In this document: piece by piece, positions 1 through 64,000 of the stretch | Layout of the letters: the number at the start of each line of letters is the position of its first letter | Position numbering within the stretch: position 1 is the stretch's first letter | From: Chloroflexota bacterium | GTDB lineage: Bacteria > Chloroflexota > Chloroflexia > QHBQ01 | Reading direction: 5' to 3' | NCBI GenBank assembly: GCA_043754535.1 | Contig: JAYUUN010000001.1 | Span: forward strand, 461-64,460 | DNA length: 64,000 bases | Program-made: the position numbers and the translations under genes | Notes under the pieces: generated by a model | Told to the model about the DNA's origin: nothing | Databases searched by the model: none | Seen by the model: the letters and a program-made list of their open reading frames with translations, nothing else

Positions 1-1
1 C

Positions 2-319
2 CCTCAGACGGTGACGGTGAAGAAGCTGAACGACGCGCTAGCCAGCCATCCGCCCTTGCTGTTGCTAGACCTGATGGTGCGCGGGCAGGACTGGGAGGGG
101 GCGATTGCGGTGGCGCAGGCGGCGGGGCTGCTAGCGGGCGTGACGGTGGTTGCCTTTGGGCCGCACACCGACACTGCCCTGCTGCGGCGTGCAAAGGCAG
201 CGGGCGTAAGGGCTGTGCTTGCCAACCGCAAGGTGATGACCGACCTGCCCAGCGTGTTGCGCCGCTACCTGGGCGCAACGACGGTGGATGCAGAGGAGGA
301 TGACGATGGCGAAGGCTAA
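2..319 (+). CDS. receiver-like (CheY-type) domain protein, 5' end outside window (tentative)
   Basis: Frame is open to the left edge (no stop upstream of nt 11). PPLLLLDLMVRGQDWEG...VVAFGPH...AGVRAVLANR resembles the beta3-Asp to alpha5 part of a receiver domain. By-eye similarity only. Confidence 0.3.
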   Translation, partial: PQTVTVKKLNDALASHPPLLLLDLMVRGQDWEGAIAVAQAAGLLAGVTVVAFGPHTDTALLRRAKAAGVRAVLANRKVMTDLPSVLRRYLGATTVDAEEDDDGEG

Positions 320-1268
320 GAAGCTGGCAGTTGGCCTGGGCCTTGCGCTGGTCGGCATGGCGGCCAGCAATGCGATTATTGCGGCGATGACCCCAGAGCT
401 AGACAGCGTGATCGCAGGTGACAACCTCTACTACTCCTGGCGCGGCCACGATATCTTCTACAAGCGGCGCGGGCTGGCAGGCGCAACCCCCATGCTGTTG
501 CTGCACGGCATCAACGCGGCGGCTAGCAGCTATGAGATGCGAAAGCTAGTCGATTGCTTTAGCAGCGATCACGAGGTCTACGCTCCTGACCTGCTCGGCT
601 ACGGCCAGAGCGACCGTCCCGCCATCGAATACACGGCAGAGATTTACGTGCAACTGCTGATCGACTTTGCCCGCGAGGTAGTCGGCAGCGGACGCGGCAC
701 AGTGGTGGTCGCCAGTTCGCTGACCAGCGCACACCTGATCGAGGCGGCGGCGCGGGAGCCGCAGTTGTTCGCCCACCTGGTGCTGATCCAGCCTACCGGC
801 ATCGAGGCTCTGGTAGACCAGCCCGCCGCGATCAATAACCTCCTCTACACCCTCTTGCGTGCGCCAATCTTCGGCCAGTGGCTGTTCAACCTGCTGGTTT
901 CGCAAAGTAGCCTGCGGAACTTTCTCAAGCGGGACGGCTACATGGACGCGGAGCAGATCAGCGACGACTTGGTGGATGACTACCACATCGCCAGCCACCA
1001 GCCTGGCGCACGCTATGCCCCCGCCAGCTTCCTCGGTGCGCGCTTCAACCTCAACATCCGGGCTAACTTCGCCCGCCTGGGCCAGCCGCTGCTGGTAGCC
1101 TGGGGCCGCGCGGCACGCATCACCCCAGTCTGGCAAGCCGAAGCCTTCGCCGACGCAAACCCCCACGCCCGTATCCACCTGTTCAACCACAGCAACCTGC
1201 TCCCCCACGATGAGGAGGCGGCTGAGTTCGAGCGTGTCGTGCGCGAGTGGCTGACCGCTACCGTTTAG
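306..1268 (+). CDS. alpha/beta-fold hydrolase
   Basis: LLLHGINAAASS (HG oxyanion motif), VVVASSLTSAH nucleophile-elbow-like segment, C-terminal LLPHDE His. GAGGAGG (293-299) lies 6 nt before ATG 306; the longest ORF starts at 288. Confidence 0.7.
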   Translation: MAKAKKLAVGLGLALVGMAASNAIIAAMTPELDSVIAGDNLYYSWRGHDIFYKRRGLAGATPMLLLHGINAAASSYEMRKLVDCFSSDHEVYAPDLLGYGQSDRPAIEYTAEIYVQLLIDFAREVVGSGRGTVVVASSLTSAHLIEAAAREPQLFAHLVLIQPTGIEALVDQPAAINNLLYTLLRAPIFGQWLFNLLVSQSSLRNFLKRDGYMDAEQISDDLVDDYHIASHQPGARYAPASFLGARFNLNIRANFARLGQPLLVAWGRAARITPVWQAEAFADANPHARIHLFNHSNLLPHDEEAAEFERVVREWLTATV

Positions 1269-3160
1269 CGCGCCTTGAGGATCAGCACCGATTGGGGCTT
1301 GAGGTTGAAGGTGAGCAGGCCGTTGCTATCGGCGGTAATGCTGGTAGCGTACTGAAGTTCATCGCTACCTCCCGCCGCCGGGTTGCTATGATCAGGGTCG
1401 AGCAGGTAGAGATCGTAGCTGCGTGGCAGGCCAGTGGCGAGCGCAAGGCTGAGGCGACCGGCTGCGTCGCTGTCGAACCAGGCGACGATTGTTTGACCGC
1501 CCAGCCCAGCGATAGCCCCCGCCCGGTCGCTGCTGGTCTGCACCACCAGCCGCTCGTTGCCCAGTGCCTGGTAGGCTTGTAGCGCGTGGTAGATCGGCTT
1601 GCGCCCTCCTCCTTCGCTCATCACCCCCCAGCGGCCCCAGTATGGCTTGCCCTCACGGTAGCCGTCCTTCAACTCAAACAGCAGCCCCCAGTCCAATCCC
1701 CCCCGCTCCATGCCATTGAGGACGGAGAGGGCGTGGACGGCTGCCGCCGCAGTGTCGCTCAGGTTGTTGAGGCTGGTGTCGTCCGCTCCGCCGGTTGCCA
1801 CGTTCCACTCGCTGATCATCAACTCTGGGTGCAGGCTGGGGTGGCGGGCCAGCAGCTTGCGAGCCGCTTCTACCTCGCGGCGCACCTGCTCCCCTGAGCG
1901 ACCGTAGGCGTGCCAGTCGAGAAAATCGAGCCTTGCACCAGTGGCAGTGCAGTGTTGCAGGAAGTCGTCCAGCAGGTTGGGGATAAAGCTAGTCAGCCCC
2001 GGCCCACCTAGCTTGATCGTCGGGTCGGCAGCAGTCGCCCCGCGATAGCTAGCGTCGTAGAGCAAGAAGTAGTCGGCGTAAGTGCCACGCCAGAAGCCGG
2101 GCGAGTCTGGCTCGTTCCACACTGCGAGGTAGTGGACGGGGGTTAGCCGCTCCACGTTGAAGTGGTGGACGGTGTCGTAGATCAGTTGTTGCCAGCGGGC
2201 GTAATCAGCCGGTGGGCTGATATGCTGGTTGCTGCCGCCAGTCTTGGGGGCGAAGCTGGGCGGCATATAGCTGAGGGCGAACATCGGCTCGGCCCCCATC
2301 TTGTAGATCGCATCCACCAATGCATCCAGCCCCGTCCAGTTGTAGTAGATGTTGCCCTGCTTATCGAAGTTGACAACGTTGTAGTAGTTGAAGATGTTGT
2401 CGAGGCGGATCAAGCGGGGGTGGAGGTCGCTGCTACGCTCAATTACGTTGTTGAAGAAGCGCGGGTCGTAGCTCTCGCCTCCCTCGCTGAAGCCAAACTT
2501 GAGGCTACGCGATGGGGCAAGCTGGCTGCTGATCCGCACTGTCGCCTGTGGCCCACCAGCATAGGGCAAGGCGGCACGACCAAGTTGGCCCAGGGTTACG
2601 CGGTAGGCAGTGGGCAATTCGGGATGCAACTCGAAGCGCGCCCGCTCAAACCACTGCACGGTGAAGCCCCCTTCGAGGTATGTCTCGCTGAGCGGGTAGC
2701 CGAAGATCGCCAGCCCACCATGCTGCCGCCAGTAGTCGCGGAAGTCTCCGCCCAGGTTGTGGCCGACTTCGGCGAAGTAGTCGCTGTCCACCTGCGCTGT
2801 TGTTGCTCGAAAGGAGGCCTCTGCGCTGCGGAAGGCTGTCTGTTCACGGCCCAGCAGCCCCAGGCTGACGCGATACTCTGGCGGCAGGTTGGGGTGCAAC
2901 TCAAGCCGTTGCCGCTCAAAATACTGGGTGCGGTAGCCACCCTCCATGCGCCCCTCAGTCAGCGGATAGCCAAAGAGGTCTAGGCCGCCATGCGCGTCGT
3001 AGTAGCCGACGAACTCAGCCGCCAGGGTGTGACCACTGGGTAGATAGAAGCGGCCAGCCACCTCCTGCCCGCGCGCAGGGCCACTGCCCAGGGCAAGAGC
3101 CAGCAAACAAACGAGGCTGACCATGCTCTGCGCCCCGCGCCCTCTGGGTTCAGTCACCAT
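1265..3160 (-). CDS. secreted glycoside hydrolase, GH39-like (clan GH-A), with two N-terminal FGYP/QWFERAR repeats
   Basis: Signal-like LVCLLALALGSGPARG. Two ~60-aa repeats (HGGLDLFGYPLTE..QYFERQRLELHP; HGGLAIFGYPLSE..QWFERARFELHP). Catalytic-type motifs VWNEPD (acid/base) and ISEWN (nucleophile). Start could be 3160 or ATG 3124. Confidence 0.65.
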   Translation of the reverse strand: MVTEPRGRGAQSMVSLVCLLALALGSGPARGQEVAGRFYLPSGHTLAAEFVGYYDAHGGLDLFGYPLTEGRMEGGYRTQYFERQRLELHPNLPPEYRVSLGLLGREQTAFRSAEASFRATTAQVDSDYFAEVGHNLGGDFRDYWRQHGGLAIFGYPLSETYLEGGFTVQWFERARFELHPELPTAYRVTLGQLGRAALPYAGGPQATVRISSQLAPSRSLKFGFSEGGESYDPRFFNNVIERSSDLHPRLIRLDNIFNYYNVVNFDKQGNIYYNWTGLDALVDAIYKMGAEPMFALSYMPPSFAPKTGGSNQHISPPADYARWQQLIYDTVHHFNVERLTPVHYLAVWNEPDSPGFWRGTYADYFLLYDASYRGATAADPTIKLGGPGLTSFIPNLLDDFLQHCTATGARLDFLDWHAYGRSGEQVRREVEAARKLLARHPSLHPELMISEWNVATGGADDTSLNNLSDTAAAAVHALSVLNGMERGGLDWGLLFELKDGYREGKPYWGRWGVMSEGGGRKPIYHALQAYQALGNERLVVQTSSDRAGAIAGLGGQTIVAWFDSDAAGRLSLALATGLPRSYDLYLLDPDHSNPAAGGSDELQYATSITADSNGLLTFNLKPQSVLILKAR

Positions 3161-3237
3161 TGACCTCCTGCCCCGCGAAACAACCTTTGCGCCGCCCTTC
3201 CAGGGAGCGGTTACACCTGCTCAGCTACTACAATGGC

Positions 3238-3246
3238 ATTGTACCA
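3238..3246 (-). promoter_or_regulatory. extended -10 promoter candidate (TGGTACAAT) for the GH39-like gene
   Basis: The minus strand reads TGGTACAAT in the intergenic region upstream of 3160, and an AGGAGG lies just before the ATG. Confidence 0.4.
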
Positions 3247-3263
3247 CAGCCACTTGGGCGACA

Positions 3264-3297
3264 CAAAAAGCCGCCCACCAATACAACGGTGGGCAGG
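3264..3297 (-). terminator. Rho-independent terminator candidate after the LLM oxidoreductase gene
   Basis: Minus strand: GCCCACC - 8 nt loop - GGTGGGC followed by GGCTTTTTG, 66 nt downstream of the stop at 3363. Confidence 0.5.
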
Positions 3298-3362
3298 TGG
3301 TAGAGGTTGCAGCAACGCCAGTGCAGGCAGCTTGCTGCTCTAGCCATGAGGCTGACCGCCAC

Positions 3363-4277
3363 TCAGCGGTTGAGGGCAGGCAGCACCTCGCCGATCAGCA
3401 GTTCCAGGGTCGTCAGTTCTGGAAAACCGCCGCAGCCGAGCATGAAGCAGTCCACCCCCAGTTCGACGAAGGGGCGCATTTGTTCTACGACTTGTGGGGG
3501 GGTGCCGATGAAGGCGGTCTCGCTGGTAATACCCAGGCCCGCATTCAGCCGCTCAACCTCGGCCTCATCCTTGCCGACTATGCAGCCGCCAAACCAGGTG
3601 CGGCGCAAGCTAGCGGGGTCGCGGCCCAGTTCGGCGCAGGCGCGCTCTAGCTGCTCGCTCTGAGCGCGGAAGTCGGCAATCCCTGTCCAACTAACGTTCC
3701 ACCAGTCGGCGTATTGGGCGACGAGGCGCAGCATCCTGGGCTTGCTCCCCCCGATCATGATCGGTGGCAGCGGCTCTGGCTTCGGCTCGCACCATGCCTG
3801 CTCTACGCTGTAATACTTGCCGCTGAAACTGGCGCGCTCCTCCGTCCAGAGTGCCTTAACCACTTGCAGGTACTCCGCCAACTCGTCTACCCGCTGACCG
3901 GCTGGCGGAAAGTCGTAGCCGTAGGCAGCATACTCGTCCTCCTTCCAGCCTGCACCAATGCCGAGGATGAAGCGACCGCCGCTCAACACCTGCGCGCTAG
4001 CCGCCATCTTCGCGGTCAGGCCAGGATTGCGGAACGATTGGCAGAGGACAGCGTGGCCGAACTGCAACTGTGGATACTGGCCCATCAGGTAGCTGAGGCC
4101 GACCCAGCCCTCAAGCAGTAGGCGGTCATCGAACTGCAAGTGGTCAATAATCCAGGCCGAGGCACAATGGCCGCTGGCGAGGTCGAGGGCGCGGTGGAGA
4201 GCAGGCAGCCACTCCGACTGCCTGCTCTTGTCGCGCAAGCTGCCAGGCATCGCAAATCCAAGTTCTATCTTCGTCAT
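3363..4277 (-). CDS. LLM-class (luciferase-like) flavin/F420-dependent oxidoreductase
   Basis: FGHAVLCQSFRNPGLTAKMAASAQVLSGGRFILGIGAGWKEDEY block typical of luciferase-like monooxygenase family proteins. AAGGAG precedes ATG 4277. Confidence 0.75.
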   Translation of the reverse strand: MTKIELGFAMPGSLRDKSRQSEWLPALHRALDLASGHCASAWIIDHLQFDDRLLLEGWVGLSYLMGQYPQLQFGHAVLCQSFRNPGLTAKMAASAQVLSGGRFILGIGAGWKEDEYAAYGYDFPPAGQRVDELAEYLQVVKALWTEERASFSGKYYSVEQAWCEPKPEPLPPIMIGGSKPRMLRLVAQYADWWNVSWTGIADFRAQSEQLERACAELGRDPASLRRTWFGGCIVGKDEAEVERLNAGLGITSETAFIGTPPQVVEQMRPFVELGVDCFMLGCGGFPELTTLELLIGEVLPALNR

Positions 4278-4298
4278 AATCTTCTCCTTTGGACTAAA

Positions 4299-6023
4299 CT
4301 AAACGACGGGCAGTACCAAAGCCGAGGGGTGGGCTGCATCGTGGTAGATCGTCTGGTCGGCAGTCAGCAGGCGGGTGGCGGTTAGCACCGACTCTGCTGT
4401 GCCAAGATTGCGATTGATGCGCGGGTGTGCGCCGCTGGAGACTTGCAGGCGCAGGCGGTGGCCTGCGGCAAAGCGTTGAGCGGTGGCCCACATCTCAACT
4501 ACAATGCGGCGGCTACCGTCGGGTTGCACTTCACCTACGCTCGGTCGCACACGCAGCAGGCCATCGCAGATGTTGATCGAGCGGCCATCAGGTTGCACGT
4601 CGCAGAGGCGCGCGAAGAAGTCGGCGTAGTCCAGGCTGGATCGGCAATACAGTTCCAGGCGCACCGGGCCAATTACCTCTATCGCCTGTGTCAGGGGGGC
4701 AGTGGTGTAGGTAAGCACGTCGGGCCTGGCCTCCAACGGGCGGTTGTCCACCGGCCCTGCATCGCTGGTGAGCAGGGGGCCACCCAGCGACGGGGTGGGG
4801 TCGGCGGGGTCGTAGCGATAGTGGTCGGCCCGGCTATCCGCTGGTGGTTCACTGGCCGCCAACCCGCCTGCGGCTTGCAGATAGTAGCGATTGAGGCTCG
4901 CAGGCGGCGGCCACTCATCATAGCTGCGCCACTCGTCGGCCCCCATCACGTAGATGCTGACTGGCTGGGCGCGCAGGTTGCCAGCCTCGCCCTTCAAGTA
5001 CCTTTCATACCAGGGCAGCCCCTCGCGCACGCTAGCCATCACCGCCTGGAGGTCGTGACCGTAAGGGCCGATGGTCAGGTAGGGTTGCTGGCCGCCGTGC
5101 CGCAGGGTGGCATAATCGGCTAGCACGTCGTAGAGGAAGATGTCGTACCAGCCGCCGATCAGGTTGACTGGCACGGTCAGCCCCGCCAGCTTCTCGCGCA
5201 CGCTGAACTCCCAGAAGTGGTCTTCGGAGCGCGGGTGCAGCAGCCACTTGCGGAAGTAGTGTAGCGGGCGACCAACAGCGATCTCGTCGGCTTGGCCGAG
5301 TGGTAGGTGGTTGGCAGCTTTGCTGAAGCGGGCCGCCGCTTGCTTCGAGCGCACCTGGTTCAGGATGCGGCGCGGCGACCAGCCATTCGCCCCCGCCTCC
5401 AGGCTCATCAGCCAACTGAGCAGCCCACCAGTGGCGAACGCCCCCTCTGCGCCGTAGACATAGGAGTAGGAGTAGGCACTGGTGATCGAGGGAACCATAG
5501 CCTTGAGGTAGGGCGGCAGCTTGCGGGTCAACGTCCACTGCGTCCAGCCATTGTAGCTTTCACCCCAGGTGCCAAGTGCGCCGTTAAACCAGGGCTGCTG
5601 GCTGATCCACTCAAGGGTAGCGTAGCCGTCCTCACCCTCGTTCTCGAACGGTAGGAAGTGGCCGCCAGAGTCGAAGCGGCCTCGCACATCCTGCATGATG
5701 AAGTGGTAGCCACGCTCAGCAAAGAGGTAAGCGATGGTAGCAGCAAACACGCCCAACGGTCCGCTCTTGTTGTCGCGCCCATAGGGGGTGCGGCGGACGA
5801 GGGTTGGGTAGTCGCCGGGGGTGCTGGGGTAGTAGTGGTCGGCGGCAAGGATCACGCCATCAGCCATCGGCACACGCAGGTTGCGCTCGATCTTCACCCC
5901 GAACCTGGCTGGCGGCAGACCAAAGCGGTCAGCGACCACCTTGTAGCGTTGGCCGTAGGCCAGCCCACCTGCCAGAGCCATGGTTGCCCCAGCCGCCGCC
6001 GCCGCAATCTTCAGTTTCGTCAT
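4299..6023 (-). CDS. CocE/NonD family (S15 X-Pro dipeptidyl-peptidase-like) hydrolase
   Basis: VRRTPYGRDNK, GESYNGWTQW (GxSYxG Ser nucleophile motif), long C-terminal beta-sandwich-like region. Hydrophobic N-terminus. AAGGAGAA before ATG 6023. 21 nt upstream of the LLM gene, so probably an operon. Confidence 0.75.
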   Translation of the reverse strand: MTKLKIAAAAAGATMALAGGLAYGQRYKVVADRFGLPPARFGVKIERNLRVPMADGVILAADHYYPSTPGDYPTLVRRTPYGRDNKSGPLGVFAATIAYLFAERGYHFIMQDVRGRFDSGGHFLPFENEGEDGYATLEWISQQPWFNGALGTWGESYNGWTQWTLTRKLPPYLKAMVPSITSAYSYSYVYGAEGAFATGGLLSWLMSLEAGANGWSPRRILNQVRSKQAAARFSKAANHLPLGQADEIAVGRPLHYFRKWLLHPRSEDHFWEFSVREKLAGLTVPVNLIGGWYDIFLYDVLADYATLRHGGQQPYLTIGPYGHDLQAVMASVREGLPWYERYLKGEAGNLRAQPVSIYVMGADEWRSYDEWPPPASLNRYYLQAAGGLAASEPPADSRADHYRYDPADPTPSLGGPLLTSDAGPVDNRPLEARPDVLTYTTAPLTQAIEVIGPVRLELYCRSSLDYADFFARLCDVQPDGRSINICDGLLRVRPSVGEVQPDGSRRIVVEMWATAQRFAAGHRLRLQVSSGAHPRINRNLGTAESVLTATRLLTADQTIYHDAAHPSALVLPVV

Positions 6024-6129
6024 CGGTTCTCCTTCTCAGAAGCCTTGTTGGAACCATTGTGTATTGAGCAATTAGATTTGCGTGTCGCTGGTATTCTGCC
6101 AACCGCAGCTAGCAATGCGCAGCAGTGGT

Positions 6130-6159
6130 TGTCAGCCAACCCAGCCTGGTGCTATACTT
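6130..6159 (+). promoter_or_regulatory. sigma70-type promoter candidate TTGTCA-18-(TGC)TATACT
   Basis: TTGTCA 6130-6135, TGCTATACT 6151-6159, GGAGGG then ATG 6181. Confidence 0.45.
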
Positions 6160-6180
6160 CCTCCTCGGAGGGATTGTTGA

Positions 6181-7574
6181 TGGCAATAGAGCAAGTTATG
6201 GGCCGACTAGCAGCAGCGATGCGCCCGATAGTTGGTGAGCAGCAGGTTAGTACAGGCGACCTGGCCGCCTGGGGTGGGGACGCTTCGCAGGAGTTTGCTT
6301 TGCCTGGCCTGGTGGTCGCCCCTGGCAGTGTGGCGGAGGTGGCGGCTGTCGTTCGGCTGGCAACCAGGGCGGGCGTGGCAGTGACGACGCGGGGTGCAGG
6401 TAGTGGGCTGGCTGGCGGTGCGGTGCCGCAGCCTGGTGGTCTCGTCCTCAGCATGGCCCGCCTCAGCCGCATCGTCGAGCTTGACGCAGCGGCCATGACC
6501 GCAACTGTAGAAGCGGGGGTGGTCACTGGCGACCTGCAAGCGATGGTTGAGGCCCAAAATCTGTTCTACCCCCCCGACCCGGCTAGCCTCAGTTGGTGTA
6601 CCATCGGCGGCAATGTCGCCTGCAATGCTGGCGGCCCACGAGCCTTCAAGTACGGCATGACCCGCAACTACGTGCTGGGCCTGACGGTGGTGCTGGCCGA
6701 CGGGCAGATCGTGCGCCTGGGTAGCAAGACTCACAAGCAGTCCTCTGGCTACAACCTCAGCCAGTTGTTCGTTGGCTCAGAGGGTACATTGGGGGTGATC
6801 TGCGAGGCTACCCTGCGCCTGATCCCACGCCCTGCCGCCCGCGCCACCCTCACCGCCCTCTTTCCCACCCTGCTGGCCGCCAGCGAAGCAGTGACGGCGG
6901 TGCTACACAGTGGTTGCCAGCCCTGCGCGGTCGAGTTGATGGATCAGGCGACGATCCGCGCGGTAGAGAGCGTCGTTCACCTGGGTTTGCCCCTTGAGGC
7001 GGGCGCACTGCTGCTGGTCGAGGTAGACGGTGCCTTCAGTGATGCGTTGGCCGCTGAACTGGTGGGCATTCAGCACATCTGCGAGAGCTTTGGCGCGAGT
7101 GCGCTGGCGGTAGCCACTGGTGATGAGGAGCGCGCGCGCCTGTGGTTGGCCCGCCGCAATGTCTACCACGGCATGGTCGCTGCTGCGCCGAACTTCTATC
7201 TGGAGGATGTGGTGGTTCCCCGCTCGGTGATCCCCCAGTTGGTAGGGCGGGTGGCAGCGATAGCGGTAGAGACGGGCGTGCAGATCGCGGTGGCTGGTCA
7301 CGCAGGCGATGGCAATCTCCACCCCTGCATCCTGTTCGATGGCAGTGACCTCGCCCAGGCAGCGGCGGCTAAGCGAGCAGAGAGCGCGATAGTAGAGGCG
7401 GCCCTTGCCCTCGGTGGCATGGTTTCTGGCGAACATGGGGTGGGCAGCCGCAAGCAACCGTATCTGGCAGCGGGGGTGGGCGACCCTGCCTACGCCCTGA
7501 TGCGGGCGGTCAAGCGCACCCTCGACCCCCACAATCTGCTCAACCCTGGCAAGGTAGTGACCTTTGAGCAGTAA
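6181..7574 (+). CDS. FAD-linked oxidase, GlcD / D-lactate dehydrogenase family
   Basis: TRGAGSGLAGGAVP FAD-binding motif, C-terminal GGMVSGEHGVGSRK and TLDPHNLLNPGK. The ORF-track ORF begins at 5658, but its first ~174 codons are antisense to the CocE gene, so ATG 6181 was chosen. Confidence 0.8.
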
Positions 7575-7737
7575 GTAGCTGCTCTCTGCCAGCCTATTAC
7601 CGCAAGCTGCTGCAACCTGGCTTTCGTCCAAACCCACTGGCAGTTAGCGAGTCAGGCCGCCCGACCAGCGATCTAGCAGCCTGGGCCGAAATGAAGGGCT
7701 GGAAAGGCACATTCGGCTAGCCATCTCCCCCCCTATT

Positions 7738-7746
7738 TGGTAGAAT
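7738..7746 (+). promoter_or_regulatory. extended -10 promoter candidate (TGGTAGAAT) for pcrA
   Basis: TGGTAGAAT lies in the intergenic region, and GGAGGA lies 8 nt before TTG 7793. Confidence 0.4.
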
Positions 7747-7792
7747 CACAGCAGCAAACCCTTACTGCCCGCTCGCCTGGAGGAGTTACCCC

Positions 7793-10291
7793 TTGACTGA
7801 AATCACTAAGATTGTGGGCCTCAACCCTGCCCAGCAGGCTGCTGTCGAAGTTGGCGACGGCCCAGTGCTGATCCTCGCTGGCCCTGGCAGCGGCAAAACC
7901 CGCGTTCTCACTCAGCGCATCGCCTACCTGATCGGCGAGCGCGCTGTTGATCCATACAATATCATGGCTGTCACCTTTACTAACAAGGCGGCGAAGGAGA
8001 TGAAGGAGCGGTTGGAGCGGCTGATCGGCGACCAGGTGCGCCAGCTTACAGTTGGCACCTTCCATAGCATCTGCGTCCGCATCCTGCGCCGCGAAGCCGC
8101 CCAGCTTGGCTTCGACAACGAGTTCGCGATCTACGACGACGATGATCAGATCGGCGCGGTCAAGTCGGCCCTCAAAGCCCTGAACATGGATGACAAGCAG
8201 CACACCCCGCGCAGCTTCCTCAGTGTGATCAGCAAGGCCAAGAGCGAACTGGTCAGCCCATCCGCCTACGCCGAGGCTGTTGGCACCTACTGGGAGGAAC
8301 TGGCCGCCCGCGTCTACAAGAAGTACAACGAGACCTTGCGCGTCAACCACGCCTTCGACTTTGACGACCTGATCTACGTCACCGTGCAACTGTTCGAGCA
8401 GAAGCCTGCCGTGCTAGAACGCTATCAGCAACGCTACAGGCACCTGTTGGTAGATGAATATCAGGATACCAACCACGCGCAGTACGTCTTCGCCAAGCAG
8501 CTTGCCGACAAGTACCGCAACATCCTTGTCGTCGGCGACAGCGACCAGGCGATCTACTCCTGGCGGTCAGCAGACATCCGCAACATCCTCAACTTCGAGC
8601 AAGATTACCCGGAGGCGAAGGTGGTGATGCTAGAGCAGAACTATCGCTCCTCCTCCAACATCGTCGAGGTGGCCCAGCACGTAATCCAGCAGAACAGCCA
8701 GCGCAAAGAGAAGCAACTGTGGACTGAGAACGATGCTGGCAGCCAGATCAGCGTCTACGAGGCATTCAACGAGGAGGATGAGGCCCGCTACGTGGTCTCC
8801 GAAATCCAAAGGTTGGTGGCAGCCCGCAAAGTCCGCAACCGCGACTGCGCCGTGATGTATCGTACCAACAGCCAGTCCCGCGCCCTGGAAGAAGCCTTCG
8901 TACGCTACAACGTGGCTTACCAATTGGTTGGCGGCATCCGCTTCTACGAGCGGCGTGAGGTGAAGGACGTACTTGCCTTCCTACGGCTGCTGGGTAATCC
9001 CTTCGACGGCATCAGCCTGGCTCGCGTGGTTAGCAATACCCCCTTCGGTAAGGGCATTGGGCAGCGCACCTGGGGTGAGCTTGACCGTTGGGCAGGCGAG
9101 ATTGGCTTGCCAGTCTACTCTGCCCTGCAACTGCTGGCCGAGCGTGACGACCTGCCACCAGAACATGAGGCGGCAGCGGGCCAGTTGCCGCTGGAAGAAG
9201 GTTCGCGGATGCGCCGTGACGAGATTGAGCGGCTGACTGGCAGCCTGGCCTTGCCAGTGCGCAGCCTGCGACCGCTACTCGACCTCTACCGCATCCTTAA
9301 CGACTTCATTCGCGCGAAGGACGAACTGCCGCTGCAACGCTTGGTTTCGATGGTTTTGGATCGCGGCAACTTCGCCGAAGCCCTGCGCGACGGCACCGAG
9401 GAAGGAGCCGACCGCTGGCGCAATGTGGAGGAACTGCTGACCGTCGCCCAGGGCTACCACCACCTTGAGCCAGCCGAGGGCTTGCGTACCTTCCTCGAAG
9501 ATGTAGCCTTGATCAGCGATATTGACAAGCTGCAAGAGGAGAAAGACGCGGTGACGCTAATTACCCTGCACGCCGCGAAGGGTCTGGAGTACAAGACCGT
9601 CTTCCTCGTCGGGCTGGAGGAGGGCATCCTGCCGCACTCGCGCTCCTTGGAAGACAACAACCAGCTTGAGGAGGAACGCCGCCTGACCTACGTTGGCATT
9701 ACGCGGGCGATGGAGTACCTCTACCTGCTCTACACCTTCAAGCGTACCATCTTCGGCAACACCAAGACCAGCACGCCATCGCGCTTCCTGCTCGACATCC
9801 CCACCCACCTGCTGAAGGGCAGCCTCACCTTCCGCCGCGACCAGCAGGCCGAGGATGAGTACCTGGACGGCGACCACCCAGACATTGACATCCCCACCAG
9901 CGGGCAGGTGATCGGTGGCAGTGGGCGGAGCAGCAGTGCGTACTCAGCCCGGCCTGGCGTGTCGCGCATCGCGGGGGCGGGTGGGCCGAACAAGGCGGGC
10001 GGTACCCATAGCCGTACCAACGGCAACTTCCGCACCGAGACTGGTCGCTCGACCTACCAGCAGAGCAAGAGCCAGCCGCCCGCCACGCCTGGTAGTAGCC
10101 GCAGCAGCCTGACCCCCGGCCCTGGCAGCCAGCAGTTCAAGACGGGCGACAAGGTGCGCCATAGCATCTTTGGCGAGGGCATGGTTGTCAGCAGCAAGTT
10201 GGTCAGCAGCGACGAGGAAGTGACGGTCGCCTTCCCTGGCAACGGGGTGAAGCGGCTGTTGCAGAGCATTGCCAAGTTGGAGAAGGTTTAG
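7793..10291 (+). CDS. pcrA: ATP-dependent DNA helicase PcrA/UvrD family
   Basis: GPGSGKT Walker A, VDEYQDTN, EQNYRSS, VMYRTNSQSR, TLHAAKGLEY, C-terminal FKTGDKVRHSIFGEGMVV Tudor-like tail. TTG start with Shine-Dalgarno (SD) sequence. Confidence 0.9.
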   Translation: MTEITKIVGLNPAQQAAVEVGDGPVLILAGPGSGKTRVLTQRIAYLIGERAVDPYNIMAVTFTNKAAKEMKERLERLIGDQVRQLTVGTFHSICVRILRREAAQLGFDNEFAIYDDDDQIGAVKSALKALNMDDKQHTPRSFLSVISKAKSELVSPSAYAEAVGTYWEELAARVYKKYNETLRVNHAFDFDDLIYVTVQLFEQKPAVLERYQQRYRHLLVDEYQDTNHAQYVFAKQLADKYRNILVVGDSDQAIYSWRSADIRNILNFEQDYPEAKVVMLEQNYRSSSNIVEVAQHVIQQNSQRKEKQLWTENDAGSQISVYEAFNEEDEARYVVSEIQRLVAARKVRNRDCAVMYRTNSQSRALEEAFVRYNVAYQLVGGIRFYERREVKDVLAFLRLLGNPFDGISLARVVSNTPFGKGIGQRTWGELDRWAGEIGLPVYSALQLLAERDDLPPEHEAAAGQLPLEEGSRMRRDEIERLTGSLALPVRSLRPLLDLYRILNDFIRAKDELPLQRLVSMVLDRGNFAEALRDGTEEGADRWRNVEELLTVAQGYHHLEPAEGLRTFLEDVALISDIDKLQEEKDAVTLITLHAAKGLEYKTVFLVGLEEGILPHSRSLEDNNQLEEERRLTYVGITRAMEYLYLLYTFKRTIFGNTKTSTPSRFLLDIPTHLLKGSLTFRRDQQAEDEYLDGDHPDIDIPTSGQVIGGSGRSSSAYSARPGVSRIAGAGGPNKAGGTHSRTNGNFRTETGRSTYQQSKSQPPATPGSSRSSLTPGPGSQQFKTGDKVRHSIFGEGMVVSSKLVSSDEEVTVAFPGNGVKRLLQSIAKLEKV

Positions 10292-10383
10292 CCCGGCTCG
10301 CAATTGATCGGGCTGTGCTATAATGGCCGCGCAATTCGGCAGCCTCCCCTCAGCAGACGCAGAAAGGATCGTTAGCCCACCAT

Positions 10384-11871
10384 ATGGCAGACGCAATCAC
10401 CGGCGCACCAGCCGCCGACCAACCTCAGGTCTCCACCCCCGACTGGGTGAAGGACGCTGTTTTCTACCAGATTTTCCCCGACCGCTTTGCCAAGAGCGAC
10501 CAGATCGGCCACCCTAATATCCTTGAGCCGTGGGATAGCGAACCGACCGTCCTCGGCTACAAGGGCGGCGACCTGCGTGGCGTGCAGGAGAAGCTCGACT
10601 ACCTGCTCGACCTCGGCATCAACGCTATCTACTTCAACCCGATCTTCCAGTCCGCCAGCAACCACCGTTACCACACCCATGACTACTACCAGATCGACCC
10701 GGTGCTAGGCGATAATGCGATATTCAAGGAGATGCTCGACGCTTGTCACGCGAAGGGGATCAAGGTCGTCCTCGACGGCGTATTCAACCACGCTAGCCGC
10801 GGCTTCTACCAGTTCAACTCGATCCTCGAACTGGGTGAGGCTTCCCCCTACCGCGATTGGTTCACCGTCCACGGCTATCCCATGCGCGCTTACGAGAAGA
10901 ACCACCAGTATGCTGCCTGGTGGGGTTTGGCGGCTCTGCCCAAGTTCAACACCGATGTGCAGGCCGTGCGCGACTTCCTGCTGGGGGTGGGTCGCTACTG
11001 GATGGAGCAGGGCATTGACGGCTGGCGGCTTGACGTGCCGAACGAGATCAACGACGACGAGTTCTGGCGCGAGTTCCGCCGCATCGTCAAGGGGGTCAAC
11101 CCTGAAGGCTATATTACCGGCGAAATCTGGTTCGATGCCAGTCATTGGCTGCAAGGCGACCAGTACGACTCGGTAATGAACTACATCTTCACCAAGCACT
11201 GCCTCGGCTTCTTCAGCCAGAGCCTCAACCATGACCTGGTGAGCAGGATGTCGTACTCGCCGATCCGCAAGCTCAGTGCCAGCGGCTTCGCCAAGAACAT
11301 CAACGCGCTGCTGCACCTCTACCCTCGCGAAGTGACCCTTGCGCAACTCAACCTGCTAGACAGTCACGACACCCCCCGCTTCCTCAGCCAGGTCAACGAG
11401 GACGAGTCGGCCCTACGCCTCGCCACCCTCTACCAGATGTGCTATCCCGGTGCGCCAAGCGTCTACTATGGTGATGAGATCGGGATGCTGGGTGGCCGCG
11501 ACCCAGAGTGCCGCCGCTCCTTCCCCTGGGACGAGAGCAAGTGGAACAAGGGGTTGCGCGACTTCTTTAAGCAGACGATTGCCCTGCGTAAGGCGCACTC
11601 CGCCTTGCGACGCGGAGAGTACAGCACGCTCTATGCTGAAGGCAGCCTCTACGTCTTCGCCCGCCATGACGCGAACGAGACGGTAATCGTAGCCCTCAAC
11701 ATCGGCACTGCTCCCCTCAACCTCAGTATCGGCCTGCAAGGGTTGGTGCCGAACGGCGCAACTGTCAGGGCGATCTTTGGCGGCGAAGGCAGGGCGCAGG
11801 CGGCGGGCGGTCGTCTGCGCGGCCTGACCGTCGAACCACGCAGCGGTCTAGTGCTGCAAGTAGAGAAGTAG
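10384..11871 (+). CDS. GH13 alpha-amylase family enzyme (neopullulanase/cyclomaltodextrinase-like), cytoplasmic
   Basis: DWVKDAVFYQIFPDRFA, GINAIYFNPIF, DGVFNHAS, GWRLDVPNE, GEIW, LLDSHDTPR (GH13 regions I-IV). No signal peptide. TGCTATAAT at 10316-10324. Confidence 0.85.
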   Translation: MADAITGAPAADQPQVSTPDWVKDAVFYQIFPDRFAKSDQIGHPNILEPWDSEPTVLGYKGGDLRGVQEKLDYLLDLGINAIYFNPIFQSASNHRYHTHDYYQIDPVLGDNAIFKEMLDACHAKGIKVVLDGVFNHASRGFYQFNSILELGEASPYRDWFTVHGYPMRAYEKNHQYAAWWGLAALPKFNTDVQAVRDFLLGVGRYWMEQGIDGWRLDVPNEINDDEFWREFRRIVKGVNPEGYITGEIWFDASHWLQGDQYDSVMNYIFTKHCLGFFSQSLNHDLVSRMSYSPIRKLSASGFAKNINALLHLYPREVTLAQLNLLDSHDTPRFLSQVNEDESALRLATLYQMCYPGAPSVYYGDEIGMLGGRDPECRRSFPWDESKWNKGLRDFFKQTIALRKAHSALRRGEYSTLYAEGSLYVFARHDANETVIVALNIGTAPLNLSIGLQGLVPNGATVRAIFGGEGRAQAAGGRLRGLTVEPRSGLVLQVEK

Positions 11872-11938
11872 CCAAGAGGAGATGGGCGGGGCCGTTGTAC
11901 TGGCTGCCGCCCCCACTACTTGATAACAAGGGGGATTT

Positions 11939-12328
11939 ATGGCTGAAGATGAGGAGATTTGGGCGGCCTTGCATCGCCACCTGCGGAGCATCTTTGAGGG
12001 TGACACTGATACCTACAGTGCAACCACCGCCAGCGACCTTTCGCTCTACGAGTGGTTCGTCACCCCTCACCGCCAGGACGGGCTGGACTTCCACCTGTTC
12101 ATGCTAACCCACAAGGCTCTGAACCAGAGTGCGGATTACCGCTATGACCTGCTAGAGCCACGTCTGCAACGCTATGGCGATACTGCTATCGTCTGCTACA
12201 CCTTCATGCGAAGCTGGGCCGAGGGGGGTGGTGTTCATCACCACAGCCACAACGAGAGTCGCGTACTGGTCAAGCAAGCGGATGGCTGGCGGGTCGTCCA
12301 CGTCCACAAATCCCCAGCAGAGTCATAG
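11939..12328 (+). CDS. NTF2-like / SnoaL-DUF4440-like small protein
   Basis: 129 aa. Pattern (IWAALHRHLRSIFEGDTDTYSATTASDLSLYEW ... ADGWRVVHVH) resembles the NTF2-fold family. AAGGGGGA before ATG. Confidence 0.45.
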   Translation: MAEDEEIWAALHRHLRSIFEGDTDTYSATTASDLSLYEWFVTPHRQDGLDFHLFMLTHKALNQSADYRYDLLEPRLQRYGDTAIVCYTFMRSWAEGGGVHHHSHNESRVLVKQADGWRVVHVHKSPAES

Positions 12329-12356
12329 TCGCTGCTGACAGGTTTGGGGTGGCACT

Positions 12357-14513
12357 TCAGCGAATACCCGTCATCTCTCGGCCCAACAAGCCGAGATTGA
12401 TGCTGGCACACTCGTTTGCGCCGTCGGCTACGCACTCCATGCGAGCGCGCTCGAACCACTGCACCCGCGTCACGGTACCAGGGGTGATCACCGCCATTAT
12501 CTGCTCGCTGATCGGATAGCCGAAGCTAGTGAGGCCGCCGCCCGCCTTCCAGTAGCTGAAGAAGGTGCCGCTCAGGGTGTGGTCGGTCACGTCGAAGTAG
12601 CGGCTGGCGGCGGTGCTGTTGCGTTGGTCGCTGGCAGGGGCAATAAACACCTTACCCTGGGTCGCCTCCCTACCGATCCTACCGAGGGTAATTTCGCCCG
12701 GCTGCCCAGCCAGGGCGGGGTGGTATTCTAGCCGCGCCCGCTCGAACCACTGTACCCGCACCGCCTGCCCCTCGCTGCTCGCGTCTTGCGCTTCGGTGAT
12801 CGGGAAGCCAAACAAGCCCTCGGCCCCATGCGTCTCCCAGTACTTGCGGAATGGACCGCTCAGGCTCACCCCCGTCTGGGCGAAGAAGATCGCGCTGGGG
12901 TCGCCAGCCTGCCGCAAATCGAATAGGGCAAAGAGGCGGTCGGCCCGCACTAGCTTGAAGCTGGTGATCAGGTTCTTGAAGAAGTCTGCTGGCAGGCGCG
13001 GGTCGCCTACGTTGGTCACCAGGAAGCTAGCCCGCCCGCCGCTCACCTGCTGGATCGTCTGTGGGGCAAAGTTCGCCAGGCTAGCACTGGGTATTACCCA
13101 GCCGCGGCGGTCGGCATAGTAGAAAATCTGGCGGTAGTTCGCACTGGTCACTACGATGCGCTCGTTAGCCGTTGCGGTTGCCCGCACTTGGGCTGCAACC
13201 TCTAGCAGTGGGGCATTGGCCGCGTAGTCATAGAGCGGCTTGATCTGGGCATAGCTGACAGGGGCGATCAGTAGGTAGATCGCCAGCACCGCCACGGCCA
13301 GGGCGGGCGATACCTGCCCCGGCGCGAACTGTGCTTCGTCGCGGTCGCTAGCCAGGTAGTCAAGCAGCAGTTGCAGCCAGGCGGCCAGTTGCGCGGCTCC
13401 CATGCCGACCACCGCCGCTGCTGGGGGCGCGAACAGCAGTAGCCGTTCACCGTTCAGGGCTAGATCACCGAGCAGCAGGTAGAGCAGGTCTGCGGCCAGC
13501 CAGACGTGGAAGAACCAGCGGTAGGGGCGGCGGGCGTGCCGTACCAGCCCTACCACCAGCAGGAACAGCCCTGGTAGGGTTAGCACCCCGCTCAAGGTTG
13601 CGCCAAGCACGCCTGGCAATGCAGCAGGGTCGAGGTTGATCGCTGTCCCCCCACCGCCACTGTACCACCGCCAGCCGAGCAGGCCAACGATGGCAAGGTA
13701 GGCGGCAAGGGTCAGGCCGTAGCTGCGCCGCTGGCGGTCGCCCAGTTCGCGTAGCCGCATGGCAGCCAGATAGCCGAGGGGAAAGATCAGCAGCAGATAG
13801 CCAGCGTCGGCCAGCACTGCGAGTGCGGCGCAGAGAGTGGCGAGGCCAGCGAAGAAGGAGCGGGCGCGCAGGCTGGCGGAGCCGTCGGCAGCATCGGCCC
13901 AGCGCAGGAAGAAGTGAATAGCAGCCAGCGCGAGGGCCATGTTCGTGGCCGAAGGCAGGAAGCTGCGCCCAAGATAGACGGCCAGTGGTGAGATAGAGAG
14001 AAACAGCGCGGCGTAGAGACCAGTTAGCGACCCACTCAAGCGGTTGGCGATGCGGTAGAGGAGCAGGACGGCGCAAATGCTGGCAACCACGCTGACGGTG
14101 CGGCCTAGCCACTCGTTCACCTGCAAGGGGCCGTAGAGCAGGGCAACCAACCAGTGGTAGAGTGGTAGGCCGCTAATGATGGGCTGATCGCTCCAATCTA
14201 CTACTGGCTGAAAGAGATTGAAGCCTGCCCGGTAGCTGTTGCGGGCTATGCTGGCAGCGGTGGCCTGCGCTGCCGAACCAGAGTCGAGCAGCGGCGCATT
14301 GAGGGCAATCAGGCGCACAACGGCGGCCAGCACAAGGATTACTAGCAGGTAGGGGCGGGCATCAAAGGCAGCCAGCATTGGCGGCACGCCCAATTGTGGC
14401 TTGAGGGGGCTAAGGGGGTTGGCGTAATTAGTAGCTGACCGTCGCTGCATTGCTGCCTCGTCCATGCTGATTATGTCTAGTGACATTATAGCGGATTCGG
14501 CTGGCAGCGGCAA
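12357..14513 (-). CDS. GT-C fold (GT39/ArnT-PMT-like) membrane glycosyltransferase with two C-terminal FGYP/QWFERAR repeats
   Basis: About 12 hydrophobic segments over ~430 aa, an extracytoplasmic middle region, then repeats HGAEGLFGFPITE..VQWFERARLEYHP and GGGLTSFGYPISE..VQWFERARMEC. The longest ORF starts at TTG 14513. The internal promoter suggests the real start is ATG 14465 or later. Confidence 0.6.
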   Translation of the reverse strand: MPLPAESAIMSLDIISMDEAAMQRRSATNYANPLSPLKPQLGVPPMLAAFDARPYLLVILVLAAVVRLIALNAPLLDSGSAAQATAASIARNSYRAGFNLFQPVVDWSDQPIISGLPLYHWLVALLYGPLQVNEWLGRTVSVVASICAVLLLYRIANRLSGSLTGLYAALFLSISPLAVYLGRSFLPSATNMALALAAIHFFLRWADAADGSASLRARSFFAGLATLCAALAVLADAGYLLLIFPLGYLAAMRLRELGDRQRRSYGLTLAAYLAIVGLLGWRWYSGGGGTAINLDPAALPGVLGATLSGVLTLPGLFLLVVGLVRHARRPYRWFFHVWLAADLLYLLLGDLALNGERLLLFAPPAAAVVGMGAAQLAAWLQLLLDYLASDRDEAQFAPGQVSPALAVAVLAIYLLIAPVSYAQIKPLYDYAANAPLLEVAAQVRATATANERIVVTSANYRQIFYYADRRGWVIPSASLANFAPQTIQQVSGGRASFLVTNVGDPRLPADFFKNLITSFKLVRADRLFALFDLRQAGDPSAIFFAQTGVSLSGPFRKYWETHGAEGLFGFPITEAQDASSEGQAVRVQWFERARLEYHPALAGQPGEITLGRIGREATQGKVFIAPASDQRNSTAASRYFDVTDHTLSGTFFSYWKAGGGLTSFGYPISEQIMAVITPGTVTRVQWFERARMECVADGANECASINLGLLGREMTGIR
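14485..14513 (-). promoter_or_regulatory. sigma70-type promoter candidate TTGCCG-17-TATAAT
   Basis: Minus strand TTGCCG (14513-14508), 17-nt spacer, TATAAT (14490-14485). It lies between the flp stop and the first ATGs of the GT-C ORF. Confidence 0.45.
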
Positions 14514-14551
14514 GATCGCTGTGGACTTTGATCAGCTTGCCCGAACTGGCT

Positions 14552-14728
14552 TCAGCTATTTAGGCCATTGGCGGCGTTGCTGAAGGCATTCTGCACCTTG
14601 CTGCCCACCAGCGCAACTGCGGCCATCGCCACCAGCGCGACCAGGGTGAGGATCAGGGCGTACTCCACCAACCCTTGCCCCTTGTGGCGTAGTTGCTTCA
14701 TCGCTCGCTGCTTGTTTGTCTGCTTCAT
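14552..14728 (-). CDS. flp: Flp/Fap family type IVb pilin precursor
   Basis: MKQTNKQRAMKQLRHKGQGLVEYALILTLVALVAMAAVALVG...: basic leader, Gly, then xxxxEY and a hydrophobic helix, which is the Flp motif. AAGGAG 6 nt before ATG 14728; the longest ORF starts at 14755. Confidence 0.75.
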   Translation of the reverse strand: MKQTNKQRAMKQLRHKGQGLVEYALILTLVALVAMAAVALVGSKVQNAFSNAANGLNS

Positions 14729-14845
14729 CTTAGACTCCTTTTGCGCACCAAACACGGGCCAATTGCAGCCCTCAACTTATTATACCGTCCATCCACCCTC
14801 TTGGGCAATGGGAAAAAGGTACCGACTCGTCCCCTTGGTCGCTGA

Positions 14846-15088
14846 GGTCTGGCCCTACCAGTTGGCTGGCTAGCCGCAGGGCGGGTGGTTGTGTGCGCTG
14901 GTGCGGCTAGTGCAGTGGTAGCAACAGCCTTGCAGACCGCTATTGCTCGTGGCTACCGCTACGCAATCCTGCAATCGTCGGATATGGGTGTCCATGTTTA
15001 TGAGCGGCTCGGCTTCCGCACGGTTGGCACACTGGTTGTCTACAGCAGTAGCGCAGAGATCACACCAGGGCCGCAGCTAGCTACATAG
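14846..15088 (+). pseudogene. GNAT acetyltransferase 3' remnant
   Basis: Only the C-terminal part of a GNAT fold is present (...AASAVVATALQTAIARGYRYAILQSSDMGVHVYERLGFRTVG). There is a stop at 14843-14845 and no room for the N-terminal half, since the flp gene occupies the other strand. No SD or ATG. Confidence 0.45.
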
Positions 15089-15120
15089 TTTCCACCTGCT
15101 TGCCGAACATGACGACTCTG

Positions 15121-16176
15121 CTACATGACGTTCTTAGCGCAAGGGGTAATGGTAGGGGCAGAGACAACTGTCAGATAGTTATTGAAGAACTTGTCCACCC
15201 GCTGGAGATATTCCTCTGGATAGAGCATCCCCGCCTCAACGTGGTGCGCGCCGTCTACCAGCCATTGCTCCTTCGGCCCAGCGTAGGAGTCGTACATCTG
15301 GATCGAGTCGGCGGAACGGATCACCTCGTCGGCCAGGCCGTGGATGAACATGATCGGGCGGGGGGCGATCTTGCTTACTATGTCTATCGGGCGAATCTTC
15401 TTGGCGTTGATGCCAGAGAACATCTCGGAGAAGCGCAGCAGCGGGGTAGCGACCAGGTTAGCTCCCATGCCGCTGTAGAAGCTGCGGAAGCCGTAGTAGA
15501 AGGTGTCGTGCAGACTGGCATAGGGGCTGTCGGCAACAACAGCGCGGATATCATCACACTCGGCGGCGGCGAACAGGGCGGTGGCTGCGCCCATGCTCAG
15601 GCCGATCACGCCGATGCGATGCGGGTCAACCCCCTTGCGCCGCTTGAGGTACTGCACTGCCGCGCACACATCCTGCCGCTCGTGGTAGCCGATGGAGCTA
15701 CCGCGCTTGCTGGCGGCACTGCGGCCATGATTGCGGAAGTCGAACAGCAGCACGCTGTGGCCGAGAGCTTGTAGGCGGGCGGCGACCTCCATCAACTCCT
15801 CCTGGCAGGCGGTGAAGCCGTGGCAGATGATGATCGCATCACCCTTCGTCCCCGCGAAGTAGCGACCAAAGAGGCGCAGGCTATCCCCGCTGCGAAAGCG
15901 CACGATGCGGGGTGGCTTCGTCCAGTTCTTGCGGGCGTTGCGGCGGCTGGTGGTGTGCAGATGATGGAACATACAGGTGGTAGGGTGGGTGAGGCGGTAG
16001 GCAGCGAGTGCAGAGAGGGCGGTGAATGCAGTGCCGCAGAGGGTGAACAAACCACCCAGGGCGATGCTGGCGGTCAGTAGCACGCGTGGCTGCTTCTGCA
16101 AGGCGACAGGAGTAACCGCAAGCGTGCGAGACAGCACAGGCTGCTGCTCGGTGGGTAGGGTCAGGGAAGTAGCCAT
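15121..16176 (-). CDS. membrane-anchored alpha/beta hydrolase (S9/dienelactone-hydrolase-like)
   Basis: IIICHGFTACQEE, GVIGLSMGAATA (GxSxG), FIHGLADE..., N-terminal TM segment. ATG 16176 has GAGGTG upstream. The ORF-track start 16422 adds 82 improbable Gly/Cys/Arg-rich codons. Confidence 0.75.
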   Translation of the reverse strand: MATSLTLPTEQQPVLSRTLAVTPVALQKQPRVLLTASIALGGLFTLCGTAFTALSALAAYRLTHPTTCMFHHLHTTSRRNARKNWTKPPRIVRFRSGDSLRLFGRYFAGTKGDAIIICHGFTACQEELMEVAARLQALGHSVLLFDFRNHGRSAASKRGSSIGYHERQDVCAAVQYLKRRKGVDPHRIGVIGLSMGAATALFAAAECDDIRAVVADSPYASLHDTFYYGFRSFYSGMGANLVATPLLRFSEMFSGINAKKIRPIDIVSKIAPRPIMFIHGLADEVIRSADSIQMYDSYAGPKEQWLVDGAHHVEAGMLYPEEYLQRVDKFFNNYLTVVSAPTITPCAKNVM

Positions 16177-16424
16177 CTTCAACACCTCAACTTCTTTGCC
16201 CAGCACGGCGGATCGGGTGACAGGTTCCCGCTCTAGCCCTGCAAATGTTATGCCATCCATGCCTCTGCCACACCCACCGCAATGCTGATCTTTGCCTCCT
16301 CCTTTTGGGCAGGTAGGTGGGCCGCTCCCTACCTGCCTCCGCCTCGCCAACCGCCCAGCGTGCAGCCCCCGCCCCCAGCACCCCCCAGCAACCGAACACA
16401 AATTGGCAACTACCCCCCACAATT

Positions 16425-16433
16425 TGGTATATT
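16425..16433 (+). promoter_or_regulatory. extended -10 promoter candidate (TGGTATATT) for mnmA
   Basis: TGGTATATT lies in the divergent intergenic region, 34 nt upstream of ATG 16467. Confidence 0.4.
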
Positions 16434-16466
16434 AACTTGTCTATGAGGCGTTTGTGGTTTTAGCAG

Positions 16467-17588
16467 ATGGGGGTGAGAGCCGTGGCAGAGACGGTGGTAG
16501 TGGCGATGAGCGGCGGGGTGGATAGCAGCCTGGCAGTGGCTTTGCTCAAGGAGCAGGGCTACGATGTGGTGGGCGTACATATGCGCCTCTCTAGCTATGA
16601 CGACGATAGCACAGGGCTGAACGTCAGCGCGGGTGGGATTGGGATGCTGAACAAGCAGTGCTGCTCGATTGACGCAGCCAACGATGCCCGTGCCGTTTGC
16701 GCCCGCCTGGATGTGCCGTTCTACGTGCTGAACTTTGAGAAGGAGTTTCAGGAGTCGGTGATCGACTACTTCGCCGCCGAGTACGCGGTCGGGCGCACGC
16801 CCAACCCCTGCGTGGCCTGCAACCGCTACATGAAGTTCAACTTCTTGATGCGGAAGGCAATGGCTATTGGTGGCGACTATCTGGCTACCGGTCACTACGC
16901 CCGTGTGACGCGTAACGCTGCTGGTGAGGCGGAGTTGCTGAAGGCCAACGACCCGAACAAGGATCAGTCTTACGCTCTCTATATGCTCGACCAGCCGACC
17001 CTGCGCCAGACCATGCTGCCGATTGGCGACTACCCGAAGCCGCTGGTGCGCGAGTTGGCCGCGAAGTACGGCCTGCTCACTGCCAACAAGCCAGAGAGCA
17101 TGGACATCTGCTTTATCCCCAGCGGCAACTACCGTGCCTTCCTCGACAAGCATGGCGACCGCTCGGCTGTCGTGCCTGGCCCGATCTACGACACCGCTGG
17201 CACCCTGCTCGGCCAGCACAGCGGCCTCCCCTACTACACCGTCGGCCAGCGGCGCGGCCTGGGCCTGAGCGGTAGGGCGGCGGCTCTGTTCGTGGTAGAT
17301 ATTGACACGCTGAGTAATACGCTGACTGTCGGCCCGGAGGAGGCCTTGTACCAGGAGAGCCTGGATGCCGATGCAGTTAGCTTCACCACCACCGCCACCC
17401 CCAGCAGCCCCTTCCGCGCCAGCGTGCGTATCCGCTATCGCGCCCCCGAAGTTGCAGCCACCATCAGTCCTGCGCCTGGCGACACGGCCCACGTGCAGTT
17501 CGATGTGCCACAGCGGGCGATCACCAGCGGTCAGGCGGTCGTCTTCTATGAGGGCGAGCGTGTCCTCGGCGGCGGTACGATCCGCTAA
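16467..17588 (+). CDS. mnmA: tRNA 2-thiouridine(34) synthase MnmA
   Basis: VVVAMSGGVDSS PP-loop, RTPNPCVACN, KDQSYALY, full-length collinear MnmA pattern. Confidence 0.9.
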   Translation: MGVRAVAETVVVAMSGGVDSSLAVALLKEQGYDVVGVHMRLSSYDDDSTGLNVSAGGIGMLNKQCCSIDAANDARAVCARLDVPFYVLNFEKEFQESVIDYFAAEYAVGRTPNPCVACNRYMKFNFLMRKAMAIGGDYLATGHYARVTRNAAGEAELLKANDPNKDQSYALYMLDQPTLRQTMLPIGDYPKPLVRELAAKYGLLTANKPESMDICFIPSGNYRAFLDKHGDRSAVVPGPIYDTAGTLLGQHSGLPYYTVGQRRGLGLSGRAAALFVVDIDTLSNTLTVGPEEALYQESLDADAVSFTTTATPSSPFRASVRIRYRAPEVAATISPAPGDTAHVQFDVPQRAITSGQAVVFYEGERVLGGGTIR

Positions 17589-17589
17589 G

Positions 17590-17844
17590 ATGCAGCTAGA
17601 ACCATCACTAGTGATCTACCTGATCCCCCCAGCGGTCTGCGCTCTCCTCTTTCACTTCTTCGTGGGGCGGGGCTACGGCCAGCTTGTGCTTTACCTGCTG
17701 GCTGCCATTCTCGGTTTCTATCTTGCTACCGCGTTGGCAAGCATCTTGCAGATGCAGTGGGTGTCGCTCGGCGGGGTGCAGTTGATCCAGGGATTGCTAG
17801 GCGCACTTGTTGCCCTCCTGCTTGCCAGACGGTTGCTGGCGTGA
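17590..17844 (+). CDS. small hydrophobic membrane protein (hypothetical)
   Basis: ATG 17590 lies 2 nt after the mnmA stop. 84 aa with about 3 hydrophobic segments. It is the downstream part of ORF-track ORF 17365..17844. Confidence 0.4.
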   Translation: MQLEPSLVIYLIPPAVCALLFHFFVGRGYGQLVLYLLAAILGFYLATALASILQMQWVSLGGVQLIQGLLGALVALLLARRLLA

Positions 17845-17916
17845 TACAATAGCCCGGCTTTGTAGCTGTTAGAGCAGCAGAGCTACTACATAAACGTTCA
17901 AGGAGTAGCCACCAAC

Positions 17917-18312
17917 ATGGGTAAAGCAATCGGGATCGGGATCGCAGTTCTGGTCGTCCTCATCGCCATTTTTGCGGGTGTTACGCTGATCTTCAAGTGG
18001 GGTTTGACCGAGTGGATGCAGTTCTCAGTGATCATCCTCGCTGCCTTCTCTTGCATCAGCACTCTGCTGGGCATTGGCGTGCTGGCTACGCTCCTGTTCA
18101 TCGCCCTGACTTTGAAGGACAACGTGGTGCCGCTGATTGAGAATGCGACCGATGCAGCCCGCACGGTCAAGGGGACGGCAGTCTTCGTTAGTGAAGGGGT
18201 GGCTACCCCGATCATCAAGGTGGCAGGGGCAGCAGCGGGCGTGCGCGCTATGGTGCAGACTTTGTTCCGCCGCGGCCAAAAGCCTTCTAGTACCAACAAC
18301 CAGGGTAAATAG
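17917..18312 (+). CDS. membrane protein, DUF948-like (hypothetical)
   Basis: Two N-terminal TM segments, then an amphipathic tail (LKDNVVPLIENATDAARTVKG...). AAGGAG upstream. Located upstream of the YtxH gene. Confidence 0.45.
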   Translation: MGKAIGIGIAVLVVLIAIFAGVTLIFKWGLTEWMQFSVIILAAFSCISTLLGIGVLATLLFIALTLKDNVVPLIENATDAARTVKGTAVFVSEGVATPIIKVAGAAAGVRAMVQTLFRRGQKPSSTNNQGK

Positions 18313-18371
18313 GCGAGTTGGCAGACAGCCAGCCGCTCATGCAATCAAGTTGAGAGGAGTGTATCTGTAAC

Positions 18372-19064
18372 ATGGCAAACGAGAACGACAACGACTCTAG
18401 CTTTATCCTCGGTCTGGCTCTCGGTGCGGCTATTGGGGCGGGTATCGCCCTGGTGCTTGCCCCACAACGAGGCGAGGAGACCCGCCGCGACCTGATCCAC
18501 GGTGCGGGCGATATTGGCACCCGGATCAAGACTACTGCTGGCGATGTGGCCGATAAGGTCGGCTCGACCGCTGGTGATGTGGCGACCCGTGTTGGTAGCG
18601 TGGCAGGCGATGCCGCCAACCGCGTGCAAGAGGTAGCTGGTGGCGCGGCTGACCGGGTGCAAGACCTGGCTGGGCGGGCAGGCGAGACCATCGGTGAGAC
18701 CGCGGGCAACGTGCGCGAAGCCGCTGGTAGTGCGGTTGAGACTGCGAAGGACAAAGTGCAAGACCTGACAGACCGCGGCCATGACGCTACTGGGGATGTG
18801 CGAGATGCTATGCAGGACGCGGCGGATGAGGCTGCTATCAAGGCTAAGCGGGCAGCTAACGATGCTGGCGACGCAGTGCAGGGCGCAGCAGAAGATGCTG
18901 GCAGCAAGGCGGAGTGGGCGGCTGGCAAGGCTGGCGACGCAGCCGAGCAAGCGGGCGACGCAGCCCACCACGCAGCTGACAACGCTGGCGATGCACTCAA
19001 GGATGCTGGCAACGCGGCTGAGGACGCGGGCGACAAAGCCAAGCGTAAGCTCGACAACATCTAG
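18372..19064 (+). CDS. YtxH-domain general-stress-type protein with LEA-like 11-mer repeats
   Basis: N-terminal FILGLALGAAIGAGIALVLAPQRGEETRRDL (YtxH motif), followed by many AGDxAxxVxxx 11-residue repeats. Confidence 0.7.
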   Translation: MANENDNDSSFILGLALGAAIGAGIALVLAPQRGEETRRDLIHGAGDIGTRIKTTAGDVADKVGSTAGDVATRVGSVAGDAANRVQEVAGGAADRVQDLAGRAGETIGETAGNVREAAGSAVETAKDKVQDLTDRGHDATGDVRDAMQDAADEAAIKAKRAANDAGDAVQGAAEDAGSKAEWAAGKAGDAAEQAGDAAHHAADNAGDALKDAGNAAEDAGDKAKRKLDNI

Positions 19065-19094
19065 CCTGCTGCTTCAGGATAGTTCGATAGCTGA

Positions 19095-19127
19095 GGGCCG
19101 CTCTGGTGAGACAGAGTGGCCCTTTTC
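19095..19127 (+). terminator. Rho-independent terminator after the YtxH gene
   Basis: GGGCCGCTCT - 8 nt loop - AGAGTGGCCC followed by TTTTC. A second long hairpin follows at about 19132-19175. Confidence 0.65.
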
Positions 19128-19386
19128 GTGGGCAGCCACGGCCTGCCAGCCCCAGGCAGCGAGGTGGCTGCCAAGCAGTTGGCCCTGCGCTAGTGCGGAA
19201 GATGCTGAAGTTTAGTCACTGGTTTCGGTTTCCCCGCCCTTTAGGAGTGTGGGACATTAGAAACCAGCTAACTACTCAGTTGGGCTGGCCCCTCTTAGCC
19301 ACCACTCCCATCCGCTTTTGCCACACCGCTAGCTGCTCTCTGCTACCCCGCCGCACCGCCCGACCGGAAAGCGGCTGCTAACGGTG

Positions 19387-19395
19387 TGGTATAAT
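19387..19395 (+). promoter_or_regulatory. extended -10 promoter candidate (TGGTATAAT) for the SDR-moaDEA unit
   Basis: TGGTATAAT is in the intergenic region, and GGAGGG (19430-19435) precedes ATG 19445. Confidence 0.45.
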
Positions 19396-19444
19396 TGCTG
19401 CCAACGTAGTGCATCCAAGAATGTGGATCGGAGGGTATACGAGG

Positions 19445-20323
19445 ATGGAGCTAGGACTAAACGGTAAGGTGGTGGTCGTGGCGGGCGGCAGCAAAGAACT
19501 GGCGCGAGCGATTGCAGTCGAGTTGGCGCGGGAGGGCGCACAGGTTGCCATCTTCTCTCGCGATTCCGCCTATCTTGACCAGACGGCGCAGGAGGTGGGG
19601 CAGAACGGTGGCAAGCTGTTCGCTTCGCTGGCCGACATCACCGACGAGGCCCAGGTCGTTGCCTTCATGAACAAGGTGGCGACCGACTTCGGCGGCATTG
19701 ATGTGCTGATCAACTGTGCGGGGCGCACCAACCCCGATACCTTCGCCAACCTCAGCGACGACGGCTGGGCTGCCGACTTCGACGTGAAGCTGCTCGGCAT
19801 GGTACGTTGCACCCGCGCTGCCCTTCCCCACCTGCGCCGTAGCCGGGCAGCTCGCGTGATCAACGTCAACTCGGTGCTGGGCCTGCGTCCACAGCCAGAG
19901 TTTACCAGCAGCAGCGCGATCCGAGCCGCCTGCATTGGCCTCAGCCGCACCCTGGCCCTCCAATTCGCCGCCGATAACATCCTTGTCAACAGTGTGAACG
20001 TAGGCTTTATGGAAGCGCAACACTGGCAGAAAGCCTGGATGCGCTCTGGCAAGCAGATTACTATCGAGCAGTTTAGCGAGGGGCTGACCGCCGCGGTGCC
20101 GTTGGGCAGGCTGGGTAAGCCAGAGGAGGCCGCTGCTCTAATCGTCTTTCTTGCAGGCAGCCGCAGCAGCTACATCACCGGTGCATCCTTCGATGTCTCT
20201 GGCGGGATGTTATGGTTGGCCGCCGACCAATGGCTAACGAATGAGGTGACTTATGCCAACGAAGATAGAGAACAGCACGGGGCTGGTCAATGTGCGCTTG
20301 CTGCACTTTGCGATCAACCGTGA
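19445..20323 (+). CDS. SDR-fold protein with degenerate cofactor and catalytic motifs
   Basis: Rossmann start KVVVVAGGSKELARAIA (instead of TGxxxGxG), LINCAG, NSVLG..., but SSSAIRAA where YxxxK is expected. The 3' end overlaps moaD by 71 nt. Confidence 0.65.
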   Translation: MELGLNGKVVVVAGGSKELARAIAVELAREGAQVAIFSRDSAYLDQTAQEVGQNGGKLFASLADITDEAQVVAFMNKVATDFGGIDVLINCAGRTNPDTFANLSDDGWAADFDVKLLGMVRCTRAALPHLRRSRAARVINVNSVLGLRPQPEFTSSSAIRAACIGLSRTLALQFAADNILVNSVNVGFMEAQHWQKAWMRSGKQITIEQFSEGLTAAVPLGRLGKPEEAAALIVFLAGSRSSYITGASFDVSGGMLWLAADQWLTNEVTYANEDREQHGAGQCALAALCDQP

Positions 20324-20531
20324 AGCCCTGGGCTGCGACGAGGAGCAGGTCAGCCTGCCAGCAGGTAGCACCGCCGCTGATGCCTGGGCGCAGTTGGTCG
20401 CCCGCGCTCCTCGCCTGGCCCAGGCAACGCGCAGCCAGATGGTGGCCGTCAATAGCCGCTACGCCAGCATGACCGAGGAGTTGTTTGATGGTGATGAACT
20501 TGCTTTCATCCCCCCAGTCAGTGGCGGCTAG
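20253..20531 (+). CDS. moaD: molybdopterin synthase sulfur-carrier subunit MoaD
   Basis: 92 aa ending in ...FIPPVSGG (ThiS/MoaD C-terminal GG). GAGGTG before ATG 20253. An alternative GTG start at 20292 is possible. Confidence 0.8.
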   Translation: MPTKIENSTGLVNVRLLHFAINREALGCDEEQVSLPAGSTAADAWAQLVARAPRLAQATRSQMVAVNSRYASMTEELFDGDELAFIPPVSGG

Positions 20532-20553
20532 CTCAACACCTTTTGGAGGGTAC

Positions 20554-21018
20554 GTGGTCTACGTCAAGATAACCGAAGCCCCTGTCGCTGCCGCTGACCT
20601 GCTGCCGCTGGTGCGGACAGACGCAGATGGCGCGCTTGTCACCTTCGAAGGCGTGGTGCGCGACCACAACGACGGCAAGGGCGTGGCGCACCTGGAGTAC
20701 GAAGCCTATGCCGAGATGGCCGAGCGCGAGATGGCCCGCATTGGCGCGGAGACCCTCACCCGTTTTGGCCTGCACCAGATCGCTATTGTCCATCGGGTTG
20801 GCAGGCTAGCTATAGGCGAAGTAGCAGTGGCTATTGCCGTCGCCAGCCCACACCGCCGCGAAGCCTTTGCTGCCTGCGCCCACGCGATTGACGCAGTGAA
20901 GGAGCGGGTGCCAATCTGGAAGAAGGAGCAGTACGCCGACGGTGCCGAATGGTTGGGAGTGCAGGCTGATCATCGCGGCCAGCCTGCCAGTGACTTGTTT
21001 AACACAGAAGGTTTATAA
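20554..21018 (+). CDS. moaE: molybdopterin synthase catalytic subunit MoaE
   Basis: GALVTFEGVVRDHNDGKGV..LEYEAY..MA, IAIVHRVGRLAIGE, SPHRREAF, KERVPIWKKE. GTG 20554 follows GGAGG. The ORF-track start 20485 would overlap moaD by 47 nt. Confidence 0.8.
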   Translation: MVYVKITEAPVAAADLLPLVRTDADGALVTFEGVVRDHNDGKGVAHLEYEAYAEMAEREMARIGAETLTRFGLHQIAIVHRVGRLAIGEVAVAIAVASPHRREAFAACAHAIDAVKERVPIWKKEQYADGAEWLGVQADHRGQPASDLFNTEGL

Positions 21019-21059
21019 TAGAAAAACTGTATGATTTGTATAGAAAGTCTGGTAGATAG

Positions 21060-22142
21060 ATGGATGTACAGCAGCGCAGTAGCCAACCAGTCAGCCTCAT
21101 GCTCAAGCCAGTCAAGCGGGCGGTGCAGGATGGTGAGGTAGTTAGCCTCAGCCAGCAGGTCAGCTACGACCAGTTCCGCCGGGCGATCAACTATATGCGG
21201 GTTTCGCTAACCGACAAGTGCAACCTGCGCTGCGTCTACTGTATGCCAGAAGAAGGACTACCGTGGATTAAGAATAGCGACCTGCTCACCTACGACGAGA
21301 TCGAGCGGTTGGTACGCGCCTTTGCGCCCTGGGGTCTGCAAAAAATACGCATTACTGGTGGTGAACCACTGGTGCGCCCCCATGTGGACGAATTGATCGC
21401 TCGCCTGCGTGCAGTGCCGGGTATCACTGACATATCGCTAAGTACCAACGGCATCCTGCTTGGCGATCAGATTGAGAAGCTGAAGGCAGCGGGTCTCAAC
21501 CGCGTCAACATCAGCCTGGACACCCTGGATCGAGAGAAGTTCATCCGCATATCGCGACGTGACGAGATGCAGCGGGTGCTTGAGGGGATCGACGCGGCTA
21601 TCGCGTACGGCTTGCAGCCGGTTAAGCTGAACTGCGTGATCATGCGCGGCTTTAACGACGACGAGATGTTGCAACTGGCCGAGTTGACGATCCAGCGCGA
21701 GGTACACCTGCGCTTCATCGAGGTAATGCCGGTCGAGGAGAACCTGGAGATGTCGGTCAACGCCTACGTCTCCACCGACGAGATACTTGAGCGGATGCTT
21801 GCCTTCGGCCAGTTTGAGGCGGTGGCTGGGCCAGGCGGTAATGGCCCCGCCCGCTACTATAAGCTGCCGGGAGCGAAGGGGACGGTTGGGGTGATCAGCC
21901 CGATGAGCCACAACTACTGCGACACCTGCAACCGCGTGCGCCTGACTGCACAAGGCCACCTGCGCCTCTGTCTGTTCGGCGACAACGAGATCGACCTGCG
22001 TACCCCCCTACGCAGCGGCGCGTCGTTGGAAGACCTGGGCAACATCTTCAAGCAGTCGCTTACGGTCAAGCCCGAACGCCACTACCTGGGCGTGGGCCAG
22101 CTAAGTTCGGGGATGCGCGCCTTTTCGCAGGTGGGCGGCTGA
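21060..22142 (+). CDS. moaA: GTP 3',8-cyclase MoaA (radical SAM)
   Basis: MRVSLTDKCNLRCVYCMPEE (CxxxCxxC), ITGGEPLVRP, C-terminal CDTCNRVRLTAQGHLRLCLF. The N-terminus may be shorter, with ATG 21099. Confidence 0.9.
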   Translation: MDVQQRSSQPVSLMLKPVKRAVQDGEVVSLSQQVSYDQFRRAINYMRVSLTDKCNLRCVYCMPEEGLPWIKNSDLLTYDEIERLVRAFAPWGLQKIRITGGEPLVRPHVDELIARLRAVPGITDISLSTNGILLGDQIEKLKAAGLNRVNISLDTLDREKFIRISRRDEMQRVLEGIDAAIAYGLQPVKLNCVIMRGFNDDEMLQLAELTIQREVHLRFIEVMPVEENLEMSVNAYVSTDEILERMLAFGQFEAVAGPGGNGPARYYKLPGAKGTVGVISPMSHNYCDTCNRVRLTAQGHLRLCLFGDNEIDLRTPLRSGASLEDLGNIFKQSLTVKPERHYLGVGQLSSGMRAFSQVGG

Positions 22143-22323
22143 GGCTAGTTGATGATGACAACGAAGGTAGGGCCATGCCTTCTAGCGGCGCACTAATTGA
22201 ACACACCTGGCAGCAGTACGAGATCGAAAACTACTTCAGCTTGGTGCAGATGGCCCTAGTAGCGGGCTTGGGGCCGCCGACTTTCTACCCCTGGCCGCCC
22301 CCCTGCTCAACATCGCTGCCGCG

Positions 22324-22332
22324 TGGTATAAT
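22324..22332 (+). promoter_or_regulatory. extended -10 promoter (TGGTATAAT), 6 nt before the ogg ATG (leaderless candidate)
   Basis: TATAAT at 22327-22332, spacer GGGCCT, ATG 22339. No SD possible. Confidence 0.5.
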
Positions 22333-22338
22333 GGGCCT

Positions 22339-23286
22339 ATGCAAACCTTTACCTACGACCAACGCTACTTTAACCTGGATGACACGCTGGCGAACGGCCA
22401 GGTCTTCCGCTGGCAGCACCAGGCCGACGGCTGGTGGCTGGGCGTAGTAGAGGGTGAAGTGATCAAGCTGCGTCAAGATGGTGATACCTTCACCTACGGT
22501 AGTTATCCTACCACGGACAATTTCGCCCTGCTGGAAGACTACTTTACGCTCAAGAGCGATCTTGCGGCGGTGCATGAGGTGATGCAGCGCGACCCCCTCG
22601 CCGCCGATGCGGTTGCCCGCTTTCCCGGCCTAAGGATGATGCGCCAGAACCCGGAGGAGTGCTTGCTCAGTTTCGTCGCCAGCACCGCCAACAGCGTGCC
22701 GCAGATCGCAAAGGGAATAGACGCTTTCTCTGCCCAGTACGGCACCTTGATCGGCGAGAGCGGTGGCAAGAAGCTCTACACCTTTCCCACCGCGCAGGCT
22801 TTGGCCGCCGCCGACCCCGACTTCATGGGCCAGCAGACCGGCCTCGGCTGGCGGGGTATCAACGTAGTCAAGGTGGCAAAGCAGGTAGCCGCCAAACCCT
22901 CTGGTTGGCTGCTCAGCCTGCGCGAAGCCCGCTATGTAGAAGCGAAGTACGAACTGATGCAGCTAGTGGGCGTGGGCGCGAAAATCGCCGATTGCGTCTG
23001 CGCCTTCAGCCTCGATAAGGGAGAGGCGGTGCCGGTGGATACCCACATCTTCCAGCTAGCTGTTGAACACTACCTGCCGACCTTGAAGGGCAAGACGCTG
23101 ACCGACGCAGCTTACAACAAGATCGCTGCCGCCTTTAAGGAACGCTTTGGCAACTACGCCAGTCTCGCCCAGCAATACCTCTTTTACGCCCACTTCACCA
23201 ACTATTGGGGCGGCAAATCGCCCCTGATATATGGAGCGAACAATGGCACCAGAACCCGGCGCACTCCTCCTCGACCTCAAGGATGA
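22339..23286 (+). CDS. ogg: 8-oxoguanine DNA glycosylase/AP lyase, OGG1 type
   Basis: OGG_N-like FNLDDTLANGQVFRWQ. HhH-GPD with VGVGAKIADCVCAF (catalytic Lys) and VPVDTHIFQLA (Asp). Confidence 0.8.
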   Translation: MQTFTYDQRYFNLDDTLANGQVFRWQHQADGWWLGVVEGEVIKLRQDGDTFTYGSYPTTDNFALLEDYFTLKSDLAAVHEVMQRDPLAADAVARFPGLRMMRQNPEECLLSFVASTANSVPQIAKGIDAFSAQYGTLIGESGGKKLYTFPTAQALAAADPDFMGQQTGLGWRGINVVKVAKQVAAKPSGWLLSLREARYVEAKYELMQLVGVGAKIADCVCAFSLDKGEAVPVDTHIFQLAVEHYLPTLKGKTLTDAAYNKIAAAFKERFGNYASLAQQYLFYAHFTNYWGGKSPLIYGANNGTRTRRTPPRPQG

Positions 23287-23791
23287 GGAACCAGAGCGGG
23301 CAGTTCACCTCTTGCCTACCCGCATAGATCGCTTGCCAGGCGGCCAGTACGCCTTCGCCAGCACCGCCATGCCAGGAGTGGCAATCGTGGCCGCCGACCT
23401 CAACTATGGCCTGGTCAGTTATGAGCAACTGGCGCGGGCTAAGCGCGAGCAACTGTTCCATACCCTCGACCAGATGCAGCGTAGCGACCAGCCCCTCACC
23501 CTCGAAACCATCGTGATCGTGCCACAGCCCGGCTCTGGTAGTACAGGGATCACCTACCGTGTGCCGCTGACGATCACCAACCTCGGTGCGGATGACTGGC
23601 ACGCCGAGTGCAAGCCGCTGATCATGGGCTACGACTACGACACCCTCGCTCAGGCTATCTTGCGCCTCAGTGGGCAACTGGTAGGCGTGATCCGTGACCA
23701 CTTGGTGACGAGCAAGCCCCTGCCACCAGAGGTCTACCCCCTCGAAAGCGCGCATCTGCCCCACACCTTTACGATCACGATGATCAAGTAA
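23231..23791 (+). CDS. hypothetical protein
   Basis: 186-aa ORF with GC-rich third positions, same strand as ogg, overlapping its 3' end by 56 nt (or 44 nt from ATG 23243). No motif recognised. Confidence 0.4.
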   Translation: MERTMAPEPGALLLDLKDEEPERAVHLLPTRIDRLPGGQYAFASTAMPGVAIVAADLNYGLVSYEQLARAKREQLFHTLDQMQRSDQPLTLETIVIVPQPGSGSTGITYRVPLTITNLGADDWHAECKPLIMGYDYDTLAQAILRLSGQLVGVIRDHLVTSKPLPPEVYPLESAHLPHTFTITMIK

Positions 23792-24093
23792 ACGATGCAG
23801 CACACTGTGTGCTAGCCACCTGGTTTGTAGAAGTAGCTGGTTGCCTGCTCTGCCGCAGAGGACTTGCGCCCTTACTAGCAAGCCCTTGCCTGTAAGCAGG
23901 TGAGCGCAGCCAGAGTAGCCCTCTACTTTTTGTAGCAAGGGTGACCATTATTCTACTGTCATCCATTGGTAGGGTGACTTTGTTCTCGATCCTCCTCCCC
24001 CACAGGTGCCAGCCATTTGCGCGCCACGGCATCTCTTTTTGCTGCGCAGTCCACCAGGTAGCATATTCCACCACGTGATTTTGGTTCAGCCTA

Positions 24094-24122
24094 TTGACAA
24101 GATTATCGTTCTGTGCTAATAT
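24094..24122 (+). promoter_or_regulatory. sigma70-type promoter TTGACA-17-TAATAT for the sugar ABC operon
   Basis: TTGACA 24094-24099, 17-nt spacer ending in TGC, TAATAT 24117-24122. About 128-nt leader to ATG 24257. Confidence 0.55.
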
Positions 24123-24256
24123 GTGTAAGCACTTCCACATGAAAGGGCTTTCAGATGGGGGATGGGGTGACGGGTGGTCAATCAGGCCGCCTGCCTGCCT
24201 CTGGCGGCTTTTGGCGACGCATTGCGTCCATTTGGAGATCTCAAGGAGGAGACAAG

Positions 24257-25717
24257 ATGAAGTTTTGGAGAGCAACTGTCCTACTGCTGGTCGCAGCCTT
24301 CCTGTTGATGGCTTGTGACAACAACGCGGCGGCTCCCGCTGCCAGCACCACTCCGACGAAGGCAGCCTCGGCTGCCAATACCCCAATGGCTCCCGCTGCG
24401 GCGACCAACACCACGATGGCGGCAGCTCCCGCTGTGGCGACCGATACCCCTGCTGCCGCTGCTGCTGCACCCAAGCCGACAAACACGATGGGCGCACTGC
24501 CTACGCCAAATAGTGCCAGCGGCGTAACTACCCTCTGGTTCCACTCTGGCACCGGCGGCGAGCGTGAGGCCCTCGAAGCCTCGATCAAGAAGTTCAACGC
24601 CAGCAACAGTGGCACCACCATCGAAGCAGTGCAACTGCCAGAGGGTAGCTACAACGATCAGGTGAACGCCGCCGCCCTCGCCAATGGCTTGCCTTGCCTG
24701 CTCGATTTTGATGGCCCCAACGTCTATAACTACGCCTGGACAGGCCGCCTCGTGGCACTAGACAGCTACGTGGCTGCCGACATGAAGGCCGACTTCCTGC
24801 CCTCGATCATCCGCCAGGGTACCTACAACAACAAGCTGTACAGCCTCGGCCAGTTCGACTCCGGCCTCGGTATCTACGGCAACAAGGACTTGCTGACCAA
24901 GGCTGGTGTACGCATCCCCACTGGGGTTAGCGATGCCTGGAGCAGCGAGGAGTTCAACGACGCGCTCAAGAAGCTGAAGGCCAGCGGCCTTGCCTACCCG
25001 CTCGACATGAAGATGGACTATGGGCGCGGCGAGTGGTACACCTATGGCTTCAGCCCGATTCTGCAATCGTTTGGCGGCGACCTGATCGACCGCAGCAACT
25101 ACCAGAAGGCCGATGGCACGATCAACAGCGCAGCTTCGGTCAAGGCGATGACCTGGTTCCAGGGTCTGTTCAAGGATGGCTACGTCAATCGCAAGCCCGC
25201 TGGTGGCACCGACTTTGCCGACGGCAAGGCTGCTCTCAGCTACGTGGGCCACTGGACTTACGCTGATTACAAGAAGGCTCTCGGCGACAAGTTGGTGGTG
25301 TTGCCAATGCCCAAGTTCGGCGGCAAGGCCGTAACCGGCCAGGGTAGTTGGAACTGGGGTATTACCTCGACCTGCAAAGACCCCGCTGCCGCCTGGAAGG
25401 TGATGAGCTTCCTGCTCTCCGATGAGGAAATCTTGCGCATGACCGACGCGAACGGCGCGCCGCCTGCCCGCAAGTCCGCCCTCAGCCAGTCCAAGCTCTA
25501 TGGCCCTGGCGCGCCGCTGCAAGTCTTCGCCGACCAGCTAAACAACAGCCTCAGCCTCGAACGCCCCGTCACCCCAGCCTACCCGGCTATCACCGCTGCC
25601 TTCCAAGAGGCCACCGATAACATCGTCAACGGGGCCGACGTGAAGGGCGCACTAGACAAGGCGGCCAAGAAGATCGACCAGGACATCCAGGACAACCAGG
25701 GTTACCCGATCAAGTAG
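24257..25717 (+). CDS. sugar ABC transporter substrate-binding lipoprotein (family 1 SBP)
   Basis: MKFWRATVLLLVAAFLLMAC lipobox, Ala/Thr/Pro-rich linker, then a family-1 SBP pattern. AAGGAGGA before ATG 24257; the ORF-track start is 24155. Confidence 0.85.
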   Translation: MKFWRATVLLLVAAFLLMACDNNAAAPAASTTPTKAASAANTPMAPAAATNTTMAAAPAVATDTPAAAAAAPKPTNTMGALPTPNSASGVTTLWFHSGTGGEREALEASIKKFNASNSGTTIEAVQLPEGSYNDQVNAAALANGLPCLLDFDGPNVYNYAWTGRLVALDSYVAADMKADFLPSIIRQGTYNNKLYSLGQFDSGLGIYGNKDLLTKAGVRIPTGVSDAWSSEEFNDALKKLKASGLAYPLDMKMDYGRGEWYTYGFSPILQSFGGDLIDRSNYQKADGTINSAASVKAMTWFQGLFKDGYVNRKPAGGTDFADGKAALSYVGHWTYADYKKALGDKLVVLPMPKFGGKAVTGQGSWNWGITSTCKDPAAAWKVMSFLLSDEEILRMTDANGAPPARKSALSQSKLYGPGAPLQVFADQLNNSLSLERPVTPAYPAITAAFQEATDNIVNGADVKGALDKAAKKIDQDIQDNQGYPIK

Positions 25718-25731
25718 TTACCTCTGCGGTC

Positions 25732-25773
25732 AGGACTGCTCTGCTCCCCCTCTAGTAGGGGGAGTGCAGTCCT
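25732..25773 (+). promoter_or_regulatory. intercistronic stem-loop between SBP and permease genes
   Basis: AGGACTGC/GCAGTCCT (8 bp) plus CTCCCCCT/AGGGGGAG (8 bp) with a 5-nt loop and no U-tract. Confidence 0.5.
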
Positions 25774-25824
25774 AACAGAGCCTTAACTCTCTTTAGCTCT
25801 TTCTTGTAGAAGGCGAGGTAAAAT

Positions 25825-26751
25825 ATGAGCGTGCAAAACACTGTCGTTCCCCGCTCTGGCAACTGGCGCAAGGGAGAGGAGCGCACAGCCTGGCTGCTGG
25901 CTACCCCTGCTATCCTGCTCCTGGGCAGCTTCCTGATTGTTCCCTTCCTGATGGCTGTCTACTTCTCCTTCACCGACCAACGGCTGGTACCTAACCCCAA
26001 CCTCGAAACCCAGTTCATCGGCTTCCGCAACTACCAGCGGATGCTCGACGACGATACGCTCAAGCACGCCCTGCTCAACAACTTCACCTTTGTGATCGTG
26101 GTCGTGCCGATCCAGACCGGCCTCGCCCTGGCCCTTGCGCTGCTGGTCAACCAGAAGTTGCGGGCAATGAACCTGTTCCGTACCATCTACTTCACCCCTG
26201 TGGTGACGATCATGGCGGTGGTGGCGGTCATCTGGTACTTCCTCTACAACCCCGGTAGCGGGCTGATCAACTCCTTCTTGCAGAGCATTACCTTTGGCCT
26301 GTTCAAGCCAGTAGACTGGTTGGGCGACAAGAACCTGGCTCTGCCCTCGATCATGGTTCTCTCGATCTGGCAGGGGGTTGGCTTCCAAATGCTCATCTTC
26401 CTGGCTGGGCTGCAAGAGATACCTGACTCGCTCTATGAGGCCGCCGACATTGACGGCGCAAGCCGTTGGCAGCAGTTCCGCAACGTCACCATCCCTGGCC
26501 TGCGTAACACCATACTCTTTGTGGTCATCTCTACCACCATCCTCGCCTTCCGCCTATTCGACCAGATTTGGGTGATGACCAAGGGCGCACCAGAGGACTC
26601 GACAGCCACCATGGTGCTGCACATCGTCCAGCAAGGCTTCAGCCAGCAGAAGGTCGGTTACGCCTCGGCGATCTCGGTCTTCTTCTTCCTGCTAGTGCTG
26701 ACGATCTCAATCCTCCAACGGGTGTTTATCAAAGAAGAAAGGCACGTGTAA
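25825..26751 (+). CDS. carbohydrate ABC transporter permease (MalF/CUT1 type)
   Basis: Six hydrophobic segments. EAA-like loop EAADIDGASRWQQFRNVTIPGLRNT. Confidence 0.85.
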   Translation: MSVQNTVVPRSGNWRKGEERTAWLLATPAILLLGSFLIVPFLMAVYFSFTDQRLVPNPNLETQFIGFRNYQRMLDDDTLKHALLNNFTFVIVVVPIQTGLALALALLVNQKLRAMNLFRTIYFTPVVTIMAVVAVIWYFLYNPGSGLINSFLQSITFGLFKPVDWLGDKNLALPSIMVLSIWQGVGFQMLIFLAGLQEIPDSLYEAADIDGASRWQQFRNVTIPGLRNTILFVVISTTILAFRLFDQIWVMTKGAPEDSTATMVLHIVQQGFSQQKVGYASAISVFFFLLVLTISILQRVFIKEERHV

Positions 26752-26753
26752 CT

Positions 26754-27677
26754 ATGGCTGTTCGCACAGAGCAACTCGCACCTGCTGCGGCAGGCACCGT
26801 CCACGGCACTGGCTATCAGCTACGGCGGCTCATCTTCCGCCTGCTCGACTACGGGCTGATGATCCTGCTCGCCATCTTCTTCCTGTTCCCCCTGATCTTC
26901 ATGCTAGTTAGTTCGCTGAAGGGTGATGAGGGTCAGGTCTTGCGTGACATGAGCAGCCTGCAAGCCTTCGTGCCAAGCAGCATCTCCTTCCAGAACTACC
27001 AGGATGTGTTCAAGAACGTCCCCTTTGGCCGCAATATGCTCAACTCGGTGATCGTCACTGGTGGCATCGTGGCCCTGGGCCTGCTAGTCAACAGCATGAT
27101 CGCCTACTCGCTGGCGCGCATCAACTTTCGGGGGCGCAGCATCGTACTGGCCGTCGTCGTCAGCCTGATCATCATCCCCTTCCAGGCGGTGGCCGTGCCG
27201 CTACTGCTGTTGGTCAACTCGCTACCCAGCTTCGGCCTCGGCAAGCCTGGCTGGATCGACAGCTACCATGTGCAGATCATCCCCTTTGTCGCCGACGCGT
27301 TCTCAATCTTCCTGTTCTACCAATTCTTCATTGCCATCCCCAAAGACCTGGAGGAGGCTGCGTTGGTGGACGGGGCGGGCCGCTTCCGCATCTATTGGAG
27401 CATCATCATTCCGCTCTCCAAGCCGGTCTTTGCGACGGTGGCGATCCTCCAGTTTCTTAGTCGCTGGGGCGAACTGCTCTGGCCGGTAATGGTCACGAGG
27501 GGCGACAGCTATCGCCCGCTGCCAGTGGCAATGCAGACCTTCTTCGGTCAACAGCCGCGCCAATGGGGTGACATCATGGCCTTCGCCGCAATGGTAACGA
27601 TCCCAGTGCTGGTCATCTTCCTCATCTTCCAACGCTGGTTTGTGCAAAGCGTCACCTCGACCGGGGTCAAGGGCTAA
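26754..27677 (+). CDS. carbohydrate ABC transporter permease (MalG/CUT1 type)
   Basis: ATG 26754 lies 2 nt after the upstream stop. EAALVDGAGRFRIYWSIIIPLSKP EAA loop. The ORF-track start 26568 overlaps the previous gene. Confidence 0.85.
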   Translation: MAVRTEQLAPAAAGTVHGTGYQLRRLIFRLLDYGLMILLAIFFLFPLIFMLVSSLKGDEGQVLRDMSSLQAFVPSSISFQNYQDVFKNVPFGRNMLNSVIVTGGIVALGLLVNSMIAYSLARINFRGRSIVLAVVVSLIIIPFQAVAVPLLLLVNSLPSFGLGKPGWIDSYHVQIIPFVADAFSIFLFYQFFIAIPKDLEEAALVDGAGRFRIYWSIIIPLSKPVFATVAILQFLSRWGELLWPVMVTRGDSYRPLPVAMQTFFGQQPRQWGDIMAFAAMVTIPVLVIFLIFQRWFVQSVTSTGVKG

Positions 27678-27695
27678 CACCAGGGAGGAAGTGCG

Positions 27696-29621
27696 TTGGA
27701 ATACCCTGCTGAGTTGATTCTGGAGGACATCATGCCTCGCCTGGCGGCCTGGTTCGCTGCTGACCGCGCCGCTTGGCCTGCCTTCCAGACGCGGCTGCAC
27801 TGCCACTTTGACCACCTCTATGGGCTGTTGGCCGAACTGTACGGCGGCCACTACGCCTTCCGCCAGCACGTGGAGGAGAGCCTATTGCTGGCTGCTCGCA
27901 CCTGGCTTGCCCGCCCTGCCGAACTGAAGACTCTGGACGCAGAGCGCGAGGCAGACCCCCTTTGGTTCCAGGCGCAAACGATGGTGGGTGGGGTCTGCTA
28001 CGTTGACCGGTTCGCTGGCACGCTGGCAGGGGTGCGTGAAAAGATACCTTACTTCAAAGAACTGGGTCTCACCTACCTGCACCTGATGCCCCTCTTTCTT
28101 GCGCCAGCGGGCAACAGCGACGGTGGCTATGCGGTCAGCAGCTACCGCGAGGTCAACCCCACCCTCGGTAGCATGGCCGAGCTTGCCGAACTAGCCAGCG
28201 AACTGCGCCACAACGGGATCAGCCTGGTCGTGGATTTTGTCTTCAACCACACCGCTGACGAACACACCTGGGCGCAGCAGGCTCTGGCGGGCGTGCAAGA
28301 GTACCAGGACTACTACCGCCTGTTCCCCAGCCGCACGCTGCCCGATGCTTACGAGCGCGACCTGCGCGAAATCTTCCCTGGTCAGCGGCCTGGCAGCTTT
28401 ACCTACCGCCCAGAGATCGCTAGTTGGGTTTGGACGACCTTCAACAGCTTCCAATGGGACCTCAACTACGCCAACCCCGCCGTCTTCACCGCCATGGCGG
28501 GCGAGATGCTGTTCCTTGCCAATCAGGGGGTGGAAGTGCTGCGCCTGGATGCGGTGGCCTTCATCTGGAAGCGGTTGGGGACAACCAGCGAGAACCTGCC
28601 AGCAGCCCATCTTCTAGTGCAGGCGTTCAACGCCCTCATTCAAATCGCAGCCCCTGCTCTGCTCTTCAAGTCCGAGGCTATCGTCCACCCCGACGATGTG
28701 GCCCGCTACATCAGCCCTGCTGAGTGCCAGATTTCTTACAACCCGCTGCTGATGGCCCTGCTCTGGGAGGCGTTGGCAACCCGCGAGACCAAGCTGCTAC
28801 AAACCTCCATGCAGCACCGCTTTGCGATCAACCCCGCCTGCGCCTGGGTCAACTATGTGCGTTCGCACGACGATATTGGCTGGACGTTCGACGACGAAGA
28901 CGCGGCCCGCGTGGGCATCAACGGCTTTGACCACCGCCTCTTTCTCAATCTCTTTTACACCGGACGCTTTGCTGGTAGCTTTGCCCGTGGCGTACCCTTC
29001 CAGGAGAACCCCCGCACTGGTGATGCGCGGGTTTCTGGCACGGCGGCTTCGCTAGTCGGCCTGGGCCAGGCGGTGGCGGCGAACGACGCGCAGCAGATTG
29101 AGTTGGCGATCCGTAGAGTGCTGCTGCTCTATGGGGTCGCCATGTCCGCTGGCGGCATCCCTCTGATCTACCTGGGTGACGAGGTCGGCACCCTCAACAG
29201 CTTCGCCTACCTGGACGACCCGGCGAAGGCCGAGGATAGCCGCTGGGTGGGCCGCCCCTACGCCGACTGGCAGCAGTACGCTGCCCGCCACGACCCTACC
29301 ACCGTCGGGGGCCGCATCTACCAGGCTATCTGCCAGCAGATCGCAGTACGAAAGGCGCAGCCGCTCTTTGCTGGCGGTGCCGCCGAGTTTCTCGACCCTG
29401 GCAACGGCCATGTGCTGGCCTACGCCCGTCAGCAGGGCGACAGCCGCCTGCTAGCCCTGGTCAACTTTAGCGAACAGCCGGAGACCGTCGCCGCCGACCT
29501 GGTGCGCTGGCACGGGCAAGGGGCGCGTTTCCATGACCTGATTAGCGGCGTGGAGATGGCAATTGAGGACGATCTGAGGCTAGAACCTTACCAGTTCGTC
29601 TGGCTGCTGAGGGAGGATTAG
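27696..29621 (+). CDS. ams: amylosucrase (GH13_4)
   Basis: Collinear with Neisseria amylosucrase blocks: VGGVCYVDRFAG..IPYFKELGLTYLHLMPLF, SDGGYAVSSYREVNP, FNSFQWDLNYANP, LDAVAFIWKRLGTTSENLP, FKSEAIVHPDD, VNYVRSHDDIGWTF, PLIYLGDEVG. GGGAGGA before TTG. Confidence 0.9.
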   Translation: MEYPAELILEDIMPRLAAWFAADRAAWPAFQTRLHCHFDHLYGLLAELYGGHYAFRQHVEESLLLAARTWLARPAELKTLDAEREADPLWFQAQTMVGGVCYVDRFAGTLAGVREKIPYFKELGLTYLHLMPLFLAPAGNSDGGYAVSSYREVNPTLGSMAELAELASELRHNGISLVVDFVFNHTADEHTWAQQALAGVQEYQDYYRLFPSRTLPDAYERDLREIFPGQRPGSFTYRPEIASWVWTTFNSFQWDLNYANPAVFTAMAGEMLFLANQGVEVLRLDAVAFIWKRLGTTSENLPAAHLLVQAFNALIQIAAPALLFKSEAIVHPDDVARYISPAECQISYNPLLMALLWEALATRETKLLQTSMQHRFAINPACAWVNYVRSHDDIGWTFDDEDAARVGINGFDHRLFLNLFYTGRFAGSFARGVPFQENPRTGDARVSGTAASLVGLGQAVAANDAQQIELAIRRVLLLYGVAMSAGGIPLIYLGDEVGTLNSFAYLDDPAKAEDSRWVGRPYADWQQYAARHDPTTVGGRIYQAICQQIAVRKAQPLFAGGAAEFLDPGNGHVLAYARQQGDSRLLALVNFSEQPETVAADLVRWHGQGARFHDLISGVEMAIEDDLRLEPYQFVWLLRED

Positions 29622-29623
29622 CC

Positions 29624-30604
29624 TTGCTGCACCCAGCCGACCTGTACCTATGGGACTTCTGGTTTGCGCCGCGCAAGATGGGTGAGCCATACCACCTGTT
29701 CTACCTGCATGCTCCGCGCAGCCTGCCCGACCCTGACTTGCGCCATGCGGTGGCGACCATAGGCCACGCTGTCTCTGACGACCTGCACCAGTGGCAGCAG
29801 TTGCCGACCGCCTTCAATCAGGGCGCGCCTGGTAGCTGGGATGACCGCGCAATCTGGACGGGCAGCATCATAGAGCGGGCTGGCACCTACTACTTCTTCT
29901 ACACTGGTACGCAACTGGCCGAAGACGGTCTCGTGCAGCGCATCGGGCTAGCGACCTCTAGCGACTTGCAGCACTGGCAGCGGCACGCCGCCAACCCGTT
30001 GCTAGAGGCTGACCCCCGTTGGTACGAGAAGCTCGGTGGCTCTAGCTGGTGGGAGGAGGCCTGGCGCGACCCCTGCGTGGTCTGGTCGCCAGCGGATGGC
30101 TGCTACCTGATGTTCATTACCGCCCGCGTCAACTATGGCCCCGCTGATGGCCGCGGCGTGATCGGCTGCGCCCGCTCAAGCGATTTGCTACATTGGGAGG
30201 CGTTGCCGCCAGTCAGCGAACCAGGTGAGTTTGCCCACCTGGAAGTGCCGCAAGTGTTGGCCCTGGATGGCCGCTACTACCTGCTGTTTTGCACCGCCAG
30301 CGACACCCACTCGGCAGCCCGGCGCACGCGCGCAGGAGACTCCGCTGCCTGGTTCGGCACCCACTACCTGGTCAGCGAACGGTTGGCTGGCCCCTACGCG
30401 CTCAGCACCGACGTAGGGCTGGCGGTTGGTGCGGGCGATTACGCGGGTAAAATCATCGAGGGGCCGGATGGCAGCCTCTGCTTCCTGGCCTGGCAGATGC
30501 ACGGGCCAGACGGTGCGTTTGCAGGCGCACTGAGCGATCCCCTTCCCCTTCTCCTCCTCCCCGACGGCAAGCTGGCGGTTCGATACCCAGCGGCTAATCC
30601 TTGA
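29624..30604 (+). CDS. GH-J clan (GH32/GH68-like) beta-fructofuranosidase/fructosyltransferase-like protein
   Basis: LWDFWF (nucleophile Asp motif), AWRDPCVVW (RDP), FAHLEVPQV (candidate acid/base Glu), repeated blade-like HWQ segments. No signal peptide. The start is 2 nt after the ams stop. Confidence 0.65.
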   Translation: MLHPADLYLWDFWFAPRKMGEPYHLFYLHAPRSLPDPDLRHAVATIGHAVSDDLHQWQQLPTAFNQGAPGSWDDRAIWTGSIIERAGTYYFFYTGTQLAEDGLVQRIGLATSSDLQHWQRHAANPLLEADPRWYEKLGGSSWWEEAWRDPCVVWSPADGCYLMFITARVNYGPADGRGVIGCARSSDLLHWEALPPVSEPGEFAHLEVPQVLALDGRYYLLFCTASDTHSAARRTRAGDSAAWFGTHYLVSERLAGPYALSTDVGLAVGAGDYAGKIIEGPDGSLCFLAWQMHGPDGAFAGALSDPLPLLLLPDGKLAVRYPAANP

Positions 30605-30651
30605 CCCACCAAGTTGGTATAATGCAAACATCATCTGGGAGGGGGAGATTT

Positions 30652-31164
30652 GTGGCCGAAGAAACAAGGATGGTAGTGGCTGACGATGCTGGCGGTTGGC
30701 GACGACGTTTCAAGGGTAAGGTGACGAGGCTGGCCCACGAGGGTGGGAGCATCAGCGTGCGCGTGGAACTCTACAGCCAGGCACGCCCAGCGGAGAGTGG
30801 CCTGACCACTGCCCGCGAGCAGATCGCTGCCCAAGATGCCCGCAATGAGGCGCAGATGGCGACCCTCGGCAAGAGCAACGCCTCAGATGAGCAGGTGTTG
30901 TTCCTCAGCACTGTTGACCCCGCCGCCCGCCTACTGCTGCGCGTCGTCGCCCGCCGCGACACACCAGTGAGCGCAACCGTCGAGTTGCAAGTGCGGAGTA
31001 GCAAGTATCCGCACCTGCTACCCGTCAAGCACATCCAACTGCGCCTCGGTGCGGGTGAGATCGAGTTCGTGGCGGGCGAGATCAACCCCTTCGGCTACAA
31101 CTTCGCTGCTATCCCGGTCGCCACTCTCGGCAGCCTCTGGATCGAGATCGCGGTGCAACCATAG
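30652..31164 (+). CDS. hypothetical protein
   Basis: GTG 30652 is preceded by GGGAGGGGGA, and TGGTATAAT lies at 30615-30623. 170 aa, no motif recognised. Confidence 0.4.
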   Translation: MAEETRMVVADDAGGWRRRFKGKVTRLAHEGGSISVRVELYSQARPAESGLTTAREQIAAQDARNEAQMATLGKSNASDEQVLFLSTVDPAARLLLRVVARRDTPVSATVELQVRSSKYPHLLPVKHIQLRLGAGEIEFVAGEINPFGYNFAAIPVATLGSLWIEIAVQP

Positions 31165-31226
31165 CTGAGTTGACTGGCATGATTATTGCCTCGGCATAGC
31201 ACAAATCGCGATTATCGAGGCACATT

Positions 31227-32084
31227 ATGTCCGAAGGGCCAGAAGTAAGGCGCATTGCCGCTACGCTCCACGACGGGCTGGCAGGCAGCCACCTGATGCA
31301 GTTTGAGACGCAGTTGAAGAAGGCGAAGGGCTGGCTGGCTGACCACCCAGATGCACTGACGGGCCGCGAGTTCCGGCGCGTCTTCGCTGTCGGCAAGAAC
31401 ATCCTCTTTGAGTTGAGCGACGAACTGTGGTTCCGCTCGCACCCGCTGATGTGGGGCAAGTGGCTGCTCTACCCTGCTGAGGCGACTATCCCCCACGATC
31501 CCCACGAGCGCGTTCACCTCTACACCGAGCGGGCGCAGGCGTTGTTCATTCGCGGGCAGGTTTTCGACATCGTGTTGGGTGACCCCTTCAGCCAGATACC
31601 GACCCTCGCCCAGATCGGCCCCGACATCTGCGAGCAGCCCTTCGACAATGCCCTGTTCCGCGAACGGCTGCTGTCGCCAGCGAACCTCGACCAGGAGGTG
31701 GCCCCGGTGCTGCTACTCCAGGAGGTAGCAGCGGGGTTGGGCAACTACTTCAAGAGCGACGTGCTGAACGTCTGCCGCATCAACCCCAGGCGCAAGGTGC
31801 GTGACCTCACTGCCGCCGAGGTAGAATGTCTGGCCGCCGAGATACCAGCCCAGGCTCAGCGCAGCCTAACCAACCGGGGCTTCACTATCCCCCAGGCACT
31901 TTACGAGCAGCTAGCAACCCAGGCTCAGGAGCGCGGTGGCAGCTTCAACTACCGTGACCGTCACTGGGCCTTCCGCCGCAGCGGGCAACCCTGCTTCAAC
32001 TGTGGCACCACCCTGCGCCAGGCTCGCACAGGGCCGCAAGAGGGCCGCCTCACCTATTTTTGTCCAAACTGCCAGGCTGTCTGA
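31227..32084 (+). CDS. nei: endonuclease VIII (Nei) / Fpg-family DNA glycosylase with Ser at position 2
   Basis: MSEGPEVRRIA (E. coli Nei: MPEGPEIRR), LLLQEVAAGLGNYFKSDVL H2TH, C-terminal zinc finger CFNCG...YFCPNCQ. Confidence 0.85.
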   Translation: MSEGPEVRRIAATLHDGLAGSHLMQFETQLKKAKGWLADHPDALTGREFRRVFAVGKNILFELSDELWFRSHPLMWGKWLLYPAEATIPHDPHERVHLYTERAQALFIRGQVFDIVLGDPFSQIPTLAQIGPDICEQPFDNALFRERLLSPANLDQEVAPVLLLQEVAAGLGNYFKSDVLNVCRINPRRKVRDLTAAEVECLAAEIPAQAQRSLTNRGFTIPQALYEQLATQAQERGGSFNYRDRHWAFRRSGQPCFNCGTTLRQARTGPQEGRLTYFCPNCQAV

Positions 32085-32108
32085 TCGCAGGCGTGGGTGT
32101 ACAAACCC

Positions 32109-32137
32109 TTGACAAAGCTGTGCAAAGAGTGTACAAT
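32109..32137 (+). promoter_or_regulatory. sigma70-type promoter TTGACA-17-TACAAT
   Basis: TTGACA 32109-32114, 17-nt spacer, TACAAT 32132-32137. A second TATAAT lies at 32151-32156. Confidence 0.55.
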
Positions 32138-32169
32138 GCCTCCATAGTCCGTATAATAGGAGGCTAGCA

Positions 32170-32361
32170 ATGACTTTCTTCAGCCCAGCAATTTACCTTG
32201 ACCCACTTGGTGAACCAAATGTGGGACAGCCGCCCCTGCTGGTGGCTACCCAGCGCGACGAAGTAGAACCGCCCGCCCCGCAGCCATTGCAGCCCAGCCA
32301 GCCACCCCGCCGCCAGCCCAGCCCGCCACCCAAAGAGCAGGAGCCTACTAACCTGCACTAA
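32170..32361 (+). CDS. 63-aa proline-rich small protein (hypothetical)
   Basis: AGGAGG (32157-32162) lies 7 nt before ATG 32170, directly downstream of the consensus promoter. The product is Pro/Gln-rich. Confidence 0.4.
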   Translation: MTFFSPAIYLDPLGEPNVGQPPLLVATQRDEVEPPAPQPLQPSQPPRRQPSPPPKEQEPTNLH

Positions 32362-32391
32362 CCGTCTTCCTCCCCAGCCTCGCTACCGCTC

Positions 32392-35300
32392 CTAGCTGAT
32401 CTTGACCACTACGCAGTCGTTGGGGGCGAGGTCGCCAATTAGCTCGACGAAGGAGAGGCCTACGAGGCTGTTGCTCCAACTCGCCAGGTTCACTGTGCTG
32501 CCAAAGTAGCTGAATAGGGTCGCCACCTTGCCGCGCAGGTTGTGGCTGTCCAGCCGCTGTAGCTTGATGCGCCCGCGCTGGTGGTCGGGCAGGCGGTTGA
32601 GCAGGTAGAGCAGGTAGCCGTCATCAACCTTGTGGCTAACCACTTCGATGTCCAGGCTGGTCTGGTGGCGGCAGCCTACGCCGAGGGTAGTGACCAGGGC
32701 GCGCATGAAGCTGCGTAGCTCCGCCCGCTCCGACGTGGTGCTGGCGTAATACTGGCCGCTCATGTAGTGGCCGCCGAGGACGGTGCCGATCAAGGTGCTG
32801 CTGCCCTTGCCGACCGCTGTAGTGTAGGCCACAGTCTGACCTTTGTGCCTGAGCAGTGGTTGCGCCTGCCCATCCTGCACCGCCAGATAGTAGTCGCCGC
32901 GCACCTGGCCGCCGAACACGCTATCCAGCCTGACTGTGGGCAGTTTGGTGTTGGTGAAGACGAGGATCGGCTCGAAAGCATCCATGATGTGACCGCTGTA
33001 GGGGTGCTTCGCCAGGAGAGCCTTGCGCTGGCGGTTGTAGCCGAGCAGCCAGCGGCTAGCGAGGGCAGTCAACGCCTGCCGCAGTCCCAGCCAGCGTTCC
33101 TTGCTCACCACTTCGGGGTAGAGTTCGCCAGAGAGCAGGCCATTGCCTTGCAAGTCGTAGCGCAGCGGTTGGGGGAAGGTGACGAGGTGGCCACCAGCCT
33201 TCACGTATGCTAGCAGCTTCGCATATTCGGCGCGGTCAGCATAACCCTTGCTGGGGAAGAAGATCACCCGCTGCTGTTGCAACTCCTCTGCGCTCACGGT
33301 CGCCAGGTTGAGCGGGCGGGGGTTGTAGCCTGCGTTGAGTAGGACAGCGAAGGGGCCGTGCTGCCCATGAAAGTTACTGAAGTATTGTACTGGGTTCTGC
33401 AAGCCGACCAATGGCAGGTACTCAGCATAGCTGAAGCGATAGTTGGGCTGGTAGTAGGCGTAGCCAATCTCGTCGTAGATTTCTTTGGCGGCCAGCAGGT
33501 CGGCGGTATGCTGGCTGATGAAGCGGTGTAGCTGGCTGATCAGTTCGTAGCGCGGCCCTGGTTGCGCGTCCTTGTCCAGAATAGCCTGGTACTGGTAGAG
33601 GCTGCCGTCGATCTCCACCCCATCCATTGCGCTGTACATCACACTGCCACGCAAGCCGTGCGCCAGGCAGGCGACATAGCTCTGCAAAATCGCTGCGTCG
33701 CTGAGGTTGCTGCGGGGGTCGAACCAGCCTGAGCCAAGCTCGAAGGCCAACAGCGGCTTGTCAGGGCGTACCTCTGGCTTGACCACGGCGGGGTAGGTGC
33801 TGCCGCCCCAGGGAAAATCGGCTGCGTGGCTGGCGGCGGTCTGCTTGAGGTAGATGTCGATCCCCTGCCAATCGCCCACCGCCGCCTGTGTGTGTGGATC
33901 GCAGGGCGAGTGGTAGGTGAGGGCGGTATTGAGGATGATCGGCAGGGTGATGCCCGCCCCCTCGGCCACCCCGCGCAGCCAACGCAGGTAGTCAACTACA
34001 TAACCCTCGTAGAACTGCTGCCAGTCCAGAGCTTGGGCGGTTGTTGCGCCCTTCCTGGGTGGCTCCAACCCGGCTTCGCTGACGTACTTGCGGTGGTGTG
34101 CCTTGCCGACGCTAGCGAGGTCGCCATAGCGTTGCAGCAGCCAGGCGCGGTACTGGTCGCGGGTAGCGGGGTTGAAGTCCCACAGGCCGAGGCCGTTCTG
34201 CTGCACGAAGCCCGGCTCGTTGTCCAGTTGCCAGGCTACAACCGGTTTGTCCAGGTAGGGCTGGATCGCACTGGCTACCGCTGCAATCCAGGCCGCTACC
34301 TTCGCCCGATAGGTGGGGTCACCCATTGCGTGGCCGTACCAGAAGTCGCCGCGGATTAGCTTGCCTCCTGGCCCCCGCATTACTGTTTGCGGGTAGCGTT
34401 CGCCTAGCCAGAGTGGGTGGCCGAGACCGTTGTACTCGGCGTAGATGAAGGGGCCAGGCCGCGCGATGAACGGTAGCTCAAACTCGTGCAGCAAGTCTAG
34501 CAAGCCCAGCAGGTTGCGGCGCGGGTCACTCGTGCCAGCGAAATCCAGCACCCCCTCCTGCGGCTCGTGCCAGACCCAGGGGATGTAGCTGGCAATGGCA
34601 TTGAAGCCAGCCTCCTTCAGGCGGCGTAGGGCGGCGGGCCAGAGATTGGGCGCGATGCGGAAGTAGTGCAATTCGCCTGCCCGCAGGTAGAGGGGCTGCC
34701 CATCGAGGTTGAGGTGGTAGTTGCTGGCAGTCAGTCTGCTCATCGGTGTAGCCTCCGAGAATAAGCGGTTGGGGGTGATGGTGATGTTGAGGAAGCCGAA
34801 AGCGAGACCTTGTGGGTACGGATCGTCCCCCCCCGCTTGCCTAGGGGCTACTTCGGCTGGCTCCTCCGAGTAGAAGCTGAGGAGATTGCTGCCCGCCCGC
34901 AGGTTCAGGCTGAGGCTGATCTGCTGCTGGGCATTCTTGACCGCCAGGGCCGTTAGTGGTGCATCATTGAGGTTGAGGCGGATGTGGCGCATCTTTGCTG
35001 CCGCCTTAGCGACCTCGGCTGCCGAACCGTCGGCTAGCTTGAAGTAGGCGTAGATTGTGGTGGTTAGCTGCGCGCTGGTTGCTACTGGCGACCAGATGCT
35101 GAGACCAACTTCGCGCCCGCTCGTCCAGCGCGAAGGATTGTGGCCGTTCGGCTCGCTCTGGAAGGGGTACCAGCCGCCGCCCGCCAGTTCCACTGCCAGG
35201 GGTGGACTGGTGGGTGGGGGTGGCACGCGGTAGGTGAGAATGTCGTCGGCCTGCTGGGTGGGCGGCTGCTGCGGCCAGATTACGTTGATCAGGTCAAGCA

Positions 35301-37113
35301 ACTGGTTCTTCTCCACTTCGCCCTTTGGTGGCGGCATGGCCGCGAAGCAGGCCAGGTGAACGTTGACGTAGCGGATGCCATAGTAGTTGAGGATGGTCGC
35401 GCCGCTGAGGGCTAGGTTGCGGCTGATGATGTCGGCAGCGGCGGGTAGCTGGCCTTCTACAAACAACTGACGGATGGCGGGGGTGTCGGCGGCAAATGGG
35501 TAGTCGTACTTGCGCGAGATGTAGCCGCCCAGCACCTTCTGCTGATGCACGGTCTGGTAGAGTTCGTACTGTGGGGCGCAGTTGTTGGGCAATTCCAGTA
35601 CTGCGTAGCTGCCAGGCGCGTCTTGAGCCAACCTGTGGTAGAGGGCGGGACTGATAGTGCTGGTCAGGGGCTGACCGCCCGTTGGCACGCTCTCCACAAA
35701 GATTAGCAGGCAGAGGAGTAGTGGCAGCGCAACAGGAGCAAGGCGAGTAGTCACCCTACTGTTGCGCCCCCATGCGTGTACCGCTGCCAACAACGCTGCT
35801 GTACCAAGCGTCGCCAGCACAGCCACACAGAGCATCCCTGGCAGGCTGAAGCGACCAGCAACACGGGCGATGCTGCCTAGCGGGGTGAAGCGCAAGAGGT
35901 AGAAGGGGAGGGGCAGGCGGCTGTCCTTGCCGAAGGGGTGAAAGAGCGCGTCCACGTCCTGCGCGTCGGTGTTTGCGAGGCCACCTGGCCCCAGCTTGAG
36001 GTAGGGGCCGAGGGCGAGCAGGAAGCAGAATAGGCCACTGAGCGCGAAGAAGCTGGTGTAGCGGCGGCGCACACCCCCAGCCCTGACCCCAGCAACCACG
36101 CCGCCGACCGCTAGCAGCCCTGCGAACAGGCCAATGAACCAGCTAACCTCCGTTATGCCCAGTGCTGCATTGCCCCAGAGCAGTGATGGCCCTGGCTGCA
36201 CAAACTGGGGTAGAGCAGCAGCGTTGTAGACAATGAAGCTCTCATCGGCTAGCACCGGCTTGTTGGCCGCGAGTTCGCGCCCCATAGCCAGCAGCAGGGG
36301 GCTGACTACTAGCGCAAAGCCGCCGAGGGCAATAGCTGCCTGCCGTAGGATCAGCAGGCGGGCTGCCCGTCCCTCAGCAGCAGGGGCCATAGGTTCTGGG
36401 TGGGTGACCTGCCAGAGGATCAGCAGCCCAGCGAAGACGAGCAGGAACAGGCCATAGTACCAGGTGTGCTGCGAGGCAAGGATGATGAAGGCGGCAGCGA
36501 CCACGGCATCGCGCCAGCGGTAGGGTGGACGTAGGGCGCGTAGCAGGTAGAGCGCGCCGAAGGGGAGCCACTGGATGCTGATCAACTCCAACTGACCTAG
36601 GCGCACGAAGCTAGCTGCTGCTGCACAGTAGGCGAAGACCACGCCCGCTACCAACGCGGCGTAAGGGGAGGCGGCTATAGCAGGGCGGGGGTCGAGGGCA
36701 AGTACGTAGTTCGCTAGCAGGTATGCGCCCCAGGCTGCCAGGGTGAGGTTGAGGATCACTAGCAGGTTGAAGCTGGTGGTCAGGCTGAAGAACGCTTGCA
36801 GCGGGATGGCAAACAAGCCGCCAAGCTGGTTGAGGGCGTGGAAGCGTAGGCTGACCCCAGTGGGGTAGAACAGGTAGTCAGTCTGGAACGGGGACTGATG
36901 CAGATCGAGCAAGGCGTGGCGCGTCCACCAGAGGTTCCAGAGGTGCGCCCAGGCATCGCTGCCGCCCGCCAGGATCACGCTGTCACCCAGGTGCAGGACT
37001 AGCGGCCAGCTAAAGATGATAGTAAGCAGCAGATAGAAGGGTAGGGGAAGCAGATGTTGCCACCGGCTGGCTCTTGCTGTCTTGGGGCTGGAAGGGGCTG
37101 GCTGCTCAATCAT
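32392..37113 (-). CDS. 1573-aa fusion: N-terminal polytopic GT-C/YfhO-like membrane domain plus C-terminal GH35-type beta-galactosidase domain
   Basis: N-terminal ~600 aa with many TM segments (GGSDAWAHLWNLWW loop). GH35 blocks ASYIPWVWHEPQEGVLDFAG, RPGPFIYAEYNGLGHPLWL, WQLDNEPG, AFELGSGWFD. Later a GATase-like block VIFFPSKGYADRAEYAKLLAYVKAGGHLVTFPQ. Confidence 0.7.
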   Translation of the reverse strand: MIEQPAPSSPKTARASRWQHLLPLPFYLLLTIIFSWPLVLHLGDSVILAGGSDAWAHLWNLWWTRHALLDLHQSPFQTDYLFYPTGVSLRFHALNQLGGLFAIPLQAFFSLTTSFNLLVILNLTLAAWGAYLLANYVLALDPRPAIAASPYAALVAGVVFAYCAAAASFVRLGQLELISIQWLPFGALYLLRALRPPYRWRDAVVAAAFIILASQHTWYYGLFLLVFAGLLILWQVTHPEPMAPAAEGRAARLLILRQAAIALGGFALVVSPLLLAMGRELAANKPVLADESFIVYNAAALPQFVQPGPSLLWGNAALGITEVSWFIGLFAGLLAVGGVVAGVRAGGVRRRYTSFFALSGLFCFLLALGPYLKLGPGGLANTDAQDVDALFHPFGKDSRLPLPFYLLRFTPLGSIARVAGRFSLPGMLCVAVLATLGTAALLAAVHAWGRNSRVTTRLAPVALPLLLCLLIFVESVPTGGQPLTSTISPALYHRLAQDAPGSYAVLELPNNCAPQYELYQTVHQQKVLGGYISRKYDYPFAADTPAIRQLFVEGQLPAAADIISRNLALSGATILNYYGIRYVNVHLACFAAMPPPKGEVEKNQLLDLINVIWPQQPPTQQADDILTYRVPPPPTSPPLAVELAGGGWYPFQSEPNGHNPSRWTSGREVGLSIWSPVATSAQLTTTIYAYFKLADGSAAEVAKAAAKMRHIRLNLNDAPLTALAVKNAQQQISLSLNLRAGSNLLSFYSEEPAEVAPRQAGGDDPYPQGLAFGFLNITITPNRLFSEATPMSRLTASNYHLNLDGQPLYLRAGELHYFRIAPNLWPAALRRLKEAGFNAIASYIPWVWHEPQEGVLDFAGTSDPRRNLLGLLDLLHEFELPFIARPGPFIYAEYNGLGHPLWLGERYPQTVMRGPGGKLIRGDFWYGHAMGDPTYRAKVAAWIAAVASAIQPYLDKPVVAWQLDNEPGFVQQNGLGLWDFNPATRDQYRAWLLQRYGDLASVGKAHHRKYVSEAGLEPPRKGATTAQALDWQQFYEGYVVDYLRWLRGVAEGAGITLPIILNTALTYHSPCDPHTQAAVGDWQGIDIYLKQTAASHAADFPWGGSTYPAVVKPEVRPDKPLLAFELGSGWFDPRSNLSDAAILQSYVACLAHGLRGSVMYSAMDGVEIDGSLYQYQAILDKDAQPGPRYELISQLHRFISQHTADLLAAKEIYDEIGYAYYQPNYRFSYAEYLPLVGLQNPVQYFSNFHGQHGPFAVLLNAGYNPRPLNLATVSAEELQQQRVIFFPSKGYADRAEYAKLLAYVKAGGHLVTFPQPLRYDLQGNGLLSGELYPEVVSKERWLGLRQALTALASRWLLGYNRQRKALLAKHPYSGHIMDAFEPILVFTNTKLPTVRLDSVFGGQVRGDYYLAVQDGQAQPLLRHKGQTVAYTTAVGKGSSTLIGTVLGGHYMSGQYYASTTSERAELRSFMRALVTTLGVGCRHQTSLDIEVVSHKVDDGYLLYLLNRLPDHQRGRIKLQRLDSHNLRGKVATLFSYFGSTVNLASWSNSLVGLSFVELIGDLAPNDCVVVKIS

Positions 37114-37120
37114 GAGCGCG

Positions 37121-37129
37121 ATTATACCA
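37121..37129 (-). promoter_or_regulatory. extended -10 promoter (TGGTATAAT), 7 nt before ATG 37113 (leaderless candidate)
   Basis: The minus strand reads TGGTATAAT-CGCGCTC-ATG. Confidence 0.5.
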
Positions 37130-37180
37130 TACCAGCCTGGCTGCTTGCAGTCGGGGGTGCTATCGAGCAGGGTTTTCTTG

Positions 37181-37189
37181 TGCTATAAT
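37181..37189 (+). promoter_or_regulatory. extended -10 promoter candidate (TGCTATAAT) for gpmI
   Basis: TGCTATAAT lies in the divergent intergenic region, and AAGGAG lies 10 nt before ATG 37227. Confidence 0.45.
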
Positions 37190-37226
37190 ACAGCCCAAAC
37201 CCAGCCCGCGAAGGAGCAGACCGCCC

Positions 37227-38789
37227 ATGACCAGCCCGCAGCATCGCCCCCGCCCAGTAGTCCTGATCGTGATCGACGGCTGGGGCATCAACCCACGCAG
37301 CGAAGGGAACGCTATCGCCCTTGCCCAACCGCCGGTGATGAGCCGCCTTGCCCGCGAGTACCCAGCTACCGAACTAGGGGCCAGCGGCCTGGATGTGGGC
37401 CTGCCTGTCGGGCAGATGGGTAACTCCGAAGTGGGCCATCTCAACATCGGCGCAGGCCTGATCGTCTACCAGGACATCACCCGCATTGACCAGGCGATTG
37501 CCGACGGCAGCTTCTTTGCCAATGCCGAACTGCTGGCTGCCTGCGCTCATGTGCAGCAGAGCGGCGGCCACCTGCACCTGTTGGGCCTGCTTGGCTCTGG
37601 CGGCGTGCATAGCCACTGGCACCACCTCTACGCCCTACATCGCCTGGCCGTGCAGGAGGGGATTGGCGAACGCACCCGCCACCACTTCTTCCTTGATGGC
37701 CGCGACACTCCTCCCCGCTCTGCCCTCGGCTTTGTGCAAGAGGCGACCGCACAGATGGTGAAGGACGGCCCGGTACACGTTGCCACCGTCAGCGGTCGCT
37801 ATTATGCAATGGATAGGGACAATCGCTGGGAACGGGTACAGCGGGCCTACGCAGCTATCGTGCAGGGCGTGGGCGAACACGCCCCTGACGCAGCAACGGC
37901 GGTGCAGCACTCCTACGACCAGGGAGTGACGGACGAGTTTGTGCTGCCCACCCTGATCGGCGCAGGCGACAATCGGGTGCGGGCTGGTGACGCAGTGATC
38001 TTCTACAACTTCCGTAGCGACCGGGGCCGCGAGTTGACCAAGGCGATTACCCTACCTGCCTTCGATGGCTTCGAGCGTGGTGAGCAGGTGCGCGACCTCT
38101 ACTATGTGACCATGACCGAGTACGAGAAGGGGCTGCCGGTGCGGGTGGCCTTCCCCGCCAGTGACGTTGCCCACCCGCTGGCCGAGGTGGTCAGTGCGGC
38201 GGGTCTGCGCCAGTTCCACACCGCCGAGACCGAGAAGTACGCCCACGTCACCTTCTTCCTCAATGGCGGGCGTGAGGAAGCGTTCGCTGGCGAAGATCGC
38301 GAGCTAGTCCCCTCAGCCAAAGTTGCCACCTACGACCTGCAACCAGAGATGAGCGCAGCGGGCGTGACCGACGGGTTGATCAAGGCGATTGCCAGTGACA
38401 CTTATGACTTCTGCGTGGTAAACTATGCCAACCCCGACATGGTGGGCCACACAGGGGTGTTGGCGGCGGCAGAGCGGGCTGTCCTTACTACTGACCAGTG
38501 CATAGGCCGCGTAGTAGCTGCCACCTTGCCGCGAGGGGTGGTGATTATTACCGCAGACCACGGCAACGCCGAGACGGAGCTAGACTACGATAGCGGCCAG
38601 CCACACACCGCCCACACCAGCAATCCCGTCCCCTTCATCCTGGTCAGCAACGAACCCACTCTGAAGGCGGCTCAGCTACGTAGCGGAGGGCGGCTGGCCG
38701 ACATTGCCCCCACCATCCTGCAACTGCTTGGCCTGCCTGCCCCGGCGGAGATGAGCGGGCGTAGCCTGATCGAGCGGTTGCCAAGCTAA
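37227..38789 (+). CDS. gpmI: 2,3-bisphosphoglycerate-independent phosphoglycerate mutase
   Basis: RPVVLIVIDGWGI, MGNSEVGHLNIGAG, NYANPDMVGHTG, ITADHGNAE. Confidence 0.9.
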   Translation: MTSPQHRPRPVVLIVIDGWGINPRSEGNAIALAQPPVMSRLAREYPATELGASGLDVGLPVGQMGNSEVGHLNIGAGLIVYQDITRIDQAIADGSFFANAELLAACAHVQQSGGHLHLLGLLGSGGVHSHWHHLYALHRLAVQEGIGERTRHHFFLDGRDTPPRSALGFVQEATAQMVKDGPVHVATVSGRYYAMDRDNRWERVQRAYAAIVQGVGEHAPDAATAVQHSYDQGVTDEFVLPTLIGAGDNRVRAGDAVIFYNFRSDRGRELTKAITLPAFDGFERGEQVRDLYYVTMTEYEKGLPVRVAFPASDVAHPLAEVVSAAGLRQFHTAETEKYAHVTFFLNGGREEAFAGEDRELVPSAKVATYDLQPEMSAAGVTDGLIKAIASDTYDFCVVNYANPDMVGHTGVLAAAERAVLTTDQCIGRVVAATLPRGVVIITADHGNAETELDYDSGQPHTAHTSNPVPFILVSNEPTLKAAQLRSGGRLADIAPTILQLLGLPAPAEMSGRSLIERLPS

Positions 38790-38853
38790 AGCAAACGGCT
38801 GCGAATCTGCTATAATGTAGGCAGCGGCAGCAACAGCCAGCCGCTCGTTTGTT

Positions 38854-41595
38854 ATGCTGGGAGTGGAACAAGTGGCGCAGGTGACGAACAACCGTATAGT
38901 AGCACAGCAGCCGGGCAGCCACTGGCGACAGTGGCGCGCCAGTTTTGGCTGGAAGGGCATCGTCTTCCACCTGATCATCTTCTTTTTCTTCGCTAACATG
39001 GTCATCGTCGGCGCACAGAGCATTGGCACCATCGGCCAACCCTGGACTGGCCTCTACTTCAACTACTACTTCAAGGTGCTGGGGGCCGATCCGCCCAGCA
39101 CTGAACTTGCCCCTCAGCGCGACCCTCACGTTCTCAGGCGCGACATCATCGTGCTGATCGAGGGACAGTCGCCGCTAAACACCGAGCCGGTACTACGCGC
39201 AAAGTTTGCGGCGGGGGCCAAAGAGATCACCTACCTGGTTAAGCGCGGTAGCGGCAACTCTGCCACCGAGCTTGCTGTTACCAGCCGCCTACGCACCTTT
39301 GAGTGGGCCGATTACTTGGCCCTCTTTGGCATCGGCACGCTGGTGGGCTGGCTTTTCTTCATCACCGGCCTGGGGATTTATTACTTGCGGCCACAGGAGC
39401 GGCTGAACCAGGTGTTCATGCTGACGATGATCAACGCCGCCGCCTACCTGGTCGTTGGCTACGAGGGGGTGTACGTCTACCGACCCAATCCTCTAGACCT
39501 CAACTGGTTCGAGCAACTGGGCAGCGTATTGCTCTGCCTGTTGGGGGCAACCACCTTCCAGCTTGCCGCCAACTTCCCGGCGGTCAAGCCGTTGGTGCGC
39601 CGCCGCCCATGGGTGCAATACATCCTCTACCCCGTCGCCGCTGTGGTCGCCCTCATTGTTGTGATCGCGGTAGGCAGGAAGATCAGCAGCGTCATCTTGC
39701 ATCAAGATTTCGATGCTAGCCTCGCCTTCTTTGGTGCTGATTATGGTCTAGCGGGCTTCGGCACGGCGGCTCTGCTAGCGGGCATCATCTACGATGCAGT
39801 GAGCAGCCGCGAACCAACTGTGCGTCGGCAAGGGCGAATCGTGCTGGCTGGTGGGCTGCTGGGGGTTGGCCCCCTGCTGTTTTTCTACTTGATACCAACC
39901 ACCTTCGTCGGTCGTGCGCTGATAGAATTCAACCTCGGCTATGCCTTCCTGCTTTTCTTCCCGCTTTCGGTTGCCTACGCGATCATTCGCTACAAGTTGT
40001 TCGACTTCAACTTCCTGCTGCGGCGCACTATTGCTTATGTGATCGCCAGCCTCGTGTTCGCCTTCGGCTATCTCGTCTTTGTCGGCCTCTTGCAGGCGGC
40101 CTTCAGTGGCATTACCGGGCGTAGCACTATCCTTGCCAACATCCTCAGCACGGTGGGCATCGTTGTGCTTTTCAGCCCAGTCTACAACCGGTTCCGCCGC
40201 CTGGTCGAACGCTACTTCTTCCGCGAACGCTACGTCTTTCGCCACGCCATGTTGGACTTCAGCCGCCAAGTGCGCGACATCTACGATCAGGATGAATTGG
40301 GCAACCGCCTGGTGCGCGAGGTGACGGCGATCATGGACCTGCAAGGGGCAGCCCTCTACCTGGACGTGGCGGACGGCAGCCACTCCCTCCACCTCAGCCA
40401 CGTAGCTAGCAGCCGCGACGTGGGGGCCAACCAGCGCAGCCAACTAATCAGCTACGACGAGAGTGAGGAGCGAGCCGAGCAGTGGCGTGAAGGGCTACCA
40501 CTTGGCACAGAGGTGCGAGCTTGGCTGCTGAGCTACAACCGCCCGCTCAACATGGCGACCCTGCCCGATACTATCCCTAGCGACGGCGAGCCACTGTTGG
40601 CCTACTGCCTGGCAGAGAAGATCGCTATGTTTATCCCATTGGTGGTCGAGGGTCGATTGGTTGGGCTGCTGCTGCTGCGGCGCAAGCGGAGCGGAGCAAG
40701 AGTGCTGCGCGAGGACATTGACCTGCTGACCGCCCTGCTACCGCAGGTGACGCTAGCCCTACGGAATGCACAACTGCTAGCCGAGGCAACTGGTAGGCAA
40801 CGAGTGGTGACCGAGATGGAGATCGCCCGCGAGATTCAGCTTGGCCTCTTTCCGCGCCACATCCGCCAGCCAGTTGGCTACGCCATCCGCGCCACCTGCC
40901 TGCCTGCGCGGGAAGCTAGTGGTGACATCTACGATGTGGTAGAGATCGGCGAGCGGCTAGCCCTGATCGTCGCCGATGCGTGTGGCAAGGGGGTGCCAGC
41001 CGCGATGATGATGGGCCTGGCCCGCAATACAGTGCGGAGCGAGCTTGGCTACTACACCGACCCGGCCCCTACCCTGACCGCTGCCAACCGCTGGCTCAAC
41101 TACGACCTGGGTGACCGTAGCTTCGTAGCTCTCACCTATATGCTGCTCGACCCCATCCACCACCTCATCACCCTCAGCAATGCGGGTGGCCTATCGCCTA
41201 TCCTCTACCGCGCGGGGGTGTGTAGCTACCTCGGCACCACCGGCCCCAGCCTGCCGCTTGGTATCATCCCCGACATCGACTACCAGCAGGTGGAGGTGGC
41301 CTTGCAGCCGGACGATCTGGTGATCTGCTACACCGACGGGTTGGTAGAGGCGATCAACAAGGCAGAGGAACTCTACAGTTTTGAGCGACTAGAGGCGGCT
41401 ATCTGTGCCTGGGACGGGCAAGGCGAGGCAGAGGGGCTGATTAGCTACCTGATCAACGAAGTTAACCAATTTAGTGAGGGGGTGGCCCAGGCCGATGACA
41501 TCACTATCATGGTGATCTCCTACGCCCCCGTAGCCGCCACCATACCCCAACTGGGTAGCCAGCCAGCTTCGCCACATCTCCTACCAGTCGGATGA
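38854..41595 (+). CDS. membrane-bound SpoIIE/PP2C-family phosphatase with PDZ-like, polytopic sensor and GAF-like regions
   Basis: C-terminal EIQLGLFP, ASGDIYDV, VADACGKGVPAAMMMG, CYTDGLVEA, ADDITIMV (SpoIIE motifs). About 10 TM segments. An N-terminal extracytoplasmic block IIVLIEGQS...EITYLVKRG. Confidence 0.75.
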   Translation: MLGVEQVAQVTNNRIVAQQPGSHWRQWRASFGWKGIVFHLIIFFFFANMVIVGAQSIGTIGQPWTGLYFNYYFKVLGADPPSTELAPQRDPHVLRRDIIVLIEGQSPLNTEPVLRAKFAAGAKEITYLVKRGSGNSATELAVTSRLRTFEWADYLALFGIGTLVGWLFFITGLGIYYLRPQERLNQVFMLTMINAAAYLVVGYEGVYVYRPNPLDLNWFEQLGSVLLCLLGATTFQLAANFPAVKPLVRRRPWVQYILYPVAAVVALIVVIAVGRKISSVILHQDFDASLAFFGADYGLAGFGTAALLAGIIYDAVSSREPTVRRQGRIVLAGGLLGVGPLLFFYLIPTTFVGRALIEFNLGYAFLLFFPLSVAYAIIRYKLFDFNFLLRRTIAYVIASLVFAFGYLVFVGLLQAAFSGITGRSTILANILSTVGIVVLFSPVYNRFRRLVERYFFRERYVFRHAMLDFSRQVRDIYDQDELGNRLVREVTAIMDLQGAALYLDVADGSHSLHLSHVASSRDVGANQRSQLISYDESEERAEQWREGLPLGTEVRAWLLSYNRPLNMATLPDTIPSDGEPLLAYCLAEKIAMFIPLVVEGRLVGLLLLRRKRSGARVLREDIDLLTALLPQVTLALRNAQLLAEATGRQRVVTEMEIAREIQLGLFPRHIRQPVGYAIRATCLPAREASGDIYDVVEIGERLALIVADACGKGVPAAMMMGLARNTVRSELGYYTDPAPTLTAANRWLNYDLGDRSFVALTYMLLDPIHHLITLSNAGGLSPILYRAGVCSYLGTTGPSLPLGIIPDIDYQQVEVALQPDDLVICYTDGLVEAINKAEELYSFERLEAAICAWDGQGEAEGLISYLINEVNQFSEGVAQADDITIMVISYAPVAATIPQLGSQPASPHLLPVG

Positions 41596-42505
41596 GCGGC
41601 ACAAGGGCGACCGCCGCCAGCCGCTGCAACGGTGCAAGGGTGGTGAGGCGGGGCCACAAGCGGCGGTAGGGGGTTGCACAGTAGGTGGCAGCCCCGGCTA
41701 GCAACAAGTACCCCAACCAGCCAAACCGTTGCGGCTTGAACATCGCCAGCCCAGCCAGCAACGGGCCGAGGGTGTAAGTAGCGTAGCGGATCGTGTGCCG
41801 CCTGCGCCACAGGTCGGCCTTGCCGTCCCCCCGTGCGTAGCGGTAGTATTGTCGCCAGAAGGAGCGCAGGTTGGAGCGTGGGCGGTAGCTGGCAACAGCA
41901 GCGGCGGCGAAGGGAAAGGGTGCGCCTGTGTAGGCGCGCAAAGCGAAGTCAAATAGCAAGTCCTCGCAGTAGTCCAGCCACTCTGGGTAGCCACCCACCG
42001 CCTGCCACGCGGTCTTGCGGAAGGCGATGCTGCGGCTGGAGGGTAGGAAGTGGGCTGGCTCGATCTCGGCCAGATCGGGTAGGGTGGTAGCCCCCAGCGC
42101 GACCTCGAAGGTCGTCTGTGGGTCGGCCTGGAAGAAGCCACTGACAGCTTGTACGCTTGCCGCGCTGAAGGGGGCGATCAGTTCGGCTAGCCACTCGCGG
42201 CTAAGGCGCACCCCCCCATCGGTGGCGGCGATCACTTCGCCCTCGGCAGCGGCAATCGCCAGGTTGCGGCCTTGCGCGATGTTTACCCCTGGTGCGCTGA
42301 CCACCTGCACTGGCAGGTTGATGGCGTACTCGGCTAGCAGGGTCAGGGTAGCATCACTGCTACCTGCGTCCACCACTACGATCTGGTCAGGCGGACGGCT
42401 CTGGAAGGCAATAGAGGCAAACAGGGCAGGCAGGCTTTCTGCCTCGTTCAACAAGGTCATGATCAGCGATACGCGCAAGTTGCGGCCCTGATCCGTGCTG
42501 CTCAC
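41507..42505 (-). CDS. family 2 glycosyltransferase
   Basis: VSLIMTLLNEAESLPALFASIAFQSRPPDQIVVVDAGSSDAT (GT-A N-terminal motif), DGG, C-terminal hydrophobic segments. The GTG start overlaps the gpsA stop (GTGA). Confidence 0.75.
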   Translation of the reverse strand: MSSTDQGRNLRVSLIMTLLNEAESLPALFASIAFQSRPPDQIVVVDAGSSDATLTLLAEYAINLPVQVVSAPGVNIAQGRNLAIAAAEGEVIAATDGGVRLSREWLAELIAPFSAASVQAVSGFFQADPQTTFEVALGATTLPDLAEIEPAHFLPSSRSIAFRKTAWQAVGGYPEWLDYCEDLLFDFALRAYTGAPFPFAAAAVASYRPRSNLRSFWRQYYRYARGDGKADLWRRRHTIRYATYTLGPLLAGLAMFKPQRFGWLGYLLLAGAATYCATPYRRLWPRLTTLAPLQRLAAVALVPLIRLVGDVAKLAGYPVGVWWRLRGRRRSP

Positions 42506-43506
42506 AGGGCCAAATCCTGCTCGTCGCGGCGGTCGCGGGAGAGCAAGGCCATGATCGCCTGCTGCACACTGCGCCCCTCGAACAAGACAGCGTGCAGTTG
42601 GGCGGTGATCGGCATCTCGATGTTGTAGCGGGCAGCCATCGCCATTGCCGCCTGGGTGGTGGTCACTCCCTCGGCGATGTGGCCCATGCTGGCTCGGATT
42701 TCGTCCAGCTTGCGACCCCTTGCCAGTTCCTGACCTAGATATCGATTGCGGCTGTACTTGCTGGCGCAGGTGGCGATCACGTCACCTAGCCCAGCCAGGC
42801 CTGCGAAGGTGGCGAGTTGCGCGCCAGCCGCTAGCCCCAGCCGCCCCATCTCTGCCAGCCCGCGCGTGATCAGCGCACTCTTGGCGTTGTCACCGATCTC
42901 CAACCCGTCACAAACCCCAGCCGCAAGCGCGATGATGTTCTTCAGTGCGCCGCACAACTCCACACCCACCAGGTCGGTGTTGGTGTAGATACGTAGCATC
43001 AGGGTCATCAATGCGTCCTGCACTCTGGTAGCCGTCGCCAGATCGGCAGCCGCAACCACCGAAGTGGCAGGCTTCTGCTCAACTACCTCCTGAGCGAGGT
43101 TGGGGCCAGAGAGAGCAGCGGCGTGGGCCTGCGGTACCTCCTCGGCCAGAATCTCACTCATCCGCTTGATGCTGCCCAGTTCCAGCCCCTTAGTTGCGCT
43201 GACCAGCACGCTGCCCGGTTGCACGAGAGAGGCAAAGGCAGCAGCGTTGGCGCGCATCGTCTGCGAGGGGACGACGAAGAAGATGATTTGGGCATTGGCA
43301 ACGCTGCTCAGGTCGCTGCTGACCTTGAGGCTGGCAGGCAGAGACACCCCCGGCAACTTGCGCCGATTCTCGCGGCTGGCGAATATCTCCCCAGCCTCGT
43401 TGGGGTTGCGGCAGTATAGGGTAACATCGCGCCCTGCCTGCGCCATCGTTAGGGCCAGGGTAGTACCCCAGGCCCCGCTGCCAACCACGGTTATCTGCTC
43501 TGCCAC
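42502..43506 (-). CDS. gpsA: NAD(P)H-dependent glycerol-3-phosphate dehydrogenase
   Basis: AEQITVVGSGAWGTTLA, GALKNIIALAAG, collinear GpsA. GTG 43506 with GGAG/GAGG upstream is preferred because the promoter -10 overlaps ATG 43533. The ORF-track start 43788 is implausible. Confidence 0.85.
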   Translation of the reverse strand: MAEQITVVGSGAWGTTLALTMAQAGRDVTLYCRNPNEAGEIFASRENRRKLPGVSLPASLKVSSDLSSVANAQIIFFVVPSQTMRANAAAFASLVQPGSVLVSATKGLELGSIKRMSEILAEEVPQAHAAALSGPNLAQEVVEQKPATSVVAAADLATATRVQDALMTLMLRIYTNTDLVGVELCGALKNIIALAAGVCDGLEIGDNAKSALITRGLAEMGRLGLAAGAQLATFAGLAGLGDVIATCASKYSRNRYLGQELARGRKLDEIRASMGHIAEGVTTTQAAMAMAARYNIEMPITAQLHAVLFEGRSVQQAIMALLSRDRRDEQDLAL

Positions 43507-43531
43507 TGCCTCACTCCCTCGCTTGCGCGGC

Positions 43532-43560
43532 ATGATAGCACAGCGCAGGGTTACTGTCAA
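43532..43560 (-). promoter_or_regulatory. sigma70-type promoter TTGACA-17-(TGC)TATCAT for gpsA-GT2
   Basis: Minus strand TTGACA (43560-43555), 17-nt spacer, TATCAT (43537-43532). Confidence 0.55.
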
Positions 43561-43621
43561 TGAGGCACAAAGTAGCCCCGGAGCGATCCGGGGCCACTTG
43601 CTTGATGCTACCAGGTGTAGC

Positions 43622-44506
43622 TTACTGTACGCTAAACTTGCCAACGCCCTGGGTATCACTGCGGGTGCTGTAGAAGACCAGCGAGTGGTTGCCCTTCGGG
43701 AAGCCACTGTAGCGGACGCGAACCGCGTATCCGCCGCCGCCGAGGCCGTCTTCGTCACTTTCCGAGGCAACGCCGCTACCCAGGCCAATTACGCCCAGGC
43801 CAGTCGAGGGGTCGGTGTTCAGCCAGATTTGCAGCTTCTCACCAGGGACGAAGAAGCGGCCAGTAAAGAGGCTGCTGTTCGCATTGTTTCCAGTGCTGCC
43901 ACCAGCGACGGTCTCCATCTCTTGGATCGCGTCGGCGGTGCCGTCGGCGGTGCTGGTGGAGCCGGTGGTGGTGCTAATGCCGTTGGACTCGACGAAGCCG
44001 CCGCCCAGGACGTTATCGAAGATAGCCACAGCGCGGTCACGCAGTTCGAAGCCGCCAGTTGCATCAGCCTTGAGCTTAACGGTGATGTCCGCTGTTACCG
44101 AAGTGCCACCGCCGATGTTGCCGAAGTCGATCCCCTGGATGCCCTCGTCCTTGAGGTAGACGAACTGGGTATTGGGGCTGCTGCTCTTGGTGCCAGCAAC
44201 GCTATAGAACTGGGTCTGGATCGGCAGCAAAGCAATAACGCCACTGATTTCGCCCTTCTGCACGTTCTTGGCAATTATGCTTAGTACCATCGTGTCGCCC
44301 GCTGCGACGGTGATGTTCTTGTCGACGCGCAGAGAGAGCTGCAAGTAGCCCTCAGAGTGGCCGGTGAACTCCTCACGGGGATCTCCCGCACGGGGGGAGG
44401 GAACGGCCCCTTCGCCCTGGGCGAAGGCTGCACCACTGAACGTGAGAACGAGGGCCAGAGCGGAGATTGCCGCGAGGACGCGGGTCGTCCACTTGGGATT
44501 AGACAT
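43622..44506 (-). CDS. secreted/cell-surface protein (hypothetical)
   Basis: Signal peptide MSNPKWTTRVLAAISALALVLTFSGAAFAQG, a beta-sandwich-like N-domain, a Thr/Ser/Gly linker and a C-terminal domain. ATG 44506 follows GGAAAGGGGAAG. The ORF-track start is 44650. Confidence 0.6.
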   Translation of the reverse strand: MSNPKWTTRVLAAISALALVLTFSGAAFAQGEGAVPSPRAGDPREEFTGHSEGYLQLSLRVDKNITVAAGDTMVLSIIAKNVQKGEISGVIALLPIQTQFYSVAGTKSSSPNTQFVYLKDEGIQGIDFGNIGGGTSVTADITVKLKADATGGFELRDRAVAIFDNVLGGGFVESNGISTTTGSTSTADGTADAIQEMETVAGGSTGNNANSSLFTGRFFVPGEKLQIWLNTDPSTGLGVIGLGSGVASESDEDGLGGGGYAVRVRYSGFPKGNHSLVFYSTRSDTQGVGKFSVQ

Positions 44507-44691
44507 AACTAACTTCCCCTTTCCTTTGTAAAAAAGATGATCGCCAGTTAGGGCCGAACTGCGGACTGGCTCCTGATCTTGAGCAGAAGTCATGCCATCC
44601 CTCCTACACACAGCCGTAGCACCTGGCAAAGCAGGGAGCAGCGGGCGCAAAAGGCAGTTAGTTGGGCAACAGGCGTACTTGTGTCTGGCTC

Positions 44692-44720
44692 ATTATAGCA
44701 GTAAGCCATATGCTTGTCAA
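44692..44720 (-). promoter_or_regulatory. perfect consensus sigma70 promoter TTGACA-17-(TGC)TATAAT
   Basis: Minus strand TTGACA (44720-44715), 17-nt spacer, TGCTATAAT (44700-44692). This implies a ~180-nt leader to ATG 44506. Confidence 0.6.
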
Positions 44721-45006
44721 TAGAGGTAGGGCCAAAGTAACTTTTGTGGTCTCAGCATCTGCCGCCAGCAGATTGTCAGCGGTGCAAATGCCCACGCCTG
44801 CTGCACTACCAATCTGCTGGCTAGAGTGGTGTAGCAGCAGGCGTGGTCTGGGGTAGTGCAAACCTGAAGGCCACAGCTCTACCACTATCCAGTACCCGCC
44901 GCTTGCCGCCCAAGCCAGCAGTGGCGTATAATGGCAAGGCGCAACTGTGTTTTGTGCGACAAGCGCAGTTCAATGAAGAACAGCCACAAGAGGAGAATGC
45001 AAGATA

Positions 45007-47817
45007 ATGTGGGAGAGCTTTAGCAAGGAAGAGGTACTCGCCTACCGCCGCCGCCAGCGCGGTGTTATTGGGGTGCAGAGCAAGGTGCCAGTGCGCGATG
45101 CCTCGGCCCTCAGCCTGCTGTACACCCCAGGTGTGGCCGCTGTGAGCCTGGAGATCGCAGCCCACCCTGATGCCTCGTTCGACTACACCTGCCGGGGCAA
45201 CACGATTGCCTTGCTTAGCGACGGCTCGGCAATGCTCGAAGTGGGTAATGGGGGGGCGGATGCGGTGCTGCCCGTGCTGGAAGGCAAGTCGGTGATCTTC
45301 AAGACCTTCGCCGGAGTGGACGCGGTGCCGATTGCGATCCGCAGCCAGGACACGCAGCGGTTCATCAACACCGCCGTCAACTTGCTGCCGGGCTTCGGCG
45401 CGATCACCATCGAAGATGTTGCCTCACCGCGCGCCTTCACCATTGAACGCTGCTTGCAATCCGCCGCCGACGTGCCGGTTTTCCACAGCCACGCACATGG
45501 CACCGGGGTGGTCGTCCTTGCTGCTCTGCACAACTCGCTCAAGATCGTGGGTAAGCGGCTGGAAACAGCGAAGATCGTGATCAACGGGGCTGGGGCTGCC
45601 GGGATCGGTACGGCGATGCTGTTGCTCAAGGCGGGGGTTGACCCGCGCAACCTGATCGTCTGCGACCGCCTGGGCGCGATCCACGCCAACCGCTCGCAGC
45701 AGATGAACTGGGCCAAGTGGGAGTTGGCTAAGAGTGCCAACCGCCAGGAGCAGGCGGGCAAACTGGAGGAGATCATCCAGGGAGCCGACGTGCTGATCGG
45801 CCTGAGTGCGCCGAATGTGGTCACGGCGGAGATGATCCAGAGCATGGCTGCCGACCCCATCGTGTACGCTCTAGCCGTCCCCACCCCAGAGATCAGCGAG
45901 GAGGCCGCTCGCGCAGCCGGAGCGCGCATCGTCGCCACCGACCTCTCGCGCAGCCAAAACCAGCTTGATATGTCTCTGGTGCTGCCTGGCTTCCTACGCG
46001 GCCTGCTCGACACTCGCGCTCGCAATGTCAACAACCAGATGCTCCTGGCCGCCGCCGCTGCCCTTGCTGGCCTGGTCAGTGAGGAGGAGATGAGCAGGGG
46101 CGTGGTCATCCCCCAGGTGTTCGACTACCGGGTTGCCCCCCGCGTCGCCGCTGCTGTGGCCCGCGCCGCCAACGAAACCGGTGATTCGCGCTTGCAGATC
46201 GACCCGGAGGAGACTGCCCAGCGCACCTCTGCCTTCATCTACGAAGGCTCGCTCCCCCTACGTCCTAAGCGGGTGCGCGCCGATGGTGAAACGGCTGGCT
46301 CCTCCTTTAACCTCGAAGAAGGGGCAGCGGTAGATAGCAGCGGGCGCAGCTTCGCCGCTGAAGCCAACAATGGTAGTGAGGCTAAGGCGGGCAAGAAGGT
46401 ACGCTCAACGACCAGTTCGCCGACCGCTCTCGCCAGCGAAGCTGCCGCAGGCAACCGCCAACAGCAGGCCGCCACGCCCAGTGCGGAAGTGTTGGAAGCA
46501 GTTGGCCTTGACCGCAGCGGCCCCGCCCAGCCGAGTAGCCCCTCGGCCCCAGCTATCTCCGAAGAAGCGGTAGAATTGCACCGCCGCTACACGGGCGTGC
46601 TGGAAGTACGTAGCAAAATCCCGGTGAAGGATCAGCGGGTGCTGGAACTGTTCTACCTGCCGCCATACTCCTCCGCCCCCGCCGCCGCCATCGTCGCCGA
46701 CGCAATGGCCGTCTACGACTACACCACGAAGGGCAACCTGGTGGCGGTGATCACGGACGGTAGCGCAGTTCTCGGCCTCGGTAACATTGGCCCCCGCGCT
46801 GCTTTGCCAGTGATGGAAGGCAAGGCCGTGCTGTTCAACACCTTCGCGGGGGTGGAAGCCTTCCCCATCTGCGTTGCCACCCAGGACCCGGACGAGTTCG
46901 TAGCCGTGGTGAAGGACATCTCTGCCAACTTCGGTGGGGTGAACCTGGAGGACATTACCGCCCCGCGCTGCTTCGAGGTTGAGGAGCGGCTGCGTAAGGA
47001 ATGCGACATCCCGATCTTCCACGACGACCAGCACGGCACTGCTGTAGTGGTGCTTGCTGCCCTGACGGGGGCGTTGCGTGTGGTCGGCAAGCGGATCGAG
47101 GATGTGCGCGTGGTCTTTAATGGGGCTGGGGCGGCTGGTATCGCCTGCGCCAACCTGCTCTTTCAGGCTGGGGTGGGCGACGTGGTTATGTGTGACCGTA
47201 AGGGTACGCTCTATCAGGGTCGGGCCGAGGACATGAACCACTACAAGCAGATCATGGCGAACCGCAGCAACAAGAGCGGCATCAAGGGCAAGCTGGCGGA
47301 TGCGGTGCGCGGAGCAGACGTTTTCATCGGCCTCAGCCAGGCAGGGGCGTTGACCCAGGATATGGTACGTAGTATGGCTCCAGATGCTATCGTATTCGGC
47401 CTCGCCAATCCCGTGCCAGAAATCTGGCCGGAGGCGGCGAAGGCAGCCGGGGCGCGGGTGGTCGCCACAGGCCGCAGCGACCTCGCCAACCAAGTGAACA
47501 ACTCGCTAGCTTTCCCTGGTATCTTCCGTGGCGCATTGGACACCCGCGCCCGCCAGATCAACGACGAGATGAAGGTGGCCGCTGCCCACGCCATCGCCTC
47601 TCTGGTTGGCGACCGCGAACTAAATCCCGACTTCATCATCCCAAAGGCGACCGATTACCGGGTCGCCCCCAAGGTGGCGGGGGCGGTCGCTCGCAGCGCA
47701 ATGGCAACTGGCGAAGCGCGCATCACGGTTGACGCGGACGCGGTGGAAGCGAACACCCGCGCCTTTATCTACGAGGGCCGATTGGAGCGGATCGAGGCAA
47801 TCAGCAACGGAAAGTAG
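45007..47817 (+). CDS. tandem-duplicated NAD(P)-dependent malic enzyme (eroded N-terminal copy, linker, canonical C-terminal copy)
   Basis: Two collinear malic-enzyme modules. The C-terminal module has DGSAVLGLGNIGP, PVMEGKA, GGVNLEDITAPRCF, FHDDQHGTA, NGAGAAG. The N-terminal module has YTPGVA but FHSHAHGTG and LEVGNGGA. AGAGGAGAA before ATG 45007. Confidence 0.85.
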   Translation: MWESFSKEEVLAYRRRQRGVIGVQSKVPVRDASALSLLYTPGVAAVSLEIAAHPDASFDYTCRGNTIALLSDGSAMLEVGNGGADAVLPVLEGKSVIFKTFAGVDAVPIAIRSQDTQRFINTAVNLLPGFGAITIEDVASPRAFTIERCLQSAADVPVFHSHAHGTGVVVLAALHNSLKIVGKRLETAKIVINGAGAAGIGTAMLLLKAGVDPRNLIVCDRLGAIHANRSQQMNWAKWELAKSANRQEQAGKLEEIIQGADVLIGLSAPNVVTAEMIQSMAADPIVYALAVPTPEISEEAARAAGARIVATDLSRSQNQLDMSLVLPGFLRGLLDTRARNVNNQMLLAAAAALAGLVSEEEMSRGVVIPQVFDYRVAPRVAAAVARAANETGDSRLQIDPEETAQRTSAFIYEGSLPLRPKRVRADGETAGSSFNLEEGAAVDSSGRSFAAEANNGSEAKAGKKVRSTTSSPTALASEAAAGNRQQQAATPSAEVLEAVGLDRSGPAQPSSPSAPAISEEAVELHRRYTGVLEVRSKIPVKDQRVLELFYLPPYSSAPAAAIVADAMAVYDYTTKGNLVAVITDGSAVLGLGNIGPRAALPVMEGKAVLFNTFAGVEAFPICVATQDPDEFVAVVKDISANFGGVNLEDITAPRCFEVEERLRKECDIPIFHDDQHGTAVVVLAALTGALRVVGKRIEDVRVVFNGAGAAGIACANLLFQAGVGDVVMCDRKGTLYQGRAEDMNHYKQIMANRSNKSGIKGKLADAVRGADVFIGLSQAGALTQDMVRSMAPDAIVFGLANPVPEIWPEAAKAAGARVVATGRSDLANQVNNSLAFPGIFRGALDTRARQINDEMKVAAAHAIASLVGDRELNPDFIIPKATDYRVAPKVAGAVARSAMATGEARITVDADAVEANTRAFIYEGRLERIEAISNGK

Positions 47818-47823
47818 AGCTTG

Positions 47824-47994
47824 ATGGACGAGCAGCAGAAGCAAGCCGATCAGCCCGCCAGCGAGTCGCCGATCCCCAGGGTTGGCCCCTCGCGGCTGGG
47901 CGTGATCATAATGGCGATCCTGCTGGTGCTGGTGATCGTCTTTGCCGTCCTCTTTAGTCTCCTGGTTGGGCCAGCCAGCCCGATGGGGGGCTAG
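47824..47994 (+). CDS. 56-aa single-TM small protein (hypothetical; below ORF-track cutoff)
   Basis: My translation: MDEQQKQADQPASESPIPRVGPSRLGVIIMAILLVLVIVFAVLFSLLVGPASPMGG. GC-rich third positions. Starts 6 nt after the malic enzyme stop. Confidence 0.3.
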   Translation: MDEQQKQADQPASESPIPRVGPSRLGVIIMAILLVLVIVFAVLFSLLVGPASPMGG

Positions 47995-47998
47995 CCCA

Positions 47999-48151
47999 GT
48001 GGCCGAGCAACCACAGCCAGAGGAGAGGCAGCCCACCCCCCCGCGACGGGGCAAGATGAGCGGGCGCGAAATGGCTTTTATCATCCTCATGCTAGCCCTG
48101 GCGGTGGTGGCCGCCTTCGCTATGGAGTGGTACATCAGCGGCCTCAGCTAG
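47999..48151 (+). CDS. ~50-aa single-TM small protein (hypothetical)
   Basis: GTG 47999 (or ATG 48056) ... MAFIILMLALAVVAAFAMEWYISGLS. Pro-rich hydrophilic N-terminus followed by one TM segment. Confidence 0.3.
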   Translation: MAEQPQPEERQPTPPRRGKMSGREMAFIILMLALAVVAAFAMEWYISGLS

Positions 48152-48164
48152 GGTGGAGTAGCCA

Positions 48165-48617
48165 ATGGATGAGCGGCAGCCAACAGCAGCAGAGTTGAGC
48201 ATAGAGCGGCGGGTGCGCTCACGTCGGGCAGTGGGCTACTGGCTGGCCTTCGCTGCGATCCTGCTGACCGCTGCCTTCGTGCTGGACAGGCCGTTCGCCG
48301 CCAACGTCGCGGGCGTACTAGACATCGGCATCGGGGTGCTGTTCGGCGGCTTCAGCCTGGCGGTGATCCGCAGGCGGGGGGGCATCGCCCAGGCGTTGGG
48401 TCGTCCGGCTCTGTTCTTCTACCTTGCCTCGGCCCTCTACCTGATTGCGCTTGGCTACGGCCTGCTCAACCGCCCACCCACACCACCAGTGGCTATCGTG
48501 GGCGATGGCTGGGTGGTGGCCCTGTTCCTCTTTGGCCTCACCCTCGACATCTACATCTTCTTTCGCCGCTTGCAAGCGCAGTTGCGTCGTGCTAGGCAGG
48601 AACAGGAGGGTGGCTAG
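48165..48617 (+). CDS. membrane protein (hypothetical)
   Basis: 150 aa with four hydrophobic segments. The N-terminus MDERQP resembles the start of the 47824 ORF. Confidence 0.45.
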   Translation: MDERQPTAAELSIERRVRSRRAVGYWLAFAAILLTAAFVLDRPFAANVAGVLDIGIGVLFGGFSLAVIRRRGGIAQALGRPALFFYLASALYLIALGYGLLNRPPTPPVAIVGDGWVVALFLFGLTLDIYIFFRRLQAQLRRARQEQEGG

Positions 48618-49282
48618 GTCAGCCTGCTGCGCGCCGCCTTGTAGCCAACGATCACGATCATCAACCAGCTTACCCCCAAGAGGTAGCCACCCGCCACGTC
48701 GCTGAGGAAGTGGTGACCCGCATAGAGGCGCGAGCAACCCATCAGCCCGATCACCAGCAGTAGTAGCCCAGTCAGCAGGTAGCGAAGGGCGGCGTTCGTC
48801 ACGTGCGCCCAGAGCAGATAGACGCAGAAGCCGAACATGGCGGTGGCAGTCGCCACGTGGCCTGATGGGAAGCTAGTGTCGCGCACGCGGTCGGCATCGA
48901 ACAGGTAGAGCGCGCTAGCAGGGCGAGGGCGTTCGACGTAGCGTTTGACCAGATCGACCAGCAGTTGTGCGCCCGCGAAGCTGACCACCACCCCGACTGC
49001 CCCTCGCCAGTTCCCCAAGCCGAGGACGATCACGGTGACGACCACGCCACTGAGGATCGAGTAGGGGCTGTAACCAGCGGCGGTCAGGCCCCGCAGGATG
49101 GGATCGAGCCAGCCGAGGCTACTTTGTACCCAGCGGATCGCGTCCAGGTCTAGGGCTGAGGGCTGGCTGCCCCGCACCGTTGCTGTAAGATAGGCCAGGG
49201 CTAGCAGACTGAGGCTGAGGATCGCCAGTAGGCGGTAGGGGGCTGGCTGCTTGCGGTCTGGTTGGCTATTGGGCTTCTGCAT
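48614..49282 (-). CDS. PAP2-family lipid phosphate phosphatase
   Basis: KRYVERPRP (KxxxxxxRP), FPSGH, SRLYAGHHFLSDV (SRxxxxxHxxxD). ATG 49282 follows GAGGAG. The longer ORF to 49360 would run through the promoter and terminator. Confidence 0.8.
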   Translation of the reverse strand: MQKPNSQPDRKQPAPYRLLAILSLSLLALAYLTATVRGSQPSALDLDAIRWVQSSLGWLDPILRGLTAAGYSPYSILSGVVVTVIVLGLGNWRGAVGVVVSFAGAQLLVDLVKRYVERPRPASALYLFDADRVRDTSFPSGHVATATAMFGFCVYLLWAHVTNAALRYLLTGLLLLVIGLMGCSRLYAGHHFLSDVAGGYLLGVSWLMIVIVGYKAARSRLT

Positions 49283-49318
49283 TGGCGGGCGGCTCCTCTG
49301 GGTGGGGATGTTGGCTGC

Positions 49319-49347
49319 AATATACAAGCCCAGGGCGGTGCTGTCAA
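49319..49347 (-). promoter_or_regulatory. sigma70-type promoter TTGACA-17-TATATT for the PAP2 gene
   Basis: Minus strand TTGACA (49347-49342), 17-nt spacer, TATATT (49324-49319). Confidence 0.55.
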
Positions 49348-49358
49348 GCGGAGCAAGC

Positions 49359-49383
49359 AAAAACCCCGCTGCGTAGCGGGGTT
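49359..49383 (-). terminator. Rho-independent terminator after the CsbD-family gene
   Basis: Minus strand AACCCCGCT-ACGC-AGCGGGGTT followed by TTTTG. Confidence 0.7.
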
Positions 49384-49405
49384 AGTTGGTCGCCAGGAGA
49401 TCAGC

Positions 49406-49660
49406 TTACTTGTTGTCGCGGTGAAAAAGGTCGCCTACGGCGTTGCCGACATTGTGGGCGGCATCGCCAATGCCCTCACCGACGTTATTGGCTGCGTCCT
49501 TGACGTGGCCCCACGCGCTTTCGCTGCGGCCCTGCGCCTCGTCGGCCTGGCCCTGGGCTACAGTGTCCGCATCGCCAACGGCGTGACCAATACCCTGCTC
49601 GATCTTACCAGCGGTCTGGTCAATCGCCCCCGAAACGTGATCCTTGGTGCTATCTGCCAT
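49406..49660 (-). CDS. CsbD-family stress protein
   Basis: MADSTKDHVSGAIDQTAGKIEQGIGHAVGD...AQGQADEAQG pattern of the CsbD family. AAGGAGG before the ATG. Confidence 0.75.
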   Translation of the reverse strand: MADSTKDHVSGAIDQTAGKIEQGIGHAVGDADTVAQGQADEAQGRSESAWGHVKDAANNVGEGIGDAAHNVGNAVGDLFHRDNK

Positions 49661-49814
49661 CGTTGGTTAGCCTCCTTGCTAAAGTCACTGCCAAGAGAAA
49701 AAGGTTGCTGGCTGACGCACTTGTGTCGCAACTGGTAAGGTTGATGCGCCAGCCCTCAATCAACTCCAAGCAGCAAGTGTGCCACCTGTCCTTGTTACTG
49801 CTTTTGGCAGCGGG

Positions 49815-49823
49815 TGGTATAAT
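49815..49823 (+). promoter_or_regulatory. extended -10 promoter candidate (TGGTATAAT)
   Basis: TGGTATAAT lies in the divergent intergenic region. It is followed by a tandem GGTTGCGGG repeat and GAGAGGAGG before ATG 49896. Confidence 0.45.
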
Positions 49824-49895
49824 GGCGGCATAATCGGGTCGCCTGCCTTTGGTTGCGGGTGGTTGCGGGCGGCGCAGGATTGAGAGGAGGCGATT

Positions 49896-50345
49896 ATGGC
49901 TGGTGAACGCGAGGTAAAGGTGCAGCTTAGTGCCGAGGAGTACGACATCCTAGAGCAAGTGCGTGGTGAGGCGAGCCTGGGTGAGTTCTTGCAGATGGTA
50001 GTGGGCAGCTTCATTGAGGAGAACATCGTTGAGGATGAGGATGAGGAGGACGACCCCATGGCGGGCCTGAGTATTGAGGATCACCAGCGGCTAGCCGACA
50101 GTGCTGAGGCTGACACCGTGAGCCTGGCCGAGATCAAGCTGTTTCTCGACCAGAAGTTTGCCCGCCTCGAAGCGGAGCGCGATGCAGCCAACGGCGATTG
50201 GATGAAGGTGAAAGTAGGTCAGTCTGTCTTGCGCCAACTCGACCAGATCACCGACGACTACCTGGTGAAGCAGGGGCTTGGCGCAGCGCGAGAGATCGGC
50301 TACAAGCTCTATGAGGCGATGCGCCAGACTGCGCAGCCGAACTGA
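49896..50345 (+). CDS. acidic protein with N-terminal ribbon-helix-helix-like segment (hypothetical)
   Basis: VKVQLSAEEYDILEQVRGEASLGEFLQMVV resembles an RHH (CopG/Arc-type) beta-alpha-alpha unit. It is followed by an EDEDEEDD acidic tract and a coiled-coil-like tail. Confidence 0.4.
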   Translation: MAGEREVKVQLSAEEYDILEQVRGEASLGEFLQMVVGSFIEENIVEDEDEEDDPMAGLSIEDHQRLADSAEADTVSLAEIKLFLDQKFARLEAERDAANGDWMKVKVGQSVLRQLDQITDDYLVKQGLGAAREIGYKLYEAMRQTAQPN

Positions 50346-50347
50346 GG

Positions 50348-52147
50348 TTGGCTGCCGCACCCCCCCCTCGCTGGCAACGCTGCTGGCTGCCCGCCAGCAT
50401 CCTGCTTCTGCTCGTTGCCCTGACGCTGAGGGTTTGGGGCCACAACTGGGACGCGAACCAGCACCTCAATGCCGATGATATGTTTGTGGCAAAGGAGGTG
50501 ATCAAGCGGGTGCAGTGGCCCACCGACCCCGCCACCCTGCTCGACCCTCAGGCCAGCCCGCTCAACCCTCGGCGCGGCGGCGAGTTCTACGTCTACGGCA
50601 CCCTGCCGCTCTACCTGGTACGGGCTACTGTCTCCTTGCTCACGGCAGTCAGCGGCGACCGCTACTTCAGCGGCTACGACGGCATCTTGCAGACGGGCCG
50701 TATCCTCTCTGCCACCTTCGATACCCTCACCCTGCTGCTGGTTGGGCTGGTTGGCTGGCGGCTGTGGGGGCGGTGGCCCGGTTTGTTGGCAGCCAGCTTC
50801 TACGCCTTTGCCATCGTGCCAATCCAGCACAGCCACTTCTACATCGTGGATGTGTTCATGACTACCTTCATGACCGCTACCCTGCTGTGCAGCCTTCTCT
50901 ACCTTTACTCACCGCCTCCTGCTACCCCGCGGTTGGATGGAGCGAAGTGGTTGCTGCTGGCGGGGGTGGCAGTGGGGCTAGCGATGGCCTGCAAAGTCAG
51001 TGCTGCGCCAGTAGCAGTGCTGCCCCTTGCCGCATTGCTGCTGCGCGCTGGGCTGAGTTGGCGGCGAGTACTTGGCGGTGGCGGATTGCTGTTGCTGGGG
51101 GCGGTGGTCGCCTTCGCTCTGGCCGACCCCTACGCCGTGCTGGATGCGCGTTCCTATCTGGCGGTGCTGAGTACGCAGGCGGACATCCAGAATGGGGTGG
51201 TAGACCAGTGGTTCAGCCGCAAGTACGTAGGTACTCTCCCCTTCTTCTATCTGGGTGGGCAGGCGATCCTGCTGGCGGTCGGGCCGCTGGTCGGGCTGGC
51301 GGGGCTGGCCGGGGCGATCCTGGTTGCGCTATGGGCAGTGCGCGAAAGGGCGGCAGCGGACTGGCTGCTGCTGCTGGGTGCTTTCGGCTACTTCTTTAGC
51401 GTGGCTTTCGTAGAGATCAAGTGGGTGCGCTATTTGCTGCCGCTCACCCCCTACTGCTGCCTGTTCGCTACTGCACTCTGCGTGTGGCTCACCCCCACCT
51501 TGCTTCCCCTGTCGCGGGCGGCGAGGAGAGGTATAGTAGGCTGGGTCGTGGCGGGGGTGCTGCTGGCTTCGGCAATGGTAGGGGCGGTGGCGATCATGCC
51601 GATCTACCTGACCACGCACACGCAGATTGCGGCTTCGCAGTGGCTCTACGCCAACGTGCCGCTGGGGGCGCGGATCGGCATCGAGACTACGACGACTGGG
51701 CTACCGCTGCCGCTGCCCGGCCACCAGCCTGCGAAGGAGTACAAGATCGTTCCCTTCGACCCGCTGGCCGACTTCCCCAGCCCACAGGCGGCGACCAACC
51801 TGCGCGACTGGCTGCAACAGAGCGACTACCTGGTGATAGACTTGACTCAGGCCGACCTGACGGTGCCGCGTCTACCCTGGCGTTATCCAGTCCAGGCGCG
51901 CTTCTATGCGCTGCTGAAGGCTGGGCAACTGGGTTTCGCTCCCCTGCTGACCGCCACATCCTACCCACGCATCGGTGGCCTGAGCTTTGCCGACGACGGC
52001 GGCTGGGTTGATGCGTCGTTCATGGACGCTTCGCACCCGCCGATCCGTATCTTCTACAAGCAACGTAGCCTGACGGATAGCGAGTGGAGTGGCCTGTTTG
52101 CCTCCGCCGTGCAGCAACCCTCGGTCGCCAGCCGCCGCGCTCCCTGA
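50348..52147 (+). CDS. GT-C fold (GT39/ArnT-like) phospholipid-carrier-dependent glycosyltransferase
   Basis: Polytopic membrane protein. First loop HNWDANQHLNADDMFVAKEV (acidic DD loop motif), then GTLPLYLV... and a large C-terminal extracytoplasmic domain. TTG start 2 nt after the upstream stop. Confidence 0.6.
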   Translation: MAAAPPPRWQRCWLPASILLLLVALTLRVWGHNWDANQHLNADDMFVAKEVIKRVQWPTDPATLLDPQASPLNPRRGGEFYVYGTLPLYLVRATVSLLTAVSGDRYFSGYDGILQTGRILSATFDTLTLLLVGLVGWRLWGRWPGLLAASFYAFAIVPIQHSHFYIVDVFMTTFMTATLLCSLLYLYSPPPATPRLDGAKWLLLAGVAVGLAMACKVSAAPVAVLPLAALLLRAGLSWRRVLGGGGLLLLGAVVAFALADPYAVLDARSYLAVLSTQADIQNGVVDQWFSRKYVGTLPFFYLGGQAILLAVGPLVGLAGLAGAILVALWAVRERAAADWLLLLGAFGYFFSVAFVEIKWVRYLLPLTPYCCLFATALCVWLTPTLLPLSRAARRGIVGWVVAGVLLASAMVGAVAIMPIYLTTHTQIAASQWLYANVPLGARIGIETTTTGLPLPLPGHQPAKEYKIVPFDPLADFPSPQAATNLRDWLQQSDYLVIDLTQADLTVPRLPWRYPVQARFYALLKAGQLGFAPLLTATSYPRIGGLSFADDGGWVDASFMDASHPPIRIFYKQRSLTDSEWSGLFASAVQQPSVASRRAP

Positions 52148-52364
52148 GCAGGCGAGGGTGCGGCGGCTATTTACCCGCCTCTTACCTGCGCTCACTTGTA
52201 TTTACCCCAGCATCTTATTATTGGCACAGATAGCAGGCAGCCACGTTCTCCGCTCGGCACAGCTATTGCTACAACCTATGCTAGCGATAGGTGGGGGCTA
52301 TGGCAAGGCCCGTGCTTGTTTATGGCCTGTTCATGCAAATCATACACTAACCAGGCTGGGGCTT

Positions 52365-52373
52365 TGTTATAAT
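52365..52373 (+). promoter_or_regulatory. extended -10 promoter candidate (TGTTATAAT) embedded in a TTGTTA-N6-TAACAA inverted repeat
   Basis: TATAAT at 52368-52373 and inverted repeat at 52364-52381. AAGGAGG before ATG 52455. Confidence 0.4.
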
Positions 52374-52454
52374 TGTAACAAACGAGGCAGGCTCAAAGGC
52401 GAGCGGCGGGTTCAAGGGTGAACATGGTGGCTGCTGCAAGTTGAAGGAGGCTGA

Positions 52455-53546
52455 ATGATGAACACAAACAAGATGCGCTGGCTGAGCGGCGTGGTTGCAC
52501 TGGGACTGGCTCTGCTACCGGGGTTGGCTAGCGCGCACGAGAAGTGGTTTGCCGACCATACCCCCGACCCGATTGACTCGAAGTACATCTTCTCCCTGCA
52601 AACACTGCTTGCTATTGGCGCGGCGGGGCTGGCCGTGCTACTGGTGCGGTTGATTGAGCCGTGGATGAAGCGTAAGTTCCCGATCCTTGGTCAGTCGTTG
52701 CCTGCCACCTTCTCCAACGACCGGCTGCAACTGATCTATGACTGGATACCCATGATCATGGCAATCCACGTGGCGGTGCCGCTGATCGTCAACGGGATTA
52801 CTCTACACCTGTTCGCCCCCAACCTTGCGCTGCCCGGTAATATCCTCGGCGGTTTCGTTGCACTGGCCCAGGTGGTGGTTGCCCTCGGCTTTATCTACGG
52901 CGCACTGACTCGCTATGTGGCGGTGGTGCTGGTGGTGCTGTTCTTCAGCGGCTTTCTGTTCTTCCCACCGCTCTACGTGCTGGAACACTTCAACTTCGTT
53001 GGCATCGCCGCCTTCTTCTACCTGCTGGGACGAGGCCGCTTCTCGGTGGATAATCTGGTTGGCCTGCCAGGGCAGAACAGGATGGTGAACCTGGCGGTGC
53101 CAGCCCTGCGCGTCGCCACGGGTATCACCCTGATCGTCCTTGCGTTGACGGAGAAGCTGTGGAACCCCCAGCAGGCACTTGCCTTCTTGGAACAGCGGCC
53201 CGACTTCTACTTCCTGCCTGCGCTTGGTCTCGGTGGGTTGGGCAAGGAGTTCTTCATCTACGCAGCGGGGATCGTCGAGTTCGTCTTCGGCGTGTTGGTG
53301 TTGAACGGGCGACTACTGCGCTTCCTCACCTTCTTCCTCTGGCTGCCCTTTAATCTCACCCTCGTCTACCTCGGTTGGCCCGAACTGGTTGGTCATCTGC
53401 CGATCTACGGCACGATGCTGATCCTGTTGTTCTTTGGCGATGTGCAGCCAGAGTGGGTTAGCCTGACCGCCCTCAATCCCTTCCGTCGCCAGTCTGCCGC
53501 TAGCCCGCAGGTAGCAATCAGCAAGACCGTGGAGGCCGAACGGTAG
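52455..53546 (+). CDS. polytopic membrane protein (hypothetical; DoxX-like segments possible)
   Basis: Signal-like MRWLSGVVALGLALLPGLASA followed by about 9 hydrophobic segments. No catalytic motif recognised. Confidence 0.45.
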   Translation: MMNTNKMRWLSGVVALGLALLPGLASAHEKWFADHTPDPIDSKYIFSLQTLLAIGAAGLAVLLVRLIEPWMKRKFPILGQSLPATFSNDRLQLIYDWIPMIMAIHVAVPLIVNGITLHLFAPNLALPGNILGGFVALAQVVVALGFIYGALTRYVAVVLVVLFFSGFLFFPPLYVLEHFNFVGIAAFFYLLGRGRFSVDNLVGLPGQNRMVNLAVPALRVATGITLIVLALTEKLWNPQQALAFLEQRPDFYFLPALGLGGLGKEFFIYAAGIVEFVFGVLVLNGRLLRFLTFFLWLPFNLTLVYLGWPELVGHLPIYGTMLILLFFGDVQPEWVSLTALNPFRRQSAASPQVAISKTVEAER

Positions 53547-53558
53547 CACGGTCAGTGG

Positions 53559-53588
53559 CAGGGGTGCATCCACCAGGATGCACCCCTG
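53559..53588 (+). terminator. 13-bp perfect stem-loop after the membrane protein gene (terminator-like, no U-tract)
   Basis: CAGGGGTGCATCC-ACCA-GGATGCACCCCTG, 13 nt after the stop. Confidence 0.45.
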
Positions 53589-53879
53589 CGCCAGTTGTTC
53601 ACTGCTCGCAGGCTGGCTACTGGTAAGCCCTCACGATCACCCTGCCACTTGCCGCCACCAATTCTGCTGCCCACACCGCGCTCATGCAGGGATTGTTGGT
53701 TGGTGTTGGTTGCGGCCCACCAAGGAAAAAGCCCCTGGCCCTTGCAGCGGCACTGGACAGGCAGTACTGGCGTGCGATAGTGTATGGGGATGGCTAGCCT
53801 GGTTTGCAAGTGGCTGGCAATCTGGCGACCTGCTTACCGTTGCTGGTTGAGAGGCTGACCGGTTTGTATTATGTTCTCC

Positions 53880-54794
53880 TTATCTTGAGCTGACGAACTG
53901 CCAGAAGGCCACCGCTGCCGGGCTGGGCTGCTGGCGGGTGGAGCGCACCAGGTAGGCGGCGAGCGGCACATTGAGGACAGTAGCCACAGCATCTACGTTG
54001 CTGAAAGGGTGTTCGATGGCGCAAAGAGCAGCGGTCAGGCGGCTACGCGGTACGAAGCCAACCCCCGCTCCTGCCTCAATCGCCAACGCGATCTCCTCAC
54101 CCGCTGCCAGTTCCAGGCTGGCGTTCACCTCGCGGCTAATCAGGCCGCGCTCCTCGAAGGCCTCCTCAATGGCAGCCCGCACCTCGCTGCCAGGCAGCGG
54201 GAGAATGAGGGGCTGCATCGCTAGTTCGCCCAGTTCCAGCGGCTCACTGTCGTGCAGATTAGCCCAGGGGTGGCCGCTTGGCACCGCTAGCACCAACTCC
54301 TCGGTGACCAGCAGCACGCTCTCGAAGCTACGCCCAGCAGGGCTGCTGCCGAAGATCGCCCCGTCCGCTTCACCTACCCTCAGGTTTGCCAGAGCCACCT
54401 CCTCGCTCGTGGTTGGCGCACTGATACTGATGGCAGGGTGAACACCTTGGAAGGTGGCGAACAGACGCGGCCACTCGCGCTGACCAAAGCTGGTCACCAG
54501 AACGATGGTCAGCCGTCCACCCGTCTGCGCCTCGTTGACGCTGAGGAAGACACGCTCGGTGCGCCCAGCACTGTCCAGCAGTTGGCGGGTGGGGACGATC
54601 AACTGGCGGCCCTGCTCGGTTGGCTCCAACCGTTGCCCCTTGCGCTCGAACAGCTTTAGTTGGAAGCGATCCTCCATTGCCCGCATCTGCAAGCTGATCG
54701 CAGGCTGGGTCATGTGCAGCCTCTTGGCCGCCGCACTGTAGCTGCCTTCCTCGATCACAGTGAGGAAAATCTCCAACTGGTAGAGGTTGATCAC
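53880..54794 (-). CDS. LysR-family transcriptional regulator
   Basis: MINLYQLEIFLTVIEEGSYSAAAKRLHMTQPAISLQMRAMEDRFQLKLFER (HTH) plus a LysR substrate domain. The GTG start overlaps the tatD stop (GTGA). Confidence 0.85.
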   Translation of the reverse strand: MINLYQLEIFLTVIEEGSYSAAAKRLHMTQPAISLQMRAMEDRFQLKLFERKGQRLEPTEQGRQLIVPTRQLLDSAGRTERVFLSVNEAQTGGRLTIVLVTSFGQREWPRLFATFQGVHPAISISAPTTSEEVALANLRVGEADGAIFGSSPAGRSFESVLLVTEELVLAVPSGHPWANLHDSEPLELGELAMQPLILPLPGSEVRAAIEEAFEERGLISREVNASLELAAGEEIALAIEAGAGVGFVPRSRLTAALCAIEHPFSNVDAVATVLNVPLAAYLVRSTRQQPSPAAVAFWQFVSSR

Positions 54795-55609
54795 GGCTGA
54801 CCCTCCGGTAGGCTGAATAGGCGGTAGGCGTTGGCGGTGGTCGCTGCTGCCAGGGCCGCGAGGCTAATGCCACGCAACTCTGCGACGGCAGCGGCGGTGT
54901 AGGTGAGGTAGGCCGGTTCGTTGCGCCGCCCCCGATAAGGCACGGGGGTGAGATAGGGGCAGTCGCTCTCCAACAACAGGCGATCCAGCGGCACGGCGCG
55001 GGCGGCCTCATGGCGGGCCTGCGCCTGCTTGAAAGTGACTGGCCCAGCAATGGAGATGTAGTAGCCGAGGGCCAACGATTGCTCAAGCATCTCGCTGCTG
55101 CCGCTGAAGCAGTGCATTACCCCCCGTGTGCCGGCCCCAAACTCGCGCACGCAGGCGATCACATCTGCGTCGGCCTCGCGGTTGTGGACGACCAGCGGCA
55201 GGTCAAACTCTCGTGCAAGCTCCAGATGAGCGGCGAAGTTGGCCCGCTGCTGGGTCGGAGTGGTCCAGTCGCGGTAGTAGTCCAGCCCCGTCTCGCCCAA
55301 GCCAACGACCAGACTGCGGTTGGCAGTCAACAACCGCCGCAGATCGGCCCAGACCGCCGGGCTGTAGAGGTTCGCATCGTTGGGGTGCAGGCCCAGGGTG
55401 ACGCGTAGCCAGGGGTACTCTGCTGCCAAAGCCAGGCTACGCCGCCAGCCCTCAGGCTCGAAGGCGACCTGCACGAAAGTTACCCCCGCCGCCAACGCCC
55501 GCGCAACAACTGCCCCGCGATCCTGATCGAAGGCCGCCTGATCTACATGGGCGTGGGTGTCTACCAGGTGGATGCTGGGGGCGATAAGTGGTGGCATAGT
55601 ATCTTGCAT
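54791..55609 (-). CDS. tatD: TatD-family metal-dependent hydrolase/DNase
   Basis: LVDTHAHVD, LGLHPND, GETGLDYY, VVHNREA, VMHCFSG, LLESDCPYL. Confidence 0.85.
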   Translation of the reverse strand: MQDTMPPLIAPSIHLVDTHAHVDQAAFDQDRGAVVARALAAGVTFVQVAFEPEGWRRSLALAAEYPWLRVTLGLHPNDANLYSPAVWADLRRLLTANRSLVVGLGETGLDYYRDWTTPTQQRANFAAHLELAREFDLPLVVHNREADADVIACVREFGAGTRGVMHCFSGSSEMLEQSLALGYYISIAGPVTFKQAQARHEAARAVPLDRLLLESDCPYLTPVPYRGRRNEPAYLTYTAAAVAELRGISLAALAAATTANAYRLFSLPEGQP

Positions 55610-55615
55610 TGCTAG

Positions 55616-55624
55616 ATTATACCA
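55616..55624 (-). promoter_or_regulatory. extended -10 promoter (TGGTATAAT), 6 nt before ATG 55609 (leaderless candidate)
   Basis: The minus strand reads TGGTATAAT-CTAGCA-ATG. Confidence 0.5.
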
Positions 55625-55625
55625 C

Positions 55626-55651
55626 AGAAAAAGCGCACAAACCGTGCGCTT
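55626..55651 (-). terminator. Rho-independent terminator after the ZnF-UBP gene
   Basis: Minus strand AAGCGCAC-GGTTT-GTGCGCTT followed by TTTCT. Confidence 0.7.
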
Positions 55652-55678
55652 CTCCGTACTGCGGCTGGCTAACCCGGC

Positions 55679-55957
55679 TCAGGCCGGTTCCATCATCACC
55701 TCGTCAATGTAGCACCACACCCAGTCTTCGCCGGGCTGAAAGGACTGCACCAGCGGATGCTGGGTGGTATGAAAGTGCTTGGTGGCGTGCTTGTTCTTCG
55801 ACGAGTCGCAGCAACCGACATGGCCGCATTCCAGGCACATCCGCAGATGCACCCAGGTGTCGCCTATCTTGAGACAATCTTCGCAGCCCTCTGCGCCGGG
55901 GTTAACATCTGCGATCTGATCGAGGTGGGAGCAGGGTGCTTCTTGCTGGCTGGTCAT
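55679..55957 (-). CDS. UBP-type zinc-finger (ZnF-UBP) domain protein
   Basis: CSHLDQI..CEDCLKIGDTWVHLRMCLECGHVGCCDSSKNKHATKHFHTTQHP Cys/His pattern. AGGAGG 6 nt before ATG 55957. A GTG at 55999 overlapping the upstream stop is the longest alternative. Confidence 0.7.
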   Translation of the reverse strand: MTSQQEAPCSHLDQIADVNPGAEGCEDCLKIGDTWVHLRMCLECGHVGCCDSSKNKHATKHFHTTQHPLVQSFQPGEDWVWCYIDEVMMEPA

Positions 55958-55995
55958 CGGTTCCTCCTGATTGGTTAACTGGCTAATAGCTCCAA

Positions 55996-56823
55996 TCACA
56001 GCACTTCCTGGGCCACCTGGGGCAGGATCAGGGCAATAGTACGGTCGTCATCGCTGCCTTCGAGGTAGCTGATCAGTGCGAGCAGGCGGGGGCCAGCGGT
56101 GGCGGTTGGCAGGTTGGCGCAGTCGCGCAACAAGGCACCCATCTTCGCAGGCGGCTTGTCGTAGTCATTGCTGACCCCGTCGCTGAACAAGGCGCAGAGG
56201 CGTGGTGGGCTGGGCCACGTATCGTAGACGCAGATTAGCTTGCGCCAGTCGTCGGGGCCAGTGGCGGTCAGGTGGCGGATCGGCACGGTTGGGTGGCCGA
56301 GGTAGGCGATGGTGTCGTCAGCCAGCAAGGCCGCCAACGCGCCGTCCCCAATAGAGGCAACGGCCACCATATTGTTGCCCGGTTGGTGGGCAAGCAGCAG
56401 CAGGGTAGTGTCGAAGGTGCGTACCCCAACCTTGCGCCGCTCGGCCTCGCGCTCAAGGGCATCACGGCCTGCCTGCACCGCCGCCAGCATCACCTCGCGC
56501 ATTGTGCCAACACTGACCAGGCTGCCGTGCTGCCAGAGGCTGGCGGCAAGCTGTGCGCTGGCGGCGGCGACTGCTACGTTGCTGGCTTGCAGAGGGAACT
56601 GCACGGGGGTCGCGCCGTCAGCCAGAGCAAGGATGTTCCAGCCTGCTGCTACTTGGAGCAGCACGCTGTCTTCGCGCTGGCCGCCCTTCTTCAGGTGCGC
56701 TCGGCCAATCTGGCTGGCAGCTACCAACTGCCGCCTACCAACCCCGCTGAGAGTAGCAACCATCTGCTGGGCTACCGGCTCAAAGGACTCGTTCACTCCG
56801 CCCACCTGCTCGTTCTCGCTCAT
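55996..56823 (-). CDS. PP2C-like (PF13672-type) protein phosphatase domain protein
   Basis: IGRAHLKKGGQREDSVLL, ILALADGA, ASIGDGALAAL, LFSDGVSND. GGAGG before ATG 56823. Confidence 0.55.
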   Translation of the reverse strand: MSENEQVGGVNESFEPVAQQMVATLSGVGRRQLVAASQIGRAHLKKGGQREDSVLLQVAAGWNILALADGATPVQFPLQASNVAVAAASAQLAASLWQHGSLVSVGTMREVMLAAVQAGRDALEREAERRKVGVRTFDTTLLLLAHQPGNNMVAVASIGDGALAALLADDTIAYLGHPTVPIRHLTATGPDDWRKLICVYDTWPSPPRLCALFSDGVSNDYDKPPAKMGALLRDCANLPTATAGPRLLALISYLEGSDDDRTIALILPQVAQEVL

Positions 56824-57010
56824 CCGCTTACCTCCACGCTTATTGTACCGCAAAAGAGGGCCGTGCAACATCACCAGCCTATTAGATTTGTTATTGAACC
56901 AGGTAAGCGGCTGGGGACTCGTCGTTCTTCACACTGGCACGCTTTTTGCAAGCAGAATCCATATTACTTGAACCCTATTATATCTATGCAACCAAAAGGA
57001 CAATCTAGCA

Positions 57011-58330
57011 ATGGCGCAATCCAGCCCATCACTTGCCGAACAAAGTGATACTCCCAACGACGACCGCCTGCAAACCCTCGCCCGCATTGCCCGCCAGATC
57101 AGCGGCAGGGTTAACTTCAGTGCTGTCGCCCTCAATATCGTGCAGGCTGCTGCCATGCTCACCCAGGCGAAGGGTGCCTCCTTCATGGTAGTGGAGGAGG
57201 ATGCGGGGCGGCTTTTCGTGCGCGAAGGTCACAACATTGACCGCCGCTTCACTGCCGACCAGCAAGTACCCTGGGGTACGCGCCTGATCGACCTGCTCAC
57301 CGTTGCGGCCCACCCGATCACCAGCACGAACATCACGGCGACCGAGCCCTCTCCCTTCCGCGACTTCGCCGCTGCGGTTGGCTTCGACAGCTACTACGGC
57401 CTGCCCGTGCGCTCTGGCACCCTCACTGCTGGCCTGCTCAATCTATATTGGGCCGACTCCGACCGCCAGCCCTCAGCGGCAGAGGAAACGATGCTCGACG
57501 GCCTGGCAGCACTGGCCGCGATGCTGATTGATCGCTCGAACCTCGATAAAGTGGAGGAGGCAAGTCGGCGCAAGCAGGATTGCTTCGCAAGTTACAAGAG
57601 AGAGTTCGCTTCGCTCGTTTCACACCAGATGCGAACCCCGCTCACCTCGATCAAGGGCTTCGCTCAGTTGCTGGTGCGCCAGCAGAACACGACCACTGGG
57701 GGTACTAATGCCGCCCGCTATGGCACCACGATCCTCGGCGAAACCAACCGCCTTGCCGACCTGATCACCAACATGACCGACCTCTCGCAGATGGAGGTGG
57801 CGATGGTGGAGATGCGAGTGCAAGTAATCAACATCAACAATATGATTAATGAGTGCCTGTTGGATGTGGCGGCGATTAACAAACCAGCGGTGGTGCATCT
57901 CAACCTGGAGCCGAACCTGCCGATCTGCGAAGGGGATAGCCAATATCTACGCACCCTGCTAACCGACCTGTTGTACCGCTTTGGCCGTCTCGGTCCTCTA
58001 GAGTTGACTACTACCCAGCTTAACGAGGAAGGTACAGAGATAGCCGGTGCAGTTGCTGTCCGCTTCCTGCTGGATGCGGCGTTGGCCCAAGAGGCAGGAC
58101 TGATCACTGACGTAGCTAATTTCCACCTGCGCCAGGCTGTTGACGGCTCCGTGGATAGCGACAACAAGGCGATCTACATAGCTAAGAACCTGCTTGAAGT
58201 AATGGGCGGTGTACTCAAGGCCGAACAGGTAGGCGACGATCAGGGGCGGGCCAGCCTGCATTACACTATCACCCTGCCCACCCTGAGGAATCGGTTGGCT
58301 AGCAGCGGTCTGGCGGCGAACAATCCTTGA
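57011..58330 (+). CDS. GAF-domain histidine kinase-like protein with degenerate ATP-binding domain
   Basis: N-terminal GAF-like region. H-box FASLVSHQMRTPLTSIKGF. The C-terminal CA-like fold lacks recognisable N, G1 and G2 boxes (LLTDLLYRFG; LLDAALAQ; DNKAIYIAKNLLEVMGG). Confidence 0.65.
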   Translation: MAQSSPSLAEQSDTPNDDRLQTLARIARQISGRVNFSAVALNIVQAAAMLTQAKGASFMVVEEDAGRLFVREGHNIDRRFTADQQVPWGTRLIDLLTVAAHPITSTNITATEPSPFRDFAAAVGFDSYYGLPVRSGTLTAGLLNLYWADSDRQPSAAEETMLDGLAALAAMLIDRSNLDKVEEASRRKQDCFASYKREFASLVSHQMRTPLTSIKGFAQLLVRQQNTTTGGTNAARYGTTILGETNRLADLITNMTDLSQMEVAMVEMRVQVININNMINECLLDVAAINKPAVVHLNLEPNLPICEGDSQYLRTLLTDLLYRFGRLGPLELTTTQLNEEGTEIAGAVAVRFLLDAALAQEAGLITDVANFHLRQAVDGSVDSDNKAIYIAKNLLEVMGGVLKAEQVGDDQGRASLHYTITLPTLRNRLASSGLAANNP

Positions 58331-58380
58331 TTCAGAAGTCTTGACCTCAAACCAAGCGAAAGTGCAAGGAGAAGCGGGTT

Positions 58381-59223
58381 ATGAGCAAAATACTGGTTGT
58401 TGACGACGAGCCAAATATCATTGAGGCGATCGAGGAGAACCTGAAGCGCGAGGGCTACCAGACTGTGCGGGCGCACTCTGGCGAGGAGGCTCTGGCAATG
58501 ATGCCGCAGGAGCAGCCTGACCTGGTGCTGCTTGACCTGACGTTGCCCGGCATGGACGGCTACGAAGTATGTCGCCAAATGCAGCAGGATGTGCGCCTAA
58601 TTCATATCCCTGTGATCATGCTCACGGCGCGCTCCTCTACTCCAGACAAGGTGATGGGCTACCAGAAGGGGGCTGACGACTATATCACCAAGCCCTTCGA
58701 CGCGGACGAGTTGCTGGTGCGGGTGCGATCCCAACTGCACCACCTCTATCATGAAGATGTCTCCGAGCTAACCGGCCTACCTGGTAGCCAGGCAGTTGAA
58801 GACGCGATCCAGGGGCGCACCGAGTCAGCAGAGCAACCCTGGTCAATCGTCTACATCGATATTGATCGCTTCACCGACTTCAACGAAACCTTTAGCTACA
58901 TTGAGGGGGACGAGATGATCCGCACCGCTGCCACTATCCTGCGCGAAGTAATGGATCAGGAGGGTAATGGCAGCGACTTCCTCGGCCACGAAGGTGGTGA
59001 CGACTTTGTGATCATCACCACCCCGGAACGCACAAAGGGGCTGATCGAGATGGCCACCACTCGCTTCAACCAGGCGGCCCCAGACTTCTACCCGCCCGAT
59101 GCACGTACCAATGGCTACATTATGGTGACTGCCCACGACGGCAAGTTGGATCGTAGCCCGCTGGTTTCGTTGGCCTTTGATGTTGTAGATAATCAACCAC
59201 TAGCCTTGACAGATGAACACTAG
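58381..59223 (+). CDS. response regulator: REC domain plus divergent GGDEF-like domain (GGDDF)
   Basis: ILVVDDEPN, DLVLLDLTLPGMDG, YITKPF. Then YIDIDRFTDFNETFSYIEGDEM and HEGGDDFVII. No RxxD I-site or C-terminal helix seen. Confidence 0.75.
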   Translation: MSKILVVDDEPNIIEAIEENLKREGYQTVRAHSGEEALAMMPQEQPDLVLLDLTLPGMDGYEVCRQMQQDVRLIHIPVIMLTARSSTPDKVMGYQKGADDYITKPFDADELLVRVRSQLHHLYHEDVSELTGLPGSQAVEDAIQGRTESAEQPWSIVYIDIDRFTDFNETFSYIEGDEMIRTAATILREVMDQEGNGSDFLGHEGGDDFVIITTPERTKGLIEMATTRFNQAAPDFYPPDARTNGYIMVTAHDGKLDRSPLVSLAFDVVDNQPLALTDEH

Positions 59224-59234
59224 TGCGCTATAAT
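59206..59234 (+). promoter_or_regulatory. perfect consensus sigma70 promoter TTGACA-17-TATAAT for tRNA-Thr
   Basis: TTGACA 59206-59211 (inside the last codons of the regulator gene), 17-nt spacer, TATAAT 59229-59234. The tRNA 5' end is 10 nt downstream. Confidence 0.65.
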
Positions 59235-59244
59235 TGTGCTGATC

Positions 59245-59319
59245 GCCGACGTAGCTCAGCGGCAGAGCAGCTGTTTCGTAAACAGCAGGTCGTGGGTTCA
59301 AATCCCACTGTCGGCTCCA
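59245..59319 (+). tRNA. tRNA-Thr (anticodon CGU), CCA encoded
   Basis: Hand-folded cloverleaf: acceptor GCCGACG/TGTCGGC, D stem GCTC/GAGC, anticodon stem GCTGT/ACAGC with loop TTCGTAA, T stem GTGGG/CCCAC with TTCAAAT, discriminator T, CCA 59317-59319. Confidence 0.9.
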
Positions 59320-59466
59320 GCACACTGCGAAGCTTTATGCTTGTGGGTCTTGTACTTAGTGCAAGGCCTTTTTGCTGCTGTCGACCGGGCCTACCATCCG
59401 CTGGCGGCGGGCTGTGCCAGCGTGAAGTGCAGTCAGGGGGCGAGTTGCGCCAAGCAGCGAGAAGTG

Positions 59467-59475
59467 TGGTATAAT
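59467..59475 (+). promoter_or_regulatory. extended -10 promoter (TGGTATAAT), 7 nt before the darA ATG (leaderless candidate)
   Basis: TGGTATAAT-CACTGCC-ATG. There is no SD, and the start is fixed by homology (MKLILAVIQ). Confidence 0.55.
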
Positions 59476-59482
59476 CACTGCC

Positions 59483-59941
59483 ATGAAACTCATACTTGCC
59501 GTAATTCAGGGGCGTGATGTAGACGCTGCCCTCAGCCGCCTGGCCCAGCTACGGATTGGGGCAACGGTGATTACCAGCACGGGTGGTTTCCTGCGTGAGA
59601 GCAACTCTACTTTGATGATCGGGATCGCCGACGAGCAGTGGCCCGTCCTGGTGCAGACCTTTGGCGAAGTCTGCCGCACCCGTAGTCGCTACCTCAACCC
59701 GATGCCCACCCTGATGGAGCCAAGCGAGTTCTTTCTGCCCCAACCGATTGAAGTACAGGTGGGTGGGGCTAACCTTTTCGTGGTCGAGGTAGAACGTTTC
59801 GAGCGCATCTTACGTCTTGCCCCGGCAATACAGGGCCGGGTTGTACTATCGTCCTCTCCGATAGAGAGGGTAGGGGGCCTGGATGAGTTGTCCCTTTGTT
59901 GGCATCGCTACCCGAACAACAGTAGAGAGCGTGCAGGTTAG
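59483..59941 (+). CDS. darA: cyclic-di-AMP receptor DarA/PstA (YaaQ, PII-like) with ~40-aa C-terminal extension
   Basis: MKLILAVIQGRD..TSTGGFLRESNSTLMIGI..PIEVQVGGANLFVVEVERFERI is collinear with B. subtilis YaaQ (109 aa). The ORF continues to 152 aa. Confidence 0.75.
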   Translation: MKLILAVIQGRDVDAALSRLAQLRIGATVITSTGGFLRESNSTLMIGIADEQWPVLVQTFGEVCRTRSRYLNPMPTLMEPSEFFLPQPIEVQVGGANLFVVEVERFERILRLAPAIQGRVVLSSSPIERVGGLDELSLCWHRYPNNSRERAG

Positions 59942-60929
59942 CATCCGCATCTGCGGCGCAGTGCCGTATGAGCGCGACAACGACCCGGACGACCTGCCCT
60001 CACCTACCGTCTGCTTCTCCGAGCGCGAGTTTGAGGGCTGCTACCACTATCAGACGATGATGAAGCGGCGTGCCTTCTCCCGCCCACCACTGACCGATGG
60101 CGAAGGCAACATCCGCTTTGCCTGGCTGCCACAGGAGATGGCCGACTTCGCGACCGAGGACGATACGCGGGCTGCCCATACCAGCGAAGCACAGGGGTTG
60201 GGCGCAGAGCCAACCCAAAGCAAGGAGTTAGTTTTGGAGCATCTTTTGTCATACCCCATCTTGCAGGCTACGACCAGCACCAATAGCAGTGCTGGGGGCA
60301 TCAACTGGCTACAAATTATTGCTGTCGTCCTTGCCTTCTTTGGTGCCTACCTGGTTGCCTTCTGGCTCAGTCTGCTGGTCTGGACCTTCAAAGACATTAC
60401 AGCCCGCAGCCACGATCCGATCTCAGTGGTGATGGCGATGCTGCTTGCGATCCCACCCTTCATCGGCTGGCCGCTCTATATGATCCTGCGGCCAAAGGAG
60501 ACACTAGCCGAGTCCTACGAGCGTAGCCTGGAAGAAGAATACCTGATGCAGGATATCCAGGAGGCAGAAGTCTGCCCCACTTGCCGCTATCGGGTGCAGG
60601 AAGACTGGATGTACTGCGCGAACTGCCGTACCCGCCTGCGCCGCGATTGCGAGAACTGCCACCACCCGATCAACCTGCGCTGGCAAGCCTGCCCACACTG
60701 TGGCCGTGCTGTGACCGACGTGATGCACACCAGCCGCCTCGAACGCCAGAAAGACGTGCGCGCCCGCGCTACTACTGGCCTGCAACCGATCCCCACTGGT
60801 AGGCTGGGTGGCCCACCAACCCGCCGAGTGAATGGCACGAACGGCACTAATGGCACGAACACCACTAGCGCACTGAACGGCAACGGCAGCATAGCAGACA
60901 CCACAGTAGCTGCTGAGGAACGCCGCTGA
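59883..60929 (+). CDS. membrane protein with PLDc_N-like TM hairpin and double zinc-ribbon
   Basis: IIAVVLAFFGAYLVAFWLSLLVW..AMLLAIPPFIGWPLYMILRP, then CPTCRYRV..YCANCRTRL..CENCHHPI..CPHCGR. The start is uncertain: ATG 59883 overlaps darA, and ATG 60057 is the alternative. Confidence 0.5.
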   Translation: MSCPFVGIATRTTVESVQVSIRICGAVPYERDNDPDDLPSPTVCFSEREFEGCYHYQTMMKRRAFSRPPLTDGEGNIRFAWLPQEMADFATEDDTRAAHTSEAQGLGAEPTQSKELVLEHLLSYPILQATTSTNSSAGGINWLQIIAVVLAFFGAYLVAFWLSLLVWTFKDITARSHDPISVVMAMLLAIPPFIGWPLYMILRPKETLAESYERSLEEEYLMQDIQEAEVCPTCRYRVQEDWMYCANCRTRLRRDCENCHHPINLRWQACPHCGRAVTDVMHTSRLERQKDVRARATTGLQPIPTGRLGGPPTRRVNGTNGTNGTNTTSALNGNGSIADTTVAAEERR

Positions 60930-61059
60930 CCTCTGACTCCCACCCCTCTCCTGCTTTCGGGGGAGGGGATTTTGTTGGTTTAGCCATGCTGGTTGGAGAC
61001 CAACTCGCCGCCTGCCAGTTGTCAGCTGGGAGCGGCTGTGCTACAATCAGGCTAACCTT

Positions 61060-62769
61060 GTGGGGAGAGATGTGGAGAGTAATTTGTCGCAACCAGCAAC
61101 AACCGCTGCTGCCCGAACGGGCCTGCGCCTGGCTCACCTATGGCTACTCGTTCCCCTGGCCCTGATCTTCGTCCTTGCGGCGCGAGATGTGATCGAGACC
61201 TTCGACTTCTGGTGGAACGCCAAGAGTGGTGAGTGGATGGTGCAACAAGGGCAGATTCTGCTCAAGGACATACTGGTTTACAGTCCGGCGCGGGCGGGAA
61301 CGTACTACAACCCGCAATGGCTGGCCCAGGTGATCCTCTACCTGCTCTACGCGGCTGGCCCAGCTACCCTGCTCCTGTTCCGCGCCCTCTTGTTCAGCTT
61401 CGTGATCGGGCTGGCAATCTGGCACAGCCTACGGCGCAGCAACTCCTATCGCATCGCCAGCCTGATCGGGGTGCTGACCATCTTTACCGGCTTCACCAAC
61501 ATGGGTATCCGCCCGCAGATGCTCGTCTTCCCCCTGTTTATCAGCTACTACTTCATCCTCTTTGCCAGCCCATACCGGGGCAGCATCGCCAGCAGCGGCC
61601 AGCCCAGTGGAGACAGCCTGCTGGCGGAGCGCGGTAGCGTCTTTGGCATCGCCAGCGGGCCGCTGCACCCCAGGCTCGGCTGGAAGGTCTTTCTGCTGCC
61701 ACCGCTGATGGTGTTGTGGGTTAATATGCACGGCAGCTACTTCCTCGGCCTGATCCTGATTGGCATCTACGTGGTTGCCACCCTGATCGACCACCTGCGC
61801 CAGCCCGGGGAGCGGGCGTGGCTGCGGAGCGGGGAGTCCATTCGCCAAGCGGTAGCCTTTGCCCTTACCGGGCTGGCAGTGTTCGTCAACCCCTACCTGT
61901 TTGGCATCATCGAGTACTTCTTTGTTGCTACCAGCGACCCAACCGCTCGCCGCCTGAACAGCGAGTGGCAGCCACCGACGATCTACAATGGTACAGGGCT
62001 ACTGTTTCTGCTCAACCTGCTAGTCTTTGGCCTCTCGCTCTACTACTCGCGCCGCCGCCTCAACCTGGCCGACGCACTGCTCACCCTGGCCTTCCTCTAC
62101 CTCTCGCTCCTCTCGCTGCGGAACGTAGTCTGGTGGGGGTTGATCAGCGGCCCGATCATTGCAGCCAACCTTGCCTACCGCAGCCGCCAGACTGCGCCTG
62201 CCCTGCCCACTGCCGATCAGCAGGCGGAGGAGGCGGAGCCGCTGGCTGGCACGGTGGAGAGACCGCTGTTCAACTACCTGATTGCTGGGATGTTGCTGGC
62301 GGTCTGCCTGCTGTTCGTCCCCTACTGGCGGGTGCCACTGATTGCTGACAGCGAAGCGGGCTACTACGACGCATCGCGCCCGAAGGCGATTGCCGACTAC
62401 CTCAGTGCGGAGGTGGAGGCGGGTCGCCTGGAAGGACGCATCTTCAACTACATGGAATGGGGCGGTTACCTGGAGTACCGCCTCTATCCCCGCAAGCAGA
62501 TGTTCATTGATGGCCGCTTCGAGGCTCGTACCGAGAACGTCTGGCAGGACTACATCCGCATATCGGCTGGCTTTGCCGATTGGCAACTGCTCCTCCGCAA
62601 CCCCGACTACGGCGACATTCGTTGGCTTGTGCTGGACGCGACTTACCAGAAGAACCTGGTCACCCTGCTCAACCGCCAGGGTAGCGGCTGGCGGCGGGTG
62701 CTAACCGAGTACGTTGCTAGCGGCCAGCAGCAAGAACCACTGGGCTACCTCTACCAGCGTATCCGCTAA
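61060..62769 (+). CDS. polytopic membrane protein, possibly GT-C-like (hypothetical)
   Basis: About 12 hydrophobic segments, early loop ETFDFWWNAKSGEW, soluble C-terminal ~170 aa. TGCTACAAT at 61039-61047. The start is GTG 61060, 61072, or TTG 61084. Confidence 0.45.
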   Translation: MGRDVESNLSQPATTAAARTGLRLAHLWLLVPLALIFVLAARDVIETFDFWWNAKSGEWMVQQGQILLKDILVYSPARAGTYYNPQWLAQVILYLLYAAGPATLLLFRALLFSFVIGLAIWHSLRRSNSYRIASLIGVLTIFTGFTNMGIRPQMLVFPLFISYYFILFASPYRGSIASSGQPSGDSLLAERGSVFGIASGPLHPRLGWKVFLLPPLMVLWVNMHGSYFLGLILIGIYVVATLIDHLRQPGERAWLRSGESIRQAVAFALTGLAVFVNPYLFGIIEYFFVATSDPTARRLNSEWQPPTIYNGTGLLFLLNLLVFGLSLYYSRRRLNLADALLTLAFLYLSLLSLRNVVWWGLISGPIIAANLAYRSRQTAPALPTADQQAEEAEPLAGTVERPLFNYLIAGMLLAVCLLFVPYWRVPLIADSEAGYYDASRPKAIADYLSAEVEAGRLEGRIFNYMEWGGYLEYRLYPRKQMFIDGRFEARTENVWQDYIRISAGFADWQLLLRNPDYGDIRWLVLDATYQKNLVTLLNRQGSGWRRVLTEYVASGQQQEPLGYLYQRIR

Positions 62770-62770
62770 C

Positions 62771-62799
62771 TTGCCGCTGGCGATCAACTATGCTATCAT
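62771..62799 (+). promoter_or_regulatory. sigma70-type promoter TTGCCG-17-(TGC)TATCAT
   Basis: TTGCCG 62771-62776, TGCTATCAT 62791-62799, AAGGAGGA before ATG 62842. Confidence 0.5.
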
Positions 62800-62841
62800 T
62801 GCCTTGAGTGTAGCAGAGCAGCTATGCAAGGAGGAGCGACG

Positions 62842-64000
62842 ATGCAAGTAGAGAGCTTCGTGGTCAGGGGGCTGGGCCACTCGTCCTATCTGATCTACGC
62901 TGAGGGCAGCCAGACGGCGGCAGTGCTAGACCCCAAGCGCGATGTGTGGGACTACCTAGCGGCGGCGGAGCGGCGGGGAGTGCGGATCACCCACATCTTT
63001 GAGACGCACAACCACAACGATTTCGTCTCTGGCAGCCTGGAACTGGCGAGCGCGACTGGGGCGCAGGTGTGTGCCGCCGCCGAGTCGGGCATCAGCTACC
63101 AGTTTCTTCCTTTGCGCGAGGGGCAAGTAGTGCAAGCGGGTGGACTGGCCTTCGAGGTGATTGCCACCCCTGGTCACACCCCCGCCCATGTCAGCTTCAT
63201 CGTCAAGGATAGGCGCGAGGAGGTGCTGTTCAGCGGTGGCAGCCTGCTGGTCGGCACGGCAGGGCGCACCGACTTGCTCGGCAGTGACCAGACCGACGCG
63301 CTAACCCGCCTGCTCTACCACACTCTGCGCCGCCTGGCTCAGTTGCCCGCCAGCACCATCCTCTACCCCACGCATGGCAGCGGCTCCTTCTGCGCTAGCG
63401 GCAGCACTGGCGACGAACGCAGCAGCACCATTGGCCGCGAGCGGCTCAGTAACCCCGCCTTGCGCGACCTCAGCGAGGAGCAGTTTGTGCGGCAGCAGAC
63501 CAGCGGCCTCGGCTCCTTCCCCAGCTACTACCAGTTCATGCGGGGGATCAACACCGCCGGGCCGCGCCTGTTGCACCGCCTGCCTGATCCCCACCCTCTC
63601 AGCGTCGAGCGGGTCAGGGAACTGCTTGACCGCGACCATCTGTTGGTAGACGGGCGCAGGCCGCGTGACTTCAACGCCCTGCATATCGCGCGCGCCTACA
63701 ATGTAGAGCTTGGCGACCAGTTTGCCTCCTGGGTGGGCTGGATTACCCCCTTCAACGCCCCCATGCTGCTTGTCCTCGGCAATGAGGAGGAGGATTGGCA
63801 TGAGGCAAACACCCAGTTGCTCCGCATCGGCTATGAGCAGGTGGCGGGCCACCTCGCGGGTGGGCTGGAAGCGTGGGGGGCGGCAGGTCTGCCAGTGCAG
63901 ACTACAGAGCAGATCAAGGCTCACGACCTGCTGTCCTACCTTGAGCAAAATCCCGAAGTGCTGCTGTTGGATGTTCGCAACGAGAGCGAGTGGCAGGACT
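62842..64000 (+). CDS. MBL-fold hydrolase fused to rhodanese domain(s) (persulfide dioxygenase/sulfurtransferase-like), 3' end outside window
   Basis: My translation: IFETHNHNDFVSG (HxHxDH-like), ATPGHTPAHV, LYPTHGSGSFC, then rhodanese-like LVDGRRPRDFNALHIARAYN and LLLDVRNESEW. No stop before the window end, and it is not in the ORF track. Confidence 0.7.
   Translation, partial: MQVESFVVRGLGHSSYLIYAEGSQTAAVLDPKRDVWDYLAAAERRGVRITHIFETHNHNDFVSGSLELASATGAQVCAAAESGISYQFLPLREGQVVQAGGLAFEVIATPGHTPAHVSFIVKDRREEVLFSGGSLLVGTAGRTDLLGSDQTDALTRLLYHTLRRLAQLPASTILYPTHGSGSFCASGSTGDERSSTIGRERLSNPALRDLSEEQFVRQQTSGLGSFPSYYQFMRGINTAGPRLLHRLPDPHPLSVERVRELLDRDHLLVDGRRPRDFNALHIARAYNVELGDQFASWVGWITPFNAPMLLVLGNEEEDWHEANTQLLRIGYEQVAGHLAGGLEAWGAAGLPVQTTEQIKAHDLLSYLEQNPEVLLLDVRNESEWQD

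Follow-up and report, generated by a model that had tools for sequence, protein, structure and literature searches.

A young gene fusion in uncultured Chloroflexia joins a membrane protein of predicted GT-C fold to a GH35 enzyme module

In the window (the whole stretch of DNA that was analysed, 64,000 nucleotides), a single unbroken frame of 1573 codons with an ATG start and a TAG stop was found at 32392..37113 on the minus strand. The plus-strand reading of this interval was ruled out, as its frame is full of stops. An earlier note on this DNA had described a single ORF, which was confirmed, and had left its strand unstated. The gene and its start signal are located as follows:

32392..37113, minus strand: whole fused ORF, 1573 amino acids plus TAG stop; same length in 12 cluster members
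37121..37129, minus strand: extended -10-like sequence TGGTATAAT of a leaderless-type start, ending 7 nt upstream of the ATG

The gene looks leaderless, as had been suggested before, judging from the extended -10-like sequence and from an enrichment test, in which the arrangement TATAAT-N5-8-ATG occurred four times in the window (0.19 expected) and all four times at ORF starts. A sigma-70 scan did not flag the promoter, because no good -35 hexamer lies upstream of the gene.

The N-terminal half (residues 1-781) comprises an 11-helix membrane domain, an alpha/beta domain, and a CBM35-like beta-sandwich, with the following features:

35674..37113, minus strand: predicted GT-C-fold membrane domain, residues 1-480, approximately 11 TM helices, N-terminus inside (hydropathy, AF2, Foldseek, Lys+Arg content of loops)
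36925..36966, minus strand: motif GGSDAWAHLWNLWW of the first external loop, residues 50-63, containing Asp53 as the candidate catalytic residue (conservation in 38 homologues)
35194..35673, minus strand: soluble alpha/beta domain, residues 481-640, predicted extracytoplasmic (AF2 secondary structure, Foldseek, positive-inside analysis)
34771..35193, minus strand: CBM35-like beta-sandwich, residues 641-781 (Foldseek), where stand-alone members of the N-half family naturally end

By hydropathy and in the AF2 model (pLDDT 77.5, pTM 0.84), the hydrophobic segments stop at about residue 480 and residues 481-781 are soluble; the multi-pass region described before is present but is shorter than the approximately 600 residues given for it. 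Foldseek comparison of the model gave matches to the oligosaccharyltransferases STT3, AglB, and PglB (E 2e-8 to 2e-5), and also to AftA and ArnT; over all GT-C matches, the probability was 1.0, with E values of 2e-8 to 4e-3 and TM scores of 0.36-0.49. The alignment to STT3/AglB/PglB was near full-length and took in their external C-terminal domain. The beta-sandwich matched the CBM35 modules 2w3j, 2w1w, and 2vzp. This evidence of moderate strength points to a GT-C fold for the N-terminal half, with likeness at the level of the fold only, and at that level it upholds the GT-C-type membrane module of the earlier note. The attribute "YfhO-like" had to be dropped: residues 1-800 matched neither YfhO (PF09586) nor PMT_2 (PF13231) at E values up to 1, and the N-terminal half of the query had no match in Pfam or NCBIfam. 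Profile searches with its homologues returned ILEI, or sporadic matches to PMT_2, STT3, and Agl23, with PMT_2 touched by just 4 of 38 distant homologues. In a PDB profile search, the membrane part remained unmatched, and hits (POMGnT1 and FAM3) were confined to the ILEI domain of homologues. A proposed resemblance to the other GT-C proteins of the window was not borne out, kinship to its two PMT_2 proteins being rejected at hhalign probabilities of 5% and 3%. The early loop motif noticed before proved to be a family feature of the form G-x3-D-x5-W-N-x-W-W, in which D53, W59, N60, W62, and W63 show no or almost no variation among 38 members (D53 and W59 conserved in at least 90%, W62 invariant). 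No donor-synthesis gene adjoins the fusion; the GT2 gene at 41507-42505 is separated from it by 4.4 kb.

The topology of the fusion is predicted to be N-terminus in and C-terminus out, placing the GH35 module outside the cell, as the earlier note had hoped. In the family average, the density of Lys+Arg is 0.40 in residues 344-352 and 0.19 in residues 447-457, the last two short loops, versus 0.03-0.08 in those loops that share a side with the D53 loop; the D53 loop itself (0.03) has many Asp/Glu residues, which fits an outside position. Homologues append ILEI/PANDER domains at the C-terminus of the N-terminal half, a type of domain known from eukaryotic proteins as secreted or lumenal. In GT-C structures with a C-terminal soluble domain, this domain is extracytoplasmic. 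Between residues 96 and 237, the helices can be counted in more than one way, and the AF2 secondary structure contains 12 helices that might all be taken as membrane-spanning. Such an even number would give a cytoplasmic C-terminus of the membrane domain and a GH35 module tethered to the membrane on the inside, resembling a second fusion of a membrane protein with GH35 (P0034) in which GH35 is probably inside. The export paradox described below would then disappear. We consider this inverted topology very improbable: the loops richest in Lys/Arg (344-352 and 447-457) would then lie outside, the CBM35-like and ILEI-type carbohydrate-binding domains would be cytoplasmic, and the near full-length alignment to STT3, AglB, and PglB, with the extracytoplasmic C-terminal domains of GT-C proteins, speaks against it.

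Residues 791-1573 form a full three-domain GH35 module with both catalytic glutamates, encoded as follows:

33484..34743, minus strand: GH35 catalytic TIM barrel, residues 791-1210 (PF01301, PF02449, PDB matches, AF2/Foldseek)
34216..34221, minus strand: N965-E966, with E966 as acid/base and Asn at the position of GlmA Asp178 (alignment)
33739..33741, minus strand: E1125, catalytic nucleophile in AFELG (aligned to IaSGT E343)
32914..33483, minus strand: second alpha/beta domain of GH35/GH42 type (GLMA_2nd), residues 1211-1400 (PF22369, AF2, Foldseek)
32395..32913, minus strand: C-terminal beta domain of the GH35 module, residues 1401-1573 (all-beta in AF2; Foldseek matches to IaSGT/GlmA)

Pfam Glyco_hydro_35 (PF01301) matched residues 801-972 with 110.7 bits (cut-off 27, E 1.4e-31), and Glyco_hydro_42 (PF02449) matched residues 823-1092. 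The GH35 signature blocks read before from the letters were recovered, with the acid/base E966 in WQLDNEPG aligned to IaSGT E176 and TkGlmA E179 and the nucleophile E1125 in AFELG; both are conserved among 29 homologues (E1125 in at least 90%). The roles of the catalytic residues in IaSGT and TkGlmA, including the binding of the GlcN amino group by GlmA Asp178, are described (PMC8861115). A block termed GATase-like in the earlier note is present, and its identity is that of Pfam GLMA_2nd (PF22369; residues 1256-1324, 29.3 bits versus a cut-off of 27.7). The best PDB sequence matches of the C-terminal half were 7vkw (E 6.8e-42) and 5gsm (E 4.8e-39), and its AF2 model (pLDDT 92.4) superimposed over the whole length with 7vkx (Foldseek TM 0.72-0.83) and 5gsm (0.76).

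The C-terminal half belongs to the GlmA/IaSGT clade, whose architecture of TIM barrel, GLMA_2nd, and C-terminal beta domain it shares, and is not a classical beta-galactosidase. The latter assignment, made in the earlier note, was not supported: the score to the GH35 beta-galactosidase subfamily NF051902 was 14.5 bits versus a cut-off of 500, and among characterised enzymes a beta-1,2-glucosyltransferase and exo-beta-glucosaminidases come closest. The best NCBIfam match, the GlmA equivalog NF041127, likewise remained below its cut-off (143.6 versus 1500 bits). The Asp that precedes the acid/base Glu in GlmA enzymes is lacking, as position 965 is Asn; because Asn965 replaces GlmA Asp178, a glucosaminidase specificity is unlikely. 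The GH35 subclade is centred on Chloroflexota.

In the closest relative (L002), the two halves are encoded by adjacent, separate, and co-oriented genes, the products of which are 66% (N-terminal half) and 71% (GH35) identical to those of the window. Between them lie a TAG stop and a 21-nt spacer with GGAGG, followed by the ATG of the GH35 gene. The corresponding region of the fusion comprises the following features:

34744..34770, minus strand: 9-residue linker NRLFSEATP, former stop codon and spacer (comparison with L002)
34752..34756, minus strand: retained Shine-Dalgarno sequence GGAGG, 8 nt upstream of the Met791 ATG (alignment)
34741..34743, minus strand: ATG of Met791, ancestral GH35 start and possible internal start (aligned with Met1 of the GH35 gene of L002)

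In the junction alignment, GGAGG-N8-ATG(M791) is preserved in the fusion and the stop is gone; several substitutions and indels, and not a single base, separate the junction from the spacer of L002. Met791 also aligns with the N-termini of stand-alone GH35 relatives, and all other relatives listed for the two halves stand alone, ending near residue 781 or starting near residue 791. With separate, adjacent, and co-oriented components in L002 and a linker homologous to the spacer, the locus presents the pattern of an adjacent-gene (Rosetta-stone) fusion. This comparison shows that the fusion arose via the loss of the stop codon between two adjacent genes.

Since both genes of L002 are in the same frame with a single stop between them, one missed stop or a frameshift in assembly or sequencing could have joined them artificially. 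The probability of such an artefact is negligible. Twelve full-length variants of 1573 residues, slightly different from each other, are on record at NCBI, JGI, ENA, and Logan; a 95%-identical Chloroflexia MAG (L005) is fused as well, without any indel over the aligned residues 77-1573, and keeps the frame open although approximately 3% of nucleotides and 5% of residues differ and the linker carries three amino-acid changes; and the several substitutions and indels at the junction argue likewise. Two JGI metagenome contigs (L009 and L010) are likewise fused. A sequencing-derived merger, which the earlier note had named as grounds for giving up its reading, is excluded by the 12 variants from four sources and by the MAG; what happened is an evolutionary merger. 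In a phmmer search with residues 1-1200 against 1.84e9 representative proteins, both halves were matched by the fusion protein alone, in line with the earlier view of a non-standard architecture, and no description of a GT-C/GH fusion was found in the literature.

The divergence between the fused genes of the window and of L005 amounts to a dS of approximately 0.2, with dN/dS values of 0.143 for the N-terminal and 0.095 for the C-terminal half; by these ratios, purifying selection has acted on the two halves since they were joined. The linker has three nonsynonymous and no synonymous changes. Outside this lineage, direct inspection of L003, L004, L007, L011, L016, and L026-L032 revealed no GT-C/GH35 partner gene. 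A search for the GELHYFR-coding pattern retrieved just the fused lineage and L002; it is an insensitive test because the GH35 genes in L004 and L006 were missed. The GH35 clade otherwise occurs stand-alone and often among housekeeping genes. As no conserved adjacency of GT-C and GH35 genes exists outside the lineage in the contexts examined, the functional coupling may be nil. The fusion is young and specific to a lineage of uncultured Chloroflexia, and the pairing is not an old functional partnership.

The predicted location of the GH35 module leads to a paradox, as it would lie outside the cell, yet the inspected relatives have neither a signal peptide nor a GT-C partner. No signal peptide was present in the GH35 relatives whose N-termini were read, including the N-terminally extended ones. 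Export of such cytoplasmic enzymes often fails, the jamming by LacZ hybrids being a known example. The characterised GH35 relatives are cytoplasmic dimers (PMC8861115).

The fusion might be a tolerated accident with two products, in which the functional GH35 is a free cytoplasmic enzyme started at the internal GGAGG/ATG of Met791, the GT-C-attached copy is an inert passenger that is exported unfolded or clipped, and selection on the C-terminal half acts solely via the internal product. The Shine-Dalgarno sequence in question lies 8 nt before Met791, precedes only this one of 14 in-frame ATGs, and has been retained in all three of L002, L005, and the window, unlike the rest of the linker, which changed; most genes of the window use such a sequence, Shine-Dalgarno-led starts are used widely in the genome, and the inspected GH35 relatives appear cytoplasmic. 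Its retention could be due to chance, however: over a dS of approximately 0.2 the divergence is too small for significance, the chance of no change being approximately 0.37. Moreover, internal initiation within an actively translated ORF is usually inefficient, a passenger of 783 residues on an envelope enzyme should be costly, and one mutation would suffice to restore the stop, but none is seen over this dS or in the 12 variants. We regard the accident as unlikely.

Alternatively, in the view of the earlier note, the fusion might be a purpose-built, adaptive bifunctional surface enzyme, the GT-C part polymerising or attaching an extracytoplasmic beta-linked glycan and the tethered GH35 part trimming or transglycosylating the same polymer. 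The predicted C-out topology brings the two active sites to one face of the membrane, with a CBM35-like module between them, and the closest solved structure to the C-terminal half is that of a transglycosylase and not of a hydrolase. The fusion has persisted through a dS of approximately 0.2 with both halves strongly constrained, and in the sister lineage the genes are already 21 nt apart, a spacing that suggests co-expression. Against such a design, the GH35 clade is stand-alone, often amid housekeeping genes, with no signal peptide in the members read; the other relatives of the N-terminal half examined have no GH35 neighbour; and the linker evolves freely. A shared substrate is not expected because the two proteins of the unfused sister would occupy different compartments. 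This possibility, too, is given a low probability. The galactan form of this idea in the earlier note, an evolved machine for synthesis and trimming of an extracellular galactan, is weakened by the stand-alone occurrence of the GH35 clade elsewhere and because the fusion came from the loss of a stop between genes that are still separate in L002.

On balance, the ORF is a genuine young read-through fusion, and with no more than moderate confidence we lean towards a form in which the N-terminal half is still a GT-C transferase and the GH35 module is threaded out and tethered at the surface. In this fusion, the N-terminal half would act as a polyprenyl-phosphate-sugar-dependent glycosyltransferase at the outward side of the membrane, using the conserved Asp53 in the first external loop. 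Ribosomes that finish the N-terminal half must continue into GH35, and therefore the working transferase would be the full-length protein, with the GH35 module threaded out after the last helix and held at the cell surface. The two catalytic glutamates and the Asn, instead of the Asp of GlmA, before the acid/base point to a retaining enzyme on neutral beta-glycosides, which might be a hydrolase or an IaSGT-like transglycosylase. Owing to the surviving GGAGG-N8-ATG at Met791, free cytoplasmic GH35 may still come from the same mRNA. An extended version, in which one gene serves two compartments with a surface GH35 transglycosylase/hydrolase, held beside the exit site of the GT-C transferase and newly engaged in remodelling an envelope glycan, and a cytoplasmic enzyme initiated at Met791, would amount to compartment switching and neofunctionalisation, caught in progress, by one lost stop; we put it forward as a speculative and rather doubtful option.

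If the full-length protein is made and GH35 is active outside, the locus would represent a natural experiment whose "before" state is known, in which a complete cytoplasmic three-domain glycosidase was moved to the cell surface by one lost stop codon and can be compared with the unfused sister locus. It would then bear on the origin of multidomain carbohydrate-active enzymes, on the tolerance of Sec-dependent export for cytoplasmic folds, and on whether pairs of transferases and transglycosylases can cooperate on the envelope glycans of Chloroflexia, a group with poorly known cell-wall polysaccharides. If it is a mere tolerated accident, it would be an ordinary Rosetta-stone event of little functional meaning. 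The analysis also highlights a large uncharacterised GT-C-fold family with the loop motif D-x5-W-N-x-W-W, covered by no profile library, and the Chloroflexota-centred GH35 subclade.

Among known systems, the N-terminal half resembles STT3/AglB/PglB, AftA, and ArnT in its predicted fold with the N-terminus inside, in a conserved acidic residue in the first external loop, and in a soluble domain after the last helix; it differs in having no detectable sequence similarity to the GT-C families of Pfam, NCBIfam, or the PDB. Its own family (P0002-P0039, P0051, P0052, P0065, and others) consists of uncharacterised membrane proteins of about 730-1000 residues that align end to end with residues 1-781 (25-66% identity), many with a C-terminal ILEI/PANDER domain. 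Beyond the beta-sandwich, these relatives have either nothing more or an ILEI domain (30 of 38), and one (P0132) adds a second GT-C domain of PMT_2 type; a GH35 module, as in the fusion, is absent from all relatives that the searches listed.

Among solved structures, the C-terminal half is matched best, by sequence and by fold, by the GH35 beta-1,2-glucosyltransferase IaSGT (IALB_1185 of Ignavibacterium album, 7vkw/7vkx), which shares with it the N-E acid/base motif and the nucleophile Glu and, like the ancestral stand-alone GH35 form, has no signal peptide (PMC8861115). However, the identity is just 20-30% or so, and IaSGT is a free cytoplasmic dimer from a beta-1,2-glucan utilisation cluster (PMC8861115), whereas the C-terminal half is attached to a membrane protein and lacks beta-1,2-glucan utilisation neighbours in the window. 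The GlmA enzymes (5gsm of Thermococcus kodakarensis; 5gsl, 6jow, and 8oug of Pyrococcus) have the same three domains, including GLMA_2nd, and the same pair of catalytic Glu residues, but the C-terminal half scores far below the GlmA cut-off and has Asn965 in place of Asp178. The fusion most similar in kind is P0034 of 'Candidatus Cybelea' (1253 residues), where a polytopic membrane protein is likewise joined to a GH35 catalytic domain; its membrane partner, however, is annotated as an amino-acid permease of the APC family and is unrelated to the N-terminal half described here. APC-family permeases usually have cytoplasmic termini, and P0034 poses no export paradox because its C-terminus is expected to be in the cytoplasm.

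The earlier note had described a single uninterrupted ORF at 32392-37113, and such an ORF is indeed present: 1573 codons from an ATG start on the minus strand. On the plus strand, the frame at the same positions is full of stops. The host belongs to the class Chloroflexia and is uncultured, and the GC content of the window is ~0.62. The gene recurs, with 95% amino-acid identity, in the GTDB MAG 'Chloroflexia bacterium La1_metabat2.263'. In the 90% cluster, 12 slightly different 1573-aa sequences are on record across NCBI, JGI, ENA, and Logan, and the fused gene is also found on two JGI contigs. The 95%-identical MAG copy (locus L005) differs in ~3% of nucleotides and has zero indels over residues 77-1573. 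As all of these are fused, a sequencing or assembly artefact was rejected.

A phmmer scan of 1.84 billion representatives, queried with residues 1-1200, yielded 9248 relatives, and both halves were matched only by the protein itself, confirming the fusion observed earlier and its non-standard architecture. Relatives of the N-half (residues 1-781) ended near query residue 781, and the GH35 relatives were stand-alone proteins, mostly of 750-800 aa, with residue 1-6 aligned to query positions 791-803. A search with the C-half (residues 791-1573) gave 72 proteins, of which most are complete enzymes of 765-866 aa that stand alone; the named ones are called beta-galactosidase and derive mainly from Chloroflexia/Chloroflexota, with some Omnitrophota and Bacillota. 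The combination of an N-half of this GT-C family with GH35 occurred in no other protein across the protein searches, nor was a GT-C/GH35 fusion described in the literature searched. Because unfused relatives of either half number in the thousands, the fused state is derived; it is restricted to a single species-level lineage plus the 95% relative.

The origin of the fusion was deduced from locus L002, which carries the closest N-half relative (P0051, 66% identity). There, the N-half gene ends ...FGFLKIDITTSP-TAG and is followed by a 21-nt spacer, CGTGCATCGTGGAGGCACACC, and the ATG of a separate gene whose product shares 71% identity with window residues 791-1202. The window junction reads ...FGFLNITITP-NRLFSEATP-M791SRLTAS..., and the junction-spanning stretch of the full-length product contains ...ITITPNRLFSEATPMSR.... 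Between the two junctions, the stop was replaced by sense codons and small indels occurred, with GGAGG-N8-ATG being kept. Judged from this comparison, the fusion arose by stop loss between two adjacent, in-frame genes, which is how bacterial gene fusions most commonly arise. Separately, in P0034 (1253 aa) an APC-type amino-acid permease (residues 11-417) has been joined independently to a GH35 catalytic domain (from residue 482). This protein, from a 'Candidatus Cybelea' MAG and annotated as 'amino acid permease' only, represents a second membrane-protein/GH35 architecture, apparently undescribed.

The dS between the window and L005 was ~0.2 (Nei-Gojobori). The dN/dS ratios were 0.143 for the N-half and 0.095 for the C-half, and the 9-codon linker, DRLLPEATP in L005 versus NRLFSEATP in the window, showed three non-synonymous and zero synonymous changes. 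Thus, the fusion persisted with both enzymes constrained and the linker unconstrained.

Residues 1-800 gave no Pfam or NCBIfam match, and a PDB profile search gave none for the membrane part of the N-half. A word-indexed search of 5.8 billion proteins identified 38 relatives outside the protein's own cluster, 37 of which (880-1130 aa, mostly with a C-terminal ILEI/PANDER domain) align to the N-half; the remaining one is P0034, which matches the C-half. The HMMER scan of 1.84 billion representatives added many more N-half relatives, typically of 700-800 aa. In the alignment of the 38 sequences, the loop motif pointed out earlier was recovered as the family signature G-x3-D53-x5-W59-N60-x-W62-W63. 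An AlphaFold2 model of the N-half built on this alignment (pLDDT 77.5, pTM 0.84) had GT-C enzymes throughout as best PDB matches in Foldseek (TM-scores 0.36-0.49), namely yeast and human STT3, archaeal AglB, and bacterial PglB (E 2e-8 to 2e-5), AftA (E about 1e-4), and ArnT (E 4e-3). The assignment to GT-C at the fold level is based on these matches; a YfhO-like character was unsupported. The last 140 residues matched CBM35 modules in the structure search. The proposed similarity in style to the other GT-C proteins of the window was not found either, as hhalign probabilities were 5% and 3% for the following proteins.

Large polytopic PMT_2 (GT39-like) proteins of the window, unrelated in sequence to the N-half
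12357-14513, minus strand
50348-52147, plus strand

At the level of the modeled fold, the N-half is supported as a member of an uncharacterised, profile-less family with GT-C fold that is neither YfhO nor PMT_2. Within this family, P0132 (1649 aa) is a tandem GT-C fusion whose second GT-C domain (residues 936-1072) is of the PMT_2 type, so large additions are tolerated at the C-terminus.

Hydropathy analysis confined the membrane segments to residues 20-480, short of the ~600 first assumed, and revealed no further hydrophobic segment from ~480 to 1573. The orientation was predicted from the Lys+Arg density of each loop, averaged over 38 family members.

Lys+Arg density and predicted side of N-half segments
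N-terminus: 0.11, inside
Loop 171-201: 0.12, inside
Loop 238-252: 0.23, inside
Loop 344-352: 0.40, inside
Loop 447-457: 0.19, inside
D53 loop (44-95, with the candidate catalytic Asp): 0.03, outside
Loop 283-318: 0.035, outside
Loop 373-418: 0.08, outside

The predicted outside loops are also Asp/Glu-rich. If each of the last two inside loops is followed by a single helix, the chain would exit the membrane on the outside at ~480. We infer ~11 helices, an N-terminus inside, and a C-terminus outside, the helix count being ambiguous between residues 96 and 237. In agreement with the C-out orientation, the Foldseek alignments of the N-half model to oligosaccharyltransferases are nearly full-length, and relatives carry carbohydrate-binding CBM35-like and ILEI domains at the C-terminal end of the N-half. 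In GT-C structures with a C-terminal soluble domain, that domain is external.

The fused gene was earlier said to look leaderless. Directly upstream lies TGGTATAAT, which ends 7 nt before the ATG. In the window, TATAAT-N5-8-ATG was observed four times versus 0.19 expected, and 0 of 100 shuffles reached four.

TATAAT-N5-8-ATG sites, each at the first codon of an ORF
22327-22341, plus strand, ATG 22339
37111-37126, minus strand, ATG 37113, fused gene
55607-55621, minus strand, ATG 55609
59470-59485, plus strand, ATG 59483

The extended form TGGTATAAT is common to two of the four sites. Given this enrichment, with all sites at ORF starts, the remark was reasonable, though a simple sigma-70 scan found no -35 hexamer for the fused gene promoter. 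The data suggest that, beside Shine-Dalgarno-led genes, leaderless mRNAs occur regularly in this Chloroflexia genome.

The fused gene stands alone; its orientation is divergent relative to an iPGM gene and convergent relative to a small ORF and fpg. A sugar-uptake/breakdown row just past its 3' end on the opposite strand is not obviously connected to the fusion.

Other features of the window
32170-32361, plus strand: 63-aa Pro/Gln-rich ORF, a possible gene, converging on the fused gene 3' end, gene-called in a Logan contig (L001), no family match found
Within 32109-32361, plus strand: strong promoter-like site TTGACA-17-TACAAT (11/12 matches, overlapping TATAAT), directly upstream of the 63-aa ORF
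24155-30604, plus strand: sugar-uptake/breakdown row
Within 24155-30604, plus strand: solute-binding protein and ABC permease(s) of the row
27696-29621, plus strand: GH13 amylase-type enzyme of the row
29624-30604, plus strand: GH32/GH43-like enzyme of the row
1265-3160, minus strand: 631-aa protein, GH39-type catalytic domain confined to residues 266-545, N-terminal 265 residues without Pfam match
59245-59319, plus strand: tRNA-Thr (CGU), the sole Rfam/ARAGORN match

In the loci inspected, there was no evidence for an old partnership of GT-C and GH35 genes; N-half relatives in L003, L007, L011, L016, and L032 have no GH35 neighbour, and GH35 relatives in L004 and L026-L031 no GT-C neighbour. 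Among stand-alone relatives, those closest to the GH35 half, P0200 and P0201 (41-43% identity; L026 3184-5526, L027 2839-5181, L028 6001-8343), lie in a conserved row of TilS, HPRT, GH35, a YfiH/PgeF-type Cu-oxidase_4 protein, YggS, DUF6391, and YggT, a housekeeping row and not a sugar-utilisation locus. This gene order hints at a housekeeping or cell-envelope role of the subclade.

The C-half matched Pfam Glyco_hydro_35 (E 1.4e-31), Glyco_hydro_42, and GLMA_2nd, the latter corresponding to the block previously termed GATase-like. Its best solved sequence relatives are the Ignavibacterium album beta-1,2-glucosyltransferase IaSGT (7vkw, E 6.8e-42) and archaeal exo-beta-D-glucosaminidases (GlmA; 5gsm, E 4.8e-39), with classical beta-galactosidases ranking far behind. 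An AlphaFold2 model from 29 homologues (pLDDT 92.4, pTM 0.94) superposed over all three domains with IaSGT (TM 0.72-0.83) and GlmA (TM 0.76), followed by GH42 enzymes. The assigned acid/base E966 (LDNEPG) and nucleophile E1125 (AFELG) align with E176 and E343 of IaSGT, the proven acid/base and nucleophile (PMC8861115), and with E179 of the Thermococcus kodakarensis GlmA. Scores were far below the NCBIfam cut-offs for the glucosaminidase equivalog (143.6 versus 1500) and the GH35 beta-galactosidase subfamily (14.5 versus 500). Accordingly, the C-half belongs to the GlmA/IaSGT clade and structural type of GH35 and is an intact retaining enzyme, but neither a GlmA equivalog nor a demonstrable beta-galactosidase. 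The earlier interpretation is partly supported: its GT-C fold and intact GH35 module were retained, and its YfhO likeness, window GT-C style, and beta-galactosidase label were dropped. In the same clade, P0098, P0150, and P0152 have lost the N-E acid/base motif (QLHDAG, HLDRQAG, and QVDAGAG versus QLDNEPG) and contain long Ala/Pro/Gly/Arg-rich insertions; these sequences may represent non-catalytic paralogues.

The stop-loss origin, the constraint on both halves, the intact catalytic residues, and the GT-C fold of the N-half are regarded as established. Every ribosome finishing the N-half would now continue into GH35. Since all ribosomes run on and the N-half is still selected, the full-length protein would be the working transferase form. 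With C-out topology, the GH35 module would be threaded out and surface-tethered behind the CBM-like domain. There, the module may act on the transferase's product, by trimming or transglycosylation, or may do nothing. Of the 14 in-frame ATGs, only that of M791, the ancestral GH35 start, has GGAGG upstream; as most window genes are Shine-Dalgarno-led, a free cytoplasmic GH35 could still be made. An internal start at M791 is regarded as a possibility and not a finding, because the five GGAGG bases would be retained by chance over dS 0.2 with a probability of ~0.37 (our calculation).

The most interesting point is the paradox of a cytoplasmic-type enzyme on a tail predicted to be external. No signal peptide was found in members of the GH35 clade with N-terminal extensions; the cytosolic location of IaSGT, shown to be a dimer, was deduced from a missing signal peptide (PMC8861115). 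The C-half probably acts on a neutral beta-glycoside. Its Asn965 preceding the acid/base is the same as in IaSGT, whereas GlmA has Asp178 at this position, which is considered responsible for the specificity toward the amino group of glucosamine (PMC8861115).

What the first reader, a model, noticed from the sequence alone, without database searches (positions are those of the whole stretch)
45007..47817. Malic enzyme duplicated in tandem within one polypeptide, with an eroded N-terminal copy
One 936-codon ORF holds two complete malic-enzyme modules (aa ~1-415 and ~520-936). They are joined by a ~100-aa Ser/Ala/Gly/Pro-rich linker (nt ~46255-46555). Both modules end with the same xAFIYEGxL tail, so this is an internal duplication and not the ME-PTA fusion known from MaeB. 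The C-terminal module keeps the canonical motifs: ITDGSAVLGLGNIGP, PVMEGKAVLF, FGGVNLEDITAPRCF, IFHDDQHGTAVV, NGAGAAG and NQVNNSLAFPGIFRGALD. The N-terminal module instead reads LSDGSAMLEVGNGGA, PVLEGKSVIF, FGAITIEDVASPRAF, VFHSHAHGTGVV and SQNQLDMSLVLPGFLRGLLD. The acidic DD pair that supplies a divalent-metal ligand in malic enzymes is therefore SH, and the Gly-rich loop is eroded. Conversely, the YTPGVA segment is canonical in the N module but reads YLPPYSS in the C module. Malic enzymes act as dimers or tetramers, so a covalently linked dead-plus-live pair could be a built-in regulatory or scaffolding subunit. I am not aware of a described ME-ME tandem.
Basis: partly seen in the sequence, partly recalled or inferred. 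Interest (0 to 1): 0.7.

Follow-up and report, generated by a model that had tools for sequence, protein, structure and literature searches.

The report
Fused double malic enzyme, one shared site
This gene fuses two copies of a malic enzyme into one protein, and the sequence pattern indicates that the two halves build a single working active site between them (the first half donates the catalytic tyrosine, the second supplies the rest); this design occurs in several bacterial phyla, and I found no paper describing it.

Summary
ORF 45007-47817 (+) encodes 936 aa with two complete small-type malic-enzyme (ME) modules that are 47% identical. They are joined by a roughly 100-aa disordered linker, and there is no PTA domain. 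It is not an assembly artefact: the same protein occurs on about 11 independent contigs, and five lineages keep the linker in frame.

It is not unique. At least 119 protein clusters carry the fusion, as do 25 further species genomes spanning NC10, Chloroflexota, Desulfobacterota, Nitrospinota, Vampirovibrionales and Brocadiales. The usual linker is 12 aa.

The "dead plus live" reading needs revising. Published structures show that small ME dimers are entangled and that each catalytic Tyr (YTPGV motif) is donated to the partner's site. In 144 tandems:
- the N module always keeps YTPGV but has lost the catalytic-body residues (DD→S/N-H, ANP→AVP, NN→D-I/M);
- the C module keeps the body (143/144) but always has an altered Tyr helix (Y-L-P-P).

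So there is one canonical composite site (N Tyr plus C body) and one remodelled site that still looks able to bind NADP(H). More divergent relatives keep only a YTPGV-bearing stub fused to a full module that lacks any Tyr helix.

I rate it a new variant of a known kind. Biochemical tests are still needed.

The parts
44903..44932 (+). Promoter-like site (TTGCCG-18-TATAAT) upstream of the gene
   Evidence: Consensus scan. This is only a pattern match; 2 sites were found against 0.8 expected in the region.
44990..44995 (+). GAGGAG ribosome-binding site, 11 nt before the ATG
   Evidence: Read directly from the sequence.
45007..47817 (+). 936-codon ORF (stop codon included) encoding the tandem ME-ME protein
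   Evidence: The identical protein is in public collections on about 11 contigs.
45007..46257 (+). N module (aa 1-417): full small-ME fold, Tyr donor, degenerate catalytic body
   Evidence: Pfam malic plus Malic_M; AF2 pLDDT mostly above 90; the N clade is monophyletic.
45100..45138 (+). N-module Tyr helix ASALSLLYTPGVA (Y39 at 45121-45123), canonical
   Evidence: Y-T-P-G-V is invariant in 144/144 tandem N modules. It is homologous to MaeB Y52 and EhME Y65, which are donated in trans.
45487..45492 (+). N-module S161-H162 in place of the Asp-Asp pair (MaeB D174/D175)
   Evidence: the N family has N 88%/S 3% and H 69% at these positions; single MEs have D 96% and D 100%.
45586..45603 (+). N-module GAGAAG dinucleotide-binding motif, retained
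   Evidence: G/G/G conserved at 100/100/99% in N modules. R229 and K237 (MaeB R242/K250, NADP 2'-phosphate contacts) are at 100%.
45877..45879 (+). N-module V291 in place of the ANP asparagine (MaeB N300, nicotinamide contact)
   Evidence: N family V 59%, N only 6%; C family and single MEs N 98-100%.
45967..45972 (+). N-module D321-M322 in place of the NQVNN Asn-Asn pair
46258..46557 (+). Linker of about 100 aa (aa 418-517): low complexity, predicted disordered, specific to this clade
   Evidence: pLDDT below 50 for most of residues 431-514. The family median linker is 12 aa; about 100 aa is seen only in P0001-P0004, and the partial P0011 shows the same long linker. It stays in frame with indels in five lineages and has conserved islands.
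46558..47814 (+). C module (aa 518-936): canonical catalytic body, altered Tyr helix
   Evidence: Pfam; 51% identity to 5CEE with Foldseek TM 0.97; body residues KEDDDNNN in 143/144.
46633..46674 (+). C-module altered Tyr helix QRVLELFYLPPYSS (Y550; one-residue insertion; T→L)
   Evidence: All 144 tandem C modules carry the insertion. +1 is L 81% (T/S in single MEs), the inserted residue is P 91%, and Gly is kept in only 49%.
46822..46824 (+). C-module catalytic Lys K606 (MaeB K107)
   Evidence: 100% in C modules; mapped through the 6ZN4 alignment and the paper's numbering.
46948..46953 (+). C-module E648-D649 (MaeB E149/D150; metal-site and proton-donor residues)
   Evidence: 100% in C modules.
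47023..47028 (+). C-module D673-D674 (MaeB D174/D175)
   Evidence: 100% in C modules.
47407..47409 (+). C-module N801 (ANP motif; MaeB N300)
   Evidence: 100% in C modules.
47497..47502 (+). C-module N831-N832 (NQVNN)
   Evidence: 99% in C modules.

Best explanation
The gene encodes a covalently fused, asymmetric malic-enzyme pseudo-dimer. The two modules fold against each other as the two protomers of a small prokaryotic ME dimer do. In that class the dimer is entangled, and each active site is completed by the catalytic Tyr (YTPGV motif) of the OTHER protomer.

Here the N module supplies an intact Tyr helix (Y39) to the intact catalytic body of the C module (K606, E648/D649, D673/D674, N801, N831/N832, plus an NADP-type Rossmann site). 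That gives one canonical malate-decarboxylating site per polypeptide.

The reciprocal site combines the C module's altered helix (Y550-L-P-P) with the N module's altered body (S161-H162, V291, D321-M322). It can no longer carry out the canonical reaction. It does keep the dinucleotide-binding signature, so it most likely binds NADP(H) or a related ligand in a structural or regulatory role.

What is shown and what is inferred:
- Shown here: the architecture, its spread, the complementary conservation pattern, the single origin, and the stub relatives.
- Taken from published structures of homologues: trans donation of the Tyr.
- Inferred: that the fused modules adopt the same entangled arrangement, that only one site is active, and that the second site binds nucleotide.
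For: (1) There are two full ME modules and no PTA domain.

(2) Published structures of homologues show trans donation. [quoted passage not shown] Our C module is 51% identical to 5CEE and 6ZN4.

(3) In 144 tandems the N helix is Y-T-PGV in 144/144, the C body is KEDDDNNN in 143/144, every C helix has the insertion, and no N body exceeds 5 of 8 canonical residues. Fifty single-module MEs keep both features.

(4) An unbiased scan of the 116 columns conserved in single MEs shows N losing 14, all within active-site motifs, and C losing 3, one of them in the Tyr helix.

(5) In at least 13 divergent representatives (P0159, P0161, P0163-166, P0172-174, P0191, P0194, P0204, P0275) an N-terminal stub has lost most or all of the K/ED/DD body and the Rossmann motif (a few keep the Lys or a partial acidic pair) but keeps Y-T/S-PGV. 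In the same proteins the full C module has a canonical or nearly canonical body (P0174 reads ND at the NN pair) and no Tyr helix at all. P0175 shows the same split in reverse order. Single modules fused to unrelated domains keep both features. Pfam architecture is malic-malic-Malic_M for 8 of the 9 stub-type proteins scanned.

(6) The N and C clades are each monophyletic (54/54), so the fusion arose once and both halves have been kept since.

(7) The AF2 model has pLDDT 88.6 and pTM 0.88 for the whole chain despite a disordered stretch of about 80 aa, which implies confident packing between the modules.

(8) The N module retains GxGxxG at 100/100/99% and R229/K237 at 100%, which is higher than in the C modules or in single MEs.
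Against: No coordinates were available, so I could not measure the Y39-K606 distance or confirm the entangled topology in the model. The trans arrangement therefore rests on homology and on the conservation pattern.

The second site is not wrecked. Y550 is kept in 94% of C modules, K94 in 90% of N modules and E136/D137 in about 90%, and His could act as a metal ligand. A different catalytic activity at that site is therefore not excluded.

Covariation between the C-helix variant and the N-body variant follows subclades, so it cannot be separated from shared ancestry.

No member of the family has been characterised biochemically, as far as I could find.
Confidence: 0.72

Rival explanations
1. 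One reading: each module has its own site. The N module is a dead pseudoenzyme acting only as scaffold or regulator. The C module is a self-sufficient enzyme that tolerates its altered YLPP helix.
For: The N body lacks the Asp pair and three Asn residues, while the C body is fully canonical. Y550 is retained in 94% of C modules.
Against: Structures of homologues at about 50% identity place the Tyr in the partner's site. Under a cis model no site in any of the 144 tandems would be fully canonical. YTPGV is invariant in an otherwise 'dead' module. The stub relatives have C modules with no Tyr helix at all, so those modules cannot be self-sufficient.
Confidence: 0.08
2. Both composite sites are catalytic. 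The remodelled site (C helix plus N body) has acquired a different chemistry or substrate, for example another 2-hydroxy or 2-oxo acid or a different metal, making the protein bifunctional.
For: The substitutions recur and are conserved rather than random (N/S-H, V, D-I/M). Tyr, Lys, Glu/Asp and the NADP-binding residues persist at the second site. The N module is under purifying selection as strong as the C module among close relatives.
Against: Second-site residues are clearly less conserved (59-90%) than those of the canonical site (about 100%) and differ between subclades. The Asp that positions the catalytic Lys and one metal ligand are gone. In related lineages the whole second site has been deleted and only the Tyr-donating stub remains, which suggests the second site is dispensable.
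Confidence: 0.15
3. Artefact, or really two proteins: a sequencing or assembly error removed a stop between two adjacent paralogous genes, or the long linker is cleaved (or contains an internal start) so that two separate subunits are produced.
For: The long low-complexity linker is unusual; the family norm is 12 aa. Some database entries of 414 aa look like stand-alone C modules.
Against: The 936-aa protein and three near-identical variants occur on about 11 contigs from NCBI, JGI, ENA and Logan assemblies. Five lineages about 80% identical in the modules keep the frame across the linker despite 8-13 indel columns. At least 119 clusters have the fusion with a 12-aa linker. None of the 80 genome loci has separate adjacent N-type and C-type genes. 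One 414-aa entry was checked and is a contig-end truncation with the N-module frame open upstream. Post-translational cleavage cannot be tested here.
Confidence: 0.03

Closest known systems
Small ('minimal') prokaryotic malic enzymes, e.g. Candidatus Phytoplasma AYWB ME (PDB 5CEE), Pyrococcus PH1275 (1WW8/2DVM), Thermotoga TM0542 (1VL6), Entamoeba EhME (3NV9)
   Same: Each module has the same fold and size of about 400 aa. For the C module: E=3e-123 and 51% identity to 5CEE, Foldseek TM 0.97, rmsd 1.2 A. These enzymes form an entangled dimer in which YTPGV is donated in trans.
   Different: Those are homodimers of separate identical chains with two equivalent sites. Here the two protomers are fused in one chain and have diverged to 47% identity, so only one composite site remains canonical.
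Hybrid malic enzymes MaeB / Tme / Dme (ME domain plus PTA-like regulatory domain)
   Same: A small-type ME catalytic domain fused in one polypeptide of about 85-100 kDa to a second, non-catalytic homologue of an enzyme. The ME domain dimer is domain-swapped with a trans Tyr. The NADP-type residues (R242/K250 equivalents) are present.
   Different: There is no PTA domain. The appended domain is a second ME module placed N-terminally, and it is predicted to contribute a catalytic residue rather than sense acetyl-CoA. The MaeB 'hook' insert was not examined.
Pseudo-heterodimers with one active and one degenerate composite site: mammalian adenylyl cyclase C1/C2, and heterodimeric ABC transporters with a degenerate nucleotide-binding site (from my own knowledge; not tested here)
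   Same: The logic is the same. Two homologous domains form two head-to-tail composite sites. Complementary motif losses in the two halves disable one site while the other stays canonical, and the degenerate site often keeps ligand binding and becomes regulatory.
   Different: The folds and chemistry are unrelated. A regulatory role for the degenerate site is established in those systems and is only inferred here.

Membership tests
Small prokaryotic malic enzyme (Pfam malic PF00390 + Malic_M PF03949) | Both Pfam domains above the gathering score | tested here: met
   N module alone: Malic_M 87.2 bits and malic 53.0 bits. C module alone: 95.3 and 81.6 bits. The cut-offs are 23.5 and 23.1.
Small prokaryotic malic enzyme | Complete catalytic set within one composite site: Tyr (YTPGV), Lys (EGK), Glu-Asp (LED), Asp-Asp (HDD), Asn (ANP), Asn-Asn (NQVNN) | tested here: met
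   The set is complete only for the combination of N-module Tyr helix and C-module body. Taken module by module, it is not met for either half: N lacks DD, N and NN, and C has YLPP instead of YTPG.
Small prokaryotic malic enzyme | Entangled two-fold dimer with the Tyr donated in trans | tested here: inconclusive
   The AF2 whole-chain pTM of 0.88 and the module TM of 0.97 to 5CEE are consistent with this. Coordinates and PAE were not available, so the Y39-K606 contact was not measured.
Small prokaryotic malic enzyme | NAD(P)-dependent oxidative decarboxylation of malate | not testable with these tools
   This needs an enzyme assay. I found no characterised member of the tandem family in the literature.
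Hybrid malic enzyme (MaeB type) | C-terminal phosphotransacetylase-like domain | tested here: not met
   There is no PTA hit in the full-length protein or any segment. Residues after the first ME module are a linker plus a second ME module.
Large (SfcA / eukaryotic, about 60 kDa) malic enzyme | Close sequence or structure match, including the tetramerisation and N-terminal domains; Tyr acting in cis | tested here: not met
   Only partial matches at E of about 1e-20 (sequence) and 24-25% identity, with rmsd 6-7 A by Foldseek.
Pseudoenzyme (applied to the N module) | Loss of residues essential for the ancestral reaction, with the fold retained under purifying selection | tested here: met
   D→S, D→H, N→V and NN→DM; pLDDT above 90; 80-82% identity among close relatives, equal to the C module. 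Caveat: the module is predicted to supply a catalytic Tyr to the other site, so it is not functionally dead.

The most novel reading that the evidence does not exclude
Tandem ME-ME proteins would form a fourth, undescribed structural class of prokaryotic malic enzymes, alongside the minimal, large and ME-PTA hybrid classes. In this class an entangled homodimer has been fixed as a single-chain asymmetric enzyme. The degenerate second site has become a dedicated NADP(H) or metabolite sensing (allosteric) site, or a new catalytic site. The family would also preserve a visible series of reduction: symmetric dimer, then tandem with a remodelled site, then a Tyr-donor stub plus one full module, including a variant in reverse order.
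Probability: 0.3. Interest if true: 0.75.

Novelty: new variant of a known kind. Interest (0 to 1): 0.6.

Why it matters
Malic enzymes sit at the malate/pyruvate node and are widely used in metabolic engineering and CO2-fixation work. The two bacterial ME structure papers I read mention only minimal (about 40 kDa) and larger multidomain or hybrid forms.

A widespread single-chain pseudo-heterodimer would matter in several ways:
- It would add an architecture that automatic annotation currently hides under the label 'NADP-dependent malic enzyme'.
- It provides a natural experiment confirming that the catalytic Tyr works in trans in this class.
- It gives a clean model for how symmetric, site-sharing oligomers evolve into asymmetric enzymes with one catalytic site and one possibly regulatory site.
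- It offers a ready-made single-chain scaffold for engineering.

The hypothesis can be tested directly with four point mutants and two truncations.

Tried and rejected
(1) Assembly join or lost stop: rejected.

(2) Split two-gene versions: the 414-aa 'NADP-dependent malic enzyme' entries in cluster 9 looked like stand-alone C modules. The one I checked is a contig-end truncation with the N-module frame open upstream. None of the 80 genome loci has adjacent N-type and C-type genes.

(3) Correlating the C-helix state with the N-body state within the family, as a test of trans pairing: uninformative. The insertion is universal, and the remaining covariation follows subclades.

(4) Measuring Tyr-Lys distances in the AF2 model: not possible, because coordinates are not exposed.

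(5) Foldseek against the PDB matches only one module per chain, so it says nothing about the arrangement between modules.

(6) Conserved gene neighbourhood: none. The commonest shared neighbour is an ABC-F-like ATPase in 5 of 24 loci. In this window the gene appears monocistronic.

(7) Rooting the duplication: the midpoint-rooted NJ tree does not resolve whether N and C are sisters. C is closer to single MEs (52%) than to N (48%). That fits either accelerated N evolution or a fusion of older paralogues.

(8) Literature searches for a described tandem ME found nothing. The library holds open-access papers only, so absence is not proof.
Full report
OBSERVATION. The ORF 45007..47817 (+) is real: 936 codons and one terminal stop. 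Pfam finds the malic-enzyme N-terminal domain (PF00390) and the NAD-binding domain (PF03949) twice each. Each half passes both gathering thresholds on its own, the piece between them matches nothing, and there is no PTA domain. The halves align end to end at 47% identity, E=7e-128. One correction: NGAGAAG occurs in both modules. The gene has a GAGGAG ribosome-binding site 11 nt upstream of the ATG and its own promoter-like site. It has no obvious operon partners.

NOT AN ARTEFACT. The identical 936-aa protein and three near-identical variants are recorded on about 11 contigs from NCBI, JGI/IMG, ENA and Logan assemblies. Five related lineages (P0002, P0124, P0003, P0004 and the partial P0011, which is labelled Candidatus Chloroheliales) are about 80% identical in both modules. 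They keep the reading frame through the linker despite 8-13 indel columns. The linker is 53-57% identical among them and contains conserved islands: AGSxFNLExGAxVDSxGR, TSSxTALASE and DRSGPxxP. AlphaFold2, run with a 72-sequence alignment, gives mean pLDDT 88.6 and pTM 0.88. Most of residues 431-514, plus the first four residues, fall below pLDDT 50.

NOT UNIQUE. The best 120 hits of the word-indexed search are all ME-ME tandems of 833-936 aa: 119 have two full modules and one is partial. The median linker is 12 aa. A linker of about 100 aa occurs only in this clade. A scan of species-representative genomes with an N-module profile kept 80 loci. Of these, 25 besides our own carry the fusion in one ORF, 4 are tandems cut by a contig end, and the rest are ordinary single MEs. 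Hosts include NC10, Chloroflexota (Thermomicrobiales, Sphaerobacteraceae, Chloroflexia, Ardenticatenaceae, Promineifilaceae), Desulfobaccales, Desulfonema, Nitrospinae, Vampirovibrionales and Candidatus Tharpella. Source names from other hits add Methylomirabilis, Desulfobacterium and Brocadiales. The sources simply call these proteins 'NADP-dependent malic enzyme' or 'malate dehydrogenase (oxaloacetate-decarboxylating)'. In a neighbour-joining tree of 54 dereplicated tandems and 54 single-module sequences (four of which proved to be contig-truncated tandem halves), the N modules and the C modules each form one clade (54/54). The only intruders are those four truncated pieces. The fusion therefore arose once.

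THE KEY PATTERN. I mapped published catalytic residues through the 6ZN4 alignment and the MaeB paper's numbering: Y52, K107, E149/D150, D174/D175, N300, R242/K250. I then tabulated them in 144 tandems and in the single-module set.
- Single MEs keep everything at about 96-100%.
- Tandem C modules keep the body at 99-100% (KEDDDNNN in 143/144). All of them have an altered Tyr helix: Y 94%, +1 Leu instead of Thr/Ser, an inserted Pro (91%), and Gly kept in only 49%.
- Tandem N modules keep Y-T-P-G-V in 144/144, but their body is changed: D174→N 88%/S, D175→H 69%, N300→V 59%, NN→D 76% and I 60%.
- Ours reads S161-H162, V291 and D321-M322.

An unbiased scan supports this. Of 116 columns at least 90% conserved in single MEs, N modules lose 14, all inside the active-site motifs. 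C modules lose 3, one of them in the Tyr helix.

WHY THE PATTERN MAKES SENSE. In small prokaryotic MEs the dimer is entangled and the sites are composite. [quoted passage not shown] For Entamoeba ME, the YTPGV motif is swapped between monomers and Lys120 NZ (chain B) lies 2.8 A from Tyr65 OH (chain A). [quoted passage not shown] Our C module is 51% identical to 5CEE and 6ZN4, and the model superposes on 5CEE with TM 0.97.

If the fused modules pack like those protomers, every tandem has exactly one fully canonical site (N Tyr plus C body) and one site degenerate in both of its halves. That packing is an inference, supported by the whole-chain pTM of 0.88. Under a cis model, no site in any of the 144 proteins would be canonical.

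INDEPENDENT SUPPORT FROM MORE DIVERGENT RELATIVES. The exhaustive HMMER search of 1.84 billion cluster representatives returned at least 13 representatives in which the N-terminal part is only a stub: P0159, P0161, P0163-P0166, P0172-P0174, P0191, P0194, P0204 and P0275.
- Pfam architecture is malic-malic-Malic_M for 8 of the 9 stub-type proteins scanned.
- The stub has lost most or all of the K/ED/DD body and the Rossmann motif, although a few stubs keep the Lys or a partial acidic pair. It still reads (L/V/I)-Y-T/S-P-G-V.
- The full C module has a canonical or nearly canonical body (P0174 reads ND at the NN pair) but no Tyr helix at all, e.g. LLEDASDVA, SVLSAENIA, FIFSWENLD.
- P0175 shows the same division of labour in the reverse order.
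- Single modules fused to unrelated N-terminal domains (P0168, P0176, P0182, P0245, P0269, P0274) keep both the Tyr motif and the body.

This is what trans donation predicts. It is hard to reconcile with a self-sufficient C module.

THE SECOND SITE. It is remodelled rather than decayed. N modules are only slightly less conserved than C modules across phyla (53.8% vs 61.2% mean pairwise identity), and equally conserved among close relatives. They keep GxGxxG at 100/100/99% and the NADP 2'-phosphate contacts (R229, K237) at 100%, which is more than C modules or single MEs do. They have lost the Asp that positions the catalytic Lys, one metal ligand, the nicotinamide-contacting Asn and the Asn pair. 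My reading, which is an inference, is a non-catalytic NADP(H) or nucleotide-binding site with a structural or regulatory role. A new catalytic function cannot be excluded, because Tyr (94%), Lys (90%) and Glu/Asp (about 90%) persist. The stub relatives show that this site is dispensable in other lineages.

COMPARISON WITH WHAT IS KNOWN. Each module is a member of the small prokaryotic ME family. The protein is not a MaeB-type hybrid (no PTA domain) and not a large or eukaryotic-type ME. The two bacterial ME structure papers I read mention only minimal (about 40 kDa) and larger multidomain or hybrid forms. Phrase searches for a two-domain, fused, duplicated or double malic enzyme returned no matching paper, and the Chlorohelix papers do not mention malic enzyme. 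Functionally, the closest analogies are pseudo-heterodimers with one active and one degenerate composite site, such as adenylyl cyclase C1/C2 and ABC transporters with a degenerate nucleotide site. Those analogies come from my own knowledge.

VERDICT. The gene is a long-linker member of a widespread, apparently undescribed family of single-chain asymmetric malic enzymes. The best-supported mechanism is one composite active site per chain, with the N module donating the catalytic Tyr. It is a new variant of a known kind, of moderate to high interest, and can be tested with a handful of mutants. What remains uncertain is the physical confirmation of the trans contact, the role of the second site, and the function of the clade-specific linker with its conserved islands.

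Noticed in passing
window 46258-46557 (aa 418-517): The disordered linker of about 100 aa contains short islands conserved across five lineages (AGSxFNLExGAxVDSxGR, TSSxTALASE, DRSGPxxP), while the rest varies with indels. They could be short linear motifs, such as interaction or processing sites. Other family members manage with a 12-aa linker.
   Followed up: partly
P0159, P0161, P0163-P0166, P0172-P0174, P0191, P0194, P0204, P0275: A further group of ME relatives (about 660-812 aa) consists of an N-terminal ME stub that keeps YTPGV, followed by a full module that lacks any Tyr helix. Pfam architecture is malic-malic-Malic_M. P0172-P0174 and P0183 have about 190 unassigned residues between the stub and the full module.
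   Followed up: partly
P0175 (848 aa): This is a reverse-order version. The canonical catalytic body is N-terminal, and a degenerate C-terminal module keeps LAYTPGVGR but has lost K, ED, DD and the Rossmann glycines. It may be an independent origin of the same division of labour.
   Followed up: no
P0157 (860 aa): This tandem representative has no Tyr in either helix (LVSAPGIVE and LIATPG-VS), and its C body has A at the ANP position and QN for NN. The one-canonical-site model does not explain it. It may be a non-ME derivative.
   Followed up: no
L082:1-1306 (GCA_030947205.1, JALYXG010000278.1) and cluster 9: Several NCBI entries of 414 aa named 'NADP-dependent malic enzyme' from Chloroflexota or Thermomicrobiales MAGs belong to this cluster. 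The one checked (L082) is the C module of a tandem cut by a contig end and called from an internal Met. The N-module frame is open right up to the contig edge.
   Followed up: yes
window 43622-44650 (-) and 44692-44720 (-): The divergent upstream gene encodes a 323-342-aa protein with no Pfam hit and an apparent signal or hydrophobic N-terminus. It is preceded by a perfect sigma-70 consensus (TTGACA-17-TATAAT with an extended TG).
   Followed up: no
window 45183-46109 (-) and 46405-47493 (-): Long antisense ORFs (308 and 362 aa) lie inside the ME gene. Their Ala/Arg/Ser/Pro-rich translations are typical of spurious ORFs in DNA of about 64% G+C. I do not treat them as genes.
   Followed up: partly
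window 32392-37113 (-): A 1573-aa ORF with glycoside hydrolase 35/42 Pfam hits (seen in the gene table). It is unusually large and was not examined.
   Followed up: no
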